Source: a virus
Strand: one strand, 5' to 3'
Virus record (IMG/VR): IMGVR_UViG_3300045988_163836
Length of the DNA: 60,226 nt
Below are positions 1 through 60,226 of this stretch, piece after piece. How positions within the stretch are numbered: the first letter of the stretch is position 1; every line of letters starts with the position of its first letter. The translations under genes were made by a program, and so were the position numbers. Under the pieces are notes generated by a model. That model was not told the origin of the DNA. It searched no databases and saw only the letters and a list, made by a program, of their open reading frames with translations.

Positions 1-314
1 AGTAGTGAATTAGTTAAACGACAGTTGGAAATTTACAATAGTTATCTAGTGAGCATTAAGAATTGCAGACTTGCCCTTGCAGAAGTGTCTACGGCAAAGT
101 GGTGGTTGTATTTTGGTCATTAAATTAATGTTGACAATTATTCATTCTACATTAGACCCGCTATGGTTTCTCATTCCGGGTCTAATCCTATTAGGAGTAG
201 CTATTTATTTACGTTTACATTTAGAAGATTAAATTTTATATAGAACTATTTTCTAAATATATTATACAAAAAAATTTTAATTATGTCAAGCCATTTTGGG
301 CAAAGGAGGATAAT

Positions 315-752
315 ATGGATAAAGATTATTTATACGAATTTTGGTCGCCAGAAGGCGATTATTAGAAAGTGCGGGCCACTCCATCTGAAGCACGAAGGCA
401 TGATATCACTGGCAGCATGTTAATGAAAGTAGCTTGCGATTGTTATCATGAGCATTATATGGAATATCGTAATGTAGCTGATGTATTAAGTAAATGTTAT
501 TATAATAGGACTCTTATTACAGATGAAGCACGCGACAAGAAAGATGAAGATTGTTTTAGACTAATTGGTTATACACCTTATGGCGAATCTAATACCTGGA
601 TTGTAGCGAATGGGTCTGATAGTATAAAACAATTTGAACATGGGATGAAAACAGAATTAACAGTAGAATGGTGGCCGGAACATCGTGATGAATACGATAA
701 CAAAGAAGATTTCTATAATGCTTGTTATTGTAAGGTGGAACCTGTAAAATGA
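315..752 (+). CDS. hypothetical protein
   Basis: RBS aaaggagga lies upstream of ATG 315. An in-frame TAG at 363 read as Gln joins this start to the 369..752 ORF. The gene ends at a TGA that overlaps the next start. Confidence 0.5.
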
Positions 753-1174
753 TGAATTATTATATTTTAAACTTCTATACACCAAAAGATGAAATGGTAA
801 AAGAAGTTTTTATAGATAAAGATACCATAACTCAATCATTTATTAATCGTATTCTATTGGATATTGCTGAAAATTTTTTTGGACATAAGTATGATAATTC
901 TGCGGCAATGGTTAATTATTTAGAGCATTGCTATTATACTAAAGAAAAAGTAAATCAAAACAGAAAAAAAGAATACTGGAATATTATCGTTGCCGACTAT
1001 CAAGGTAATACTGAAACAGAAAGTTATCTTGCTACTGAAGATTTTAATGTAGATAAAGCTATTGATCGGCTGAAACATTATTTAGCATTTATTCATAAAC
1101 CATCAGATATGAGTGAGCAAGAGTATGTTGATAAATATTGTTATTTAGTATCGGCAGAAAAAATTGAAAAATAA
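749..1174 (+). CDS. hypothetical protein
   Basis: 141-aa ORF whose start overlaps the upstream stop. It ends at TAA and is followed by an AT-rich promoter-like box and an RBS. Confidence 0.5.
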   Translation: MMNYYILNFYTPKDEMVKEVFIDKDTITQSFINRILLDIAENFFGHKYDNSAAMVNYLEHCYYTKEKVNQNRKKEYWNIIVADYQGNTETESYLATEDFNVDKAIDRLKHYLAFIHKPSDMSEQEYVDKYCYLVSAEKIEK

Positions 1175-1219
1175 AAAATAATATTATATAATATTTATAT
1201 AATAAAGGAGGAAATATTA

Positions 1220-2378
1220 TATGAGTTATTTATTTACCAGTGAGAGCGTTTTTGCCGGTCACCCTGATAAGGTTTGTGATTAGGTAAGTGATGCTATTCT
1301 GGATTATGTCCTCCAGCTTGACCCTGATGCACGAGTAGCTTGTGAATGTACTATTAGTCCAGGTCTTTTCCACATCATGGGAGAGATTACAGCTAAAACA
1401 GAACAATCTATTCCTTATCAGGAAATTGCAAGAGAGACTTTAAGATTTATTGGTTATGACAATGATGAAGCAGGATTTAACTGCGACACTTGTTCATATA
1501 TTATTAATGTAGTAAATCAATCCCCTGACATCGCTGCGGGTGTCGATAGGGATGGTGCTGGAGATCAAGGCATGATGTTTGGTTATGCAACTAACGAAAC
1601 AGAAAATTATATGCCTATTGCCCAGCAACTTGCTAACAATATCTCGGTCATTATGTTTAGTAAGTATAAAAATGATTTGCTACCTTGGGCATTACCTGAC
1701 GGCAAATGTCAGATAACTGTCCAATACGATGATGATGGCAACTTTGAAGGGGTAGATACAATTGTCGTATCGGCCCAACACAAAGACAAATATAGTATTA
1801 AGGAAATAACACCCGATATTACGAACATTTGTAATATTGCCCTTCAAGGTTATGCCATTAAGAAAGATTGTAAATTTTATATTAACCCAACAGGCAGATT
1901 CGTAATTGGTGGACCTGCGGCTGACATTGGATTAACCGGACGTAAAATCGTCGTAGATACATATGGTGGTTATGCTCCACATGGTGGGGGATGTTTTTCA
2001 GGGAAGTCGCCCTGTAAAGTAGATAGGTCTGGTGCTTATATGGCACGTTATGTAGCTAAAAATCTTGTAGCTTCTGGTGTTTGTGATAAATGTATGATTC
2101 AAGTTGCTTATATTATTGGGCAGACAGAACCTGTATCTATTAATATTAATTGTTTTGGTACAGAAAAGAAACCTATCGCTGAAATTCTTGAAGCAGTTAA
2201 TCAGACATTTGATTTTGCACCGCGTAGTATTATTCATAAATTTGATTTAAAACATACTCGCTATTTACCCTATGCTTGCTTCGGTCATTTTGGTCGTATT
2301 GAATGTAATAGTCCTTGGGAACAGCTTGATAAAGTAGAAGAATTAAAAACAATTTTTGATTTTAAAAAGGAGAACTAA
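1220..2378 (+). CDS. metK: S-adenosylmethionine synthetase (MetK) with an apparent +1 frameshift near 1258-1262
   Basis: It carries the MetK signatures GHPDK-like PDKVCD, GAGDQGMMFGYA and GGGCFSGKSPCKVDRSGAY. The in-frame TAG at 1281 sits exactly at the conserved Gln of CDQ(I/V)SDAILD. The N-terminal motif MSYLFTSESVFAG from ATG 1220 is in a frame one base off from the rest of the protein. The observed ...GCCGGTCAACCCTGATAAG... compares with the expected ...GGTCACCCTGATAAG..., which suggests one extra A. Confidence 0.8.
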
Positions 2379-2379
2379 T

Positions 2380-2466
2380 ATGGACCCCGTAATTATTCTT
2401 GTTATTGCTATTGTCGTCCTTGGTGGATTGTATTTCTATAACTATAAGAAAGGAACCAAGTATTAA
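2380..2466 (+). CDS. small hydrophobic peptide (28 aa)
   Basis: ATG follows the RBS aaaaggagaac. The product is a TM-like stretch VIILVIAIVVLGGLYFY and the ORF ends at TAA. Confidence 0.3.
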   Translation: MDPVIILVIAIVVLGGLYFYNYKKGTKY

Positions 2467-2467
2467 T

Positions 2468-2701
2468 ATGATTTATTGCCTTGTTCCAAAAGATGAACTA
2501 AAAGATTTGCTCTATGATAGTTTGCGACTTCAAGCATTAGACTGTGGTGGCGTTGACAATTGGGATTGGTATGGTGCATCTATTGGAGATTTTATTGATG
2601 CCGCCAAGGCAGACTATAATGTTTCAGAAGATGATGATGATTTCGACATTAGTGATATGGCTGATGTAGATGTTGAAGGTTACAGAACAATGGAGGAATA
2701 A
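2468..2701 (+). CDS. hypothetical acidic protein
   Basis: ATG 2468 lies just after the upstream TAA. The product has a D/E-rich C-terminus. Confidence 0.45.
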   Translation: MIYCLVPKDELKDLLYDSLRLQALDCGGVDNWDWYGASIGDFIDAAKADYNVSEDDDDFDISDMADVDVEGYRTMEE

Positions 2702-2703
2702 TT

Positions 2704-3114
2704 ATGTTATTGTATTTGTTGGCTATTGTTATCGGCGTAATTTGTTTTATCATTGCAAAATGTTTGAGTGATAATTTTAGTGATTGGGCTGCTCTTCCAT
2801 TTACTATTGGCTTTATACTTGCTCTTGTAGTATTATTTAGTACAATTGCTTTTATATGCCACAAAGCAACTGCATCTATTGACCGTGCTAATGTAGAAGC
2901 CGAACGAGATGTTATTGTTTATCAGATAGAACACCATGATAGTTTCCTTGAAACTTCAAGAGTTGGTGTAAATGAATTGTATTATACTCAAGTAAAAGAA
3001 TTCAATGAAAAAGTGCGTATTCATCAGTTCTATAGGAGTAATCCTTGGACAAGTTGGTATGAGCAGCCATTTTGGTCAGAAATTGAATTGATTGATTATA
3101 CAGAGGAGTCTTGA
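2704..3114 (+). CDS. membrane protein
   Basis: Two N-terminal hydrophobic helices. A hairpin terminator lies immediately downstream. Confidence 0.5.
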   Translation: MLLYLLAIVIGVICFIIAKCLSDNFSDWAALPFTIGFILALVVLFSTIAFICHKATASIDRANVEAERDVIVYQIEHHDSFLETSRVGVNELYYTQVKEFNEKVRIHQFYRSNPWTSWYEQPFWSEIELIDYTEES

Positions 3115-3138
3115 TAAGAGACTCCTCTTTTATTTTTA
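3104..3138 (+). terminator. rho-independent terminator
   Basis: Hairpin GAGGAGTCTTGATAAGAGACTCCTC followed by TTTTATTTTT. Confidence 0.6.
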
Positions 3139-3168
3139 TAAAAAAATATTATAAAATATATATATAAA
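3136..3168 (+). promoter_or_regulatory. phage promoter consensus copy (AT-rich upstream box plus TATAAAATATATATATAAA)
   Basis: This is one of more than 20 near-identical motifs. Other copies lie near 1176, 5790, 8686, 14693, 16400, 17860, 20645, 23650, 23855, 24018, 24493, 27308, 43945, 54567, 55548, 56848, 57538 and 58925. The consensus is TTGAAAA(A/T)TTAAAAAAATATTATATAATATATATA. Confidence 0.5.
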
Positions 3169-3171
3169 GAA

Positions 3172-3366
3172 ATGAGAGATATAAAGAATTTTAAAGGAGA
3201 CGATACTATGGACAAGATTAGAAACGAAGAAGTTGTCAATGCTTATAATAAGGTCGTTGATCTCTGTGTAAGTAATTATGAGTATATTGACAATGCTGAA
3301 GCGGAAGAAATTGACATGGCTCTTGATATTCTTTATAAGCAGCTTTTTGAGGAGGGTGACAGATAA
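3172..3366 (+). CDS. hypothetical protein
   Basis: ORF preceded by an RBS-like aaaggaga. Confidence 0.45.
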   Translation: MRDIKNFKGDDTMDKIRNEEVVNAYNKVVDLCVSNYEYIDNAEAEEIDMALDILYKQLFEEGDR

Positions 3367-4076
3367 TGGCTCTTGTTGCTAAATCTTATCAGGATTTGGA
3401 AATTGTCCGTGATACTTATATTGAAAATGGCAAGCGTTATTGTGATGTGCGGACCAAGGATGGCAAGGTCAAGAAGGTCAAGAGCTACACCCAGTCAGAG
3501 TATGACCGCTATTATCCTCCTGTAAAAATTATTAAACCTGGTAATCGTAAGCATATTCTTGGTTTTGATAATGGATATATTACCCTGTTTAAAGGTAATA
3601 CTTATGAAAATCTTGAATGGTTTGAACATTCTAATGCCCGTTTCCACACTACGTTCAAGTGGTATGTTGTTTCTACCGAAGAAGTTCCTGCCGATGTGCC
3701 GGAAGGTATTACGCCCGTGCAGCTGCCTTGGGAACTCGTAGGTAATGACGACGGCACTCTGAAAGATAATGCTGTTATTAATAAGGTAGTTGAAAATCTT
3801 ATTTATGATGAAGGCAATAGTCGTTATCAGGGTGAAGTTGGCGATAAGATTGAACGTGATGTAAAAGTAATTAAAAACATTGAAGCAGAAAATTACTATG
3901 GTGTTAATCATATTATGACGTTTATTGATGCCAATGAGAATCTGTACTGCTGGAGTACAGCCGCCAAGAATTGGGAAATTGGTAAGGAACTTACTATTAA
4001 GGGAACTATTAAGTCTCTTGGAACTTACCAGAAGCAGAAAATTACTTATTTGACGAGGTGTAGTGAAGTTGGATAA
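3366..4076 (+). CDS. hypothetical protein
   Basis: 236-aa ORF whose start overlaps the upstream stop. Confidence 0.55.
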   Translation: MALVAKSYQDLEIVRDTYIENGKRYCDVRTKDGKVKKVKSYTQSEYDRYYPPVKIIKPGNRKHILGFDNGYITLFKGNTYENLEWFEHSNARFHTTFKWYVVSTEEVPADVPEGITPVQLPWELVGNDDGTLKDNAVINKVVENLIYDEGNSRYQGEVGDKIERDVKVIKNIEAENYYGVNHIMTFIDANENLYCWSTAAKNWEIGKELTIKGTIKSLGTYQKQKITYLTRCSEVG

Positions 4077-4344
4077 TTGGATGGATATATTTGATGCATA
4101 TGCTGAAGAAGTTTATCAACATATGGTTAATGAAAAGCATTCTAATGCTCTTAAATATGGTAAGATTGCTATTGATTTACAGAGTGAAGAGAATGGGAAT
4201 TATTATCGTTTGCGTATAATCCTTTGGGATGATATGGTTTATGCAGATTGGATGCGTAATGGAATAGTTATTTTTTGTGAGCCGATTTCTGACAAGAAAA
4301 GTTATAATGAGAGGATTGAATTGAGTAATTGGAATTTGACATGA
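4063..4344 (+). CDS. hypothetical protein
   Basis: ORF with an overlapping start. Confidence 0.5.
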   Translation: MKLDNWMDIFDAYAEEVYQHMVNEKHSNALKYGKIAIDLQSEENGNYYRLRIILWDDMVYADWMRNGIVIFCEPISDKKSYNERIELSNWNLT

Positions 4345-4757
4345 GCAAGGTAATGTCTGGTCCAGGCAATCCTTTTGTATTTAATCAAATGGATTATTTA
4401 ATGGGTCGTATTAAAAAAGAAGACACATTACATAAATACCATGTTCTGCTTAAATCAGGTCAAGTTATTCTTGAAGACTATTGGTGTTGGCATGGTCATA
4501 AATGGTATAAAGCATTAATTAAATGCTTTGATGATTTTTATATTGTAATTACTACTGAAGAAGATGTAATTAGTATAGAAAAAATAGAAAATCCAACAGT
4601 AGATTCTATCTATATAGAATATATATTGGCAAGCAGACTGAGAGGAGATGAAGTTGATGGCGACTCTATATATGATGTGCGGCTTGAGTGCAAATGGAAA
4701 GACTACATTCGCGAAATCCTTCGCAAAGATGAATCACATCCGGTATGTAAACCCTGA
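4329..4757 (+). CDS. hypothetical protein
   Basis: The ORF's 3' end, about 110 nt, overlaps the next gene. The true end is uncertain. Confidence 0.4.
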   Translation: MEFDMSKVMSGPGNPFVFNQMDYLMGRIKKEDTLHKYHVLLKSGQVILEDYWCWHGHKWYKALIKCFDDFYIVITTEEDVISIEKIENPTVDSIYIEYILASRLRGDEVDGDSIYDVRLECKWKDYIREILRKDESHPVCKP

Positions 4758-5193
4758 TGAATTGTATGCTGTCTTCAATGGTGATGAATGCAACCGCTGT
4801 CATAAGTTCGAAGTTTGGCAGACATTATATCAGATTGTACATTGTGCAGAGATGGATAAGGCAGATATTATCATTGATACTAATTGTTTGACTCTTGGAC
4901 AGAGAGAAGAAATCAGAAGCCGTTTTCCTCATTTTGATAACTACCAGCTTATGGTTATTATCGCTAGTGTAGAAAATTCAAAGGAATGGAACTCCAAGAG
5001 ACATAGAGTTGTGCCGCAGCAGGAGCTTGAACGGCAGGCACGTATTGTAGATTGGCCTGATTTGACTGATCATTATAATGGTTGGAATAGTATTAGATAT
5101 TATTATAATGATGGCTCTCTGTTTACTAAATATCGTGAAATTTATGATGGCGAAGACCATGATCTGCGACAGAAGAAGGAGGATAATAAGTAA
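4648..5193 (+). CDS. P-loop NTPase or kinase-like protein
   Basis: Walker A motif GLSANGKTTFAK. Confidence 0.55.
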   Translation: MKLMATLYMMCGLSANGKTTFAKSFAKMNHIRYVNPDELYAVFNGDECNRCHKFEVWQTLYQIVHCAEMDKADIIIDTNCLTLGQREEIRSRFPHFDNYQLMVIIASVENSKEWNSKRHRVVPQQELERQARIVDWPDLTDHYNGWNSIRYYYNDGSLFTKYREIYDGEDHDLRQKKEDNK

Positions 5194-5750
5194 TGTTTTT
5201 AATTATTTTAGGTATTTTTATTGTATTTGCTATTATCTGTTTTATAGTATTTAGCTATTTTAAGAATTGGGAAGATTATCAGCGTTTTAAAAAGGAAGCC
5301 ATTGGATGGCATGATAAAACTGTTGAGCTTACCTTTGATGAAGTAATGAAATACTCTGCTATTAAGCCTGATAAATGGTGTATTAGTGATACTAGCATTT
5401 CTTATAAAATTGGTAAAAAAAATATTGTTGGTGAAAGTAAATTTTATGTGTATTTTAGTTCTTATAAGGAATACCGTAAATTTATCCAATGGTGGGAAAA
5501 TAAAAGAACTAAAGCAATGCAGGAAGCAGAACTGCTTAAGGGTCTTGAATTTTGTGACCTTATGAAAGCAGATTGTCAGACACTCAAAGAAGAAAGCCAA
5601 GAGGCAATTTGTAAGGCGGCAATTAGTAGTGCCCAGCTTATTAAGCAAACGGTTGAAAATGATGCTGAACTTAAACATATTTATAAGTGTGTAGTTAATG
5701 AGGATGGTATTGTTGAACTTGTTAAATATAATTATACTGCAACTGCATAA
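5193..5750 (+). CDS. membrane-anchored hypothetical protein
   Basis: N-terminal TM segment. The start overlaps the upstream TAA. Confidence 0.5.
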   Translation: MFLIILGIFIVFAIICFIVFSYFKNWEDYQRFKKEAIGWHDKTVELTFDEVMKYSAIKPDKWCISDTSISYKIGKKNIVGESKFYVYFSSYKEYRKFIQWWENKRTKAMQEAELLKGLEFCDLMKADCQTLKEESQEAICKAAISSAQLIKQTVENDAELKHIYKCVVNEDGIVELVKYNYTATA

Positions 5751-5844
5751 TTGACTACCCGGAAGGTTCTATTTCTTGTTTGTAAATTTGAAAAAAATAA
5801 AAAAATATTATATAATTTATATATAAAGATAAGGAGTAATTAAT

Positions 5845-6069
5845 ATGTTTGGTTTTGATGATAGTTATTTTCTGTTCATGAATGAAGCAGAGGGTACTGG
5901 AATGGTAAACACTCGTACTGGATGTATTAATACTCTGGTACGTAAGATGCAAGAAAATCCTCGATGGTATGTTGAGGAAAATTTTAATATTATGTGTGAA
6001 GAGTGCGGGATTGAGGATATCACACCTGCCGAAGAAGATATGGTATGGGAGATGTATAGTCGAGGATGA
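5845..6069 (+). CDS. hypothetical protein
   Basis: RBS aaggag lies upstream. Preceded by the promoter consensus. Confidence 0.45.
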   Translation: MFGFDDSYFLFMNEAEGTGMVNTRTGCINTLVRKMQENPRWYVEENFNIMCEECGIEDITPAEEDMVWEMYSRG

Positions 6070-7682
6070 AAGCTTATTTAAAAGACATATGGCCGATGGA
6101 CAAGAAAAGAACTTATAGTCCAGTCTATGATGCCAAAGTTTATAATAAAGAAGCCTGGGAAAAGCTACTAGATGATTTTAACAAAAATGTTAAAGCCGGA
6201 GCTTATAATAAACTGCTTTATACTGATTGGAAAGTTCTCCATTTAATGGATGGAGACTATAAGGTAGTATGGTTTGAGATTAATAATACCTGTCTTGCTC
6301 CTACTATAGTCCATATTCAGGAATTTAAGTATTTAAAAGATTCAGATAATTTTAGAATGGTAGGTACTGATAAGAAGTATAATACTTCTGAAGATGATTA
6401 TTCATTTGGTACATATTTGGCCGATATGTTGTTCTATGATTATTTTGATTGGGTAGAAGCTGATGAAAAGGTAGATGATTATAGGCTATTTGGCTTAACT
6501 AATTTAGGAGCTTATAGTTCAGAGGACGGCATCGGTTGGCGTGCTATTAATTGGGCACTTAATCCCGCGGTGGAGGGTACAACTGGTCAAGTGATTTTTA
6601 ATGATGTAAAAAAAGATATAAAGAAGCTCAATTGCGAATTTAATAAGACTACTGAGATTCTTAATAATTGTTATAATAAAATTAACGAAAATACTGAATG
6701 GCTTAATAAAGTATATGAAAATGTAGATAAAGTAAAAAATACCACATTTTCTGATACGGCAACTATTAATGTTAGCCCTATTGATCCAGCTAAATTGGAT
6801 ATTAAAGATGAAACAGCTTCTACTGCGTCTGTTAGTATAGATTGGGGATATCGTCCAACCGCTTCTACAGCTAGTTCTATTACTGGCGAAAGTGTTATAG
6901 GGAAAACTATTGAAGTTAATGGTGATTCTGGTATTACTTATAATCCATATACTACAGCTACTGTTTCAATCTGTAATAGTTTAACTAGCCGTATTGATAC
7001 AATGGAAGAAAGAATTAATAAACTTGAAACAAACAATGATGATGTGAAAGGTAAAGGAAATAATATGAAGATGTTTAATTTTGATTTTGGTCCGATTAAG
7101 GATAATGATGCTGTTCGTATGTCGCCGTATGGTCTGGCGGTTAAGAATGTTAATGGCACATATCAGGCTTATGATAAGAAGAATGGCGAGATTATGGATG
7201 TTGATATTTTCAACTTTAAGGCTGATAATATGTTCTTCAAGATGCCTGTTGGCATTGACGCCATTGAAGCTGGTGATGTGATTATTTTCAACAGACGTCC
7301 GTGTTTTGTCTTTGGTTTCTCCGAGCAGGGTGATGTAATTGCAATTGATATTGCAATGGGTGAAAAGAAGACTATTATGCCTACAAAGTCTCCTTTTGGT
7401 AATTTTAGTTTTATTACTAAAATTGTAAGCCTTTTTGATAATATGATGGCTCCTCCTTCTAAAGACAACCCTCTGGGCAATATGTGGATGTTTACTCTTC
7501 TTGATGACAATAATAAGTCCATGAAAGATATTCTTCCTATGATGCTGCTTATGAATGGTGCAAATGGTATGACCGGTTTTAATCCTATGATGCTCTATCT
7601 TATGTCGGATAAGGCTGATGGTGATAAAGATTGGCTTCTGCCGATGCTTATGATGAATAATTTTCCGGGTAAGACTAATTAA
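6066..7682 (+). CDS. large hypothetical protein with a Met-rich C-terminal repeat region
   Basis: 538 aa. It has a coiled-coil-like middle. The C-terminus repeats PMMLLMNG / NPMMLYLMSD / LLPMLMMNNFPG. Confidence 0.55.
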   Translation: MKAYLKDIWPMDKKRTYSPVYDAKVYNKEAWEKLLDDFNKNVKAGAYNKLLYTDWKVLHLMDGDYKVVWFEINNTCLAPTIVHIQEFKYLKDSDNFRMVGTDKKYNTSEDDYSFGTYLADMLFYDYFDWVEADEKVDDYRLFGLTNLGAYSSEDGIGWRAINWALNPAVEGTTGQVIFNDVKKDIKKLNCEFNKTTEILNNCYNKINENTEWLNKVYENVDKVKNTTFSDTATINVSPIDPAKLDIKDETASTASVSIDWGYRPTASTASSITGESVIGKTIEVNGDSGITYNPYTTATVSICNSLTSRIDTMEERINKLETNNDDVKGKGNNMKMFNFDFGPIKDNDAVRMSPYGLAVKNVNGTYQAYDKKNGEIMDVDIFNFKADNMFFKMPVGIDAIEAGDVIIFNRRPCFVFGFSEQGDVIAIDIAMGEKKTIMPTKSPFGNFSFITKIVSLFDNMMAPPSKDNPLGNMWMFTLLDDNNKSMKDILPMMLLMNGANGMTGFNPMMLYLMSDKADGDKDWLLPMLMMNNFPGKTN

Positions 7683-7749
7683 TTAATTTATCTCCATAGT
7701 TAAAAAGTGTAGAAGATAATTTTACTTTTTAACTATGGAGGATTTTTAT

Positions 7750-8658
7750 ATGCCAGCAAAGAAAGATTTAACTGGAAAAAGATTTGGTAGATTGTTAGTA
7801 GAATATGATACGGGTAAAAAAAATAGTTATAATCGTATTCTATGGCATTGTAAATGCGATTGCGGTAATGAACTTGATATATCAAGTGCTTCTTTAAATA
7901 GAGCTAAACCTACATAGTCTTGTGGTTGTTTACAAAGAGAAAAAACAAGAGAGGCTAATCAATCTGAAGATTTAACTGGAAAAGTTTATGGATATTTAAC
8001 TGTTTTACGACGTATGCCTAATAGTGCCTTATGGGAATGTCAATGTAAATGTGGTAATAAAGTGATAGTAAATACAAATCATTTAAATACAGGTCATACT
8101 AAATCTTGCGGATGCTATTAAAAAGAAAGAACTTCTGAAACATCTACTGTTAATTTAGTAGGTAAAAGGTTTGGATTATTAACTGTTATAAAATTAGATA
8201 CAGAAAAATCAATTCCTAAAATTAAATATTGGATTTGTCAATGTGATTGTGGTAATATAGTTTCAGTGAGAGGAAGTCATTTAAGTAGCGGTGACACTCA
8301 ATCTTGTGGATGTTTAAAAATATCTCATGGAGAATTAAAAATACAATAGATATTAGAAGAATATCATATCCCTTATGTAAGAGAAAAGAGTTTTGATGAT
8401 TGTATTAATCCTAAAACTAATAAAAAATTAAGATTTGATTTTTTTGTTGATAATAAATATTTAATTGAATATGATGGAATATAGCATTCTATAGATGCTC
8501 CTACAAAAAATTGGGGAGAGTCAATAGATGATATGCAATATAGAGACAATATAAAAACTCAATGGTGTAGAGATAATAATATTCCATTAATTAGAATACC
8601 ATATACGAAATATAAAGATTTAACAATAGATGATTTACTTTTATAGGAGCCTTGTTAA
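7750..8658 (+). CDS. homing-endonuclease-like protein with three N-terminal Cys/His repeat modules and a C-terminal Vsr/DUF559-like nuclease domain, carrying an in-frame TAA
   Basis: RBS ggagga precedes ATG 7750. Three tandem modules LTGKRFGxLxV...WxCxCxCGN...SCGC are followed by ...LRFDFFVDNKYLIEYDGIQH.... One frame is continuous through TAGs at 7915, 8347, 8482 and 8644. A TAA at 8119 aligns with a Gln/Lys of the other repeats. The gene ends inside a terminator hairpin. Confidence 0.55.
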
Positions 8659-8680
8659 AGGCTCCTTATTTTATTTTTAT
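8647..8680 (+). terminator. rho-independent terminator
   Basis: GGAGCCTTGTTAAAGGCTCC followed by a T-rich tract. Confidence 0.6.
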
Positions 8681-8732
8681 AAAAAAATATTATAAAATAT
8701 ATATATAAATTAAAGGGAAAAGGTGAATTAAA

Positions 8733-10397
8733 ATGACAGATTTGAGGACACTCATTCCAGAAGAAGAAAAGAATCTGCTGCATGATTATATTAAAGAGTA
8801 CCTTCATTCTGATAATTACTGCACTGTAGATGAAATTAATCATCTTCTGCGGTTTTGGGCTGCTGAAAAGCCTGACCTGTATGAGTTGCTTGGTAATAAT
8901 TTGATGGTCGAAGACCATATTTCCTATCAGGCATCTGGAGATGATTTGATGGATAAATTCGGTGAAATGTATGAAGAAATTTATAATAATCCTGAATTAG
9001 CAAACGTCAAAAAATTCATTGATTCTTACGAGCAAATTACTAATATTTATTATTCTTGGATGGATACCACTCTTGATAAAGATGAACGTGTTAATTGTTG
9101 TAGCATGATTGACCATTGCCTTGATAGTGAATCTCTCGTAGCCAATAAAAATGTATATATGTTTGATTGGGGTCGCAAATCTGTTGTTATTCGCCGTGGT
9201 CCGCATGCAGATACTTCGAAGCCGCTTGAGTTGAAGAGTGATATGAAGCTGATGCGAATGATGGCTAAAATTGTCGATTGGTTTGAGCTGGATAAAGAAG
9301 CATTTGAGCAGTTTCGTATTCTTCATTCGCGTGTTTTGAATGATCGTATGATTAATGCTGATATTGTACTCTCTATTCATCCGCTTGATTATCTTACTAT
9401 GAGTGATAATGCTTGTGATTGGGAGAGTTGTATGAACTGGTATCAGGGCGGTGATTATCGTCTTGGCACTGTTGAAATGATGAATTCTCCTGTCATCCTT
9501 GAAGCATATGTTGAATCCGAGCATCCTTATTGTCCTATTGACCGTGACAAAAGAACTTGGAGTAATAAGCGTTGGCGGTGTCTTTATATTGTTAATAAGG
9601 ATATTATCACTGAAATTAAGCAGTATCCTTATAACAATATTTATCTGCGTGATTATGTGCTGAATAAAATTAAGCAGTTAGCTGAACAGAATATGGGCTG
9701 GCATTACGACGATAAGATGTATGAGGTTTGGCAGAATCAGAGCAATGATACTGATTTTGGTCAGGTTTATATCCGCATGAGAACTGGAGCTATGTATAAT
9801 GATTATTATGATAATCATTATGCTTATATCAATCCAGAAGTAAAAGAAGTAGAAGTTTACTATTCTGGTGTAGCTGAATGTATGTGCTGCGGTAAAGGCT
9901 ATGAAGCTGATCCGAGTGGAAATGTAGATGCATTTGTAGAATGTGATAAAGTCGTATGTGCAACCTGTGAAGGCAAAGTCCAGTGTGATGATTGTGGCTC
10001 TTGGATTGATAGTGAAGATGCTTGGTTCTGTGAAGGGGACGGTGCAACTTATTGTAGCTGGTGTGCAGATGGCCGCACTCAGACTTGTAGCTGTTGCGGA
10101 GAAACTAAATGGCTTGATTATGATTTCAAGAAGCAGGCTCTTCCCTATATGTTTGAAGTAAAAACTCCTAATGGTAAGCATCGTCGTGATGTTGGAAATC
10201 CCATTGATGTCTGTGATGATTGTTATGAAGATTATGATTTTGGTGATGCACCGAAGGAGCCAGACTTGTGGGGCGATTTTCAGTATATTGATGTTGACAA
10301 GGCAGATAAAAAGGTATGGGAGCCATTTCTGTCCCTTGAAAGAATTGCTGATGCCAAGATGCGGCTAAAGGCGACTTATCCTGATGATTATGTTTAG
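8733..10397 (+). CDS. large paralog-family protein (HPLDYxTMSDNAxxWESCMNW motif, Cys-rich C-terminus)
   Basis: 554 aa. It shares a core with 14749..16392 and 18988..20310: SIHPLDYLTMSDNACDWESCMNWYQGGDYRLGTVEMMNSP. The C-terminal region has many CxxC pairs. Confidence 0.6.
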   Translation: MTDLRTLIPEEEKNLLHDYIKEYLHSDNYCTVDEINHLLRFWAAEKPDLYELLGNNLMVEDHISYQASGDDLMDKFGEMYEEIYNNPELANVKKFIDSYEQITNIYYSWMDTTLDKDERVNCCSMIDHCLDSESLVANKNVYMFDWGRKSVVIRRGPHADTSKPLELKSDMKLMRMMAKIVDWFELDKEAFEQFRILHSRVLNDRMINADIVLSIHPLDYLTMSDNACDWESCMNWYQGGDYRLGTVEMMNSPVILEAYVESEHPYCPIDRDKRTWSNKRWRCLYIVNKDIITEIKQYPYNNIYLRDYVLNKIKQLAEQNMGWHYDDKMYEVWQNQSNDTDFGQVYIRMRTGAMYNDYYDNHYAYINPEVKEVEVYYSGVAECMCCGKGYEADPSGNVDAFVECDKVVCATCEGKVQCDDCGSWIDSEDAWFCEGDGATYCSWCADGRTQTCSCCGETKWLDYDFKKQALPYMFEVKTPNGKHRRDVGNPIDVCDDCYEDYDFGDAPKEPDLWGDFQYIDVDKADKKVWEPFLSLERIADAKMRLKATYPDDYV

Positions 10398-10476
10398 TTT
10401 AAATTCTTGCCAAAATTGAATACTCGAAAATTTATAAAAAATTTGATATAATATATATAGAAAGGATGGGAGAGAT

Positions 10477-10932
10477 ATGGAACGCATTTATAGACTAACA
10501 TATGGTCCTTATTATGAAGAGCAGAAGCTTGGTTATCTTACTGAAGATAAGTTGAATGATTATCTTGAAGAGTTGTTTCATTCAACTCTAATGCAAAGTA
10601 GCATTCATAATCATTTTGAAACTCTCAAAGCTGAAAAAGCTCGATACGAAACTAAACGCCATGAAGCAATTCAGGACATGAATAAATATCTTCCCATCCT
10701 TCAGGTGGGTAAGGAAAATCCTGAATACAAAGACGCCAAGAAACAATATAAGAAATATGAACGTATTGTCATTGATTGTAACTGCCAAATGAAGAAAATA
10801 GATAAGTTAGTTGAAGAACATAATAAATGGACAGCAACTGATTGGCTTCACTGGGCTGATTACAATTGGGAACCTATTGAACTTAATGTAGTCAGACCGG
10901 TTAATGAAAGGGTAAGCGAGGATTGGATGTAA
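10477..10932 (+). CDS. hypothetical protein
   Basis: ORF preceded by the promoter consensus and an RBS. Confidence 0.5.
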   Translation: MERIYRLTYGPYYEEQKLGYLTEDKLNDYLEELFHSTLMQSSIHNHFETLKAEKARYETKRHEAIQDMNKYLPILQVGKENPEYKDAKKQYKKYERIVIDCNCQMKKIDKLVEEHNKWTATDWLHWADYNWEPIELNVVRPVNERVSEDWM

Positions 10933-11168
10933 TGGGAAAAAAAGAAATGGTAATTAAAATTCTTAAAGAAAGCGGCACTCTTACTGCAAAGCAAATTTCA
11001 GCGTTCGCAAAGCGTAAGTATGATTTTGATATTACATCACAAGGGGTTTCAGGTGTTATGCGTGGCCTCATCGGTCAGGGGCTAGCGGCGAGTTCTAAAG
11101 ATGGTAGTAATCAGACACGATACTGGCTTAATACTTGTACATGGAAGGATATGACTGCAAATGATTAA
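10923..11168 (+). CDS. hypothetical small protein (possible wHTH)
   Basis: ORF with an overlapping start. Confidence 0.45.
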   Translation: MDVMGKKEMVIKILKESGTLTAKQISAFAKRKYDFDITSQGVSGVMRGLIGQGLAASSKDGSNQTRYWLNTCTWKDMTAND

Positions 11169-11391
11169 AAAGTGTGTTATAACAATCCTATTGATTATAG
11201 CTGCCGGAATGATTCTTATTTCCTCTTGGAATTATACTTCTAATAGGATTCGTATTTTCCCTGATGCTATTGGTTCTCAAGGTGTTGAAATTCAAAAGCG
11301 AGATGGATATAAAATTGATCTTCATCATCCATATGAAATGGTTGAAACGGAAGAAGGTTATGATTTAATTATTCATTTTGTAGAGGAATAA
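11161..11391 (+). CDS. membrane-anchored small protein
   Basis: N-terminal TM helix. Confidence 0.45.
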   Translation: MIKKCVITILLIIAAGMILISSWNYTSNRIRIFPDAIGSQGVEIQKRDGYKIDLHHPYEMVETEEGYDLIIHFVEE

Positions 11392-11393
11392 GT

Positions 11394-11639
11394 ATGACTG
11401 AATATAAATGTAAGGTGTATCTGATTGAACCACAGGTAGGGTGGCATGGATTTAGTCTAGTTGCTGCCCTTGATGCTGAACATGCCAATCAAATTATTCG
11501 CAAAGCCGCAGGAGAGAGTAGATATTATTGGGGCTATTCACACGTGCGAGAATACGATGCCATTGATAATGTTTATTCTGATACTATTGGATTTGTATAT
11601 GAAGGAATTTTTGAAGATGAACAGTTTTCAATGATTTAA
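11394..11639 (+). CDS. hypothetical protein
   Basis: ORF. Confidence 0.45.
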   Translation: MTEYKCKVYLIEPQVGWHGFSLVAALDAEHANQIIRKAAGESRYYWGYSHVREYDAIDNVYSDTIGFVYEGIFEDEQFSMI

Positions 11640-11652
11640 GGAGTTGATAATT

Positions 11653-12459
11653 ATGAATTACCATTTAGATAAATGGGTTATGGATAAAGTAGAAACTCAT
11701 TTAGAAGCAGTTAATGTCAGAGGAGAAAATTGGGTTAGCTTAATGGCTTATGGTAGCCAGAACTATGGTCTTGATACTCAATTGTCTGATGTAGATACCC
11801 GGCTTATTGTTCTTCCTTCATTTGAAGATATTGTATTGAATAAAAAGCCAGTGTCTTATACCAAGATTCTTCCTAATGATGAACACATTGATTTTAAAGA
11901 TATTCGTTTGTTCATTGATTGTTTGAAGAAACAGAATATGGCATATCTTGAATGTATCTTCACACCTTATAAAATGGCATCAAGCGTGTATTGGAATGAG
12001 TGGCAGGCACTGCTTAATGAGCGTGAAGCTATTGCACGTTATAATCCTTACAAGGCAGTTAAGACAATGAAGGGTATTGCTATGGAAAAATATCATGCAA
12101 TGGAGCATAGATATCCTACTAAAACTCATCTGATTGATACATATGGTTATGATAGTAAGCAGCTTATGCATTTGCTTCGTATCGAACAGTATCTTGGACG
12201 TTATATTGATGAGGTTAAGTATGCTGATTGTCTTCAGGCACCAAGGGGTGATTATCTTCTTGCTGTAAAAAATTATCACTATGATCTTGAAACTGCACGA
12301 ATTGTAGCAAATACTGCTATTAATAATATTACAAGAGTAGCTGATGATTATTGTTCTAAGACCAAGGATGAAGGTAATGAAGAACTTGAAGATTTTATGA
12401 ATAAGATTGTTTATCTTATTATGAAAAAAAGAATTGTAAAGGAAATGTTAAATGTCTGA
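11653..12459 (+). CDS. nucleotidyltransferase-fold protein
   Basis: Motif MAYGSQNYGLDTQLSDVDTRLIV (GS...DxD) of the Pol-beta-like nucleotidyltransferase superfamily. ATG 11653 lies 9 nt after aaggag. Confidence 0.55.
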   Translation: MNYHLDKWVMDKVETHLEAVNVRGENWVSLMAYGSQNYGLDTQLSDVDTRLIVLPSFEDIVLNKKPVSYTKILPNDEHIDFKDIRLFIDCLKKQNMAYLECIFTPYKMASSVYWNEWQALLNEREAIARYNPYKAVKTMKGIAMEKYHAMEHRYPTKTHLIDTYGYDSKQLMHLLRIEQYLGRYIDEVKYADCLQAPRGDYLLAVKNYHYDLETARIVANTAINNITRVADDYCSKTKDEGNEELEDFMNKIVYLIMKKRIVKEMLNV

Positions 12460-12643
12460 AGATAATATGACTATTGAAATTGATAGTCGAGATATTGAAG
12501 AAATTGAAAACAATTTTGATGATCTTGGTAAATGGTTGACTGAACATTTTACCAGATTTGGGGCTCAAGCTGTTGTGCTTAGTGCAGTTATAGAAAAAGT
12601 AGAAGAATTAAAGGAAGAGCTGGCTAAAGAAGAAAATACGTAA
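12452..12643 (+). CDS. hypothetical acidic protein
   Basis: ORF. Confidence 0.4.
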   Translation: MSEDNMTIEIDSRDIEEIENNFDDLGKWLTEHFTRFGAQAVVLSAVIEKVEELKEELAKEENT

Positions 12644-12656
12644 GGAGGGAACTTCA

Positions 12657-13436
12657 ATGTTCAAGGACTATCTGATTAGAGGCGATTGTCATGGTGATTT
12701 CACATGGCTTAATGCAAGAATGTTTAGAATTTTAAATCCAAAAGACTACGCAATTATTATCCTTGGAGACTGCGGTTTTAATACTGGTAGTGCATTCAGA
12801 GATAATATGAAGAAAGAATATGCAAGCCAGTTTGGATATTTTATTTATTGCGTGCATGGCAATCATGAAGTACGTCCTGAAAACGTTGAAGGTATGGAGC
12901 GTGTTTGGGATAGCAATGTTCAGGCTAATGTATGGTATGAGCCGACTCACCCTCTGATTAGATATTTTGATAATTACGGGATTTATTATCTTAAAACCGA
13001 AGATAGAGAATATCGTACATTAGTTATTGGTGGTGCTTATTCTGTTGATAAATATTATCGTCTTAAAAACAATTTGCTTTGGTGGGAAGATGAACAATTA
13101 AATAATAAAGAAAAAGTTGATGCTGAAATGCTTATTCGACAAACTAATAAGCATTTTGATCTTGTACTATCACACACCTGCCCTTATTCTCTTAGGCCAG
13201 TTGATAAATTCCTTTCAATAGTAGATCAATCTACCGTAGATACTTCTATGGAAGAATGGCTTGAAGAAATTAAGAATATGATTACATATGATGTATGGCT
13301 CTTTGGTCATTATCATTGTGATAGATTTATTAATAAGCATAATATTATCTTTTTTAATTGTATCGACCCTTTGGAAGATATTTTCCTCTGGCATGATAAA
13401 ATGGATGATGCTGTAAATAATATTGACCGCTTTTGA
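12657..13436 (+). CDS. calcineurin-like metallophosphoesterase
   Basis: Motifs GDCHGD, LGDCGFN, HGNHE and GHYH. Confidence 0.65.
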   Translation: MFKDYLIRGDCHGDFTWLNARMFRILNPKDYAIIILGDCGFNTGSAFRDNMKKEYASQFGYFIYCVHGNHEVRPENVEGMERVWDSNVQANVWYEPTHPLIRYFDNYGIYYLKTEDREYRTLVIGGAYSVDKYYRLKNNLLWWEDEQLNNKEKVDAEMLIRQTNKHFDLVLSHTCPYSLRPVDKFLSIVDQSTVDTSMEEWLEEIKNMITYDVWLFGHYHCDRFINKHNIIFFNCIDPLEDIFLWHDKMDDAVNNIDRF

Positions 13437-13462
13437 GTGGTCAATTCTTTTTAGCTATTAAA
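13432..13462 (+). terminator. rho-independent terminator
   Basis: ATTGACCGCTTTTGAGTGGTCAAT followed by TCTTTTT. Confidence 0.5.
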
Positions 13463-13529
13463 TTTGACTTTTCATATGAAATATAGTATTATTTACTAGT
13501 TATTTATTTTATATTGAAGGAGAATTAAT

Positions 13530-14117
13530 ATGCGAAAATTCTTAAATGTCATTCTTGTAATCGCTATGGTTGCTTTAATGATGATGCCAGTAAATGCTTT
13601 TAACATAAAAAGTTATAGTGCTGATGGCGGAAGCAGGTCAGAAATCGAATACGGTCCTACAGAATATTGTAATTGCGGAATCGACCATACTAATAAACCC
13701 TTTGAATGGTGGACTGATATTATATCTACTGATAGTCCTCAATGGGATTTAATTCATAATTATTTAACCATTTAGGAGAACGGCACATTAGCTACTGATG
13801 ATGGCTATACTGCTTGTGCTCTTGGAAGGTATTTCGGTAAGATTGGTTCAAAATGGATTTTTATTTGTGAAGATGGTTCAGAGATTAAGGTCGTTAAAGC
13901 TGATGAAAAGCAAGACCGCCATACAAAAAACTGGGATTTAATTCACGGTATTATTTGTGATGAATTAATTGAGCTTGTTGTAGATAGTAAGATTAGTCAA
14001 ACTTGCCCAACTGGCAATTTCAAAGACCTTGAAGGTTTTGAAGGTAATATAATTGGGTGGAAAGAAGTTCTTAATAATGAATTACCCGATTTGTTAAAGG
14101 GAACAATTTATAAATAA
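13530..14117 (+). CDS. secreted hypothetical protein
   Basis: Signal-peptide-like N-terminus. An in-frame TAG at 13773 joins the 81-aa ORF to a downstream ORF in the same frame that ends at TAA 14115. Confidence 0.5.
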
Positions 14118-14143
14118 AATAATATTAAATGAGGTAATATAAA

Positions 14144-14644
14144 ATGAGCGTAGTTGCCGCGAAGGTATATGATAATAATATTCAAATGTCTGCAGATAGT
14201 ATTTTAACTAATGGATGGGAAAAAGACCCCAATACTAACTTTACTAAAATTATTTCTTTAAATGATATGATTGTTGGTAGTGTTGGTAATGCAGATGAAT
14301 GTAGCCTTATGTGGCTATATATGGAAAATCATCAGCCGCTTAATGCTACAGAGAGAGAAATTCTTAATTATTTTGCTGAATTTGGTAAATGGAAAGGCGA
14401 TATTGCTAATACTCGTGATATTAAGAATAGTTATTTAATGGCTTTTGGAGGTCATCTTTTTCAGATTTGTGGATATTTGGTTAGAGAAATTAAAGATTAT
14501 TATGCCATCGGTGCTGGTGCTCCTTATGCTTTGACAGCCCTTCATCTTGGACATGATTCAGAAGAAGCTGTTAAAGTTTCTTGTGCTATGTGTTGCTTCG
14601 TTTGTGAACCTATTGTGACATATAATCAGACAAAAGATAATTAA
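14144..14644 (+). CDS. HslV/proteasome-beta-like Ntn-hydrolase protease
   Basis: N-terminal MSVVAAK, with Ser/Thr at position 2. GSVGNADE and AIGAGAPYALTAL resemble the HslV motifs AGFAGGTADA and AIGSGGPYA. Confidence 0.55.
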   Translation: MSVVAAKVYDNNIQMSADSILTNGWEKDPNTNFTKIISLNDMIVGSVGNADECSLMWLYMENHQPLNATEREILNYFAEFGKWKGDIANTRDIKNSYLMAFGGHLFQICGYLVREIKDYYAIGAGAPYALTALHLGHDSEEAVKVSCAMCCFVCEPIVTYNQTKDN

Positions 14645-14654
14645 ACATAGATAA

Positions 14655-14696
14655 AAAAGGGATAAAGATTTGATTCTTTATCCCTTTTTTATTTTT
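14655..14696 (+). terminator. rho-independent terminator
   Basis: AAGGGATAAAGA...TCTTTATCCCTT followed by a T-run. Confidence 0.6.
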
Positions 14697-14748
14697 ATAA
14701 AAAAATATTATAAAATATTTATAGAAAAAATAAAGGGAGTAAATAATC

Positions 14749-16392
14749 ATGACACCTTATGAAGCATTAACGGCCCAAGATAAGAAATATATTACTGAAT
14801 ATATTGAAAAATGGGGTGGCATTAATTCCCCCGTTAAACTTAAAGCCCCTCTTGATTATATCCTTCGAGAATGGAATAAGAGTAAGCAAACTCTGTTTGA
14901 TATTTTTGGTGAAAAGTTAATGCTGGAGAAGGAAATCCAGGTTGAAGATGGAGATAATAAAAAAATAAGAGAAGTTAGTGAATATCTCTATAGTTTTAAT
15001 CCTGGTATTAATTTTATTAAGAATCTTCGTAAGTTATTTGAGCTTAATAATATTTATTTTGACGATAGTTATGCAACAAAACATGCAATATATAATTTAA
15101 TTCAAGCTTATCAACTTTTTACTAATAGAGTTGCTAAAGGATTTATTTATCATAATAAAGATGGTAAGGCAGTTAAAGTTCCAGAAGGAGCCAAGGTAAT
15201 GAAAGTTCTTCAAAAAATGGCTAAAGAATTTGATTTACCTGATTTTGAAATTTTCCGCAATCATATTTCACGTATTACCGAAGTACGCAAATCTAAAATC
15301 AAATTTACTCTATCTATTCATCCTTTGGATTATATGACTATGAGCGATAATGCAAATGGATGGGAAAGTTGTATGAACTGGACTCAAGGACCAGGAAGTT
15401 ATCGTGCTGGTACTATTGAGATGATGAATAGTCCATTAGTTGTTATAGCATATATTACTACTAAACCTTATTATCCAGCAAACACTTCTATTGAATGGAC
15501 TTCTAAAAGCTGGAGAGAATTAATTATTGTCCATCCGAATGCTATTTGTTCTGTAAAATCTTATCCTTATTATAATATTGCATTTGATAAAGCTCTTGTA
15601 AATTGGCTTGTTGATTTGGTTGAAGAAAAAACTGAATGGCGTTATAACAGAAAAAAGCCACAAGAGAGTTTGGAAAGTTGCTCTTATATTGGAGCTTGGC
15701 AAGATAAAGAAGATAAGAATAATCATTTTCTGTTGGATTTTGCAACAAATGAAATGTATAATGATTTTGGTAATACAGAGAATTATGGAATTTTTTCAAT
15801 TAATTCACCAAACAATAAATATCGTACATTTACAATTAATTATTCTGGTTTAATGACTTGTATGTGCTGCGGCGAGGATGCTTATTGGTCTGATGATACT
15901 GAAATGGTGGTTTGTGAAGACTGTGATCCACCCACTTATTGTTATTGCTGTGGCGAACGAGTTAATGCAAATGATGCAATTGAAGTAGATGGTGAATTGG
16001 TTTGCGAAGATTGTTATCATGATTTGCATAGATGCTTATGCTGTGAGGATGCTCATTTTGATGAAGATTTCACTACTGTATTTGTTGGACATATTGAAAA
16101 TCAAACTATTAATATTGATTATGATGAACATTATATTTGTAGTGAATGTCTTGCTAATAAAGAATATTTAAAGTATCTTGGAGATACTGATATTAGAGCT
16201 GAAACAATTCGATTGGATGGCGGTCCTTATTATGGTATGGTGGCTCTTTTAATTGAAGAAGATGATTTAAATGTAGAGGCTAAAAAGATAATTTCTAATG
16301 ATCCTTATTCTACTATAATTACTGATTATACTTATGCTATTCGTCGTTATCCTGAGCGTTTTTATAGTTACAATAGGTCAATCGCGATTTAA
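14749..16392 (+). CDS. large paralog-family protein (HPLDY...SCMNW motif, Cys-rich C-terminus)
   Basis: 547 aa. Motif SIHPLDYMTMSDNANGWESCMNWTQGPGSYRAGTIEMMNSP plus C-terminal CxxC clusters. Confidence 0.6.
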   Translation: MTPYEALTAQDKKYITEYIEKWGGINSPVKLKAPLDYILREWNKSKQTLFDIFGEKLMLEKEIQVEDGDNKKIREVSEYLYSFNPGINFIKNLRKLFELNNIYFDDSYATKHAIYNLIQAYQLFTNRVAKGFIYHNKDGKAVKVPEGAKVMKVLQKMAKEFDLPDFEIFRNHISRITEVRKSKIKFTLSIHPLDYMTMSDNANGWESCMNWTQGPGSYRAGTIEMMNSPLVVIAYITTKPYYPANTSIEWTSKSWRELIIVHPNAICSVKSYPYYNIAFDKALVNWLVDLVEEKTEWRYNRKKPQESLESCSYIGAWQDKEDKNNHFLLDFATNEMYNDFGNTENYGIFSINSPNNKYRTFTINYSGLMTCMCCGEDAYWSDDTEMVVCEDCDPPTYCYCCGERVNANDAIEVDGELVCEDCYHDLHRCLCCEDAHFDEDFTTVFVGHIENQTINIDYDEHYICSECLANKEYLKYLGDTDIRAETIRLDGGPYYGMVALLIEEDDLNVEAKKIISNDPYSTIITDYTYAIRRYPERFYSYNRSIAI

Positions 16393-16463
16393 TTGAAATT
16401 TTTAAAATAAAATAATATAATATATACATAAAATAAAGGAAAAATAAAAGGAGTCATTAAATT

Positions 16464-16859
16464 ATGGAAAAGAAGTTTACGAAGCGTGAGCTGTATGATG
16501 CTCTGATTGGCAAGCTGTGCGGTGAAGAGGTCGAAGTTGATGCGCAGACTCTGGTTGATTTCTGTCAGACAGAAATTGACCGTATTGATCAGCGTAATGC
16601 CAAGGATCGCGAGAAGCGTGAAGCTAAGAAGGCTGAACCTGATATTGCACGCGAGAAGGTATTTGCTGCACTTGACGAGCAGTTCCGTACTGCTGATGTA
16701 ATTCATGATTTTATTGGTGATGAAGATATTACTCTGGGTAAGGTTCGTCATCGTCTTGCAGGTCTTGTCCGCGATGGTCTTGTAAAGAAGCAGGAAATGA
16801 AGATTCCTGGCGGCGAGGGCGAGAAGGCACGTCATGCCATGTGCTATGCAAAGGCTTAA
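16464..16859 (+). CDS. hypothetical protein on a GC-rich island
   Basis: The ORF is about 48% GC against about 30% for its surroundings. A strong terminator follows. Confidence 0.55.
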   Translation: MEKKFTKRELYDALIGKLCGEEVEVDAQTLVDFCQTEIDRIDQRNAKDREKREAKKAEPDIAREKVFAALDEQFRTADVIHDFIGDEDITLGKVRHRLAGLVRDGLVKKQEMKIPGGEGEKARHAMCYAKA

Positions 16860-16865
16860 TAAATG

Positions 16866-16895
16866 AAGGGTCGGGAAACCGACCCTTTTGTTTTG
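16866..16895 (+). terminator. rho-independent terminator
   Basis: AAGGGTCGGGAAACCGACCCTT followed by TTGTTTT. Confidence 0.65.
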
Positions 16896-17026
16896 CCCTT
16901 TTAGGATGCTGCTCCGGCCAAGGTCAAGCGTCTATACCGAACATCCAAATTAAAAAGTGGTTTAAGAATTTTTTTGACTAAATATTAATAATATGATAAA
17001 ATAATATAAAAAAGGAGTAGATAAAA

Positions 17027-17854
17027 ATGAAAGTTTGTTTAAGACATAATCAAGAAGAACAATATCTCCAAAAGGCAGAATAGGTCGAGGTTAAGTGGGC
17101 ATATATTGACCAACTTCTTGATTTAGTAGAAAAATATCCTGATAAAGATTTTGTCATAGATGCTCCAAAAGGCAAACCAATGGATTGGAAAAGTATAGCT
17201 ACTTGTAAGGCCGGCCTACATTAGGGCCACACCTTCTATATTCGGTTGCATGATCTAAATCCTTTGCTTACATTACGCTGGATGGAGAAATACGATTTTA
17301 AATTTTTTTATAGTGAACCAGCAAAAACATATTATGAGCTGTATAATCTAAAAAAATTAGGTGTATCATATGCTTATATTGATGCTCCTATCTTCTTTGA
17401 TTTAAATGAAGTAAAAAAAATAGATATCCCGTTAAGGATTGTACCAAATCGGGCATATATCCAAGGGCATATTCCACAAATGAGTGGCTTACATGGCACT
17501 TGGGTTCGTCCAGAAAAACTTGATATTTATGAACCATATTTTGATGTTTGTGAATTTGAAAATGATGGGCCTACGCAAGAACGAGCCTTCTACCGCATTT
17601 ATTTTGAAGATAAGTCTTGGCCAAATGACATGAATTCATTGATTTTTGGACTTAATACTAATATTGATGATAGATTGGTGTATGAAGGTCTTGATGAAAT
17701 GCGTCTTAATTGTAAACAAGTATGTGAAACACCTAAGCCCTATTGTCAAATGTGTGATAAAGTATTATATTTCGAACGGGCTGGACGTCAATGGGCCAAG
17801 GAGTATATTGCCGAGCATGAGGGAGAAGACCAAGAACAGATAAGCCCTAATTGA
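17027..17854 (+). CDS. hypothetical protein
   Basis: ATG 17027 follows aaaaggag. Two in-frame TAGs at 17084 and 17231 join this start to the 17246..17854 ORF in the same frame. Confidence 0.5.
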
Positions 17855-17908
17855 TTATTTAATAAAATTATTATATAATATTTATATAATAATAGAAGGG
17901 AATAAGAA

Positions 17909-18907
17909 ATGGGTAAAAAAGTTTTAGTTCCTGAGTTTACTGAAAATTGTAGAGGGCTTTTGGAAGGACTATTCAAGATTAGCGAAGTAGGTCTTTTGAA
18001 AGCTCTTGGTGATTTTGTATCTAATAAATATTCTAATGTAGAGATTACAGAAGATTATGTATATGCTGAAGGCAATATTCCTGTTATGCTTATCGCACAT
18101 GTAGATACTGTATTTAGACAGCCAATTCGTCAATTTACTTATAATGAGAAAAGAGCTGTTTATAAAGGCAAGGAAGGTCTTGGAGCAGATGATAGAGCAG
18201 GTGTTTTTGCGATTATTCAGATTTTACGCAAAAAGTATAGACCTTATGTTCTTTTTACAACAGATGAAGAAATGGGTGGCTATGGGGCACATATATTTGT
18301 TGAAGAACATCCAGTAGCTCCAAATATTAAGTACATGATTGAGCTTGATAGAGCTGGTGAAAGAGATTGTGTCTTCTATGAGTGTGAAAATTTTACGTTC
18401 ATGGATTATGTTGAAAGTTTCGGCTTTAAGCAAGCAATTGGATCATTTACAGATATTAGTATTATTATGCCTGAATGGGAAATTGCCGGAGTAAATTTAT
18501 CAGTTGGCTATCATCATGAACATACTCAAAATGAAGATTTGCATATTAGAACATTGTATAATACAATTAATAAAGTATGTAAAATGCTTGATGATATCGA
18601 AAATGCAGATAAATATAAATTTATTCCTAGCAAGGAATATCTTCAGTGGATTACATTAACTAATAAATATCATATGCCTTATGATTTTGATGATGATAAA
18701 CTTCTTAATTGTAGTTTTTGTAATCAGTTATATTATGAGTGGGAAGATTTTCCTCTTGATATTGATGGAGTAAAGGTCCATGTATGTCCTGAATGTTTAG
18801 CACTTGATCCTAATATTCATCAATGTGAAAGATGTTATAATTTATTTTATTCAAATAATATGAAAGAAAGAGTATGTAATAAATGTCGAGTCCCTATTGT
18901 AATTTAA
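17909..18907 (+). CDS. M20/M28/M42-family zinc peptidase-like protein with a C-terminal zinc ribbon
   Basis: Motifs IAHVDTVF, GLGADDRAGV, TTDEEMGG and HHEH. The C-terminus has CxxC...CxxC pairs. Confidence 0.5.
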   Translation: MGKKVLVPEFTENCRGLLEGLFKISEVGLLKALGDFVSNKYSNVEITEDYVYAEGNIPVMLIAHVDTVFRQPIRQFTYNEKRAVYKGKEGLGADDRAGVFAIIQILRKKYRPYVLFTTDEEMGGYGAHIFVEEHPVAPNIKYMIELDRAGERDCVFYECENFTFMDYVESFGFKQAIGSFTDISIIMPEWEIAGVNLSVGYHHEHTQNEDLHIRTLYNTINKVCKMLDDIENADKYKFIPSKEYLQWITLTNKYHMPYDFDDDKLLNCSFCNQLYYEWEDFPLDIDGVKVHVCPECLALDPNIHQCERCYNLFYSNNMKERVCNKCRVPIVI

Positions 18908-18987
18908 ATGAAATTAAAGAACAAGTAAAGAAGGTTATTGCCTATTCATAGGGGCTGGATATTAACCTTTTAAATATTGATAAATTA

Positions 18988-20310
18988 ATGAATGATTGGG
19001 AAGAGAATAAATGCAAATTTTATAGCAGGCTTCCTGGTAATAAATTAATTTATCAAAGCCATGCACCTATTACAATGTCTATTTCAGAAGATGATAAAAA
19101 AGCTGAATTAGATTGTTTTATTGACAACATTCGTTGGCGTTATGGCTTATTTGAATTAAGAGATTTTGTTGAAAATAATAGAAAAGATTTTTATAATAAT
19201 ATTTTAAGCGAAGATTATCCAATGAATAATGGAACTATCATTCCAAAAGGAATGAAAATAATTAAAGCATTTAAATATTTTGTAGAAGATAAGGAAATTC
19301 TTACTGAAATACAAGATAAAGCCAGTATGCTCATTCAGAATACAAAAATTAGTGGATATTTTTGTATGTCAGTTCATCCATTGGATTATCTTAGTTTAAG
19401 TGAAAATACGCATAACTGGCGGTCATGCCATGCACTTGATGGAGAATATCGGGCTGGTAATTTATCTTATATGGCAGATAATTGTACAATTATATGTTAT
19501 ATTAAGAGTGAACATGACGCAGTTTTACCTAGATTTCCAGATGATGTGCCATGGGTGGATAAGAAGTGGCGTATGCTTCTTCATGTGTCTGATGATGATA
19601 CTATGGTTATTTCAGGTCGGCATTATCCTTATGAAAGTAAAGGATTACAAGATTTTGCTCTTGAACTGTATGAAACATTTTTCGGGCAAGGATACCGTTT
19701 TACTGATTGGTGTCATGAAAAATATAATACATTTACAATAAATGATAAAATTTTTTCTAATGAAGTTCGTTTATTGCCTACGGGATACGTAATGACCCCA
19801 GATATTAAGGTTATTGTTGACCCAAAAAATCCTTTGCATTACAATGACCCTCTTCATTCTACTGTATATGACTATTGGTTTAGTATTGCTTATAGTGAAC
19901 CTTATTGGCATGAAGAAGGTATTCCACAAGATAAGTTAATTCTTCCAAGAACTCGTACCACTACTAAAGTTAATATAGGACATGATGTAAAATGCTGTAT
20001 TTGTGGTAAAAATGATTGTGTTTTAACAGATACAATGCTTTGTATTGATTGCGAACTTAAATATGGTACAGAAGAAACAGAAGATTTTACTTTCTGTAGA
20101 GAGTGCGGTAGACGTATTTATATTCCTGAAGCAATATCATTAGATGATGATGATGGTTATGTATGCCGTAGTTGCGGAGACAATTATTAGATATGTGATA
20201 ATTGTAATATGTATTATGATAAAAAAGATTTAATTTATGATGAAGAAAACAATGCTTACTATTGTGAAGCTTGTTATGATGAAATTTTATTTGATAGGGA
20301 GAATGAATAA
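18988..20310 (+). CDS. large paralog-family protein (HPLDY...SC motif, Cys-rich C-terminus)
   Basis: Motif SVHPLDYLSLSENTHNWRSCHALDGEYRAGNLSYMADN. A TAG at 20188 is read as Gln and extends the ORF to TAA 20308, which overlaps the next ATG. Confidence 0.55.
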
Positions 20311-20618
20311 TGGCAAAAGGTAGTATTGCTAAAGATGCTGTTGTAGAAAAAATTGCAGAAGCATTTGGTGAAGATTTCCTCGGATCTTATGATAAAAAGT
20401 ATTATGTGCGAGCTAAAGAAAATGGACAATATATTCAGATTGCAATTAGTTTAACTTGTCCGAAAACTCCTGTGGAAAATTTTGGTTCTATGGATTTTGG
20501 TAATAATGAACTTAATTTTGAAGATGGTGCAACAATTCAGTCTGTAAAGAAGGCTACAGAAATTAGTCCAGAAGAAGAAGAAAATTTAAAAGCTTTAATT
20601 GAAAAGCTTGGTTTATAA
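20310..20618 (+). CDS. hypothetical protein
   Basis: ORF with a terminator downstream. Confidence 0.5.
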   Translation: MAKGSIAKDAVVEKIAEAFGEDFLGSYDKKYYVRAKENGQYIQIAISLTCPKTPVENFGSMDFGNNELNFEDGATIQSVKKATEISPEEEENLKALIEKLGL

Positions 20619-20619
20619 G

Positions 20620-20655
20620 AGAAAGTCAAATTGACTTTCTCTTATTTTTATGTTA
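20620..20655 (+). terminator. rho-independent terminator
   Basis: GAGAAAGTCAAATTGACTTTCTC followed by TTATTTTTA. Confidence 0.6.
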
Positions 20656-20725
20656 TAATTATTTATATAGGGTATATTATATTAATTAAATAATTAAATT
20701 TCTTATATAAGAAAGGAATAAAAAT

Positions 20726-21007
20726 ATGAAGAAGATTATAATTCCTCAAGAAGAAGTAAATTATCTTTAGAAATTAAATTATGAAATTGAAGCTAGAAAA
20801 AATTTATGTCAATTTTTAATTAGACAAAATATTAGAAATAAAGCTTTTGATGATTATCATAATGAGTATATAGAATTATTTGCTGAATATGAATTAGCTA
20901 AATTAGAATTAGAAAATAATTATATCAAACCAGAAATTGGGAATCAAACTTGCAATTGGAATTTAGATTTTTATACAAATGAGGTAATTATTGATGTTAT
21001 TTCCTAA
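20726..21007 (+). CDS. hypothetical protein
   Basis: ATG 20726 follows aaaggaat. One in-frame TAG. The TAA stop overlaps the start of the next gene. Confidence 0.45.
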
Positions 21008-22334
21008 AATAAGCCACATTCCTGAAGAATTTTCTGATTTTATAGGTCGTTTATATCCTGAAGATTGTTTAAATTCTTAGTCCGTATTTACATTAACATT
21101 TTAGGTTACAGATGATTGTTGTTTAAATTGTACTTATTGTTATCAAGGGCATAAAGGTAAACATAAATTATCTTTTGAAACAGCTAAACAGATGATTGAT
21201 TAGATATTAACCAGAGATAATAAAATTATTGGTTATATTGATTCTTATAAAATACCAGGAGTAATAATAGAATTTATAGGTGGAGAGCCATTTTTAGAAA
21301 TTGAATTAATTGATTAGATTACTGATTATTTTATTAATAAAATGATTGAATTGCGGCATCCTTGGGCTACTAAATATAAAATTTCAATTAGTTCTAATGG
21401 TATTTTATATTTTGAACAAAAAGTACAAGAGTATATTAAAAAAAATAATGAAAATTTAAGTTTATCAATTTCTATTGATGGAAATAAAAAATTACATGAC
21501 GCTTGTAGAGTTTTCCCTGATGGTAGTGGTAGTTATGATAAAGCATTGTCTGCCGCATTACATTATAGTCATAATTATAATAAATGGATTGGGAGTAAAA
21601 TGACTATCTCTCCATTTAATATAGATTATTTATATGACGCTGTTTTAGAAATGATAAACAATGGTTATAGTCAAATCAATCTAAATTGTGTGTATGAAAA
21701 AGGTTGGGAACTTAACCATGCCACTACATTATATTATTAGTTAAAAAAAATTGCTGATTATTTATTAAATAATGATTTGTGGGATAAAGTTTATTTATCT
21801 ATTTTTTATATTAATGATGGAAGTAAAAATTTATCTAATGATAATTGGTGTGGCGGGAATGGTCGTATGTTAGCCTTAAATTGGAAAGGTAAATATTATC
21901 CATGTTTACGTTATATGGAAGATAGCATAAGTAATCAGCCAGAATATTATATTGGAGATATTTATTAGGGAATAGGCCAAGATAATTTAACCATCAATAG
22001 ATTAAAAGATTTATCTGAAATAACAGTTATTAGTCAATCTCCTCAAGAATGTTTAGATTGTGAAATTTCTGGAGGATGCTCTTGGTGTACAGCTTATAAT
22101 TATCAAGAAACAGGTAATGTTAATAAAAGAGTTACTTATATTTGTGATATGCATTATGCTACAGTTCTAGCTTCTTTATATTATTTAAATTCTATTTTAA
22201 AAAAAATAAACTCGAATAAACGATTTAAATTTAATGGAGATAGGGAAAAAGCATTAAAAATTATCTCTTAGGATGAATATAATATAATAAAGGAGACAAT
22301 GACAAATGAAAATAGGAACGACAATAACTTCTGA
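20994..22334 (+). CDS. radical SAM / SPASM-domain enzyme
   Basis: CxxxCxxC motif in TDDCCLNCTYCYQGH. Also GGEPFLE and a C-terminal Cys cluster CLDCEISGGCSWCTAYNY...YICDMHY. One frame is continuous through about 8 in-frame TAGs (Gln). It ends at TGA 22332 and overlaps the downstream Cys-rich gene by 29 nt. Confidence 0.7.
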
Positions 22335-22956
22335 TAGATTCAATGAATTAAAGAAAAAAATAAAGGCTGAATGTTTACGTCGTAAATATACCGGTAGTGT
22401 AAGTTCATATGGAGGGACTTCTTATGATTATACTACTTAGCCTGATAATGGAAAAGTTATTTCAAAAGAACACATAACAAAACTGGTAGAACCTATGGCG
22501 GCAATAAATATTGAAAATCAGAATGAAAATATAAATGTTATTAAAGATGATGATTTAAGTACATTAGAGGCAAAAATTACAGCTTATCAAGCTATGGGAT
22601 TAACTGATTCGAATACTGGATGTTCAGCTTATTGCACTGGATTATGTTCTACCAGTTGTAGCGAAAGTTGTGGAGTACAATGTTAGGGAACTTGTTTAGG
22701 TAGTTGTAAGAATACTTGCCAAGGAGGTTGTCAAAACACTTGCAGAGGCGGATGTCGAAGCAGTTGTAGTGGTAGCTGTAGCGGATGTAGTGGTTCTTGC
22801 TCAGGTGGATGCTATACAGGATGTAGTGGATGCAGTGGTAGCTGTACAAGACATTGTGCTAACGATTGTACTGGATTGTGTGGAGGAAGTTGTTCAGGTT
22901 TATGTAAAAGCTGTACTGGCACATGTAGTGGCACAGGTAGAAATGAACCATTATAA
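22306..22956 (+). CDS. Cys-rich repeat protein, a possible substrate of the adjacent radical SAM enzyme
   Basis: 216 aa. The N-terminal roughly 120 aa are ordinary. The C-terminal roughly 95 aa read ...CSAYCTGLCSTSCSESCGVQCQGTCLGSCKNTCQGGCQNTCRGGCRSSCSGSCSGCSGSCSGGCYTGCSGCSGSCTRHCANDCTGLCGGSCSGLCKSCTGTCSGTG. There are 2 in-frame TAGs. Confidence 0.55.
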
Positions 22957-23002
22957 TTTAAAAATATTTATCGAAAATACATATAACTGTAAGATATATT
23001 AT

Positions 23003-23644
23003 ATGTATCTTATACAAGATAATATTTTATTTTGTATAAGTAATTATAAGAATATAAATTTTCAAAAATATAATATGGATATTTAGATTTTATCTGTTTA
23101 TGAATATTTATGTCAAAAATATATTTTACATAAGGATATATTAAAACAATATAAAGGTATAGAATTATATAAAATTATGGAAATTCAAGATAAAATTTTT
23201 ATTAATAGATATAAATTATTATTGTAGATTATTAATAATAATTATAATTTTGATAATTAGTTAATATATACTGATTTTAATAATTTTAATTTTGAACAAA
23301 ATATTAGTTATATAAATTATTGTTTAAAATTGCTATTTAATAATTTTAAAAAAATAGATAAACAATTTTGGAAAATTTTAGATTAGATTTATTTTTTAAT
23401 TAATGGTAAAACTAATTTATTTTTATTGTTGGGAAATTTTTATTTGAATAAAAGTAATTTATAGCAATTTACTGAAGAAATAAAAAAAATTCCTGGAATT
23501 AAAGAATAGCTCTCTTTTAGTTATACAGCTTTAAATTTAGCTATTGAAATTGATAAAGTTGCAGAAAATAAAAATTATCTTAATGAATTAATTGAAATTA
23601 TTGATAATCATTCACAAGAAAAAATTTATAAATTTGATATTTAA
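23003..23644 (+). CDS. hypothetical protein, very AT-rich, with 6 in-frame TAG codons
   Basis: A continuous frame runs from ATG 23003, or from ATG 23075, to TAA 23642 when TAG is read as Gln. A standard-code ORF caller breaks it into short pieces. The start is uncertain. Confidence 0.4.
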
Positions 23645-24078
23645 TAAAAATTAATATATAATATATATACAAAATAAAGAAAATAAAGACTTTAACAGCA
23701 AAAAATGGACAGTAAATCCGTCGCAAATGCTACGCAGGTTCGAATCCTGCCCTCCCCACCATTATATGGCGGAGGTAGGGAAGCGGTTAAACCCAGCGGA
23801 ACCAAATCAAATAAGTCTTGTTTGAATAAAATAATTATTTGATTTTTAATAAAAAATATTATATAATATTTATATAAAAAGAGAAAGGCTTTTACAGCAA
23901 CTTAAACTTTTTTCCGTGGTCGAATAACTGGATAATTCATCAGAGTTAATTCTGAAAATAAGGATTCGAATTCCTTCCTTGGAGCCAAGTATAAAAAGTC
24001 TTGGGTAAATTTCTTAATTTGAAAAAATTAAAAAAATATAATATAATATATAAGTAATCAATAAGAAATTAAATAAAT

Positions 24079-24226
24079 GGGGTCGTGGCCAAGCGGTAAG
24101 GCCGGCAACTTATCCAAGATTAGTTTAAATGGTAAAATAGTCTATGCGCAAGAAAGATGTGAGTTCAAACCTAACATTTTGGGCCAAATTGCCAAATCGT
24201 TGGTTCGAATCCAACCGGCCCCACCA
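24079..24226 (+). tRNA. tRNA with a 73-nt insertion in the anticodon loop
   Basis: Acceptor GGGGTCG/CGGCCCC with A73 and CCA. D-arm GCCAAGCGGTAAGGC. Anticodon stem GGCAA (24104-08) pairs with TTGCC (24189-93). T-arm GTTGG-TTCGAAT-CCAAC. The loop is split as 5' CTTAT... and ...GCCAAA 3'. The insertion ends pair as CCAAGA/TTTTGG. The mature anticodon is ambiguous (UCA, CCA or other). Confidence 0.6.
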
Positions 24227-24252
24227 TATTCCAATAGAAAGGAATCAAAATA

Positions 24253-24492
24253 ATGAAGTTGACAAATATTAAGTAGGTTGAAGATTTTATCGCAGCAGTT
24301 AATCGGGCACATAGTAATGTATGGCTGGTTAGTCCGCAGGGTGATAGATATAATATGAAATCTGCACTTTCACAGTATATTGCACTTGGTGCATTGCTCG
24401 GCCAGCATGGTGATGAATTGGAACTTTTCTGTGATAGTAAGCAGGATGAAGGCTTGTTTATTGAATTTTTTGTTCGTCATCCTGAAGTTTAA
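24253..24492 (+). CDS. hypothetical small protein
   Basis: ATG 24253, one in-frame TAG, TAA stop. Lies between tRNAs. Confidence 0.4.
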
Positions 24493-24561
24493 TTGAAAAA
24501 TTAAAAAAAATATTATAAAATATATATACAAAATAAATGAGAAATAAATTCTCATTTGTAT

Positions 24562-24638
24562 GGGACAGTAGCTTACGAGGTCGGAGCATTGGTCTGAAAA
24601 ACCAAAGGATGGAGGTTCGATACCTCTCTGTCCCACCA
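24562..24638 (+). tRNA. tRNA-Phe (GAA)
   Basis: Acceptor GGGACAG/CTGTCCC. Anticodon arm TTGGT-CTGAAAA-ACCAA. T-arm GGAGG-TTCGATA-CCTCT. A73 and CCA are encoded. Confidence 0.75.
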
Positions 24639-24891
24639 ATTGGTCTTATACATGGGGTTTCCGATTTGAACTAGGTAGATTAGTCACCTACCGTTGGCAA
24701 TAGACCAATTAAAAATAAACTGAGGCAAAGGGAAATCGGGTTTTAATATATATAGCTATAAAGAAATTTTATAGTTAGCTATGATGAACTTCATAGTAAA
24801 ATCCTCTTGTAATCAAGCTAATTGGGAGAGGGGTAGCGCGGGAACGGGGAGAAGCGCGCTATAAAAGGTGAAATACTTCTTTCCACCATAT

Positions 24892-24967
24892 GCCGGTGTA
24901 GCCGAATGGCATAGGCGAATGATTTAGGATCATTAATCTGAAGGTTCGAGTCCTTTCACCGGTACCA
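24892..24967 (+). tRNA. tRNA with anticodon UAG (formally reads CUA, Leu) but a short, class-I variable loop
   Basis: Acceptor GCCGGTG/CACCGGT. D-arm GCC-GAATGGCATA-GGC. Anticodon arm AATGA-TTTAGGA-TCATT. Variable loop AATCT. T-arm GAAGG-TTCGAGT-CCTTT. A73 and CCA. Confidence 0.6.
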
Positions 24968-25051
24968 ATAGTGAAGTAGTAGCTATACTCACTATAATCA
25001 AGGCTCGGTGGTTGGTGGCTCCATCGTTATGTAAATAAGCCATATGTATAT

Positions 25052-25122
25052 TACTTCTTGGTGTAATGGAAGCATGCTGCCTGAAAGAGGCGGAGGTATT
25101 GGTTCAATTCCAATAGAAGGAT
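25052..25122 (+). tRNA. tRNA-like gene with a non-canonical anticodon loop (UGAAAGA)
   Basis: T-arm ATTGG-TTCAATT-CCAAT. Acceptor TACTTCT/AGAAGGA with one mismatch. Anticodon stem CTGCC/GGCGG. The loop has G at position 33. Possibly a degenerate Phe-type tRNA. Confidence 0.3.
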
Positions 25123-25575
25123 TAATTAAAGCTGGGAAATAATAGTCGCCCATAACTAATTATTTAATATAGGACTATTATTAAAGGTTATTTAAGTTAA
25201 AGAAATGCGGTTGAAGTTATTACTTACTTGATTATAAAATAACATGACCGCAAGACGAGTTTATAGTGTGCGTCTATAAATGATCTGCCTATATGTTATC
25301 TTTTTATACTTTCTCTTTGGTTGTTTCTTGACATATAAGTAAAAACGGAAAGGGAGTTAAAGGTTCAGCTAAAAAACTGGTTTGTTTTTTGATAAGGTTT
25401 TAAAAATTAGGTGACAAAATCTTATTTGAGTGACGCTGCTCAGGAGGGTCCGGAACCTCTGAAATGCGATATGCGGTTGTAGCTCAGTCGAAAAAAATAA
25501 ATTTGGACGAAGTGAGCTAATTAATTACTTTTATTTCCTAAATATAATAGAATAAAATAGAAAGAAGGTAATTAA

Positions 25576-26139
25576 TTGCCAAAAGCCTTAGATTTAACGA
25601 ATAAAGTATTTGGAAATTTAAAATGTATTTAGAAAGCTCCTACTAGAAATAAAAAGACTTATTGGGAATGTGAATGTTTATTATGCGGAACTCATAAAAT
25701 TATTTAGACTTGTCATTTAACAGATGGTAGAACTACAAGTTGCGGGTAGCATAATGAAAATAATCTTTTTAATATTAGCAAAGAAAAGCAATGCTTAATT
25801 TGTGGAGAAAAGTTTATAACTAATAATCCTAAAAGAAAATATTGTTTTAATTGTTCTCCAGACAATATATCAGCAGCTGACCGATTAAGACATATCAAAA
25901 GAATTATTAAACATAAATTAATAGTATATAAAGGCGGAAAATGTGAAATTTGTGGTTATGATAAATGTGAAGGAGCTTTATAGTTTCATCATTTAAATCC
26001 GCAAGAAAAAGAATTTACAATTTCTCAAGTAAATTTAAATGAAGGTGAATTTTCTTTTGAAAATTTATTAAAAGAAGTTGATAAATGTTAGTTATTATGT
26101 GCTAATTGTCATGCTGAACAACATTATAAAATTGAATGA
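25576..26139 (+). CDS. HNH homing endonuclease
   Basis: TTG start right after an in-frame TAA. The N-terminal module LTNKVFGNLKCIQ...WECECLLCG...TSCGQ matches the repeats of the 7750 gene. HNH motif CEICGYDKCEGALQFHHLNP...N...LLCANCHAEQH. There are 5 in-frame TAGs, each codon checked against the 60-nt line boundaries. TGA 26137 overlaps the tRNA-Lys 5' end. Confidence 0.7.
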
Positions 26140-26212
26140 TGGTGTGGCCTAGTGGTAAGGCACCTGCCTTTTAAGCAGGGTACCGAGGGTTCAAATCCCT
26201 CCACCATCACCA
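26138..26212 (+). tRNA. tRNA-Lys (UUU)
   Basis: Acceptor GATGGTG/CACCATC. D-arm GCC-TAGTGGTAA-GGC. Anticodon arm CCTGC-CTTTTAA-GCAGG. T-arm GAGGG-TTCAAAT-CCCTC. A73 and CCA. Confidence 0.75.
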
Positions 26213-26780
26213 GGTCAAGTTTGAGAAATTTCATAAAGCATCGCTGACGTTAAATGGCACTTATATGAAAACGCGTAAGTAATATAAGATAGCAAAATTC
26301 TCGTAGTTCATCCTATTAGAGAATCTTAAAGAGTAATGGCAAGATCATATTGCGGGAGACCGTGCGTATGAGATACCAATAAAGGTAGCACATCTTGTGT
26401 TGAACAAGATAAAAGATGGAAAGGATACCTGCCATGTTTGGACAGCAAAAGAAGGCGTTGAATGTAATCGAAAAACATTCCGTTGGTTCTTAGGGGAGCG
26501 ACGTAACAGTGAAACCCGAGGTTTGAGTTACCTTGTCCAAACGCTATGTATAGTCAAAGTCTAGGCAACAAGGCTTTAATTAGAGTTAAAATTGTTTTAA
26601 TTAAACTCATACTTGTGGAAATCAAGCAGATCCACTTTACTGGGCCTACTGTAAAAGCCAGTTTGATATAGCCTCCATACCCAATGAGGAATTTTTATAA
26701 AAGTCTATTTAATTTTTCTTGGCAGTTTAATTAAGTAGACTATATGCGGGATTAGCTCAGCTGGTTAGAGCGTTTGGTTT

Positions 26781-27260
26781 ACTCGGCAAACTCTTTTAAT
26801 TTCTATTTTATGACACGAAATTCTAAAGAAGTCGGTAATTTAGCAGAATTACAATGTATTACTGGTCTTTATGAACTGGGATGTGATATTTCATTTCCTT
26901 TTGGAAATAGTCAAAAGTATGATTTAATTATGGATTATAAAGGTAAACTTTATAAAGTTCAAGTTAAACATGCTAAAGATGAATATACATTAGGAGAAAT
27001 TACACATTTTTCTTTTGCTACGAGATGGCAAAGTCATAATACGACTGGTTATAAAAAAACTCCATACACAAAAAATGATATTGATTTTTTCGCTACTTAT
27101 CACCAAGGAAAAGTTTATTTAATTCCTGTTGAAGAATGTAGCGGAGCTACTAAATCTATTCGTTATACCCCCCCTAAAAATGGACAACGAATTGGTATTA
27201 ATTTTGCTCAAGATTATTTGGCGGAGGAGGTGTTGAAGAAATTGTAAGAGCATTGCTAAG
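26781..27260 (+). other. intervening sequence in a tRNA anticodon loop (not group I), carrying a PD-(D/E)XK ORF
   Basis: About 480 nt, almost all of it ORF 26810..27247. This is too short for a group I core. Its termini form a helix stacked on the anticodon stem. Confidence 0.5.
26810..27247 (+). CDS. PD-(D/E)XK-fold nuclease-like protein encoded in a tRNA insertion (paralog 1 of 3)
   Basis: MTRNSKEVGNLAELQCITGLYELGCDISFPFGNSQKYDLIMDYKGKLYKVQVKHA has the motif D-x(n)-(D/E)-x-K. It aligns along its full length with the ORFs at 56076..56519 and 57052..57477. Confidence 0.6.
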   Translation: MTRNSKEVGNLAELQCITGLYELGCDISFPFGNSQKYDLIMDYKGKLYKVQVKHAKDEYTLGEITHFSFATRWQSHNTTGYKKTPYTKNDIDFFATYHQGKVYLIPVEECSGATKSIRYTPPKNGQRIGINFAQDYLAEEVLKKL

Positions 27261-27307
27261 TAATCCAAGAGGTCATTGGTTCGAATCCAATATCCTGCAC
27301 CAATAAA

Positions 27308-27347
27308 TTTGAAAATTTAAAAAAAATATTATATAATATATATATAA
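27308..27347 (+). promoter_or_regulatory. phage promoter consensus copy
   Basis: TTGAAAATTTAAAAAAAATATTATATAATATATATATAAT, followed by an RBS and ATG 27368. Confidence 0.5.
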
Positions 27348-27367
27348 TAATAAAGGAGATATTTGAA

Positions 27368-27535
27368 ATGGCAACTACTAAAAAACCTGCAATTAAAATG
27401 GATAATACAGAGTTGAACGAGTATCTTCTGTTTCGTCGTCGTAGATCTATTGTGCCTGCCAAGAAAGGTAAGGGTATGGAATATGATAGGGCGAAAGAAA
27501 AAGAGAAATCTGAAAAAATGATTTCTGATGAATAA
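27368..27535 (+). CDS. small basic protein (55 aa)
   Basis: RBS aaaggaga lies upstream. Lys/Arg-rich. The TAA stop abuts tRNA-Glu. Confidence 0.35.
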   Translation: MATTKKPAIKMDNTELNEYLLFRRRRSIVPAKKGKGMEYDRAKEKEKSEKMISDE

Positions 27536-27537
27536 AT

Positions 27538-27614
27538 CGGCGCATAGACAAATAGGTATAGTCACTACCCTTTCAAGGTAGAATGTAGGGGTTCGATCCC
27601 CCTTGCGCTGACCA
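27538..27614 (+). tRNA. tRNA-Glu (UUC)
   Basis: Acceptor CGGCGCA/TGCGCTG with one G.U pair. Anticodon arm CTACC-CTTTCAA-GGTAG. T-arm AGGGG-TTCGATC-CCCCT. A73 and CCA. Confidence 0.65.
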
Positions 27615-27619
27615 TTTAT

Positions 27620-27695
27620 GGTGCTGTAGTTTAGTTGGAAGAATGCCAGCCTGTCACGCTGGAGGTCATGGGGTCAGGACCCATCAGCATCGCCA
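27620..27695 (+). tRNA. tRNA-Asp (GUC)
   Basis: Acceptor GGTGCTG/CAGCATC with one G.U pair. Anticodon arm CCAGC-CTGTCAC-GCTGG. G73 and CCA. The T-loop GTCAGGA is atypical. Confidence 0.55.
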
Positions 27696-27726
27696 TTCGC
27701 TTTCCCGATATAAGCGATTTTGAAAC

Positions 27727-27787
27727 ATAGAACTTGATAGAGCGTTCTATTAATCTGATTAGATTAAGTTTTATAACTATCATATTT
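27727..27787 (+). repeat. 65-70-nt repeat directly upstream of a tRNA (copy 1)
   Basis: catagaacttgatagagcgttctattaatctgat...tagattaagttttataactatcatatttgg is about 90% identical to 28815..28882. It contains the hairpin ATAGAAC...GTTCTAT. Confidence 0.5.
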
Positions 27788-27863
27788 GGGGCACGGGACT
27801 GCATGGAGTGGTCGTCTCCCTTGCAAGGAGAAAAGCAGATGAGTTCGATTCTCATGTGTTCCA
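27788..27863 (+). tRNA. tRNA-Ala (UGC)
   Basis: Acceptor GGGGCAC/GTGTTCC with two G.U pairs. D-stem GACT/GGTC. Anticodon arm TCTCC-CTTGCAA-GGAGA. T-arm ATGAG-TTCGATT-CTCAT. A73. No CCA is encoded. Confidence 0.55.
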
Positions 27864-27995
27864 GTCATCTAATATTCACAACCGCCACGAGGTAGATGAT
27901 GGGTAATGCTAATAGTGGATAAAACGAAAATCGGGCAAAGCAAGTTAAACTCCTTAAAGTTTTTATCAAATATAGTAGAAAAGGAGTTGAATTAA

Positions 27996-28628
27996 ATGCC
28001 TAAAAAATTAACTCAAGAAGAATTTGAGCAAAGAGTTTATGAATGCGTTGGAGATAAATATTCTGTTATAAGCGAATATAATGGAAAATCTAAACCAATA
28101 GATTTAAAGTGTAATATTCATAACATTATATTTCAAGTATCGGCAGAGTGTTTTATGCGAGGTCCAAAAGAAATAAGATGTTCTTGTCCTAAATGTTCAG
28201 AAGAAAAGAAAAATGAAAAATTTTCTATAAATAGAACAGAATTAGAATGTGCTTATTGCGGAAGAAAATTTATTCGTTCAAATTCTAAATTAAATAATTC
28301 AAAAAGTGGAATATATTTTTGTTGTAGAGAACATAAAGATTTGGCTCAAAGAATAGATTTCGGATTAAAAGAAATTCAGCCAAATCATTATGGAAATGCT
28401 GTTGAAAATATTCATAACTATCGTAAAAATGCTTTTCGATATTATTCTCATAAATGTGCAGTCTGTGATTGGAATGAAGATGAAGATATCTTAGAAGTTC
28501 ATCATATTGATGAAAATCGAGATCATAATGAACTATCTAATTTAATTATTCTTTGTCCTATATGTCATAGAAAACTTAGTTCACATAAATATAAATTGAT
28601 TGATAGAGAACAAATTGTTCTTTGTTAA
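27996..28628 (+). CDS. HNH homing endonuclease
   Basis: Motif EVHHIDENRDHNELSNLIILCPICH. N-terminal Cys/His clusters. No in-frame TAG. Free-standing between tRNAs. Confidence 0.7.
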   Translation: MPKKLTQEEFEQRVYECVGDKYSVISEYNGKSKPIDLKCNIHNIIFQVSAECFMRGPKEIRCSCPKCSEEKKNEKFSINRTELECAYCGRKFIRSNSKLNNSKSGIYFCCREHKDLAQRIDFGLKEIQPNHYGNAVENIHNYRKNAFRYYSHKCAVCDWNEDEDILEVHHIDENRDHNELSNLIILCPICHRKLSSHKYKLIDREQIVLC

Positions 28629-28702
28629 TAAATAGTGTGATATATTCCAAACACGTAGGGTGGTAAGCACACGGGTTTTCTAGAAGCCTTCCCTATGAAC
28701 AT

Positions 28703-28778
28703 GGATGCATAGCTCAGTTGGTAGAGCAATTGACTGTTAATCAATGGGTCGGAGGATCATACCCTTCTGCATCCGCCA
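28703..28778 (+). tRNA. tRNA-Asn (GUU)
   Basis: Acceptor GGATGCA/TGCATCC. D-arm GCTC-AGTTGGTA-GAGC. Anticodon arm ATTGA-CTGTTAA-TCAAT. T-arm GGAGG-ATCATAC-CCTTC. G73 and CCA. Confidence 0.7.
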
Positions 28779-28814
28779 CCGCACTTGCGGAAAACATACA
28801 ACTCAACTGGTGCA

Positions 28815-28882
28815 TAGAACTTGATGGAGCGTTCTATTAGTCTGATGCCTGCATTAGATTAAGTTTTATAACCATCATACTT
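28815..28882 (+). repeat. 65-70-nt repeat directly upstream of a tRNA (copy 2)
   Basis: catagaacttgatggagcgttctattagtctgatgcctgcattagattaagttttataaccatcatacttgg. See 27727..27787. Confidence 0.5.
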
Positions 28883-28956
28883 GGGGACATAGTTTATGGT
28901 AGGAAAACGTTGAATTTAATTCAAAGTCGAGGGTGCGATTCCCTCTGGCTCCACCA
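28883..28956 (+). tRNA. tRNA-like gene with an atypical anticodon arm (TTGAA-TTTAA-TTCAA). A 7-nt loop reading gives anticodon UUA, which would read UAA
   Basis: Acceptor GGGGACA/TGGCTCC with one A.G mismatch. D-arm GTTT-ATGGTAGGA-AAAC. T-arm GAGGG-TGCGATT-CCCTC. A73 and CCA. The anticodon hairpin has either a 5-bp stem with a 5-nt loop, or a 4-bp stem with loop ATTTAAT. Confidence 0.35.
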
Positions 28957-29089
28957 TTTATGAAAGACAATACAGCAATTATACATTTGCTTTGGGAGCC
29001 GTGTGTTATAGGTTCGAGTCCTATTGTTTGGTCGAAGACCGAATATAGCGTAATTGGTAGCGCAACGTATAAAATTGTCTTGTTAATAT

Positions 29090-29162
29090 TGCGGGATCGT
29101 CAAGTGGTTAAGACACCAGCCTCATAAACTGGTTATCGTGGGTTCGAATCCCACTCCCGCAA
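29090..29162 (+). tRNA. tRNA-Met or tRNA-Ile2 (CAU)
   Basis: Acceptor TGCGGGA/TCCCGCA. D-arm GTC-AAGTGGTTAA-GAC. Anticodon arm CCAGC-CTCATAA-ACTGG with a C.A pair at 31:39. T-arm GTGGG-TTCGAAT-CCCAC. A73. No CCA. Confidence 0.6.
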
Positions 29163-29289
29163 GAGATACATTAATCAAGCCTCCACGGGGCGTATCTTGG
29201 GTAATGCTAATTGATTAAAAAATTTTTGGTCGCGGAAAATTAATTTTGCAACCAAAATTTCCATAATATTATGGAGGAGATAATAATTA

Positions 29290-29939
29290 TGGCTTATATT
29301 TATTAGATAACAAATAATATTAATGGAAAAATTTATGTTGGTAAAACATTAAAAAATAATATTTAGGAACGTTGGAAAGAACATTTAAGAGATTATAAAA
29401 AATCTAAATATGAAAAACGTCCTTTATATAACGCAATAAATAAATATGGTCCAGAAAATTTTTCTATTAAGGAATTAGAAGAATGTTCTGCTGAAGAAGC
29501 TAGCGAAAAAGAAATTTATTGGATTGAGAAATTAAACTCTTTTAAATATGGATATAATGCTACTAAAGGAGGAGATGGCAAGATAAAATATGACCATCAA
29601 AAAATTTTAGAAGCATTAAGAATAAATCCACGTCCAATTGAAATAGCTAAATTATTTAATTGTAGTTGTGATTTAGTTCAATAGATAGCTAAAGAACACC
29701 AAATTTAGATAATTAATCAAAGTAATGAATAGATGAAAAAAGAAAAATCCAAAAGTATTAGGCAATATAATAAAAATGGAATATTAATTAATACTTTTGA
29801 TTCTGTAGCAGAAGCTGGACAATGGTGTTTTGAAAATAAAAAATGTCTAAATTATAATTCTGGAGTTAGAAGTCATATTGCTGAATGTGCAAATGGAAAA
29901 CGTAAAACAGCATATGGTTATATCTGGAAATATATATGA
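29290..29939 (+). pseudogene. GIY-YIG homing endonuclease, frameshifted (1-nt shorter T-run near 29467-29470)
   Basis: MAYIYQITNNINGKIYVGKT...ERWKEH is the GIY-YIG motif. The paralog at 54788 reads ...GAAAATTTTTCTATT... with 5 T. This copy has 4 T. That splits the protein between the 29290 frame and the frame of ORF 29733..29939, which carries the C-terminal domain. Confidence 0.6.
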
Positions 29940-30066
29940 TTTATATGAAAAGCCCATACAGCAACTTTTAATAGGATAAATAAGAAATTCTGCAAAAATT
30001 TTTTAGAGTTGGTTCAAATCCAGCAAATGATTTTAGGGTTTTGTTAAAATTGTTAAGGAGAAAATA

Positions 30067-30252
30067 ATGAAGTTTAATCCAGGAGACAAGGTCTGGTGCA
30101 AGAGATATGGTAAGGGTAAGTGCCGCAAGGCTGATAATAAGGATAATTTTATGACTTATCTTTTCAGATTTTATGATGGCACTTTAATTTGGATGTCAAA
30201 ATATCAGGCTGAACATTTTGTAAAAGTTCGTTCCACCGAGGCCACGGTGTGA
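30067..30252 (+). CDS. hypothetical small protein
   Basis: RBS aaggagaaaa lies upstream. Confidence 0.4.
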   Translation: MKFNPGDKVWCKRYGKGKCRKADNKDNFMTYLFRFYDGTLIWMSKYQAEHFVKVRSTEATV

Positions 30253-30411
30253 ATATAAAGTCCGGTTATAGGAAATCCTGTCATTAGGCAGCAGGCTACC
30301 GGTAATCCTTTCTTATATATTTAAATATGTAAGGAACAAAAACTATACAATAGATAGAGTTTTTACGCCTTGGCGCAATGCTTGTTTTTTACTATCTATT
30401 TTTTTATATTT

Positions 30412-30498
30412 GGAGTCGTGGGATAATGGTATTCCAATGGATTGCTAATCCATCCTACCTCTTAGGTAGTCCGCGTTCGAGTCGCGGCGATTCCGCCA
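30412..30498 (+). tRNA. tRNA-Ser (GCU)
   Basis: Acceptor GGAGTCG/CGATTCC. Anticodon arm ATGGA-TTGCTAA-TCCAT. Long variable arm CCTACC-TCT-TAGGTAG. T-arm CCGCG-TTCGAGT-CGCGG. G73 and CCA. Confidence 0.75.
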
Positions 30499-30501
30499 TA
30501 T

Positions 30502-30585
30502 GTAGGAGTGCCAGAGTGGTCGATTGGGTTAGTCTCCAAAACTAATTGTAGCTACACATCCAGGGTTCGAATCCCTTGCTCCTAT
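30502..30585 (+). tRNA. class-II tRNA with an apparent CCA anticodon (Trp codon), unusual
   Basis: Anticodon arm TTAGT-CTCCAAA-ACTAA. Long variable arm TGTAG...CTACA. T-loop TTCGAAT. The acceptor and D-stem pairing is ambiguous (GTAGGAG or TAGGAGT). Confidence 0.4.
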
Positions 30586-30991
30586 GCGGTATCATATAGA
30601 GAACCTTTCCGTGGTGATACTATTTAAACTAATCTCTATGAAACTTATTTCCACTTTTTTAAGTTTCTATGGTTAAACCCTGTTGAGGGCAAAGACTACA
30701 GGGTATTCCTTTCCATCCCTCATACATTAAGACTCATTTTCAGCAAACTTTTGCCTGCAAAGGTTCTACATACTTATTTATTACTAATAGATGAAAAAGT
30801 ATAATAAAGAAAATAAAGTATATTTTGAAAAGTTTTTTCTTTTTAGCTAGTTTAGTAAGCTAAATTCCGCGTTTTTATTTTGGCTTTTCAATGAGTCTTG
30901 TTTTTTAAAATAATTGGTATCGCTAAGCTTCATGGTAATTGTGGCGTATTTAAATCATAGATAGTTAAGGGTCTATAGCCAATTATAATAT

Positions 30992-31080
30992 GCGGAATTA
31001 ACTTGCCCGGCGGTAAGCCTTGTCTTGAAAACAAGTGGTCCTGTGACAGGGATGGGGATCGACACCTCAGTTCCGCGCCA
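30992..31080 (+). tRNA. tRNA-Ser (UGA)
   Basis: Acceptor GCGGAAT/GTTCCGC. Anticodon arm CTTGT-CTTGAAA-ACAAG. Long variable arm TCCTGT-GA-CAGGGA. T-arm TGGGG-ATCGACA-CCTCA. G73 and CCA. Confidence 0.7.
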
Positions 31081-31117
31081 CTCGTTTCAAATTCGTTCAT
31101 TGCATTTCATCCTTTCT

Positions 31118-31162
31118 GTAAAGATGGACTGATTAGATTAATCAGTCCATCTTTTTTTTTAT
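31118..31162 (+). terminator. rho-independent terminator
   Basis: AAAGATGGACTGATTAGATTAATCAGTCCATCTTT followed by 9 T. Confidence 0.7.
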
Positions 31163-31311
31163 ATATTTTAAAGACAGTAGGTTATAGGGGTTCGGGCCGA
31201 CTTGGACCATTAAAACCGAATGCTTGAATTAAAATTCCATTTAAGAAATTTTCGGTCCAACAGGTATAGAGCAATATAAAATAATTTTAAATATGAAAGG
31301 AGAAGAACAAT

Positions 31312-31425
31312 ATGAAAATGTTTATTCTTTCATATAAGGGCGGCAAAGATGGCGGCGACATTGATAAAGAAGATACTTCCAAGTCAACGGGCGGCTGGGA
31401 TGGCGGCTCTATAGATGATGATTAA
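31312..31425 (+). CDS. small Gly/Asp-rich protein
   Basis: RBS aaaggagaag lies upstream. 37 aa. Confidence 0.3.
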   Translation: MKMFILSYKGGKDGGDIDKEDTSKSTGGWDGGSIDDD

Positions 31426-31442
31426 AGAAAGGAGAACACGAG

Positions 31443-32516
31443 ATGGCTGAAATTATTAAATTAAGACGCGGTAAATCAACTAGCTGGTCTAAAAAGAATA
31501 TAATTCTTGCAGCTGGTGAAATCGGCGTAGAACTTGATACACATTAGATTAAAGTCGGCGATGGTTCAACCCCTTGGAATGAACTATCTTATGTAGGCGG
31601 AACTAAAGTTGTTAATGTTCAAGAATACACTGATAATCCTGCGGTTGTAGATGGTGTGCCTTATCAATCTATTGATGTGGCATTTATGAAAGCTCCAGCA
31701 GGAAGTACAATTCGTCTTAATGCTAACTTTGATAACAGTGTTTCTATTGATAAAGCATTGACTATTGAATTAAATGGTAATGATATTATTAATAATGAAA
31801 AAACGCCAATAGATATCAAAGCAAACGGCGATTTAACTATTAAGGGCCAAGGTACTATTGAATGTAATAAGAATGAAAATGCCGCAGTTTTTAATAATGG
31901 TAATATTACTATTAATAATGGTAAATTACAACGTACTACTGATGTAGCAGGTAATGGTTATTATACTGCTGTTAATCATGGCACTATGACAATCAATGGC
32001 GGCATGTTTATGAGTGGTGGCGAATTTTCTAGCATGATTGAAAATGGCTATTGGGATTATCACGCTGGTAATACTACTAATGGCTATGTTCAAGGCCAAA
32101 ATGCTGAAATGCCTACATTAACTATTAATGATGGTACATTCGCTGGCGGCTTATATGCTATAAAAAATGATGATAATGCTGTTTTAAATATTAATGGCGG
32201 CACATTCTATAATACTATTCTTGCTAATGGTAAGTCAATAACTATCACTGATGGGTATTTTGAAAATAGTAAGCCAAGTCAAGGCGAATATAATTTTTAT
32301 CTTCGTAAATTAAGTGAAGATTTAAATCCTCAAAATACATATATTAGCGGTGGTACATTTATTACTGCACAAGATAAGAATTTCAAGGTTGAGGGCGACC
32401 CTCGTATTGAAATTAGTGGTGGTCGTTTTAATAGAGAATTAGATCCTTCTTATCTAGCTCCTGGCTATAGACAAGTACTTGTCAATGGCTTCTATACTGT
32501 CTAGAAGGAGGAATAA
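31443..32516 (+). CDS. tail fiber or tailspike-like protein (N-terminal KxGDGxTxW module plus beta-helix-like repeats)
   Basis: N-terminus IIKLRRGKSTSWSKKNIILAAGEIGVELDTHQIKVGDGSTPWNELSYVGG. TAGs at 31548 and 32502 are read as Gln. Repeats of the form NGN/ITINNG/INGG follow. Confidence 0.55.
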
Positions 32517-32519
32517 TCT

Positions 32520-33035
32520 ATGGCTGATATCATCAAGTTCAAAAGAGGTCGATCAATTACATGGCGCGAAAAAAACTTATTGCTTAAGGATGGCGAGCCT
32601 GGATTTGAATTAGACACTCATAAACTGAAAATTGGTGATGGTAAAACCTTATGGAATGATTTACCATATATTGGTGGCGAAAGTGGTACAATTGATCTTC
32701 CTGATAATGTAATGGAATTTTTAGGCACAGTTGATACACTTCCAGCTACCGCTGAGGATGGAGAAATGTGTATTTATAATGGTAAATTATATATTTACGA
32801 TGGTAAATGGACAACTACAGAAACTTCCTCTCCAGCACAAAATTCTTTCAATTCTTTAGTAGATGCAATTAACTATATTACCTAGCATAATTGTGTTGGT
32901 CAAATTGTATCTATTTTTTAGAATAATAAATGGTTGCCTTATATTGTAGATGTAAATAATGATCTTGTACCTATTCAATATGGAGAAGATAGTTATGATA
33001 TCCTCAATGGCGGTGACGCAAATACTCTTAATTAA
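32520..33035 (+). CDS. tail fiber-associated protein (KIGDGKTLW module)
   Basis: IIKFKRGRSITWREKNLLLKDGEPGFELDTHKLKIGDGKTLWNDLPYIGG. TAGs at 32883 and 32919 extend the frame to TAA 33033. The C-terminus YDILNGGDANTLN resembles the end of 34302..36935. Confidence 0.5.
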
Positions 33036-33057
33036 TTTTATAGGAGGAAAATGATTT

Positions 33058-34278
33058 ATGGCTGATAAAACTCTTAATACTCGTATTCAAGTATTAAATG
33101 ATACTACTGCCAATCTTGCGGCGAAGAAAGATAAAGTTCCCCTTCGTGGTGAAATTGTCTATGATAGTGATCTTCATAAAATGAAGATTGGTGATGGTGA
33201 ATCCACTCTTGAAAACTTAACCTTTGTTGGCGGTGATGAAGCTAAAAATTTCGAAGCTATTCCAGCAGGTGAGGAAACTGATGTTCAGGCTATTACTCGT
33301 GTTGTAGCTTCTGCAGAACTTCATAATGGCGATACTGCTATTGTAAAGCGTGTTATTACTGGCGATAAGATTTCTTATACTGCTTATGTATATGATGGTA
33401 CTTGGAAAGCTATGGATGGCAATTATCGCGCTGACAATGTTTATTTTGATGATGACATTACTTATACCGTTGCTATTGGTACTCTTTCTAAGCCTTCGGG
33501 TTCTGCTAAATTTGCGGCGAAAGGTAAGAATGTCGAACAGGTGCTTTCTAGCCTAATGGCTCAAGAGGCTAATCCCACTAAGTCCAATCCTGCTGTTAGC
33601 TTCAGCGCACAGGGCGGCTTTGGTACATTTGAGATTGGTACTAAAAAGAATCTAACATATACAGCAGCTCTATCTACTGGTAGTTATACCTATGGTCCAG
33701 CTACTGGTATTGCGGCTTAGACTTGGGAAGTTAGTTGCACTGGTGTAACCGAAAAGAAAACAACTGCAACAGGTACTTTTGAAAATGTTGTTGCTGAAGC
33801 TACTGCTAAGAAGATTACAGCTAAAGCAACTTATAATGAAGGATCTATTCCAGTAACCAATTTGGGCAATCCTTATCCTGCGGGTAAAATTGCAGCAGGC
33901 TCTGCTTCTAAGGATAGTAATATTCTTCAGGGTGTTCGTTATATGTTCTGGGGTCCTATGACTTCTGATGCTGGACTTAACTCTGCTAATGTTCGTGCTC
34001 TTGCTCATAAACAAGCTTAGGGCGCTGGTACATTAGGCGCATTTGGTGCTGGAGCTGGCGCAAAGAAAGTTATCGTTGCAGTTCCTGCTGGTTGTAAGAT
34101 TACGAAGGTTCTTATGCTAAGTGCTCTTAATGCTGATGTTACAGCTCTATTTGTTAAACAAGGCACTACTGTTAGTGTTGAAGGTGCTGAAAGCTATGCT
34201 GCAGCTCCTTATGATGTATATGTCTATCAACCTGCTTCTATTGACGCTGGTGAAACATATAGCGTTACGATTGGTTAA
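33058..34278 (+). CDS. tail fiber protein (KIGDGESTLENL module)
   Basis: TAGs at 33718 and 34018 are read as Gln. Ala/Gly-rich. Higher GC than surroundings. Confidence 0.55.
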
Positions 34279-34301
34279 TTTTGAAGGAGGAATAATATAA
34301 T

Positions 34302-36935
34302 ATGGCTACTATTTTAAATAATGCTGCTTATATGGGTTTCCCGCTGTCTATTAAGCGTGGTAATCCTGCTCCTGTTGATACTACCGCTGTATGGTATAAT
34401 AAAACAGAATTAGAAACTTATGCTAAATCTGGCGCTACAGCTTATGTCGGTCAGATTTTAACTTTAGTTGTAGATAATAAGTGCGAAGCTTACATGATCA
34501 GTAATGCAGCTGGCACTCTTGTTAAGCTTGCTTCTACTACTGCTTCTGGTGACCTTGCTTCTGATGTCTCTACATTACAAGGTAAAGTTGCTTCTCTTAT
34601 TGAGAAGGTCGGTGCAGCTAAGGAAGGCGAAACCGCAGCAACTGGTTTATATGCATTAATTGAAGCTGCCCAAAAGCAAGCAGATAAAGGCGTCACTAAT
34701 GCAAAGACTGCTGATGATAAAGCTGTTGCAGCACAGGCTGATGTAGATGCCCTTGAAACTGTTGTTGGTGCTGATGATACTACTGGTCTTCGTAAGCGTA
34801 TTAAGACTAATGAAGATGCTATTGGTGTTCTGAAAGGCACTGGTGAAGGTTCAGTCGCGAAGGCTGTTAATGATGCTATTGATGCATTTGCTACCAAGGC
34901 TACTGATAATGGCACTATTGATACCTTCAAAGAATTAGTTGACTGGGTCGCAAAGCATCCAGAAGTTGTTAATGGTTTAACTGGTGATATTAATAAATTA
35001 AAAGCTATCCTTAAAGGATTTGGTACTGCTGAAGGCGAATCTCCTGAAGTAAAGGCTTATATTGATGGCGCCATTAAGGCTCTCAAAATTGGCGATTATG
35101 CTAAGGCTGCTGATTTAACTACTCTCGCCGGACGTGTTAGCGTAGTTGAAAATCTTCCTGCGGCTGGTATTACTGCTGAAGATATCGCTAAGTGGAATGC
35201 AAAGCAAGATGCGGGTAATTTTGTTGATCAATCTGCTTATGATACTAAGATGACAGCTCTTGATCAAGCTGATAGCGATAATGCAACTGCTATTGCTGCT
35301 GTGAAAAAAACGGCTGATGCGGCTGTCGTTGCCAATAAAGATATTACCGCTGGTACTGCTACTAAAGTTACTTATGATGCTAAAGGTCTTGTAACTAAAG
35401 GTGAGAATCTTGCTGTTTCTGACATTCCTACTCTTGGTATTTCCAAGATTGATGGTCTTCAGGATGCTCTCGATGCTAAGCAGAATAATTTAACATTTGA
35501 GGGTACTTATAATGCTGGCACTAACAAAGTTGCTACTGAAAGCACTGTTAATACTGCTGTTGATAATTTAATCCATACTCTTGGCGGCAAAGATGGTAAG
35601 ACTGATATTGATACTAAGGATAGCAATACTATCCATGGCGCAAAGATGTATGCAGATGAAGTCGGTAAGACTACTCTTGCTTCTGCTAAAACTTATGCTG
35701 ATGGTTTAGTTGGCGATACTTCTGCCATTGGTAAAAAAGTTGCCGCTCTTGAAGGTAAGGTTGATGTTGATAGCGTAAGTGGTGCAATTGATACAGCTAA
35801 GACCGAAGCTATTAATACCGCAGGCACTAATGCTGATACTAAAATTGCAACTGCTAAGACTGCTATTCTTGGTGAAGAACATACTGGCACTGTAAAAGAA
35901 GCTTATGAACTTGCTGCTTCCAAGGCTACAATGAAAGAAGTCGAAGCTAAGGGCTATGCTGTTAAGACTGAAGTTGATACGGCTGTTGCTGATGCAAAGA
36001 AAGCGGGCACTGAGGCTCAGACTTCTGTTAATGCATTAAGCGATAAAGTTGGCACTGTTTCAGCAGACAAGACAATTGTTTAGATGATTGCTGATGCTCA
36101 AAAGGCTGCTACTTATGATGATAGCACTGTTAAGGCAAGTATCAAAGCTAATGCTGATGCTATTACTAAGTTAAATGGTGCTGATACTGTTGAAGGCTCT
36201 GTGGCTAAGACAGTTAAGGATGCTGTTGCTGTTGAACAGAAGCGTGCAGAAGGTAAAGAACAAGCAAATGCTACTGCAGTTGCTGATGTTAAATCTCGTG
36301 TTGACACCTTCCTTGCAGCTGCAGAAGTCGGCGATGCTGCTGTTGATACCTTAAAAGAAATTCAGACTTACATTAGCACGCATGGCTCTGCTGCTGATCA
36401 AATGGTTAAAGATATTGCAGCTAATAAGAAAGCAGTTGAAGATGAAGCTGCTCGTGCTAAGGCCGAAGAAACAAAACTTAATACTGCAATTACCGATGAA
36501 ACCAGTCGTGCGACAGGTATTGAAAGTGGTTTAGCTACTCGTCTTACTACTCTTGAAGGCGCTGACACTGTTGAAGGTTCTGTAGCGAAAACTGTTAAAG
36601 ATGCTATTGATACCCTTAATATTACTCAGTATGCAAAAGATGCTGATGTTGTCAAGAAAGAAACTGGTAAGAGCTTAATTGCTGATACCAAGATTACTAA
36701 ACTTGATGGTATTGCAGAAGGCGCTCAAGTTAACGTAATTGAAAAGATTACAGTTAATGGTACAGAACAGACTCCTACTAAGAAGACAATAGCTCTTGAA
36801 AGCTATAAGGGTGATGGCACTTCTATTGAGAATAATGCTAATCATACTCTTAGCGTGAAGGCAGTTTCTACTGATCTTCTTAAATAGGGTGCTGATACTC
36901 TTATCCTTGATGGTGGTAACGCTAATACGCTTTGA
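34302..36935 (+). CDS. large tail fiber protein (877 aa) with an Ala/Thr-rich fibrous repeat
   Basis: The internal repeat GADTVEGSVAKTVKDA occurs twice. TAGs at 36081 and 36885. TGA stop at 36933. A terminator hairpin follows. Confidence 0.6.
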
Positions 36936-36948
36936 TTTAATAAATTAT

Positions 36949-36973
36949 AAGGGGAGAGAAATCTCCCCTTTCC
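36949..36973 (+). terminator. rho-independent terminator
   Basis: AAGGGGAGAGAAATCTCCCCTTT. Confidence 0.6.
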
Positions 36974-36988
36974 ATTAGGAGGATTGGA

Positions 36989-37330
36989 ATGGCTGATAAA
37001 ACTTTAAATATTCGTATTAAGTCAAAATACGATACACTTGCTAATTGGACTGCAAACAAATCAAAAGTTTTACTTGCCGGTGAAGTGGGATTTTGTTATG
37101 TACCAGCACTTACATCTGGTACAACAACCACAGCTCCTACTGTATTATTTAAAGTTGGTGATGGTACGACCACATGGGAAAAACTACCTTGGGGAGCAGG
37201 GCTTGGAGCAGATGTCCCGGCATGGGCTAAGGCACCTACAAAGCCATCCTATACCCTTGATGAAATAGGCGCTAACCCTGATGCCAACTATGTAATTTTT
37301 GATTGCGGTTCTTCAACTGTAAATATATAA
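36989..37330 (+). CDS. tail fiber-associated protein (KVGDGTTTWEKL module)
   Basis: Starts MADKTLNIRI. A terminator follows. Confidence 0.5.
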   Translation: MADKTLNIRIKSKYDTLANWTANKSKVLLAGEVGFCYVPALTSGTTTTAPTVLFKVGDGTTTWEKLPWGAGLGADVPAWAKAPTKPSYTLDEIGANPDANYVIFDCGSSTVNI

Positions 37331-37334
37331 TAAT

Positions 37335-37368
37335 AAAGACTCCATTTTGGAGTCTTTATTTTTTTTTA
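37335..37368 (+). terminator. rho-independent terminator
   Basis: AAAGACTCCATTTTGGAGTCTTT followed by a T-run. Confidence 0.65.
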
Positions 37369-37448
37369 TCTGGACTAATTTAAATAATTTGATATTTTTA
37401 TTTTTTATATAATTTTAGAATAAGAAACATTGAAAGGAGGAACTTTCA

Positions 37449-38591
37449 TTGGCAGATAAACAATTAAAATCATTATAGTTTCCTAATATAAGTGATAAAT
37501 ATGTCGTTAAATTAACAGTAGAAGAATTACAAAATTTATTATCTGATATTAGACTTAATGGCGGAATAGCTTATTAGAAAGATATAGTTACAAGCTACAA
37601 TGATTTAAATGATAAACCTAAGATTTTAACAGAAAAAAATTTATCTGAAGAAGTAAATAATAAATTTGTAGAACTAAAATGTGTAACATTAGATGATTTA
37701 AAAAATCATACTAAAATGTTAGAAGCAAAATTTAATGGTAATGAAGAAAATGATTTAAGTGAAACCTGGATTATTCATAAAGCCCCATCTTTCTATTTTA
37801 AAAGTAATATTGAATTTGTTTCTAATGGAATAACTTATTCTTCTATAGAATATAAAAAAAATACTTAGCCCAAGAAAGATGGTATTATTCTTGAAGATAT
37901 GTTATATTATGATACCACTTGTGTTGGTCATAGTCCTCAAGATAATTCTGCTATTAATTATAAAGAAATATCTTGGGAAAATTAGGCTTATAATATAATT
38001 AAATTTACCAAAGAAAAGCCAACAGGTGATTTATTAAGATGGTTACAAGAAGATGGAACAATTAAAGGACCTAATACATTTCAAGGATTATTTAATTATG
38101 TAAATAATTAGGATAATGAAACTTTAAAAAAGGCTAAAACGTATATAAATGATGTCATGAATAATTATCATGCTCCAATAGCTAGTGAAAATACATTAGG
38201 TATAGTTATGGGCGGCGGAACTGGTATCGGTATTGATGAAAATGGTAGATTATATGCAACAGGAGAAATTATAGCTGATGCAAATATCTTATGGTCTAAG
38301 ATAGTAGAAAAACCTACTACTTTAGAAGCAATCAGCAAAGATGCGATGTGTCGAGCTATTATAAATAGTTTACCATCTAGTAGCTAGTCAGGTAATTATG
38401 CTGATTTATTAAATAAACCAGATTTATCTAAATATGCTTTAAAAACAGACATATCTGAATACACATTACCAACTGCTTCAACCTCTACTCTTGGCGGTGT
38501 AAAAATAGATAATAGTACAATTGGTATTAGTGATGGATTTATTTATGTAAAAAATACTAATTCAGCTGTTTGGACTAAATGGACAGGATAA
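37449..38591 (+). CDS. tail fiber-related protein, TTG start, 7 in-frame TAGs
   Basis: TTG-GCA-GAT-AAA gives MADK, as in neighbouring fiber genes. The RBS is aaaggagga. One frame is continuous to TAA 38589 and ends ...TLGGVKIDNSTIG.... Confidence 0.5.
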
Positions 38592-38736
38592 GTTTGAAAT
38601 TGATAACTTATTTATTATAATCTTTACTCTTTTGAAAATAGATGATTGAGAAAGATATTTAATATAGGGAAATAAATATCTTGAACTATTTTCAAAATAT
38701 TTATTTCCCTATATTTTTGTTTAAGGAGGAAATATA

Positions 38737-39729
38737 ATGGCAAATAATACATTCCAAGGCCGTATGATTTAGAAGCATGATACAAAAGCTAATTGGGATA
38801 AAGCAACTAATTTTGTCCCCTTAAAAGGCGAAATTATTATATATGATGATTTAAAGAAAATAAAAATAGGTGATGGAGCTACTAAAGTAGGAAATCTGGT
38901 TTTTATTAATGACTTAGATACTATAAATGGAAAATATTTACCTCTTGCTGGTGGTACTATGACTGGTAATATTAATATTAATAATAAAACAATTACTAAT
39001 TTAAAAACTCCAACAGCCGATACAGAAGCCGCAAATAAAAAATATGTAGATGACTAGGTTGCCGCTAATGACCATATAGTAAATAGATTTACATTTACTG
39101 CAACAGCAGGTTAGTCTACATTTACTATTCCATTTGATTTTGAAGACAGTAGCGCACTTACTGTTTATTATAATGGTATAATGATGAGGGAGATAGATAA
39201 CTATACAGTATCTAGTAAAGTAATTACACTTGCTGGATTCACAGCCGAAGCTGGTGATTATCTTACTGTAATGGGTATAGAAGGAGCTGCAGCAATTGAT
39301 TTTGGTAAAGAAGCAGAAGATGCAATTAAACAAATACAAGCTATAAAAACTTCATCAATTAATGAAATAAATACTGTGAAAGAAAAGACTCTTAAAGAAA
39401 TTAATGATTTAGTTGCCACATTACCATCGGATACTTCCAATATTATGTTTTTAAATAAAACAAACACAATGGCTGCTGATAGTAAGATTACTATGTATAG
39501 TACTTATACTCCTTCAGCAAACGGAGATGTTGCTACAAAAAAATATGTAGATGATAGTAAACCTTCAATAGTTGGTACAGCTACTACTTTTCCAATCTAT
39601 ATTGGCTCATCTACTCCCGCGTCAGGCACAGCACCTTTATTATGGATTGACACATCTTCATCTGGTACTTTTAAATATCGTACATCTAAAACTGGAACTT
39701 GGACTATCGTACCTGTTGCTTGGAGTTAA
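38737..39729 (+). CDS. tail fiber protein (KIGDGATKVGNL module, LPLAGGTMTGNI motif)
   Basis: RBS aaggagga precedes ATG 38737. There are 3 in-frame TAGs. The C-terminus is ...KYRTSKTGTWTIVPVAWS. Confidence 0.6.
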
Positions 39730-39744
39730 TAAGGAGAATAATAG

Positions 39745-40731
39745 ATGGAAATAAAAAACAATGAAAAATTATTAGATTCTTTAGTTATAAATAAAGTTCC
39801 ATCTAGGAAAATTTATAATCAAATGGTGAAACAAGGAAAAGTAAATAATGATGAAATATACATTGTAAATAAAGAAGATGACCTTCCTTATAAATATTCT
39901 TTCATTGCACAAGAAGGAGATACAACATTTACTTTTCCTTTTACTGTTGAAAATCCTGAAGATTTAAATATATTTTTTAATGGTATATTAATGACTAAAA
40001 ATATAAACTATACAATTCAAGATAATAAAATTAAGTTATTAGATTTTGCGGCATCAGCTAATGATAGTATTATTGTTCTTAATATTCGAGGAATAGAACC
40101 AGAAGACTATTTATTAGATGTGATAAATGACTTATAGATTATAAAAAATGATACTATTTAGGCTATTGATAATAAAATAAATGAATTGCCAAAAGATATG
40201 AATGAAATGCTATTAACCTCAAAAAATAATATTATGACAACAGGCAAAATAACTATGAATAGTACTTATACACCATCTAATACTGGAGACTTAACCGATA
40301 AAAAATATGTTGATTAGTAGATATAGAATAACAAAATTTCTAAAGTAAGTCAATTAACTAATGATGCTGGATATCTTACATCTCATTTGGTTAGATCAGT
40401 AAATGGAATGACTGGCGATATAAGTATCAAAGGAGCTTATGTTGGAAGTTATATAGGAAATAATGCTTTAATAAAAACTCTTAATTTTAATTTTGAACCT
40501 GCTTATTTGATGCTATTTATGGTGCAAACTAACGCTGGTACTGCTCAAAATTATATGTGTGGCATACAAGGAATGAAATACCCATTTCCTAACAATAATG
40601 GCACTTATGTTAGCTTTACTTGGAATTCAAAATCAGTTATTATTACTGCTGCTAGTAGTTATTATACTAGTATATTCAATAATAACGGTTATACTTATTA
40701 TTATATAGCGATTCCTAAATTTAATAATTAA
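39745..40731 (+). CDS. tail fiber or baseplate-associated protein
   Basis: One frame runs from 39745 to TAA 40729 through 6 TAGs. It contains ...KITMNSTYTPSNTGDLTDKKYVD..., which resembles 38737's ...KITMYSTYTPSANGDVATKKYVDD.... Confidence 0.5.
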
Positions 40732-40744
40732 AGGAGGTTTTTAA

Positions 40745-41185
40745 ATGTCTAAACCTAAACTTATAGAATAGATTGAAAATGCAGGTGGCGTATTTATCGC
40801 AACTAAAGATATTACCACTTATAAAGAAATTAAAGATGCTTGGGACAGTGGTAAAGATATTATTGTAGTATTTAATTCAGATATTTATATGCTAACTGAA
40901 ATCCCTACTGGTAGTAATACTATAAAATTTTATTATAGAGATTTCCGTAATAGAGGTTATTCTACTACGAGTACTAAATATCTAACCTTAACTTCTACTA
41001 ATACTTGGTCTCCGTCAGTAACAATCGAATAGCCAACAGGAATAACTACACCAATGACTTGGAATGGCACTACTCCAATTACTGCATCAGTAAAATATTT
41101 ACGCCCAATATTAATATCTACTGCAGAACCAACAGCATCAGATGGTAATATCGGCGATATTTGGATACAATATGATACAAATTAA
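40745..41185 (+). CDS. hypothetical structural protein
   Basis: RBS aaaggagg lies upstream. TAGs at 40770 and 41028 in one frame. Confidence 0.45.
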
Positions 41186-41198
41186 GGAGTTGATTTAA

Positions 41199-43928
41199 TT
41201 GGCAAAACAAACAATTACTTTAACTAATTTATTAACTAATCCAAGTTTTGAAAAGACAGGTTGGACTGCTAATTCAGCTTGCTCAGTTAGTTACGCCACC
41301 TCTCCTAAACATTCCGGCTCTTATAGCTTAAAAGTCACATCTACCTCAAGTTCTGAATCATTAATTGTAACCTCTGACACATATGCTATCAGAAAAAATC
41401 ATATATATTATATAAGTGTTTATTTTTATGAAACTGTTAATGTATGTTCTGAAATGCAATGTTATTGGCCAATAGCAGAACCATTAGTAGGTATTGCTAA
41501 AGTAGATAAAACTAAATTAAATCAATGGCAGCGATTAAGTTGGCATAATGTACGTGCTAACTGGAATGATAATTAGACAGCTCAATTTAGATTTGATTTT
41601 GAAGGCATGGTGGGAAATACAGTAGCATATATTGATGATGCTATGCTTATTGATTTAACTGCTGCATTCGGCACAGGTAATGAACCTACTCAGGAATGGT
41701 GCAATACTAATATTGAATATTTTACTGGTAATAAAACAATTCAATATGAAGCTCCTAATAAATATGATTTAACTGTTACAACTCCTACAAAAATATAGAC
41801 TGGTGATATATTAAATTGTCCTTATAGTGGGTCTATGAAATCAGTAATTCTTCCAAAAGGATAGTATCAATTAGAATGCTGGGGCGCCTAGGGAGGCAAT
41901 GGAACTAATAATACTTCCTAGCCTGGCGGTAAAGGCGGTTATAGTAAAGGAATTATAACTCTAAATAAGAAAACTAATTTATATTTATATACCGGTGGAT
42001 AGGGCCTTAATGGAACTACTTATAATTCAAATGGAGCAACCACTGCTGGAGGATTCAATGGAGGCGGTTCTGCTACCTCAGTTAATAGTCGAGGAAGCGG
42101 TGGCGGCGGCACAGATATTCGCATTGCTGTCGATTCTTTATATGCTAGAGTTTTAGTCGCTGGTGGTGGCAGTGGTTCTAGTGGCTATACTAGTTTGGCT
42201 GGTTTTGCTGGTGGAGGAATATCAGGCAAGACATATAATAATCAAGACTCATCTAGTGGTGGCAGCTGGTATGGTGGTGGTGGTAGCCAAACCTAGGGTG
42301 GTGCAGCAAATACTAGTTATTCTAATTATACTACTGCAGGAAGCTTCGGACAAGGTGGAAATTATAATAGTGGTTCAAACACTTATTATGGCTCAGGAGG
42401 GGGCGGCGGCTGGTATGGCGGCGGTGGTGCTATCGGTGTTGGAGGTGGTGGTTCTGGTTATATGTACACTTCCAGCTCAGCCTCTTATTATCCTTCTGGT
42501 TGTTTATTGAATTCATCTTATTATTTAACTAATGCTACTATATTAGCAGGAAATGCTGCATTTATTTCTCCAACAGGTACAAGTGAAACAGGCCATGCAG
42601 GTAATGGCTATATACGTATTACCGTTATAGAAGCTAGTTCTGGAAATACTTTAGTGAAAACTACTTCGAATAATTGGAAAGAACCAGTACAAATGTTCGT
42701 AAATACTGGAAGTAGTACTACTATTTCTAGTGGATTAGTTGAATTAGAATACATTGAAAGTACCGGTACACAATATATTGACACTGGCATTAAAGCTTCA
42801 AAAAACCTAAAGGTTGAAGCTGATATAGATGTATCTGCTGCGAGTGGATGGGTTATGATACTAGGTGATTATACTAGTGGTTCATATTTTTCTTGGTGGA
42901 GACAAAATACGACTATGTATGCTTATTATGGAAGTAATAATAAAACGCTTGCAGAATTAACTGGGAAAAGAAAATATATTTCAAATAATACTAATAATAT
43001 ATGGAGCATTGACACTAGCAAAATAACTGTTACTCCAAATTCTAGTGATTTCTCAAAGGATGGAAATAATTTATATTTATTTAGTGTAAATAATGGTGGC
43101 AATTATAATAAAGCTTCAATGAAATTATATTCTTGTAAAATATATGATAATGGTACATTAGTTCGTGATTTCATCCCAGCTAGAAGGATATCTGATGGGA
43201 AAGCTGGCTTATGGGATAAAGTTAATCTTAAATTTTATACTGATGAAAATGGTGGCAATTTTACAGCAGGCACAGAAAAATCTGCTATTGCAGCAATAGG
43301 AACACCGATTGAATATATATAGTCTAGTGGCACATAGTATATTGATAGTAATTTTATTCCCAAAGCTACAACTCGCACTATTATGAAAGCTGAACCAATG
43401 TCTTGGAGTACTTGGGGTGCATTTTTTGGCACAAGAAATGCTACTTCTCCTACTGCTTCTCAAGCTTATAATGCTGCAATTCCAGCCGCTACATTATATC
43501 GTAGTGATTATTTTGGTTCATCATTAACTGCTGAAACTCCTACTGTTATGCAAATAACAAATATTGATAAAAATAAAAATATATGTTCATTTAATAATAT
43601 TATGATTACCAATACTTCTAGCACAGTAAATGCTACAACTAATATGTTTTTATTGGCATTAAATGATGTTGGAACCGCTAAATACTTTTTAAGTGCAAAA
43701 TTATATTCTTGTCAAATTTATGATGGAAACACTTTAGTCCGCGATTTTATTCCAGTTAAAACTACAACTAATATTTATGGTCTATGGGATAAAATAAATA
43801 AAGTATTCTATAAAAACGCCGGAACAGGCACCTTCACTGGCGGACCTGCTGTTACCTTGACCGGCTGGCATAAAATAAAAGGTATATGGGCAAAAACTGC
43901 CGCAAACACATGGAGTTAGGCATTATAA
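41199..43928 (+). CDS. giant Gly-rich tail fiber or host-recognition protein (about 909 aa) with a duplicated C-terminal domain and about 13 in-frame TAGs
   Basis: TTG start (MAKQ) follows aaggag. The ORFs at 41199, 41607, 42462 and 43383 are all in frame 0 and are separated only by TAG codons. A Gly-rich region reads GGGSGSSGY...GGGGWYGGGGAIGVGGGGSGY. A C-terminal domain occurs twice: (I)ESTGTQYID...KLYSC(K/Q)IYD(N/G)(G/N)TLVRDFIP...GLWDK. Confidence 0.6.
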
Positions 43929-44018
43929 AATTTGATTTTTAAAAAATTATTTTATATAATATAAATGTAAATAAGAAATAAATTTTTTATTTACAGCATT
44001 TAACTCACCCCCTTTCTT

Positions 44019-44060
44019 GAATAGGACATAATAATTAAATTATTATGTCCTATTTTTTAT
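44019..44060 (+). terminator. rho-independent terminator
   Basis: AATAGGACATAATAATTAAATTATTATGTCCTATT followed by TTTTATTT. Confidence 0.65.
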
Positions 44061-44097
44061 TTATATAAGAAAGAAAAAGTAAGAAGGAGGTATACAA

Positions 44098-44532
44098 ATG
44101 GCTTCAAAAACTAGTACAAATTTAAATACTCTTTCTATCAATCAAATCCCTACTAGAGCTTTATATAGACAATTAAAAGAGGATAATTAGTTAAATGAAG
44201 AACAATCATTAGTAATTATAGACGATGATTTTGAATAGCGTCTTTATAAAGATGAAGTAAATGTAATGAGCGCCAATGGTAAAATTTAGATGGCGAATAA
44301 CTATGTCCCAATATCTGGTAATGATATAGCTACTAAAAATTATGTGGATAATAGTAATCCAACTATAACTCCTACTGTTGGTTTTACGTCAAACAATTAG
44401 ATTTATATTGGGACTACTGCTCCTTCTTCTTCATCTGCTCTTATTTGGGTAGATATTTCTAGTAATGGAGTATTGAAATATCGTACATCATCAAGCGATT
44501 CATGGAAACCTATCCCAGTTGCTTGGGGCTAA
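44098..44532 (+). CDS. tail fiber-related small protein
   Basis: RBS aagaaggagg lies upstream. There are 5 in-frame TAGs. The C-terminus KYRTSSSDSWKPIPVAWG is paralogous to the end of 38737. Confidence 0.5.
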
Positions 44533-44556
44533 TAAAAAATAAAAGGAGAAAGAAAA

Positions 44557-44880
44557 ATGAAAATTATAATTAATAATTTAGTTGATAAACCTATTGATAA
44601 TTTAAGTTTTGTTACAGAACGAGCTTACCATCCTGCTTCTGATGATTAGCCAAAAACAATGTTTTTATTAGAAGCAGCTAGAGGAAATGTGCCATCTAAT
44701 TATAATATAAAACAAATGTTAGGATGGCTTATGGAATTAGATAAAATTGAAAATATAAAAGTTTATAATGATAATGAAGAACTAATTTGGGAATATAATA
44801 ATTATAATAAAGTAGATGAAATTTTTATTATGAATGATAATGGAGTCCAAATTAATAATTTAATTATTCATTTTGTTTAA
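44557..44880 (+). CDS. hypothetical protein
   Basis: RBS aaaaggag lies upstream. One in-frame TAG. Confidence 0.45.
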
Positions 44881-44883
44881 CAT

Positions 44884-44930
44884 CAATGCTTGAAAAGCTT
44901 GTTCTTAAAATTTGCTTTTCAAGCATTTTT
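44884..44930 (+). terminator. rho-independent terminator
   Basis: AATGCTTGAAAAGCTTGTTCTTAAAATTTGCTTTTCAAGCATT followed by a T-run. Confidence 0.65.
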
Positions 44931-44954
44931 TTTATATAATAATAAAAAAAGAAG

Positions 44955-46958
44955 GTGAATAAAATAAATTAGTATAGAGATGGACCTACTAGAGCATTTT
45001 GGCCTACAGTTTTTGATGGATTTGAATTAGAAATTCATTTAGTAGACCATTGCAACTTACAATGTAATAATTGTAATCATTTTTCTCCTTTGGCTTCTCC
45101 ATTTTTTATTACTTACGAAGATTTTCAAAATTAGCTAAAATTAGTAAAAAAAACTTTGCCTTCTATTAAAGTTTTAATGCTATTAGGGGGAGAACCATTT
45201 TTACATCCTAATTTAATAGAATTATGTTAGATAGCTAGAAATATTCTCCCAGAGATAGAAATAAAGATATTAACTAATGGTATAATTTTAAATAATTATG
45301 ATACAAAAAAATTAAAAAAATTAGAAGAATTAAATATACATATAAGTATTTCTAAATATCCTAATCAAGACTACAAAGATTTTAGCAATAATAAAAATAT
45401 CTCATATTTAAATGATAGATTTTTCTTTGATTAGACATTGGTTGACCCTTTAGGTAAACAAGATAATAAAACTCGTATATATAGTTGTCCAAATAGGATT
45501 CCTTGCTTTACATTAAAAGATTTTAAAATATATTTTTGTCAGTTTGGGGCACACATAAATAATTTTTGTAATTATTTTTTTAAACAAATTCCATTAATAG
45601 AAAATAAAGATTTTATAAAACTAACAGAAAAAACAAATTTACAAGATTTATAGAATTTAAAATTATGTGAAAAAAATATATGTAAATATTGTCGGCCAGG
45701 AGATGTGGTTGATTGGGATCAATCGACTAAAACTTATGATGAATATACTAAAACAGAAAAAGAATTATTCTTAACAAATTATAATGAATATTATAAAAAA
45801 TTTGTTGATTTTTCTAATTTTTAGGATTTTTCAAAAAAGAAATCTTGGAATAACGTTGATTCTTGGTATGCTCCTGATAAAATGAGGACATTTAGAAAGC
45901 GCAACGAAGGAAAAATTGATATTATAATTCCTTTTTATACAATAAATAAAATATATTTTTAGAAATGTTTAGATTCTGTCTTTAAACAAAGTATTATTAA
46001 TGATTGTGTAATCTATTTAATTAGTGATAATTCTCCAGATAAAAAATATGTATATGAATTTTATAAAACTTATAATAATATATACAATATAATATTATTA
46101 GATACTTAGAAAACTAAATCAGGCCCTGCATCAGCTAGGACTCTAGGAATTAATAATAGCTTCAATAAGTATTTTTTCTGTTTAGATAGTGATGATTATT
46201 TTTATGATAATAAGGCTTTAGAAAATTTATATATATATGCTGAAAATAATAATTATGGAATTGTAAATGGATAGACCTATGATAAAAATGAATTTATCCA
46301 TGACGCTCATAGTTATTTATATAATAGAGAATTTTTTATAAAAAATAATTTTTCTTATGGCAAATTTATTTATAATGAAGATAGATTTTTATCATTATAG
46401 ATTTTTGATTTTTATAATGGTGCAATTCCCTTCTTAGAATAGCCTATTTACGTATATAATAGAAATAATGAAAGTATGGGTAAAGATATTAATTTTTTAT
46501 ATATGACAATAAATGAATTAATTGTTTTTACTTATTTTTATAGACAATATTTAACAAATAAAAAATATGAAAATAATCATTTTATTTTCGAACATATTTT
46601 TAATAAAATTATTGTAAATTTATCTATAATAGAAGAAGTAACTGATAAAGACAAAGAATATCTAAAAGATATAAAACAAGAAGAAGCAATTTGTTTAAGT
46701 CTTATTTGTTTAATTTTAATTAATGATAAAATTTTGTTTAATAAGTTATCATTGTTTTATAAAGATTTATTAAATAAAATAAAAAAAGAAGATTTTATTA
46801 AATTAAATAATACTGTATTATTTAATTTAAATAGTCTATTTAATAAAGGAAATCATATACTTGATAATAATAAACTAATTAAACAATTTATTAACAAAGA
46901 GTATATTGATTTTATAAAATACGAGGAGGAAAAATATGGCAATTAGTTCAAACTCTAA
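44955..46958 (+). CDS. radical SAM domain fused to a family-2 glycosyltransferase domain (start uncertain, possibly GTG 44955)
   Basis: HLVDHCNLQCNNCNH contains CxxxCxxC. GGEPFLHP is also present. The C-terminal half carries GT2 features: IIIPFYTIN...ISDNSPD...CLDSDDYF (a DxD motif). The frame is continuous through about 12 TAGs to TAA 46956. No in-frame ATG lies near the 5' end. Confidence 0.55.
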
Positions 46959-47451
46959 AATAAATTGGAGTGATATTTAGACTATTTTTACTAATTTAAA
47001 TACCGCAAGAAAAAAATTTTTCCCTAGTTAGAGTGATTTTCAAGCGACTCCTGGAGGATAGTCAACACAAGCTATGGCTCAATTAGCTCAGAATTTAAAT
47101 AAGTATATAGAATCTTTTTCCAGTAGCAGTTATGTTGGTTCAAGAGCAAATATTAGTGAAAATCCTCCTTCGGCAGGAGATTTAATTAGTCCTATTATTT
47201 TTAATAGATTTACTACTACAATTAGAAGCATAAATGATACTTGCGCTCATGATGCGAGTTATAATGCTAGCCATAGAGGTAGTGGATATAATAGTAGTTG
47301 GGATAGTTCTGATTATGGAGCAGGATGGGATACTTCTTATAATTCTTCTCATGATGGTTCAGGTTATCATTCTTCCTATTGGTCAGGGGTTAATCAAACC
47401 TGGTGTTCATCTCATGGATGCTCTAGTCATTACGGTTCTAGGCACACTTAA
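46936..47451 (+). CDS. Ser/Gly/Tyr/His/Trp-rich small protein, a candidate modified-peptide precursor
   Basis: RBS GAGGAGG precedes ATG 46936. There are 4 in-frame TAGs. The C-terminal 60 aa read HRGSGYNSSWDSSDYGAGWDTSYNSSHDGSGYHSSYWSGVNQTWCSSHGCSSHYGSRHT. It sits between radical SAM genes. Confidence 0.45.
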
Positions 47452-47471
47452 CATTTAAAGGAGAAAAAGGA

Positions 47472-48905
47472 ATGAAATATATATCGGATTTTTCAATAGA
47501 AGAATTATCTATTATTGGAGCTTGTGGATGTAATTTAAATTGTAAATATTGTCATTCAGCTTAGGCTGTAAATGAATATAGTAAATAGTTACAAGAATAG
47601 ACTATAAAGGCTCTTAAAGATGGAAGTTATTTATAGAATATTAAAAATGTTATGAAAAAATTAGAAGTTGATCCATTAAATATCCATAAAATAAGTTTTT
47701 GGGGTCAAGAACCTACATTAGTATTAGAACATTTTACTAAAAATTTAAAAGATTTTTTTGAATTATGTCCCAATATTAATGAATTTTTTACTTCTACTAA
47801 TGGTATGGCTAATACTGATAAAATAATTGATTTTTTAAAAACTTTTGATAATTTAACTAAAAAACATTCATTTATTTGTATTTAGTTTTCTTATGATGGA
47901 GATTATAGTACTGATAATGTAAGAAGAGCTAATTCTAAAGTAGTATATAATAATTTAAAATATTTAATAGAAACTTTAAATACAATTCGTTTTAATAATA
48001 TTACTATTGCTCTTAATACTCATGGAGTTATTAGTAATGAACTCATAAATCATTTTAATAATAATTACAAAGAAATAGAATAGTATTTTATTTAGGCTAA
48101 TGAAAAAATTCAATATTTAACTAATTTAAATCTAAATAAATCTGTTTTTATCAAAAATACTATAAATTTCTCTAGCGAATTACCTATTAATACTTCTAGC
48201 ATTGATGGTATTAATTGGAGTAATTTTATAAAAATTTGTAAATCAATTGGAGAACATTATCCAGAAATTAATAATCCAGATAAAGACTCTATTGAAGGAT
48301 TATTGTGTTTACCTCGAAAAGCAAAAAAATTTTTATTAAAAAATTTGGAATGTTCTAATTTAGATGAAGCTCTTGATAAAGTTTTAGCATTCTCTAATAA
48401 AGAATTAAAGAATTATAATAGAAACTTAACTCCATTCTTATATTGCGGAGAAAAAACAGGAAGCTTAAAACTTTTATATGATGGAACATTAGTAAATTGT
48501 TAGAGTTCTCTTTATGATACTAATCCAGAATATATTAATACTAATGATAAAATTGGGATTATTAAGCAATTTGCCGCAAATCATCATAATTATATAAATC
48601 CATTGAAAGATAAAGATGAAGATATAAAAAATTGTTGTTTTTTATTTGAAACTTTATCTGTATCTAGTTTTTTTTATGTATATAATTAGATTGTTTCTTT
48701 ATTATGTAATTTACGAGAAGTGCATTAGATAAGTCAAAAATTTAATGATGATAAATTTTTAATGAAAGCAGCATTATTATTAGTACCTATACATTCTTGC
48801 TTTTTTAACAGTTTAATCAGTACTGGTTCTTATTTCTTTAGAGATAGTGGATTTTTAAGAAGATATTGTAATGGAATTATTGAAGAAGTTTTGGAGGAAA
48901 AATAA
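47472..48905 (+). CDS. radical SAM enzyme
   Basis: IIGACGCNLNCKYCHS contains CxxxCxxC. The frame is continuous through about 14 TAGs. The TAA stop overlaps the next ATG. Confidence 0.6.
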
Positions 48906-50275
48906 TGATAACAACGTCTATTGATTTCCAATAGGAAGAAAATATTCTATTTTAGAATTTTATTTTTAATCATGAATTAAAAAAGATGGAAAATGAAATA
49001 TTAGAATTAATTATAAGACAAGACTGTAATCAAAAATGTGATTATTGTTATATAACTAATTATGGCAAAGAATTATATCCAGAACATTTTTCTAATTCTT
49101 AGATATTAGATAATTTAAAATTATTATTAGATTATTTTGATAAAAAACAAATAAAACCTTTAGAATGGTCATTATTCGCCGGAGATTTATTTTATGATGG
49201 ATTAATTTTTGAAATACTAGATGTATTTTTTCCGTATTTAAAAAAATGGTATGAATTTGCTTATAAAATAAAAGAAAAAGGTAAACTAGTAATACCTACT
49301 AATGGTAGTTTTATTTCTGATAATGAAAAAGTAATAAAAATAAAAAAATATATCCAAAAGATGAAAGATATAAATGTAGAAATTCATTTTTCATTTTCTA
49401 CTGATGGGCCGTATAGCACTGAATTTAGAGAACATAAAGATTTAAATGATGAATATTTTAATAAATTATTTGAATTTGCTACAGAAAATAATGATGGCTT
49501 CCATCCTATGATTTCTAGCCAAAATGTTGATAAAGCCATTAAAACTTATGATTGGTTTAAAAAGAAATTAAAAGAATACAATTCATGGTAGAAAACTCCT
49601 TATATGTTAGAAGTTCGAAATAATAATTGGACTCAAGAATCTATAGAGAATTATAAAAAATTCTTAAAACATATCTTTGAAGATAGATTGAATGATTGCA
49701 ATAATGATATTAATACTATGGCTTATGCAATGTTTAAAGGGGATGGGGCTAATAATACTCCTACATTTAATGAGCACAATGGAGATCCTATACGATTAAT
49801 GAATTTATCAGATAAAGAAGACAGACATAACCGAATAAGCTGTGCATTGTAGTCTACTGTCCATATAAGGGTTGGAGATTTAGCTATCGTTCCTTGTCAT
49901 CGTACTTGTTATAATCATTTAATTGGTGGACATTTTAAAATAAATGATGAAAAAACAGAGATAATTGATTTAATAAGTGATAATGCCACAGCTTATATAG
50001 GAATGAAATCTTTTAACCCTGTTTATGCTCCAAGATGTTTAGAATGCTGGTGTAGAGATGTCTGTATTAAAGGATGTTTGGGAGCTTAGATAGAAACTTA
50101 TGGTGATTTTTCTATCCCTTGTTTATCAGTTTGTAATTTATTTCAAGAAAAATATAATTATTTATTTAAATTATATTTTGAAACTGGAGTTTTGAAAAGT
50201 GCGAAAGATCAAAAAATATTACCAAAAGTAATAGAAAACATAGCTATAGAATTGGGGTATGATTTAAATGGATAA
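48905..50275 (+). CDS. radical SAM / SPASM-like enzyme
   Basis: RQDCNQKCDYCYI contains CxxxCxxC. The C-terminal Cys cluster reads PCHRTCYNH...PRCLECWCRDVCIKGCLG...IPCLSVC. About 6 in-frame TAGs. Confidence 0.6.
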
Positions 50276-50525
50276 TTTAGATAATATTTTAAAAGAAATT
50301 ACAAATAATATTATAAAAGAAAATAAGGGATATATGGATTTATTATTTGTTATATACAATAATATGGTTACTTTAGAAGAACCAAATCCAGAAGTCAATA
50401 AAAAAATAATTTATACCTTAGCAAATTTATTATAGAATTAGGATTTACGACTAAAAGATTTAAATATAGATTATTCAAAAGAATTAAATAAATTAACAAA
50501 TTAGCTATATTCTATAGGAGAATAA
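50268..50525 (+). CDS. small hypothetical protein (85 aa)
   Basis: ATG overlaps the upstream stop. About 4 in-frame TAGs. Possibly an accessory or second precursor. Confidence 0.35.
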
Positions 50526-50527
50526 AA

Positions 50528-51376
50528 TTGATTAAATTTACCTTACCTGATTTTTACTATTTTCATACTGTAAATGATAAATTTATTAATTTATCAAGAA
50601 GCCATACTAATTGGCTTCTTGATAAAAACATAGTTTTTTCCTATATTAGAGGGACATTCCCTTATAATATTTGGAATGGAGGATTAAATAACATGGTTGG
50701 TGATACTTTATTGTATCCTAATATAGAATTAATAATTAAGCAAAGTAATTTACCTTTGTGGTTAGATTTTTCTAATATTTTATTAGAAAAATCAGATTTC
50801 TATGATGTAATGAGTAATGTAATTTTAAAATTATTACCAAATAATTGCATTTTTGAAATTAGTAATTTAGATTTATTAAATTATATAAATAACAAATTTC
50901 CTAATTTGAAATATGTTATTTCTAAAAATGCTAATATCTTATATCCTCTTACTCCCGATATTATAAATAATTTTCATCAAAATTTAAATCCATTATATAT
51001 AATAATCCCTAACGAGTTTAAAACTTCACAGCAATATTTAAATGAAATTAATAATAAAGAAAATATTATAATTCCAGTTAATAATCTTTGTAATCCAAAA
51101 TGTAAAAATTATTTTCAATGTCCAATAGTAGAAAATAATAATATATTAAATTATACATTTGAACCTACATTTTGTAATTGTAAAAATTCTATAAATAATA
51201 AACAATATATAACGATTAAAGAAATTAAAGATATTTATATCCCTATGGGTATCACTAATTTTTTAATAGATTATTTCTCTAACAATGAAAATGAATACGG
51301 TCTATTTTTAATTAATTATTTTATTAAACCAGAATTTAAAGAATATGCCTTTCAAGAATTATTTATAAGGAGATAA
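50528..51376 (+). CDS. Cys-motif paralog A (unknown function)
   Basis: TTG start 7 nt after GGAG. Contains NIWNGGLNN and the Cys cluster LCNPKCKNYFQCP...FCNCKNS. Paralogous to 51387 and 53695. Confidence 0.5.
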   Translation: MIKFTLPDFYYFHTVNDKFINLSRSHTNWLLDKNIVFSYIRGTFPYNIWNGGLNNMVGDTLLYPNIELIIKQSNLPLWLDFSNILLEKSDFYDVMSNVILKLLPNNCIFEISNLDLLNYINNKFPNLKYVISKNANILYPLTPDIINNFHQNLNPLYIIIPNEFKTSQQYLNEINNKENIIIPVNNLCNPKCKNYFQCPIVENNNILNYTFEPTFCNCKNSINNKQYITIKEIKDIYIPMGITNFLIDYFSNNENEYGLFLINYFIKPEFKEYAFQELFIRR

Positions 51377-51386
51377 AATATAAGTA

Positions 51387-52319
51387 ATGATTAATTTTAA
51401 TTTACCAGGTATGTATGAAACATACCAATTAAATAAATTAACAATTGAACAACTTAATAAATAGCCAGAAATTTTTAATAAAAATATTACAATTCATGCT
51501 TGTTATGGAAATTTCCAATTTTGTTCTTGGGAAGGCGGCAGAACTTTTACTAATTTTAAAACTCATTAGGCTTTAAAGAAAGATATTGAGGAAATTTTTA
51601 ATTTTTATAATTCTTATAATATTGCGGTCAGATTAGTTTTTACAAATTAGTTATTAACTAAAGAAAATTATAATAATCGTTTTGAAAATCTCATTTTAGC
51701 TATTGGAAATAATGGATTGAATGAAATTGTAATTAATAATGAAGGGTTAGAAGAATATATTAGAAATAAATATAATAAGTATAATTTTATTTCTTCAACC
51801 ACTAAAAGAATTACAAATTTAGAACAAAGTTTAAATGAAATTAAGAAAGCTCAATATAAATTTATTTGTTTAGATTATGATTTAAATTCTAATATAGATT
51901 TTTTAAAACAAATTCCTTTAAATTTAAAAAATAAAATTGAATTATTATGTAATGCAATTTGTATTCCTAATTGTCCAAATCGTATTAATCATTATAAAAT
52001 CAATAGTGAATATGCTTTATCTTATGGAAAACCTTATACATTAAATTGTAAAGCAGTTAAAAGTGTTAATAGCCCAGAAGTTATTGCTTATAAGAATACA
52101 GTAACATTAGATAATATTTATAATTTGTATTATCCTCTTGGTATTGAATAGTATAAATTAGAGGGACGTTCTTTAAATTATATTGATAATATATGTACTT
52201 ATGCTCGATATTTATTATTACCAGAATACCAATATGATTTTATTGAACATTGTGTAACAGATATTTTAGGAGTCACTGATGAACGACAAATACTGCTTTG
52301 TAACACTTGCAACAACTGA
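51387..52319 (+). CDS. Cys-motif paralog B
   Basis: FCSWEGGRTF, then ...ELLCNAICIPNCPNRINHY. About 6 in-frame TAGs. Its 3' end overlaps the GT8 gene. Confidence 0.45.
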
Positions 52320-52914
52320 TAAATATATTAAATGTGCTTGTGCCTTATATTTTTCATTAAAAAAAGTTAATAGTAAATATCCATTTTTACTATTAACTAC
52401 TAATAATGTATCAGATATTTATTTTAAAATTTTAAAAAAAAATAATATAAATTATAAAATAATAGAATAGCCAATTTATTTTTGTGGAGATTCTAATTTT
52501 TATAAAGATACCGCTAATAAATTTTTTATTTATACTTTAACTTAGTACAAAAAAATTTGTTTTATAGATGCTGATATTTTAATTGCTGAAAATATTGATA
52601 ATATTTTTGATTATCCAGATGGTAGTTTTTATGAAGTATATGATAACTAGGAATCTAAAGGACGATTAAGTGGCGGAATAGCTATAATAAAGCCAAATAA
52701 AAATTTATATAAATCAATATTATAGTTTTATATAAATTTTCAAACAGATGAAGAAATATTTAATATCTTATATCCTAAATATTATCATTTACCAAAATTT
52801 TATTATAAACATGATACTGACCATTATCCTGATAAATGGGCTTTTCATTTAACAATATTTAAAATAAAAAAATTAATTGAACATACAAAAAATTTAACTA
52901 TACTATTGAGGTAA
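52279..52914 (+). CDS. family-8 glycosyltransferase (glycogenin/LgtC-like)
   Basis: CFVTLATTDKYIKCACALYFSLKK...FIDADILI is the GT8 N-terminus with a DxD motif. There are 4 in-frame TAGs. Confidence 0.55.
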
Positions 52915-52916
52915 CT

Positions 52917-53663
52917 ATGGATTATTTTTTATATGGATTGATCGATGGTTCTTACCAGCATGGAATAAATAATAACACAAGTGATATAGATATTATTGAA
53001 ATCTATTCTTCTTTTATAAATATGGAAAAAGAATTAAAAAAAATTTCAAATTTTGATTTAAATTTAATTCCATAGGAATAGTCTAATAATTTTATGAAAA
53101 AATTTAATATTATAAATTGGAATCCTTCAAGGCGGATTTATACAGGAGAACATTTTATTTATAATTTATTTTATAATAATAACTATAGTTATTATAGATG
53201 GTTATTCCCTTATCATTATTTAAGTGATAATGAATTTACTTTAGAAATAAAAAAAATTAATGAAGATATAGTTAAAGAAAATTTACCAGTCATTTATTCT
53301 CAATTAATTAATGAAAGTAATAGATTATTTTAGACTGGATTACGAGAAAATTATTATAAATTAAAAAATTATTATAAATTAATTTATAAATCTTTTATTG
53401 ATCTAATAATAATAATTGAATATTATAAAACAAAAAGTTATAAACAAAGTTTATAGCTAGGAATGTATAAACCATATATTTTAGATATAAAAAATAATTT
53501 TAATAATTACAGTAATTTTGATTTTATAGTAAAAAGAAATGAACTTTTAAATAAAATTTCAGAAATAAAAAATTTTTATTTAAATGCTCCTACTAACACA
53601 AAATATCAAAATTAGTTAATTCAAAAAATGGAGAATACAAATTATTCAAAATTTTATATTTGA
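52917..53663 (+). CDS. nucleotidyltransferase-fold protein
   Basis: GLIDGSYQHGINNNTSDIDII matches the GS-x(n)-DxD motif. About 6 in-frame TAGs. Confidence 0.5.
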
Positions 53664-53694
53664 TAAAAAGTAAAAAATATTATATAATTTAAAT

Positions 53695-54570
53695 ATGAAA
53701 AAAATAAATTTAAATTGTCCGGGATTTTATACTGGATTTAATATATATAAAACTCTTTTAGAATTACAATAGACAGCTCCAGAATGTTTCAATTTTAATG
53801 TAGCTATAGAGAGTATATTCGATACATTCCCAAATATGATTTGGAATGGAGGAACTGTCAATCAAGGCTATCAACCTTCATTAGAAAAAATAAAAGAAAT
53901 TATTGATTTTTATTATGGAAATAATATAGAAATTGCTTTAACCTTAACAAATCCATTATTAACAAAAGAAGACTTGTATGATAGATATTGTAATAAAATC
54001 GTTTCCTTATGTGAAAATGAAAATAATTCAATTTTAGTTTCTTCCTCTATTTTAGAAGAATATATAAGAAATAAATATCCTAAATTTAAAATTAAAAGAA
54101 GTATAATAGCTTCAAATAAAAATACAGATTATTTGTCTCTTTTAAATAAATATGATAAAATTGTTTTACCTCGAAGACAAATAAAAGATTTTAAGTTTTT
54201 AGAATCAATTCCAATAGAAGTAAGAAATAGATTTGAACTTTTATGCAATGACCCTTGCCCGATTATTTGTCCATATTTATATAAACATTATAATGGATTT
54301 GCTAAAATAACTTTATATGAAGAAGTAACTTCAAAAGATATTTTAAAATGTAAAACATTAAAAAGTGATGATCCTTTAAAGAATTTTCATTATAAGAATG
54401 ATCAAATTACTTATAATGAAATATGTGAAAAATATTTACCATTATTTTATAACAGCTTTAAATTAAGCGGTCGAAATGATGTATTCACTATAATTTTTTC
54501 AATAGTTCCTTTTTTCTTTAAGCAAGAATATCAATTAGAATTAGCACATTATTTATGTTGTATAATTTGA
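53695..54570 (+). CDS. Cys-motif paralog C
   Basis: MIWNGGTVNQGY, then ...ELLCNDPCPIICPYLY. One TAG at 53767 joins the ATG 53695 start to the 53836 ORF. Confidence 0.5.
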
Positions 54571-54635
54571 AAATTTAAAAAAAATTTTATATAATATATA
54601 TAGAAATTGAGGGAAAAATAAATTCTCTCTTAAAT

Positions 54636-54708
54636 GCCGGCATAGCACAGTTGGTAGTGCAATTGATTTGTAATCAATAGGTCGGGGGTTCGAATCCGTC
54701 TGCCGGCT
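54636..54708 (+). tRNA. tRNA-Thr (UGU)
   Basis: Acceptor GCCGGCA/TGCCGGC. D-arm GCAC-AGTTGGTA-GTGC. Anticodon arm ATTGA-TTTGTAA-TCAAT. T-arm GGGGG-TTCGAAT-CCGTC with one mismatch. No CCA. Confidence 0.6.
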
Positions 54709-54787
54709 CGCTATCATGTGAAAGCCTTCTCGTGGCGATAGTGTTTTAACTAATTTCACAATTATTTATTAAAGGAGTCATTTAGAT

Positions 54788-55423
54788 ATGGCATACATTT
54801 ATTAGATAATAAATAATATTAATGGAAAAATTTATGTTGGTAAAACAGTAAAAAATAATATTTAGGAACGTTGGAAAGAACATCTTAAAGATTATAAAAA
54901 ACCTAGATGTGAAAAACGTCCTTTATATGACGCAATGAATAAATATGGTTCAGAAAATTTTTCTATTAAAGAGTTAGAGGAATGTCCATTAGAAGAACTT
55001 AATGATAAAGAAGTTTATTGGATTGAAAAATTAGGTTCTTTTAAATATGGATATAACGCTACAATTGGCGGAGATGGCAAACAATATATTGACTATGATT
55101 TAGTATGCGAAACATATAAGAATTTACAATGTATTGTAGATACTGCTAAACAATTAAATATTAGTGAAGATTCAGTTTCTAAAATTTTAAAATTATATAA
55201 AATTGATATTATTCCTAATGCTAAAATAGTTCAAAATAAGTATGGGAAAATAATTAATATGTATGATTTAAATGATAATTATTTAAGGACTTTTCCATCA
55301 ACAACTGAAGCAGCTAAATTTATGGTAGAAAATAAATTAACTAATTGTAAAATGACTACTATAAAACAACATATTTCTGAAGTATGCAAATGTAAACGAA
55401 ATACAGCTGCTAAGTTTAAATGA
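54788..55423 (+). CDS. GIY-YIG homing endonuclease (intact copy)
   Basis: MAYIYQIINNINGKIYVGKTVKNNIQERWKEH...YGYNATIGGDG. There are 3 in-frame TAGs. It is 75-80% identical to the frameshifted copy at 29290. Confidence 0.7.
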
Positions 55424-55451
55424 AAATATGCTTAATTATTATACCATTAGC

Positions 55452-55548
55452 CAAGATTGGATAGTTAATAAAACCGTTTCTAGTTAATAGATTCTAGATG
55501 GCCGGGACTCAAAACTGCTGGCAATTCTAATCTTGGCTATTTTCTTTT
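55452..55548 (+). terminator. terminator-like long hairpin
   Basis: TAGCCAAGATTGG...AATCTTGGCTA followed by TTTTCTTTTATTT. Confidence 0.45.
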
Positions 55549-55629
55549 ATTTGAAAAAATTAAAAAAATAGTATATAATATATATACAAAATAAAGAAAA
55601 AAATAAATGAGAAAAAGGTGTTAAAAGTT

Positions 55630-55983
55630 ATGGAATATTCTCTGGATAAGTACAAGTATTTTATTCCCACTAAGGCAGATGGTACGCCGTATAAGGTTGT
55701 TGCAGTTTCTACTTATGCTGGTAGGACTGTGCGTGGTGTAGCCAAGTGTGATCCGAAGGATACATTTGATACTGAAAAGGGTAAGCAGCTTGCCGCAGCA
55801 CGTTGCCAGGCGAAGGTCAGTTCTCAGCGTCTGAAGCGTGCTACTAAGAAGCTTGATGAAGCTGCTAAGGCACTTGAGAAGGCACAGAAGTATTATGATG
55901 ATATGACTGTGTATTTCAATGATAGTGCAAGAGATAAGGAAATGTATGATAGCGTAGTTGAAAGACTCGCTAAGGAAATGTAA
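55630..55983 (+). CDS. hypothetical protein on a GC-rich island
   Basis: The ORF is about 45% GC. The start could be ATG 55630 or GTG 55618. A terminator hairpin follows (AAGGGTAATTAATTACCCTT). Confidence 0.5.
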   Translation: MEYSLDKYKYFIPTKADGTPYKVVAVSTYAGRTVRGVAKCDPKDTFDTEKGKQLAAARCQAKVSSQRLKRATKKLDEAAKALEKAQKYYDDMTVYFNDSARDKEMYDSVVERLAKEM

Positions 55984-56048
55984 TAAATAAGGGTAATTAA
56001 TTACCCTTTATATCCGGGTGTAGTTCAGTTTGGTAGAACGCTTGATTT

Positions 56049-56527
56049 GGGAAAAGAGATTTTTGTCTAAAAAATATGTTAGATATTACTCAACAGAAAG
56101 GAACTGTAACAGAGTTAAGATGTATTCTTGATTTAACTAATCTTGGATATAGATGTTTAAAATCTGTTGATGAAAGTTCTAAATATGATGTAGTAGCTGA
56201 TATGGGGATGGGTAAATTTATCCGTATTCAATGTAAAACATCTTCTTGGGTTACTGATACAAAAGAACCTAATGTAGCTTTTGCAATTGCTACAAGTTGT
56301 ATTACCACTAATACAAAATCTACTACTCGTCATAAGTATTCAAAAGATGATATTGATTATTTTTATACTTGGTTTGAAGGCCAAGGATATTTAGTTTCCA
56401 TTGAAGAAGCTACTGGTGCAACTTTTAGATGGCGGTATGAATATCCTTCATCTGGTCAAAAACAGGGTATTCATATCGCTAATGATTACAAAATTGAGGA
56501 GGTCTTAAAGACAATCTAAGATTTTCC
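56049..56527 (+). other. intervening sequence in a tRNA anticodon loop (not group I), carrying a PD-(D/E)XK ORF
   Basis: Almost all of it is ORF 56076..56519. Confidence 0.5.
56076..56519 (+). CDS. PD-(D/E)XK-fold nuclease-like protein encoded in a tRNA insertion (paralog 2 of 3)
   Basis: ...SSKYDVVADMGMGKFIRIQCKTS... and ...IDYFYTWFEGQGYLVSIEEATGATFRWRYEYPSSGQKQGIHIANDYKIEEVLKTI align with 26810..27247. Confidence 0.6.
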   Translation: MLDITQQKGTVTELRCILDLTNLGYRCLKSVDESSKYDVVADMGMGKFIRIQCKTSSWVTDTKEPNVAFAIATSCITTNTKSTTRHKYSKDDIDYFYTWFEGQGYLVSIEEATGATFRWRYEYPSSGQKQGIHIANDYKIEEVLKTI

Positions 56528-56918
56528 TGGATCAAGAGGCCGTGAGTTCAAGTCTCGCCACTCGGACCATCAGGGTTCTGTTAAAGATACATAATTGAAA
56601 AGGATTGATCTCCCTAAGTAGATTTGTATTGGAATGAAAAAATGAGGTCTAGATGACACAGATAACCTCCCCTGAACCATCCCTTTTGTTAGTAGGTTGT
56701 CGGGGTTAAATAACTAACAGTAAAGACACACGCAGCAAATATTAGATAAAATCTATGTGTTATTGGTTCAAGTCCAATATTATCTCTGTTAAGATAATTC
56801 ATCCAAAGGGTAGGATAATAGTTAATTTATTTAATGTGTCTTGTAAATTTGAATTTTAAAAAAAAATATTATATAATATATAAGTAATCAATAAGAAATT
56901 ATTAATTACTTATAATTT

Positions 56919-56993
56919 ACTGGTGTCGCCAAGCGGTAAGGCACAGGACTTTGACTCCTGTATTCGTTGGTTCAAATCCAGCCACCAGTGCCA
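56919..56993 (+). tRNA. tRNA-Gln (UUG)
   Basis: Acceptor ACTGGTG/CACCAGT. D-arm GCC-AAGCGGTAAG-GC. Anticodon arm CAGGA-CTTTGAC-TCCTG. T-arm GTTGG-TTCAAAT-CCAGC. G73 and CCA. Confidence 0.75.
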
Positions 56994-57033
56994 ATATAGG
57001 TCAGTACAGTGTAATTGGTATCACCCCTGACTG

Positions 57034-57474
57034 GTTTGAAGGAGGTTCATTTTGTAGTCAAAAAGTAACAAAGATAAAGGACGTTTTGGATTAGCTATGG
57101 CTATTGCCTATTTCACTGACAAAGGCTATACAGTCTCAACTCCTTTAAATGATACTCAGTGGTATGATTTAATTATAGAACGAAATGGTAAATTTTAGAC
57201 AGTTCAATGTAAATGTACTGGAAGTTAGGATAATGTTATAATGTTAAGATCTTGCGGTGGTACTAAAGGAACTGTTTATGATAATGTTTTAAATCATTCT
57301 GAGCTTGATTTATTATTTTGTATAGATGTTCAAGGTAATATGTATGTAATTCCATTAAAAGAAATTTTAAAATCAGGAAATACAAAATAGATTACTTTAC
57401 GAACAGCTCCAACAAGCAATAATCAAGGCTTTTAGACTTATAAATTTCGAGTTCGATTCTCGTTTCAAACACCA
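57034..57474 (+). other. intervening sequence in a tRNA anticodon loop (not group I), carrying a PD-(D/E)XK ORF
   Basis: It carries the RBS GAAGGAGG and a TTG start at 57052. Confidence 0.5.
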
Positions 57475-57477
57475 TAA
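57052..57477 (+). CDS. PD-(D/E)XK-fold nuclease-like protein encoded in a tRNA insertion (paralog 3 of 3)
   Basis: TTG start. There are 5 in-frame TAGs. ...NDTQWYDLIIERNGKFQTVQCKCTGS... has the motif D...E.K. ...LDLLFCIDVQGNMYVIPLKE... aligns with the other two paralogs. Confidence 0.55.
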
Positions 57478-57584
57478 ATCAGGTGCTTAATGCGGTTGTT
57501 GGTTCAAGTCCAACCTGGCCTACCATTTAAAATAAAATTTGAAAATTTAAAAAAAATATTATATAATATATATATAATAAATGA

Positions 57585-58920
57585 ACTTTAAAAATTAAAT
57601 AATAATTTAATTACGGTTATAGTACAACTCAGTGCAGACTTAACACCATAAGGCTGAGAAATCGATCCACTCTGGCGGAGATTGTAGAATGGAATATTCA
57701 AAGGATACTTTGAAATTATTTCTAAATCTTTTGTAGTGATACATTAGATTCACGCATCGAAGGATGCGGCTACGGGGAGATTGTGCTGGGATAATCGCAT
57801 TTAAGGTCCTGTTCTTCTCGCTTCCATAATAGACAGCATTGTTAACAGCAATGCCGAATCCTTGTTAGGGTAAGGCTGGTAACCTTGCCAAACCAAGGAA
57901 ATACCAATAAGGAAGTTGGCAATTGATGTGGCGTAATCTACTATAAGAGAAGGTCAAGGGTCAAGTAGCCGAAATTTGCCAAGACAGTATGATATTAATT
58001 TAGTAAAAATTATTGGTAATACTATTCTGAATGGTCGGTGAAAGATAGAGGTAGTCAGTCCTCTGTGAGATTTGGCTTAGGCCGGGGCAAGAAGTTATGA
58101 AGTCGCTATTCATAGCTCAGACTTGTTTCCTTACTTACCTAATAAAATGAAGATTATTAACCAGTAGGGCGAAGGTCCGTAGTATAATTGTAATTAAGTT
58201 ATTATTTAATAACTTACGATTTCCTTTCCTGTTAAAAATAAATCATTAAATGATTTATTTGAAATGAATTATGTAGATGCTAATATAGGCGGTGGCTTGC
58301 ACATTAACCTCATTGGGTAGCCAATCCCACATCGTTAGAGGCCTCTGCGGAACCTGCTCCTATGGCTGTAGGGTTCTTACATAATCTAATCAAATAAGGT
58401 TGACTCGCCTGTTGTCCGGTGAAATGATATATCTGGAAACCGTACTGATACGTATCAGATATTTGATTAGCGTCCTAATCTTGGTTAATTAGGTAGTGGA
58501 ACAATACGCTAAACCAGCCAGCTCTCCACTATAAATAAGCTGAATAGGGATGTTTGTGGCTCACATACCAAAAAGCCATTACCAAGTGCGGAAATAAGAT
58601 CCTTGGTAGTCTCTCATATAAAGGCGTGGAAAATGAGACGTAATGGACTACGAAAAAGACATATAATAGGTAGAGTTATTATTTATTGTGTTAGATTATA
58701 GAATGAAAATCCTATTATTAAAAACTGTATATTCTACTTCCTATTGGTAGGTATTATAAGTTTAATGGTAGGTCAAAAATTTAATATATTCCAATAGCTA
58801 ATGAATGAGGTAGGCTGAAGTACTTAGTGGCGTGGGCAGGCATAGAGGCGACCTATAAATGGTTAGTGGCTATGGTGTAGTTTATTCCTATTGGATATAT
58901 TAATTTTTGTAAATATATTC
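57585..58920 (+). ncRNA. candidate large structured non-coding RNA (ORF-free, GC-richer than surroundings, with its own promoter)
   Basis: About 1.3 kb with no ORF in any frame, even when TAG is read as sense. About 40% GC against about 30% locally. It holds many long-range complementary segments, for example GGCTGGTAACCTTGCC and GTACTGATACGTATCAGATAT. A promoter consensus lies at 57538-57577. It is flanked by tRNAs. Confidence 0.35.
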
Positions 58921-59087
58921 TACTGAATAATTTGATTTTAAAAAAATTATTTAGTATAATATATTTACAAGATAAAGAGAAGTTAGGATAATTTCTCTAA
59001 GACAGTTTCAGTAAATTTTTATTAAAGATAATCATATGTTTTTTGGTTCATAAGAAGATACTTTATTAAACTGTCTTGTATATATAT

Positions 59088-59162
59088 TCCGGCTTTGGGT
59101 AACGGTTAGCTCAGCTGACTCTAAATCAGCAAGTCTCAGTTCGACTCTGAGAGCCGGTGCCA
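59088..59162 (+). tRNA. amber suppressor tRNA (anticodon CUA), Gln-type
   Basis: Acceptor TCCGGCT/AGCCGGT with a 1:72 mismatch. D-arm GGGT-AACGGTTA-GCTC. Anticodon arm GCTGA-CTCTAAA-TCAGC, so anticodon CUA. T-arm CTCAG-TTCGACT-CTGAG. Discriminator G73 and a weak 1:72 pair are GlnRS identity features. CCA is encoded. Confidence 0.7.
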
Positions 59163-59295
59163 GGCGTAAGGCTCACGCAGCAAATTTACTTTTGAAAGTT
59201 CACCTAAAATGAATTGCTATTTTTCAAAATTGAGTCTTGATTTAATTAATATAGTTTATTTGCCGGTGTGGTGGAATGGTAGACACAAGGGACTT

Positions 59296-60033
59296 TTGAC
59301 TTAGCAAACGTTAAAATGGAGTGCCTAAGAGGAAACTCTTAGAGCAGAAGTTGGCTAAAACGGTGAATGGCTAAGAGAACGCCGTGCTAAGTTTTGGAAC
59401 ACATTCTAAAAAATTGGACGACACTCATTAAAATACCTTTTTTAATTTTTAAGTAATAATGAAAGAGAGGTAATATAAATGAGAACTGATATTTTAGAAC
59501 GCAAAGAAGAAATTGAGCAATGGATTACTGAAGGTAAAACTAAAGCTCAAATGGCAAGAGAATTGGGTTGTAATCCTAAAACAATTAATCCAGTATTAAA
59601 AAAGCTTGGTCTTGAATATGCTGGAAATCAAGGTTGTAAAGGATTGTCAAAACCCAATGGACATGAATTATCTTTGTTAGAATACTTAGAAAAAAGTATT
59701 GATATACAGAGTAATAAAGTAAGAAAAAAACTTCTTGATGAAGGTTATAAAGAGTACAAATGTGAATGTTGTGGATTAACCGAATGGTTAGGAGAACCAA
59801 TTCCTTTAGAACTTCATCATAAAGATGGAAATCATTTTAATAATGAATTAGATAATTTCCAATTATTATGCCCAAATTGTCATGCAAAAACATCTTCTTA
59901 TCGTGGAAAAAATTGTTCCAAATAAATGTGTAGAGAGTATATACCAACTATCTAAGTGCAAGTCGTGCATATGATAAAGACGTATTCCAGACTACAACAC
60001 AAAAATGTGGCTATGGTGACATAGAGTAGTAAG
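59296..60033 (+). mobile_element. group I intron (738 nt) with an HNH homing-endonuclease ORF
   Basis: The 5' exon ends in U. The intron ends in G (omega G at 60033). A P7-like CAGACTA element lies near its 3' end. It contains ORF 59479..59925. Confidence 0.6.
59479..59925 (+). CDS. HNH homing endonuclease (intron-encoded)
   Basis: LELHHKDGNHFNNELDNFQLLCPNCH is the HNH motif. The N-terminal HTH-like region reads TEGKTKAQMARELGCNPKTI. Confidence 0.7.
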   Translation: MRTDILERKEEIEQWITEGKTKAQMARELGCNPKTINPVLKKLGLEYAGNQGCKGLSKPNGHELSLLEYLEKSIDIQSNKVRKKLLDEGYKEYKCECCGLTEWLGEPIPLELHHKDGNHFNNELDNFQLLCPNCHAKTSSYRGKNCSK

Positions 60034-60226
60034 AAAATCCCTCGGTGGCAACACCATGCGGGTTCGAGTCCCGCCACCGGCACCATTAAACAATAGTAGC
60101 TAACGGCAGTTGAACAGACGGGTCGGGGCTAACATAGAAAGGTTAGCAGGTAGTACGGCGGTAGGTAACAAATCCGCAAGTCGAAATGAGTCGGGAAATC
60201 CGAATGATACGGCTTAGATGTTTTCC

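What the first reader, a model, noticed from the sequence alone, without database searches (positions are those of the whole stretch)
44955..54570. 9.6-kb accessory cluster: rSAM-GT2 fusion, two more rSAM enzymes, GT8, nucleotidyltransferase, three paralogous Cys-motif proteins and a Ser/Gly/Tyr/His/Trp-rich candidate precursor
All of these genes sit between tail-fiber genes and a tRNA. They are transcribed in the same direction with overlapping starts and stops, and are dense in TAG(Gln) codons. A radical-SAM domain fused to a GT2 glycosyltransferase is unusual. The small protein at 46936..47451 ends in HRGSGYNSSWDSSDYGAGWDTSYNSSHDGSGYHSSYWSGVNQTWCSSHGCSSHYGSRHT. That composition suits rSAM crosslinking of Trp, Tyr or His and O- or S-glycosylation, as in glycocins. 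Two other readings are a DNA or nucleotide hypermodification pathway (rSAM plus glycosyltransferases plus nucleotidyltransferase), or a tail-fiber glycosylation module. The three paralogs with N-terminal W(N/E)GG and a central LLCNxxCxxxCP motif have no obvious assignable family. The phage also encodes its own SAM synthetase at 1220..2378, which fits a high SAM demand.
Basis: partly seen in the sequence, partly recalled or inferred. Interest (0 to 1): 0.85.

Follow-up and report, generated by a model that had tools for sequence, protein, structure and literature searches.

The report
Phage repeat-protein maturation cassette
A large gut phage that reads TAG as glutamine carries, next to its tail-fibre genes, an operon that appears to cross-link and glycosylate the repeat-rich tail of a small phage protein; the same undescribed cassette recurs in dozens of other large phages.

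Summary
Window 44955-54570 is a tightly packed, same-strand, TAG(Gln)-dense operon. The rSAM-GT2 fusion, two more radical-SAM enzymes (one with a full 7-Cys SPASM motif) and a glycogenin-like GT8 are supported. The "nucleotidyltransferase" is not. The three paralogs can now be assigned: they are distant, Cys-cluster-bearing relatives of the U32 TIM-barrel fold.

The "precursor" is a 171-aa protein with a conserved three-helix N-domain, one conserved junction Cys and a disordered tail of period-4 [S]-[Y/W/H/F]-x-[S/G] repeats. Its family has about 140 representatives at 50% identity.

In 44 dereplicated phage cassettes, a protein of this type lies directly upstream of the rSAM2-rSAM3 pair in all but two or three loci. 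U32-like genes occur in 28, rSAM-GT2 in 12 and YcaO in 9. One contig has two tandem cassettes with different repeats.

Best reading: a RiPP-like protein-maturation system (radical cross-linking, plus Ser/Tyr glycosylation in this phage) made late with the tail fibres. It is not a glycocin, and no DNA-modification signature was found. What the U32-like proteins do and what the product is for remain open. No description was found in the papers or phage records searched.

The parts
44557..44880 (+). 107-aa protein of unknown function, probable first gene of the cassette
   Evidence: A 41%-identical ortholog sits at the same position, directly upstream of rSAM-GT2, in L001. Proteins of about 105-136 aa lie near the tail-protein gene in other cassettes, but no sequence similarity to g44557 was found (BLAST found no L004 match). 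No Pfam or PHROG family.
44955..46958 (+). Radical-SAM / GT2 glycosyltransferase fusion (667 aa)
   Evidence: PF04055 43.5 bits (residues 30-133) and PF00535 58.9 bits (323-455). C33/C37/C40, C195, C243 and the D411-x-D413-D414 motif are conserved in 11 sequences. The GT domain's best solved relative is GalT1/dGT1 5hea, E=7e-12. Orthologs in L001 (52%) and L004 (29%).
46936..47451 (+). Tail protein (171 aa), the candidate substrate: three-helix N-domain (1-105), junction Cys103, disordered period-4 repeat tail (106-171)
   Evidence: Family alignments. 144 representatives with E<=1e-3 in the exhaustive profile search. AF2: helices 11-28, 46-63 and 86-100 mostly at pLDDT 81-93, tail below 50. 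Aromatic spacing of 4, P=0.0012. N-domain 68-89% identical against 32-41% for the tail. A protein of this type lies directly upstream of rSAM2 in all but two or three related loci.
47472..48905 (+). rSAM2: radical-SAM enzyme with a three-Cys auxiliary site (twitch-like). The ORF is open from GTG 47403, but ATG 47472 is the likely start
   Evidence: PF04055 30.9 bits. C43/C47/C50 and C348/C366/C466 are 100% conserved in 47 sequences. Best NCBIfam hits are peptide maturases (CbpB, PapB, YhhB), far below their cutoffs. AAGGAG lies 8 nt upstream of ATG 47472. Alignments to orthologs begin at residue 32.
48905..50275 (+). rSAM3: radical-SAM/SPASM enzyme (456 aa)
   Evidence: C41/C45/C48 plus C313, C331, C378, C381, C387, C391 and C410 are invariant in 46 sequences; this is the CX2CX5CX3C SPASM pattern. 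The family profile hits the SPASM domains of CteB 5wgg (E=5.5e-4) and 8vpo. More than 187 homolog clusters; sources name members 'rSAM protein with SPASM domain' or 'AslB'.
50268..50525 (+). Small protein (85 aa), conserved cassette member, function unknown
   Evidence: L001 ortholog 45% identical by BLAST. L004 counterpart at the same position, found only by an HMM that was built with it. Always between rSAM3 and U32-A in these versions.
50528..51376 (+). U32-like TIM-barrel protein, subfamily A (282 aa)
   Evidence: Paralog alignment. Orthologs L001 13619-14482 (48%) and L004 17705-18577 (32%). Hits the U32L family HMM.
51387..52319 (+). U32-like TIM-barrel protein, subfamily B (310 aa), always adjacent to A
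   Evidence: Orthologs in L001 (58%; carries a faint PF01136 flag) and L004 (38%). Cys motif LLCNAICIPNC.
52279..52914 (+). Glycogenin-like GT8 glycosyltransferase (211 aa), an accessory of this phage lineage
   Evidence: PF01501 23.6 bits against a 24.3 cutoff. phmmer E=5e-11 to glycogenin-2 4ueg, with FIDAD aligned to FLDAD. No counterpart in L001 or L004.
52917..53663 (+).
   Evidence: Only sub-threshold Pol-beta NTase hits: 14.5 bits against a 26.9 cutoff. No PDB match. The motif G-S-x10-D-I-D is present by eye. No counterpart in L001 or L004.
53695..54570 (+). U32-like TIM-barrel protein, subfamily C (291 aa)
54636..54709 (+). tRNA-Thr(UGU), downstream boundary of the cassette
   Evidence: ARAGORN.
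59088..59162 (+). Suppressor tRNA (anticodon CUA) that allows the TAG-dense cassette to be translated
   Evidence: ARAGORN. TAG=Gln is supported by homolog alignment.
1221..2378 (+). Phage SAM synthetase (MetK), a possible supplier of SAM for the three rSAM enzymes
   Evidence: PF00438, PF02772 and PF02773 are all far above cutoff. The link to the cassette is inferred.

Best explanation
The cluster is a phage-borne, RiPP-like protein-maturation cassette. Its substrate is the 171-aa tail protein encoded at 46936-47451.

Shown:
- The protein has a conserved three-helix N-domain, a conserved junction Cys and a fast-evolving disordered tail of short repeats.
- A gene of this kind lies immediately upstream of a pair of paralogous radical-SAM enzymes (rSAM2 with a 3-Cys auxiliary site, rSAM3 with a full SPASM domain) in all but two or three of the phage cassettes examined.
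- Catalytic motifs are intact in all the enzymes.
- Other cassette versions add a YcaO, an enzyme family known only for peptide-backbone or protein chemistry.

Inferred mechanism:
1. The N-domain serves as the recognition handle, like a leader peptide. The two rSAM enzymes have no N-terminal RRE domain of their own.
2. rSAM2 and rSAM3 abstract hydrogen atoms at each [S]-[Y/W/H/F]-x-[S/G] unit and install one intramolecular cross-link per repeat. Cyclophane-type aromatic-to-C-beta or ether links are most likely in this aromatic version, and thioethers in the Cys-rich versions. This turns a disordered tail into a rigid string of small macrocycles.
3. In this phage, the GT2 domain of the fusion and the glycogenin-like GT8 then glycosylate Ser and/or Tyr hydroxyls. 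The fused rSAM domain may tailor the sugar or the attachment site.
4. The three Fe-S-type U32-like proteins (A/B probably a heterodimer like UbiU/UbiV, plus C) carry out O2-independent redox tailoring. The option I favour is hydroxylation of the aromatic side chains.
5. No protease or exporter is encoded in the window cassette, and the genes are late, TAG-dense and next to tail-fibre genes. The product therefore probably stays a full-length modified protein that is virion- or tail-fibre-associated, or is released at lysis.
For: Pairing. An rSAM3-seeded scan of IMG/VR gave 49 loci. rSAM2 sits directly upstream of rSAM3 in 46 of the 52 loci scanned, and a tail-protein HMM hit sits directly upstream of rSAM2 in about 28 of them. 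In all seven representative loci read by hand where the HMM gave no hit next to rSAM2, a protein with an N-domain and a low-complexity repeat tail (with the junction Cys where it could be read) lies close upstream of rSAM2. It is immediately upstream in six; in L129 three small ORFs intervene. In 44 dereplicated cassettes: rSAM2 43, U32-like 28, rSAM-GT2 12, YcaO 9.

Modularity. L144 carries two complete tandem cassettes whose tail proteins have different repeat units.

Substrate-like evolution. N-domain 68-89% identical against 32-41% for the tail. About 140 family representatives have hypervariable repeats. Period-4 aromatic spacing is significant in 6 of 7 tails, with no DNA tandem repeat behind it.

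Enzymes:
- SPASM 7-Cys motif and a profile match to CteB.
- The commonest NCBIfam hits of rSAM2 and rSAM3 across lineages are peptide maturases: PapB, CbpB, YhhB, XyeB, GggB, DynA, nif11-like and the CXXX-repeat type.
- YcaO: PF02624 97.6 bits, TIGR00702 83.4 against a 75.65 cutoff.
- The GT8's closest solved relatives are glycogenins, E=5e-11. Glycogenin glucosylates a Tyr hydroxyl (established knowledge).
- The GT2's closest solved relative, GalT1/dGT1 5hea, belongs to the glycosylation pathway of the serine-rich-repeat adhesin Fap1 (match; function: from memory).

Context. Tail-fibre genes lie upstream here and in L001, L091, L119, L127 and L135.
Against: - No chemistry has been observed. 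Every modification step is inferred.
- rSAM2 and rSAM3 score far below the curated cutoff of every characterised maturase family (about 16-38 bits against 340-650). The type of cross-link cannot be read from sequence.
- The tails are not uniformly aromatic. Many relatives have Ser/Asn/Gly/Thr or Cys-rich repeats, so no single motif or chemistry fits all.
- The same U32-like family occurs as gene pairs in Lachnospiraceae sugar-uptake operons with DUF5696 and GH43, and no rSAM or tail protein. That points to carbohydrate chemistry, not peptide chemistry, for these proteins.
- Their Cys pattern (CX3CX3C...C) differs from the published U32 CX6CX15CX3/4C.
- A 105-aa conserved domain and tails of up to about 350 aa are unlike classical RiPP precursors.
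- The aromatic/U32 correlation is weak and was not properly corrected for phylogeny.
Confidence: 0.6

Rival explanations
1. Glycan-centred pathway. The rSAM enzymes, U32-like proteins and glycosyltransferases mainly build and tailor an unusual sugar or oligosaccharide. The glycan is attached to the tail protein as a mere carrier, to the tail fibres, or to a host surface polymer. rSAM2 and rSAM3 act on carbohydrate and not on peptide.
For: The U32-like family sits in sugar ABC-transporter/DUF5696/GH43 operons in most of 78 chromosomal loci. The window has GT2 and a glycogenin-like GT8. A DAHP/KDO8P-synthase-family gene adjoins the cassette in L004. The rSAM domain of the fusion gives weak hits to MoaA and to the sugar-nucleoside enzyme BlsE. 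Twitch/SPASM rSAM enzymes acting on sugars are known, e.g. BtrN (established knowledge).
Against: A recognisable GT is present in only 12 of 44 cassettes, while the tail protein + rSAM pair is almost universal. YcaO in 9 cassettes is a peptide/protein-directed enzyme. The commonest weak NCBIfam hits of rSAM2 and rSAM3 are peptide maturases. Tandem cassettes each keep their own distinct tail protein. No sugar-nucleotide biosynthesis genes occur in the window cassette.
Confidence: 0.15
2. The repeat-tail protein is an ordinary low-complexity structural or tail-fibre accessory protein that merely shares a late operon with the enzymes. The enzymes mature something else, for example tail-fibre proteins or a host target.
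For: The cassette lies next to tail-fibre genes in several phage lineages. The N-domain is well conserved and folded. Some tails are hundreds of residues long, with a conserved C-terminal h-I-D-I-x-N motif. No leader protease or exporter is present in the window cassette.
Against: The order tail protein - rSAM2 - rSAM3 is kept across very divergent cassettes, down to about 30% enzyme identity, and in non-tail contexts such as L103 and L004. Duplicated cassettes duplicate the tail protein together with the enzymes. Repeats rich in aromatic residues, Cys, Ser and Thr are typical radical-SAM and YcaO targets.
Confidence: 0.12
3. Released bacteriocin-like or signalling RiPP (glycocin or sactipeptide style). 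The tail is cleaved from the N-domain by a host or U32-type peptidase and acts on other bacteria after lysis.
For: The general logic is RiPP-like. Prophage-borne RiPPs exist, e.g. sublancin on SP-beta (established knowledge); phage-borne BGCs are surveyed in bioRxiv 10.1101/2020.10.01.322628 (abstract listed). L004 lies in an SP-beta-like prophage region with YonJ. U32 proteins were originally described as peptidases (established knowledge). One family member ends in a Hint/intein-like self-processing domain.
Against: There is no double-glycine leader, C39 peptidase/ABC exporter, immunity gene or thiol-disulfide oxidoreductase. The carriers are mostly large phage contigs, with late, structural-module placement. 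Tails of 60-350 aa made of repeats are unlike known bacteriocins.
Confidence: 0.08
4. DNA or nucleotide hypermodification pathway: rSAM + GT + NTase + U32-type C5-hydroxylase acting on pyrimidines.
For: Characterised U32 enzymes RlhA and TrhP hydroxylate C5 of pyrimidines in RNA (PMC6599085). Phages are known to glycosylate modified bases (established knowledge). Weak PHROG hits of the fusion's rSAM domain to NrdG-like and QueE-like families.
Against: The cassette shows no nucleotide-metabolism, DNA-binding or DNA-glycosyltransferase signature. The NTase is unsupported. The near-universal partner is a repeat protein. YcaO and SPASM point to peptides. The genes are late and TAG-dense, whereas DNA-modification genes are typically early (from memory).
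Confidence: 0.04

Closest known systems
Triceptides and other rSAM/SPASM cyclophane RiPPs (XyeB, YhhB, HaaB, ChlB, FxsB-type 3-CyFEs)
   Same: An rSAM/SPASM enzyme is encoded next to a substrate bearing several short aromatic-x-x motifs (PMC11499958). The window tail is a run of Y/W/H-x-S/G units. YhhB, XyeB and FxsB models are among the weak hits.
   Different: Scores are 16-22 bits against cutoffs of 370-450. The substrate has a 105-aa folded N-domain and 8-80 repeats instead of 1-3 motifs. Two rSAM paralogs are always present. Many relatives have non-aromatic tails. The setting is a phage late operon, with U32-like, GT and YcaO accessories.
CXXX-repeat radical-SAM target systems (NCBIfam TIGR04114-04117) and ranthipeptide/SCIFF-PapB systems
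   Same: Period-4 repeat substrates are paired with an rSAM/SPASM maturase. A Cys-type tail protein (L142) hits TIGR04117 at E=5.8e-8, and rSAM3 hits TIGR04115 and PapB weakly.
   Different: All hits are below the curated cutoffs (32.7 against 50; 16.6 against 350; 38 against 340). The window version has aromatic/Ser repeats and not Cys repeats. No paper in the searched library even mentions 'CXXX repeat'.
Mycofactocin pathway (MftA/MftC/MftF)
   Same: It combines an rSAM/SPASM enzyme acting on a Tyr-containing ribosomal peptide with a GT2 that glycosylates the Tyr-derived phenol (established knowledge).
   Different: The MftC model scores 17.5 against a 265 cutoff, and that hit is to the fusion's rSAM domain. 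There are no MftB, MftD or MftE equivalents. Mycofactocin has a single C-terminal Val-Tyr target and not a repeat tail, and it yields a small redox cofactor.
Glycocins (sublancin SunA/SunS on prophage SP-beta)
   Same: A phage-borne GT2 next to a ribosomal peptide.
   Different: There is no SunT-type exporter/peptidase and no Bdb oxidoreductases. The substrate is not a short two-helix, two-disulfide peptide. rSAM enzymes play no part in glycocin biosynthesis.
U32 family O2-independent hydroxylases (UbiU/UbiV, TrhP, RlhA) and Mk0906
   Different: No window paralog matches PF01136 at E<=0.1, so none reaches the gathering score. The Cys spacing is CX3CX3C...C and not CX6CX15CX3/4C. The proteins are shorter. 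The genomic partners (rSAM/tail protein, or sugar operons) differ from any characterised U32 system.
Protein O-glycosylation of repeat proteins: glycogenin (Tyr-O-glucose) and Fap1/GspB serine-rich-repeat adhesin glycosylation (GalT1/dGT1)
   Same: These are the closest solved relatives of the GT8 (E=5e-11) and of the GT2 domain (E=7e-12). The substrate tail is rich in Ser and Tyr.
   Different: The homology lies in generic GT-A catalytic domains. Acceptor specificity cannot be inferred from it. No SecA2/Y2 export apparatus is present, and there is no self-glucosylating Tyr context.

Membership tests
Radical SAM superfamily (PF04055) | CX3CX2C motif binding the SAM-cleaving [4Fe-4S] cluster; Pfam score above the gathering threshold | tested here: met
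   The motif is invariant in all three proteins across 11-47 sequences each. Pfam: 43.5 and 30.9 bits against a 29.5 cutoff for the fusion and rSAM2. rSAM3 reaches only 21.3 bits, but its motif is invariant.
SPASM-domain rSAM enzymes (TIGR04085) | C-terminal 7-Cys motif C...C...CX2CX5CX3C...C for two auxiliary clusters | tested here: met
   rSAM3: C313, C331, C378, C381, C387, C391 and C410 are 100% conserved. Its profile matches the SPASM region of CteB 5wgg. The TIGR04085 score itself is sub-threshold (17.8 against 27). rSAM2 has only 3 conserved extra Cys, which is twitch-like and not SPASM.
Triceptide synthases (3-CyFE: XyeB, YhhB, FxsB) | Enzyme scores above the curated family cutoff | tested here: not met
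   XyeB 16.4 against 450; YhhB 16-24 against 445; FxsB 18.2 against 370.
Triceptide synthases (3-CyFE: XyeB, YhhB, FxsB) | Substrate carries aromatic-X-X motifs; the product has an aromatic-to-C-beta cross-link (-2 Da per motif) | tested here: inconclusive
   The motifs are present in the window-type tails but absent from many related tails. The cross-link itself cannot be tested with these tools.
Glycocins | SunS/ThuS-type GT2, a short leader-core peptide with nested disulfides, and a SunT-type peptidase-ABC exporter | tested here: not met
   Only a generic GT2 domain is present. None of the ten window cluster proteins is an exporter, peptidase or oxidoreductase. The substrate is 171 aa with a folded N-domain.
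Peptidase U32 family (PF01136) | Pfam score above the gathering threshold | tested here: not met
   The window paralogs have no PF01136 hit at E<=0.1. 9 of 51 relatives give weak hits, best E=2.9e-4. A faint UbiU hit at E=0.098.
Peptidase U32 family (PF01136) | TIM-barrel fold of Mk0906 (5d88) | tested here: met
Peptidase U32 family (PF01136) | Four conserved Cys in the CX6CX15CX3/4C arrangement binding a [4Fe-4S] cluster (PMC6747719) | tested here: not met
   The Cys cluster is conserved, but as CX3CX3C (CX3CX5C in subfamily A) plus one Cys about 26 residues downstream, with invariant His198. Cluster binding cannot be tested here.
GT2 glycosyltransferases (PF00535) | GT-A domain above cutoff with a DxD motif | tested here: met
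   58.9 bits against a 23.3 cutoff. D411-x-D413-D414 is invariant.
GT8 / glycogenin-like | GT8 domain with a DxD motif; similarity to glycogenin | tested here: met
   Pfam falls just under the cutoff (23.6 against 24.3), but phmmer gives E=5e-11 to glycogenin-2 over residues 5-153, with FIDAD aligned to FLDAD. The Tyr acceptor is not testable.
Pol-beta-type nucleotidyltransferases | NTase domain above cutoff | tested here: not met
   PF18765 14.5 against 26.9; PF01909 13.6 against 21. No PDB match at E<=1.
YcaO-dependent RiPP systems | YcaO domain protein in the cluster | tested here: not met
   None of the ten window cluster proteins matches YcaO. It is present in 9 of 44 related cassettes (PF02624 97.6 bits; TIGR00702 83.4 against 75.65).
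Phage DNA hypermodification modules | Nucleotide- or DNA-directed enzymes (dNMP hydroxymethylase/kinase, DNA glycosyltransferase, deazaguanine genes) | tested here: not met
   Pfam, NCBIfam and PHROGs give no such family for any of the ten proteins. Only generic rSAM-core similarity to NrdG and QueE was found.

The most novel reading that the evidence does not exclude
Large gut phages carry a previously unrecognised class of ribosomally made, enzymatically hardened repeat proteins. A conserved three-helix handle carries a hypervariable tail. Two radical-SAM enzymes convert the tail into a chain of small macrocycles. Depending on the lineage, the tail is further processed by YcaO, glycosylated on Ser/Tyr, and hydroxylated by a new branch of U32 Fe-S enzymes acting on protein aromatic side chains without O2. 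The product is a virion (tail-fibre-associated) component whose fast-evolving repeats tune host recognition or protect the fibre. This would be the first RiPP-type chemistry found to build a phage structural element, and the first protein substrate for a U32-type hydroxylase.
Probability: 0.2. Interest if true: 0.92.

Novelty: new variant of a known kind. Interest (0 to 1): 0.78.

Why it matters
Radical-SAM/SPASM maturation of ribosomal peptides is known in bacteria. The following appear to be undescribed:
- a substrate family with a folded handle and long hypervariable repeats;
- an obligatory pair of rSAM paralogs;
- recurrent recruitment of U32-like Fe-S proteins, an rSAM-GT2 fusion, a glycogenin-like GT8 or YcaO;
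- residence in the late, tail-fibre-proximal, stop-codon-recoded region of many large gut phages.

I found no homolog among 50,697 deposited phage records and no paper that links U32 proteins to rSAM RiPP systems.

If the reading is right, it opens three directly testable questions. What chemistry do these enzymes install? Do phages use RiPP-type cross-linking and glycosylation to build or arm virion parts? What does this widespread U32-like branch do, given that it also sits in Lachnospiraceae sugar-uptake operons? The cassette is compact and modular, and it comes with natural libraries of repeat substrates, which makes it attractive for enzyme discovery.

Tried and rejected
- Megablast of the whole cluster against GenBank phages: no match. 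tblastn of rSAM3 against the same records: no match. An early-region protein found only one weak, unannotated fragment. The phage lineage and host therefore remain unknown.
- The TAG-recoded 'phAss-1' gut phages looked like possible relatives. That paper mentions no rSAM or GT, and no homology was found.
- Single-sequence searches of rSAM2 and rSAM3 against PDB sequences were uninformative. Only a family profile reached the SPASM domains. The U32-like profile found nothing in PDB by sequence; the fold search was needed.
- The afdb50 library was unavailable.
- A viral-contig scan with the diverse tail-protein alignment failed for lack of a conserved word.
- Tandem Repeats Finder found no DNA repeat in the tail-coding region.
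- The suppressor tRNA is no closer to the phage tRNA-Gln than to its other tRNAs, so its amino-acid identity rests on the codon-alignment test.
- Rejected readings: glycocin, mycofactocin, canonical U32 membership, NTase and DNA hypermodification (see the membership tests).

Full report

Yes. The window belongs to a phage that reads TAG as a sense codon. A tRNA with anticodon CTA lies at 59088-59162. Treating TAG as sense raises + strand ORF coverage from 10,206 to 16,491 aa.

In alignments with standard-code homologs, the residue most often opposite a window TAG is Gln: 26% against a 2.8% background. TAG density climbs from 1.8 per 1000 codons in early genes to 8.4 in structural genes and 15.5 in the cluster.

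With TAG=Gln, 44955-54570 resolves into ten co-directional, abutting or overlapping genes. The cluster is markedly AT-rich: 21.9% GC against 33.0% in the rest of the window.

Upstream lie tail-fibre-like genes. g38737-39729 hits tail-fibre PHROGs at E=1.4e-12. The L001 homolog of the 909-aa g41199-43928 carries Laminin_G_3 and glycine-rich domains. Downstream are tRNA-Thr and a GIY-YIG homing endonuclease. The SAM synthetase at 1221-2378 is genuine.

2. DOMAIN ASSIGNMENTS

- rSAM-GT2 fusion: confirmed. PF04055 43.5 bits and PF00535 58.9 bits. CX3CX2C and DxDD are invariant in 11 sequences.
- rSAM2: passes Pfam at 30.9 bits. It keeps CX3CX2C plus three further invariant Cys, a twitch-like auxiliary site.
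- rSAM3: weak in Pfam at 21.3 bits. It has invariant CX3CX2C and the full seven-Cys SPASM pattern. Its family profile reaches the SPASM domains of CteB (5wgg) and 8vpo.
- GT8: borderline in Pfam (23.6 against 24.3). It matches glycogenin-2 at E=5e-11 with the DxD motif aligned.
- Nucleotidyltransferase: not supported (14.5 bits against 26.9; no PDB match).
- rSAM2 most likely starts at ATG 47472, behind an AAGGAG site.
- The 107-aa gene at 44557-44880 has an ortholog in the same position in L001 and probably belongs to the cassette.

3. THE THREE PARALOGS

They are real: 26-30% pairwise identity, with shared WxGG and Cys positions. They represent three distinct orthologous subfamilies. A and B are always adjacent; C is separate.

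Characterised U32 proteins (UbiU/UbiV, TrhP, RlhA) are O2-independent Fe-S hydroxylases of aromatic or heteroaromatic rings. They have a CX6CX15CX3/4C motif, and UbiU/UbiV form a heterodimer (PMC6747719; abstracts of PMC10990095 and PMC6599085).

The family here has a different Cys arrangement: CX3CX3C plus a Cys about 26 residues later, and an invariant His. No window paralog matches PF01136 at E<=0.1. It is therefore a distant branch and not a canonical member.

The same family occurs at 347 loci in GTDB representative genomes, mostly Lachnospiraceae. There it forms gene pairs inside sugar-uptake operons: two ABC permeases, a solute-binding protein, DUF5696 and often GH43. No rSAM or tail-protein genes accompany it. 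I cannot reconcile this context with a peptide substrate.

4. THE 'PRECURSOR'

The 171-aa protein has about 105 N-terminal residues that are strongly conserved. The motifs are W-S-D-I-x-T-x-F-T-N-L-N-T-A-R-x-K-F, then S-Y-V-G-S-R-A-N-I, then N-D-T-C-A-H. A tail of variable length follows, built from four-residue units of the type [G/S]-S-[Y/W/H/F]-[D/N/R].

- Aromatic residues are spaced four apart far more often than in shuffled tails: P=0.0012 in the window, and P<=0.005 in 6 of 7 tails.
- No DNA tandem repeat underlies this.
- Among close relatives, the N-domain is 68-89% identical to the window protein and the tail only 32-41%.
- An exhaustive profile search of 1.84 billion representatives found 144 proteins at E<=1e-3. 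Nearly all are 120-240 aa, with the domain at the N-terminus and tails such as SFNS, SYRS, GFRS, SYDS, NNGFGF and DFSD repeats.
- AlphaFold gives a three-helix N-domain (helices mostly at pLDDT 81-93) and a disordered tail below 50.
- No significant structural neighbour was found.

5. THE CASSETTE IS CONSERVED, AND THE SUBSTRATE TRAVELS WITH THE ENZYMES

The gene order found in the window recurs, with lineage-specific variations, in four other places:
- a 200-kb recoded contig (L001);
- two IMG/VR contigs of the same phage species (L006 and L007);
- a prophage-like region of a Clostridiales Family XIII genome that uses the standard code (L004);
- NCBI contigs L144 and L145.

Seeding a scan of IMG/VR with the rSAM3 family returned 49 loci, nearly all on 80-196-kb phage contigs.
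- rSAM2 lies directly upstream of rSAM3 in 46 of the 52 loci scanned. A tail-protein HMM hit lies directly upstream of rSAM2 in about 28 of them.
- I read seven representative loci in which the HMM found no tail protein next to rSAM2. In all seven, a protein with an N-domain and a long low-complexity tail (with the junction Cys where it could be read) lies close upstream of rSAM2, sometimes as two tandem copies. It is immediately upstream in six. In L129 three small ORFs intervene.
- Among 44 dereplicated cassettes: rSAM2 in 43, U32-like genes in 28, the rSAM-GT2 fusion in 12 and a YcaO in 9.
- The YcaO is solid: PF02624 97.6 bits, and TIGR00702 83.4 bits against a 75.65 cutoff. It occurs in several different architectures.
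- L144 holds two complete cassettes in tandem. Their tail proteins carry different repeats: FGSNYGYDAAD and WNSGFYG in one, FRATNFTSNYSG in the other.

The tails of more distant relatives are not all aromatic. There are Ser/Asn/Gly/Thr repeats and Cys-rich CxxxC repeats, up to about 350 aa, many ending in a conserved h-I-D-I-x-N motif. One Cys-type tail weakly matches the NCBIfam 'CXXX-repeat radical SAM target' model (E=5.8e-8, below cutoff).

6. MOST LIKELY MECHANISM

Shown: the architecture, the intact catalytic motifs, the near-universal pairing, the substrate-like evolutionary pattern, and the presence of peptide-directed enzyme classes (SPASM rSAM, YcaO).

Inferred:
- The N-domain is the recognition handle. 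The rSAM motif starts at residue about 41-43 in both enzymes, so they have no RRE domain of their own.
- rSAM2 and rSAM3 install one cross-link per repeat. This is cyclophane- or ether-type in aromatic tails, by analogy with triceptides, which are defined on aromatic-X-X motifs (PMC11499958). It is thioether-type in Cys tails.
- In this phage, the GT2 domain and the glycogenin-like GT8 glycosylate Ser and/or Tyr. The closest solved relatives are GalT1/dGT1 and glycogenin. By established knowledge, these act in the glycosylation of a serine-rich-repeat adhesin and on a Tyr hydroxyl, respectively.
- The U32-like trio performs O2-independent redox tailoring, possibly aromatic hydroxylation.

One modest piece of support for the last point: cassettes with U32-like genes have tails richer in F/Y/W. 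The median is 14.4% against 7.4% (P=4e-4 uncorrected; P=0.018 on 12 against 9 hand-collapsed lineages).

The window cassette has no protease or exporter. It is late, TAG-dense and placed next to tail-fibre genes in several lineages. I therefore think the product remains a full-length modified protein that is virion-associated or released at lysis. I give the core claim, that the tail protein is the substrate of rSAM2/rSAM3, a confidence of about 0.6. The specific chemistry is much less certain.

7. RIVAL READINGS

- Glycan-centred pathway (0.15). Favoured by the sugar-operon context of the chromosomal U32-like pairs and by the GTs. Weakened because GTs are absent from most cassettes and by YcaO and SPASM.
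- Mere co-location of an ordinary structural repeat protein with enzymes that act elsewhere (0.12). Weakened by the conserved order across very divergent cassettes and by the tandem duplication.
- Released bacteriocin-like RiPP (0.08). There is no exporter, peptidase or immunity gene.
- DNA hypermodification (0.04). No nucleotide- or DNA-directed signature; the NTase is unsupported.

8. COMPARISON WITH KNOWN SYSTEMS AND NOVELTY

The system works most like rSAM/SPASM RiPP maturation (triceptides, ranthipeptides, CXXX-repeat systems). It also echoes mycofactocin (rSAM/SPASM plus GT2 on a Tyr-derived group) and protein O-glycosylation of repeat proteins.

It is not a member of any of these families. 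Every curated model scores an order of magnitude below cutoff. The defining accessory genes of glycocins and mycofactocin are absent.

I found no homolog of rSAM3 in 50,697 deposited phage records. No paper in the library links U32 proteins with rSAM RiPPs, and none describes such a phage cassette.

I rate it a new variant of a known kind, with a real chance (about 0.2) that it is a new class of enzymatically hardened phage structural protein with a new U32 activity.

9. VERDICT

- Observation: confirmed.
- Interpretation: partly supported. The peptide-maturation reading is right in outline. The glycocin analogy, the NTase and the 'no assignable family' statement need correction.
- Interest: 0.78.

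Noticed in passing
window 54788-55423: A GIY-YIG homing endonuclease gene (PHROG 314, E=1e-25) lies immediately after tRNA-Thr, at the downstream edge of the cassette. L145 also has a GIY-YIG gene a few genes downstream of its cassette.
   Followed up: partly
window 8733-10451, 14749-16392, 18883-20310; L098 4357-5808: Three paralogous early proteins of 475-572 aa share an S-(I/V)-H-P-L-D-Y...S-(D/E)-N...W-x-S-C motif and a C-terminal CxxC-rich region. A homolog lies about 1 kb upstream of the tail-protein gene in another phage (L098). Function unknown.
   Followed up: no
L010-L087 (GTDB genomes, mostly Lachnospiraceae): The U32-like family occurs as adjacent gene pairs inside sugar-uptake operons: two ABC permeases in 49 and 44 of 78 loci, a solute-binding protein in 42, DUF5696 in 42 and GH43 in 25. 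No rSAM or tail-protein genes accompany it. This is an uncharacterised Fe-S TIM-barrel pair tied to carbohydrate use.
   Followed up: partly
L092 507-1628 (protein P0233): One tail-protein family member carries a C-terminal Hint/intein-like self-processing domain (CLIPGTLI...VHNA; PF14890, weak) right after the repeat tail. This hints that the tail's C-terminus may be cleaved or ligated in some lineages.
   Followed up: partly
L144 (NCBI GCA_964384115.1, 50.6-kb contig) 4260-21443: Two complete cassettes lie in tandem. Each has its own rSAM-GT2, tail protein, rSAM2, rSAM3, small protein and U32-like pair, and the two tail proteins have different repeat units. An extra 640-aa rSAM gene lies upstream.
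   Followed up: partly
window 44955-54570 vs rest: The enzyme genes are much more AT-rich (21.9% GC) than the rest of the window (33.0%). The tail-protein gene itself is 34% GC. This may reflect horizontal acquisition of the enzyme set, or a strong compositional drift linked to late, TAG-rich expression.
   Followed up: no
window 44098-44532 and 38737-39729: The 144-aa protein just upstream of the cassette ends in nearly the same ~30-residue C-terminal sequence as the tail-fibre protein g38737 (...LIWVDISSNGVLKYRTSSSDSWKPIPVAWG against ...LLWIDTSSSGTFKYRTSKTGTWTIVPVAWS). It looks like a duplicated fibre-tip module.
   Followed up: no
window 24562-30587, 56919-56993, 59088-59162: There is a block of 11 tRNA genes, plus tRNA-Gln(UUG) and the suppressor tRNA(CUA). 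The suppressor is no more similar to the phage tRNA-Gln (47/75 identical) than to the other tRNAs, so its origin is unclear.
   Followed up: partly
L004 12972-13523; L099 1102-1650; L144 7084-7656; L098 13449-13952: A recurrent accessory protein of about 167-190 aa with a C-terminal CxxC...CxxC zinc-ribbon-like motif sits between rSAM-GT2 and the tail protein in several cassettes (downstream of rSAM-GT2 in L098). The window has none. No Pfam family. It could be a substrate-binding partner.
   Followed up: no
L072-L143 tail proteins (e.g. L117, L118, L121, L131, L133): Long, divergent tail proteins end in a conserved C-terminal motif (hydrophobic-I-D-I-x-N-[S/A]-x-[S/T]) after the repeats. The window-type subfamily lacks it.
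   Followed up: no

What the first reader, a model, noticed from the sequence alone, without database searches (positions are those of the whole stretch)
57585..58920. Promoter-driven, ORF-free, GC-richer tracts embedded in the tRNA island: candidate large structured RNAs
The tract at 57585..58920 is about 1.3 kb with its own promoter consensus at 57538. Smaller tracts lie at 26215..26745 (about 530 nt), 25130..25560 (about 430 nt), 24640..24890 and 30600..30990. None has an ORF even under code 15. All are clearly GC-richer than the coding DNA and are full of long-range complementary segments, for example GTTTGGACAG...CTTGTCCAAAC at 26450/26545. Large ornate RNAs such as GOLLD and ROOL are known to sit beside tRNA genes in phages. 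No consensus for those RNAs could be recalled to test here.
Basis: inference. Interest (0 to 1): 0.65.

Follow-up and report, generated by a model that had tools for sequence, protein, structure and literature searches.

The report
ROOL plus an undescribed large RNA
The 1.3-kb gene-free tract in this phage's tRNA island holds two large folded RNAs in tandem, a known ROOL RNA followed by a ~635-nt RNA from a conserved family that is absent from Rfam 15 and from the papers I could search.

Summary
The main observation holds. Window 57585..58920 is non-coding, follows a near-consensus promoter (57539..57567) and contains two structured RNAs on the + strand.

1. 57604..58197 is a full-length ROOL RNA (RF03087, 323 bits against a gathering score of 99).
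2. 58267..58901 has no Rfam match at E<=10. It belongs to a family ("X-RNA") that I recovered from about 130 places (97 distinct sequences) in large uncultivated gut, rumen and other phage contigs, always inside tRNA arrays.
   - Its 215-nt 5' core has nine nested helices plus two pseudoknots. With 97 sequences, 93.9% of cells pair against 72.8% after shuffling, and 38 of 49 pairs change on both sides.
   - G·U outnumbers A·C 796 to 38, which fixes the strand.
   - There are two subtypes. Type A (~450 nt) sits wedged between tRNAs. Type B (550-770 nt, the window's type) ends in a covarying 13-bp closing helix plus a U-run, and follows a ROOL gene in 20 of 23 informative cases.

Of the smaller tracts, 26213..~26340 belongs to another conserved ~135-nt structured family. 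The others stay unresolved. X-RNA's function is unknown. I infer a trans-acting structural RNA of the phage's tRNA/translation module.

The parts
57539..57567 (+). Promoter-like site TTGAAA-17-TATAAT in front of ROOL. It belongs to a repeated phage promoter type (TTGAnTTT...TATAATATATA).
   Evidence: 11 of 12 matches. The same type recurs at 58932..58960 and 56849..56877, and in distant phages. This is a consensus match only. Transcription was not shown.
57604..58197 (+). ROOL RNA (Rfam RF03087), full length
   Evidence: 323 bits against a gathering score of 99.1, E=7e-75, model positions 1-574 of 574, not truncated. 98-99% identical copies occur in L025 and L057.
58198..58261 (+). AT-rich spacer with two small hairpins (58198..58213 and 58237..58261). 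No U-run follows them, so read-through into the next RNA is likely.
   Evidence: Read from the sequence. No terminator call on the + strand. Inference.
58267..58901 (+). X-RNA, type B: a ~635-nt structured RNA of a family not in Rfam 15
   Evidence: No Rfam hit at E<=10. My covariance model R1 scores 172 bits, E=1e-39, with a single copy in the window. Homologues were found.
58267..58481 (+). X-RNA universal 5' core (215 model positions). Helices: P1 58268-75/58378-85; P2 58288-94/58330-36; P3 58349-58/58364-77; P4 58386-96/58460-70; P4a 58397-99/58408-10; P5 58411-13 and 58416-19 / 58433-36 and 58438-40; P6 58445-48/58455-58.
   Evidence: Coordinates. Covariation (97 sequences, 93.9% paired against 72.8% shuffled and 36-46% slid).
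58308..58341 (+). Pseudoknot PK1: CCTC 58308-11 pairs with GAGG 58338-41, crossing P2.
   Evidence: 76 of 97 sequences have a match of 4 bp or more, against 42 expected, in more than 25 different sequence versions. The window has CCUC/GAGG where L030 has UCCC/GGGA.
58441..58452 (+). Pseudoknot PK2: CGT 58441-43 pairs with ACG 58450-52 in the P6 loop.
   Evidence: 96-97 of 97 sequences paired. Pair types are CG 63, GC 19, AU 10 at one position and UA 82, AU 14 at another.
58354..58368 (+). Invariant P3 loop CTGCTCCTATGGCTG
   Evidence: Ten of the 15 bases were required by my search pattern, so their invariance is partly by ascertainment.
58420..58432 (+). Invariant P5 loop TGAAATGATATAT (two T-loop-like pentamers, UGAAA and UGAUA)
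   Evidence: This motif was also part of the search pattern. The T-loop reading is from memory and was not tested.
58282..58292 (+). Conserved junction AATATAGGCGG (at least 97% conserved; not part of any search pattern)
58482..58783 (+). Variable middle region of X-RNA. It holds the non-conserved 101-codon open frame 58513..58818.
58784..58901 (+). X-RNA type-B 3' domain. Closing helix H1 58784-97/58887-901; loop-E-like strand GAATGAGGTAGG 58803-14; hairpin arm 58839-80 ending in GGTGTAG.
   Evidence: On 22 sequences, 90.8% of cells pair against 72.7% shuffled, and 26 of 27 pairs change on both sides. The three window-clade rows are misaligned at H1 in that alignment, so the window's own H1 was read by eye.
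58904..58908 (+). U-run directly after the closing helix: putative end of the ROOL + X-RNA transcription unit
   Evidence: Sequence. The same helix plus U-run occurs in nearly all type-B members. Termination itself is inferred.
58932..58960 (+). Next promoter-like site (TTGATT-17-TATAAT), in front of the suppressor tRNA(CUA) at 59088..59162
26213..26340 (+). 'Y' element: a ~130-nt structured RNA directly after tRNA-Lys, from a second Rfam-absent family with invariant CTCGTAGTTCA and a GAGAATCTTAAAGAG loop
   Evidence: 19 viral contigs; 24 predicted pairs, 17 with compensatory changes in 9 sequences
24639..24891 (+). 253-nt tract wedged between tRNA-Phe and tRNA-Leu: an unresolved candidate RNA
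   Evidence: z = -2.36. In two ~90% relatives, 2 pairs are compensatory, 4 are consistent and 0 are broken. No distant homologue in the 325 loci held at that point. No Rfam hit.

Best explanation
The tract is one promoter-to-terminator unit that encodes two large non-coding RNAs.

The first RNA is an ordinary member of the ROOL family.

The second, here called X-RNA, belongs to a previously uncatalogued family of complex-folded RNAs. The family lives in the tRNA arrays of large uncultivated phages.
- It has a universal 215-nt 5' core with nine nested helices, two pseudoknots and three near-invariant unpaired motifs.
- It has a variable middle and a 3' domain that comes in two forms.
- Type A copies abut tRNAs on both sides, so RNase P and RNase Z most likely cut them out of the tRNA precursor.
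- Type B copies, including the window's, end in a long closing helix plus a U-run. They are genetically coupled to ROOL in the order ROOL, then sometimes tRNA-Tyr, then X-RNA.

Shown here: family membership, structure, strand, genomic context and the link to ROOL.

Inferred: that X-RNA is co-transcribed with ROOL, that it accumulates as a stable RNA, and that it acts in trans. I expect its invariant loops to contact a conserved partner, either in an RNA-only or RNA-protein assembly of the kind ROOL and GOLLD form, or by docking to tRNA or ribosome components.
For: ROOL: 323 bits, full length.

X-RNA is absent from known families.
- No Rfam family at E<=10.
- No Rfam hit over the element in 25 related loci searched at gathering threshold.
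- No blastn match in 50,697 phage records.

X-RNA is a real family.
- The exact 15-mer found first relatives.
- The gapped pattern found 40 viral, 12 MAG and 84 metagenome stretches.
- Pooled, these give 130 occurrences and 97 distinct sequences with mean pairwise identity 62%.

Structure.
- On a structure-blind MAFFT alignment of 29 sequences, 89.8% of cells pair against 70.0% after shuffling (0 of 500 shuffles reach it) and 39-45% after sliding. 41 of 55 pairs change on both sides.
- On 97 sequences aligned to the model, 93.9% pair against 72.8%, and 38 of 49 pairs change on both sides.
- PK2 is paired in 96-97 of 97 sequences with several pair types.
- The 3' domain pairs in 90.8% of cells against 72.7%, and 26 of 27 pairs change on both sides.

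Strand: G·U 796 against A·C 38.

Not coding: frameshifting indels in close relatives.

Context.
- 67 of 97 members have a same-strand tRNA within 400 nt upstream, 30 of them within 15 nt. 78 of 97 have a tRNA downstream.
- ROOL linkage: type B 18 of 23 by pattern, plus 2 more by cmscan. Type A 0 of 22.
- One 402-kb phage carries two ROOL-X cassettes (L050 and L034).
Against: - No expression data. The promoter and terminator are consensus or pattern matches only.
- The invariance of the two loop motifs is partly circular, because my database patterns required them. More divergent members would have been missed.
- No functional evidence of any kind. The resemblance to ROOL and GOLLD is one of genomic niche and complexity, not of sequence.
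- Most ROOL loci lack X-RNA: only 6 of about 90 have it. Type A lacks ROOL. So X-RNA's function cannot depend on ROOL.
- The literature search covers open-access papers and bioRxiv only. A description elsewhere cannot be excluded.
Confidence: 0.8

Rival explanations
1. X-RNA is a ribozyme rather than a scaffold. It might cleave itself away from the abutting tRNAs, or act on tRNA. Its invariant junction and loop nucleotides would then form an active site.
For: - The 5' core has 48 positions conserved at 97% or more, clustered in unpaired junctions and loops of a pseudoknotted fold.
- Its 5' end lies 0-15 nt from a tRNA 3' end in 30 members.
- Small self-cleaving-ribozyme-type hits occur in the same islands: an HDV-like sub-threshold hit right after tRNA-Ala at 27864..27931, and RAGATH motifs.
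Against: - No similarity to any ribozyme family in Rfam.
- The topology is not that of the HDV ribozyme, group I introns or RNase P RNA (read from the structure).
- RNase P and RNase Z already explain release from tRNA precursors.
- At 340-770 nt it is far larger than any known self-cleaver.
Confidence: 0.12
2. X-RNA is a cis-acting part of the tRNA operon. It would be a structured spacer, processing platform or terminator that organises tRNA maturation, with no function as a free RNA.
For: It is always inside tRNA arrays on the tRNA strand. Type B ends in a helix plus U-run that looks like a terminator.
Against: - A spacer does not need a 215-nt core with two pseudoknots that stays recognisable at 45-62% identity across phages.
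- Most tRNA junctions in these arrays are only a few nt long.
- Each array carries one copy, or one per ROOL cassette, rather than one at many junctions.
Confidence: 0.08
3. X-RNA is a very divergent member of an already known family (GOLLD, RNase P RNA, tmRNA, group I intron or 5S rRNA) that the Rfam models fail to detect.
For: - It shares GOLLD's niche next to phage tRNAs and GOLLD's split into a conserved and a variable half (PMC12286853).
- The type-B arm GGUAGUGUGCGG...CGCGUACAGAGUAGGG resembles E. coli 5S rRNA helix IV and loop E, GAUGGUAGUGUGGGG...CAUGCGAGAGUAGGG.
Against: - No hit to any of these models, even at E<=10 on a 671-nt query with lax filters.
- A real GOLLD in L010 shares none of the X motifs, and model R1 does not hit it.
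- The flanking tRNAs are complete, so it is not an intron.
- Its 5' and 3' ends do not pair, unlike RNase P RNA and 5S rRNA.
Confidence: 0.04
4. The tract downstream of ROOL is a decayed gene or a protein-coding gene read in an unusual code.
For: A 101-codon open frame lies at 58513..58818 under code 15.
Against: - 1-nt indels occur in relatives at 89-97% identity, with no third-position bias.
- Covarying helices with many G·U pairs span the region.
Confidence: 0.01

Closest known systems
ROOL RNA (Rfam RF03087; Weinberg et al. 2017, PMC5737381; cryo-EM nanocage, Kretsch et al. 2025, PMC12286853)
   Same: Window 57604..58197 is a bona fide member. X-RNA shares ROOL's niche (phage tRNA islands, same strand), its size class (340-770 nt), its multi-junction pseudoknotted fold and its lack of a known protein partner. 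Type B X-RNA is physically linked to ROOL.
   Different: X-RNA has no sequence or model similarity to ROOL (no second ROOL hit). It has far more invariant nucleotides than ROOL is reported to have (10 highly conserved nucleotides; PMC5737381). It also occurs without ROOL (type A).
GOLLD RNA (Rfam RF02032)
   Same: A large RNA next to or between phage tRNAs. Both have one conserved domain and one variable domain.
   Different: No GOLLD model hit at E<=10. In GOLLD the 3' half is the conserved one (PMC12286853), whereas in X-RNA it is the 5' core. A true GOLLD in L010 shares no motifs with X-RNA.
Bacterial 5S rRNA loop E / helix IV arm
   Same: Type-B members carry GAUGG(N)AAG and (R)AGUA(R)G strands across a covarying helix. 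They also carry a hairpin GGUAG-UGUGCGG...CGCGUAC-AGAGUAGG that is nearly identical in its ends to E. coli 5S GGUAG-UGUGGGG...CAUGCG-AGAGUAGG.
   Different: No 5S model hit. The rest of the domain has a different topology. Loop E is a widespread structural module, so this is a resemblance and not evidence of homology or of binding to ribosomal protein bL25.
Other large bacterial RNAs of unknown function (OLE, raiA, HEARO)
   Same: Complex, strongly covarying, and found only by comparative genomics.
   Different: They have different contexts, being chromosomal or transposon-linked. None of their models hits X-RNA. Partial OLE hits seen in related loci lie elsewhere in those islands.

Membership tests
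ROOL (RF03087), for 57604..58197 | Score at or above Rfam's gathering threshold over the full model | tested here: met
   323 bits against 99.1, model positions 1-574 of 574, not truncated
ROOL (RF03087), for 57604..58197 | Length of about 580 nt, with the consensus multi-junction, pseudoknotted secondary structure | tested here: met
   594 nt. The cmscan alignment keeps nearly all consensus pairs, with few non-canonical marks.
ROOL (RF03087), for 57604..58197 | Located near tRNA genes in a phage or prophage | tested here: met
   tRNAs at 56919 and 59088. Related contigs are IMG/VR viral contigs.
ROOL (RF03087), for 57604..58197 | Forms a homo-oligomeric RNA nanocage | not testable with these tools
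   Known from PMC12286853. It needs cryo-EM or biophysics.
ROOL, for X-RNA 58267..58901 | Match to the ROOL covariance model | tested here: not met
   No second ROOL hit at E<=10
GOLLD (RF02032), for X-RNA | Match to the GOLLD covariance model (conserved 3' region) | tested here: not met
   No hit at E<=10. None over X-RNA in 25 related loci.
GOLLD (RF02032), for X-RNA | Adjacent to tRNAs in a phage or prophage | tested here: met
   This is a shared niche, not a diagnostic feature.
Group I / group II intron, for X-RNA | Interrupts a host gene, and matches an intron core model | tested here: not met
   The flanking tRNAs are complete. No intron model hit at E<=10.
RNase P RNA / tmRNA / 6S, for X-RNA | Match to the family covariance model | tested here: not met
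   No hit at E<=10 in 58255..58925
5S rRNA, for the X-RNA 3' domain | Match to RF00001 and the three-arm 5S topology | tested here: not met
   No hit. Only the loop-E / helix-IV-like arm resembles 5S rRNA.
X-RNA (family defined here) | 215-nt core with P1-P6, PK1 and PK2, and the motifs AAUAUAGGCGG, CUGCUCCUAUGGCUG and UGAAAYGAUAYAU | tested here: met
   R1 scores 172 bits over the full model. All helices are present in the window.
X-RNA type B | 3' domain closed by a ~13-bp helix followed by a U-run, with a ROOL gene upstream | tested here: met
   H1 58784-97/58887-901, U-run 58904-08, ROOL 70 nt upstream

The most novel reading that the evidence does not exclude
X-RNA is a third class of large 'ornate' phage RNA with a biochemical role of its own in taking over translation. 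Two readings fit the data. It could be a partner of the ROOL nanocage, as cargo, cap or co-assembly, in the conserved ROOL-X cassette. Or it could dock to tRNA or to ribosome components through its invariant T-loop-like loop (UGAAAUGAUAUAU) and its 5S loop-E / helix-IV-like arm.
Probability: 0.15. Interest if true: 0.9.

Novelty: new variant of a known kind. Interest (0 to 1): 0.78.

Why it matters
Only two classes of very large, complex RNAs (GOLLD and ROOL) were known to sit in phage tRNA islands. Both were recently shown to build RNA-only nanocages, and the function of those cages is unknown.

A third family now appears in the same niche. It is well supported, has about 100 distinct members and two architectures, and one architecture is genetically coupled to ROOL. 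This gives three things.
- A new target for structure determination.
- A natural handle on ROOL's function, through a conserved two-RNA cassette that can be co-expressed.
- Evidence that the tRNA arrays of large gut and rumen phages hold further unknown structured RNAs. A second, 135-nt family turned up in the same window.

Tried and rejected
- blastn of the tract and of a type-A member against 50,697 phage records gave no match. There are no cultured relatives.
- The exact 15-mer scan returned mostly chance hits and had to be filtered by blastn.
- Single-sequence MFE z-scores were uninformative.
- Rfam E<=10 searches of both tRNA islands gave only chance-level hits for the tracts. The best hit in X-RNA was DUF2800 at E=1.4, which I rejected.
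- The GOLLD idea was rejected after reading a true GOLLD in L010.
- RNase P-like and HDV-like topologies were considered by eye and rejected.
- PHROGs annotation of six window proteins gave no useful classification of the phage.
- No homologue of 24639..24891 or 25123..25575 exists in the 325 tRNA-island loci held at that point. With only two ~90% relatives, their structure cannot be judged.
- Four full-text literature searches found no description of a third large RNA in tRNA islands.
- I did not attempt ROOL-to-X intermolecular covariation. There are too few independent cassettes, and no Infernal for ROOL in the sandbox.
Full report
**Context**

The window is a phage segment with all genes on the + strand. 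It reads TAG as a sense codon. Summed plus-strand ORF length rises from 13.0k to 19.2k aa when TAG is read through, and a suppressor tRNA(CUA) lies at 59088..59162. The window is 100% identical over the 10.6 kb compared to a 188-kb metagenome scaffold, ENA ERZ28568211 scaffold_35. It has two tRNA islands, at about 24-31 kb and 54.6-60.2 kb. Both are riddled with homing-endonuclease-type genes (Pfam tags).

**The observation**

The focal tract 57585..58920 follows a near-consensus promoter, TTGAAA-17-TATAAT, at 57539..57567. It has no credible ORF. One 101-codon frame is open under code 15 at 58513..58818. It is broken by 1-nt indels in relatives that are 89-97% identical, and its substitutions show no codon-position bias. 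GC content is 36.3%, against 31.1% for the window and 22.3% for the neighbouring genes, but other coding blocks reach 33-34%. 'GC-richer' is therefore only a local contrast. Single-sequence folding is unremarkable, with z = -1.39.

**First RNA: ROOL**

An Rfam 15 scan gives a full-length ROOL (RF03087) at 57604..58197. It scores 323 bits against a gathering score of 99.1, with E about 1e-74, and it matches model positions 1-574. This is an ordinary member of a known family. ROOL is described as a ~581-nt RNA of phages and prophages that often lies near tRNAs (PMC5737381). It forms an RNA-only nanocage of unknown function (PMC12286853).

**Second RNA: X-RNA**

The remaining ~700 nt has no Rfam match even at E<=10. 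This holds for a 2.8-kb query and for a 671-nt query, and the best chance-level hit has E=1.4.

I found relatives in four steps.
- A conserved ROOL pattern fetched 80 of 90 matching viral loci.
- blastn showed that a 402-kb phage (L050, L034) and L018 carry a 76%-identical block downstream of their ROOL genes.
- Reading those loci revealed shared blocks: AATATAGGCGG, CTGCTCCTATGGCTG, GGTGAAAYGATAYATC and CTGAYACGTATCAG.
- The exact 15-mer, and then the gapped pattern CTCCTATGGC-N40-70-TGAAAYGATAYAT, retrieved 40 viral contigs, mostly 75-400 kb. The pattern also retrieved 12 contigs binned into gut or rumen MAGs of many phyla, which I take to be phage contigs, and 84 metagenome stretches from human gut, rumen, sludge and other sources.

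Pooled, this gives 130 occurrences and 97 distinct sequences with a mean pairwise identity of 62%. There is no match in 50,697 deposited phage genomes.

**Structure of the 5' core**

A MAFFT alignment of 29 sequences at less than 93% identity was made without any structural input (A1).
- RNAalifold predicts 42 pairs on it, and 30 of them show compensatory changes.
- My model has 11 helices, two of which are pseudoknots, and 55 pairs.
- 89.8% of cells form standard pairs. The figure is 70.0% after shuffling (0 of 500 shuffles reach the observed value) and 39-45% when partners are slid by 1-3 columns.
- 41 pairs change on both sides. The covariation score is 0.565, against 0.199 shuffled and about 0.12 slid.

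I built a covariance model, R1, with 215 positions and 49 pairs.
- It finds one copy in the window, at 58267..58481, with 172 bits and E=1e-39.
- It finds all 97 distinct members at 126-199 bits.
- On that model-fitted 97-sequence alignment, 93.9% of cells pair against 72.8% shuffled, and 38 of 49 pairs change on both sides.

The pseudoknots and the strand are also supported.
- PK2 pairs CGU with the ACG in the P6 loop. It is paired in 96-97 of 97 sequences, with CG, GC and AU variants.
- PK1 crosses P2. It is present in 76 of 97 sequences against 42 expected, in more than 25 sequence versions.
- G·U pairs outnumber A·C 796 to 38, so the RNA is read from the tRNA strand.
- 48 core positions are at least 97% conserved. 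About 21 of these were required by my search pattern, so their invariance is partly circular. AAUAUAGG-GG and the bases flanking both loops were not required.

**The 3' part and the two subtypes**

nhmmer with hand-made seeds splits the family into three groups.
- Type A has 40 members. It ends 396-562 nt from the start, typically at about 447 nt. Its 3' motif is GGAUGYGGUGUGGCUAUGC...GGCAUAGAGUAG.
- Type B has 32 members and ends at 551-769 nt.
- The remaining 25 are variant or truncated copies.
- The shortest complete members are about 320-390 nt (L228, L169, L264), so the 5' core is the universal part.

Type B includes the window. Its 3' domain is closed by a 13-bp long-range helix followed by a U-run. 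It contains a 4-bp helix that brackets the GAUGGNAAG and RAGUAR strands, and a two-helix hairpin arm. On 22 sequences (A2), 90.8% of cells pair against 72.7% shuffled and 29-44% slid, and 26 of 27 pairs change on both sides. The three window-clade rows are misaligned at the closing helix in A2.

In the window the domain runs as follows.
- The closing helix is 58784..58797 with 58887..58901.
- The U-run is 58904..58908.
- The next promoter is 58932..58960.

The hairpin arm of many type-B members reads GGUAG-UGUGCGG...CGCGUAC-AGAGUAGG. Its ends are nearly those of E. coli 5S rRNA helix IV and loop E. I verified the 5S segment. There is no 5S model hit. I treat this as a shared loop-E-type module and not as homology.

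**Genomic context**
- 67 of 97 members have a same-strand tRNA within 400 nt upstream, 30 of them within 15 nt. 78 of 97 have a tRNA downstream within 1.1 kb. Type A is typically wedged exactly between two tRNAs.
- Type B is preceded by tRNA-Tyr(GUA) 14 times. It is followed, after the U-run and a promoter, by tRNA-Thr(UGU) 16 times or by the suppressor tRNA(CUA) 8 times.
- Type B is linked to ROOL. 18 of 23 members with at least 1.5 kb of upstream sequence have the ROOL pattern within 3.5 kb upstream. cmscan adds two more, L315 and L227. The figure for type A is 0 of 22.
- The 402-kb phage has two ROOL-X cassettes.
- The converse does not hold. Only 6 of about 90 ROOL loci contain X-RNA.

**Interpretation**

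The following are shown.
- 57604..58197 is ROOL.
- 58267..58901 is a member of a new, strongly covarying, non-coding RNA family that is specific to phage tRNA arrays.
- The family has two architectures, one of them coupled to ROOL.

The following are inferred.
- In the window, promoter 57539 drives ROOL and X-RNA as one unit that ends at the helix plus U-run.
- Type A copies are released by RNase P and RNase Z.
- The RNA acts in trans through its invariant loops.

I favour a structural or assembly role, or a role in binding tRNA or the ribosome, by analogy with ROOL and GOLLD. Pull-downs are reported to link GOLLD to ribosomes (PMC12286853). A ribozyme or a purely cis-acting role cannot be excluded.

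**Smaller tracts**
- 26213..~26340 lies directly after tRNA-Lys and is 78% identical to a segment of L018. The pattern CTCGTAGTTCA-N-GAGAATCTTAAAGAG finds 19 viral contigs. The element is about 135 nt and is usually flanked by tRNAs. It has 24 predicted pairs, 17 with compensatory changes in 9 sequences, and no Rfam hit. The rest of that tract, 26346..26743, is specific to the window's clade and gives mixed signals (6 compensatory and 17 broken pairs).
- 24639..24891 abuts tRNAs on both sides. It has z = -2.36 and no broken pairs in two close relatives, but no distant homologues.
- 25123..25575 (z = -0.86, 31% GC) and 30588..31442 show nothing that suggests a conserved structured RNA. Part of the former is the upstream region of an HNH gene that relative L327 lacks.

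**Novelty**

ROOL is known. For X-RNA I found no Rfam family in the 4,227 families of release 15. Four full-text searches also found no paper that describes a third large RNA of phage tRNA islands. That library does not hold most subscription-journal papers, so prior description cannot be excluded. I class X-RNA as a new variant of a known kind, namely the large ornate RNAs of phage tRNA islands. It is not a member of any known family.

Noticed in passing
window 56998..57527: tRNA-Tyr(GUA) is split exactly inside its anticodon. The 5' half ends ...CCCTGACTG at 57034, and the 3' half starts TAAATCAGG at about 57469. The ~435-nt insert is almost entirely a PD-(D/E)XK_5 endonuclease ORF (57097..57477), which leaves too little room for a group I core. 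L018 has the same tRNA intact, with the homologous ORF upstream of it.
   Followed up: partly
window 26746..27540; L326 3866..3916: A second tRNA 5' half at 26746..~26785 is followed by a homologous endonuclease ORF (to 27247). Relative L326 lacks this ~530-nt insert. Conversely, tRNA-Lys is split by ~735 nt in L326, and tRNA-Leu appears split in L327. Insertion polymorphisms of this kind in tRNA genes seem common in this phage group.
   Followed up: partly
window 24079..24223: Rfam calls a 145-nt 'tRNA' (46.6 bits) that ARAGORN missed. It looks like a tRNA with a ~72-nt insertion in the anticodon loop. L018 and L034 have a similarly interrupted tRNA right after ROOL.
   Followed up: no
window 60099..60211: RAGATH-33 RNA (RF03102; 139 bits against a gathering score of 120). 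It is preceded by a weak tRNA-like/tmRNA-like hit at 60015..60085. It is conserved in relatives L025, L030 and L300. RAGATH-27 sits near X-RNA in L122.
   Followed up: no
window 27864..27931: Sub-threshold match to the HDV-like ribozyme of F. prausnitzii (32 bits, gathering score 44, E=0.005). It starts at the last base of tRNA-Ala, which is the position expected for a ribozyme that trims a tRNA 3' end.
   Followed up: no
L018 10084..10167; L034 2050..2137; L107 187..276; L227 6152..6241: Partial hits to the OLE RNA model (about 53 bits, gathering score 50, model positions ~437-595 only) inside phage tRNA islands. They may be a shared sub-motif or a further unknown RNA.
   Followed up: no
window 24020, 24495, 56849, 57539, 58932: A repeated promoter type, TTGAnTTT...TATAATATATA, often followed by ATAAGATAAAGA. 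It is conserved in sequence between this phage and distant large phages (L018, L034, L107, L204, L235, L236).
   Followed up: no
window 25576..26139, 26790..27247, 27996..28628, 29271..29939, 54788..55423, 56076..56519, 57097..57477, 59479..59925: Eight homing-endonuclease-type genes (3 HNH, 2 GIY-YIG, 3 PD-(D/E)XK_5) are packed into the two tRNA islands. Several are absent at the same site in relatives of ~90% identity.
   Followed up: partly
window 31443..33035: Two adjacent genes carry Mtd_N domains (the major tropism determinant of diversity-generating retroelements). I did not look for a reverse transcriptase or a template repeat.
   Followed up: no
L040 2753..2879 (- strand): A weak hit of the X-RNA core model (41.8 bits, E=1e-7) spans the whole model in only 127 nt, in a ROOL-bearing contig. 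It may be a reduced or divergent relative.
   Followed up: no
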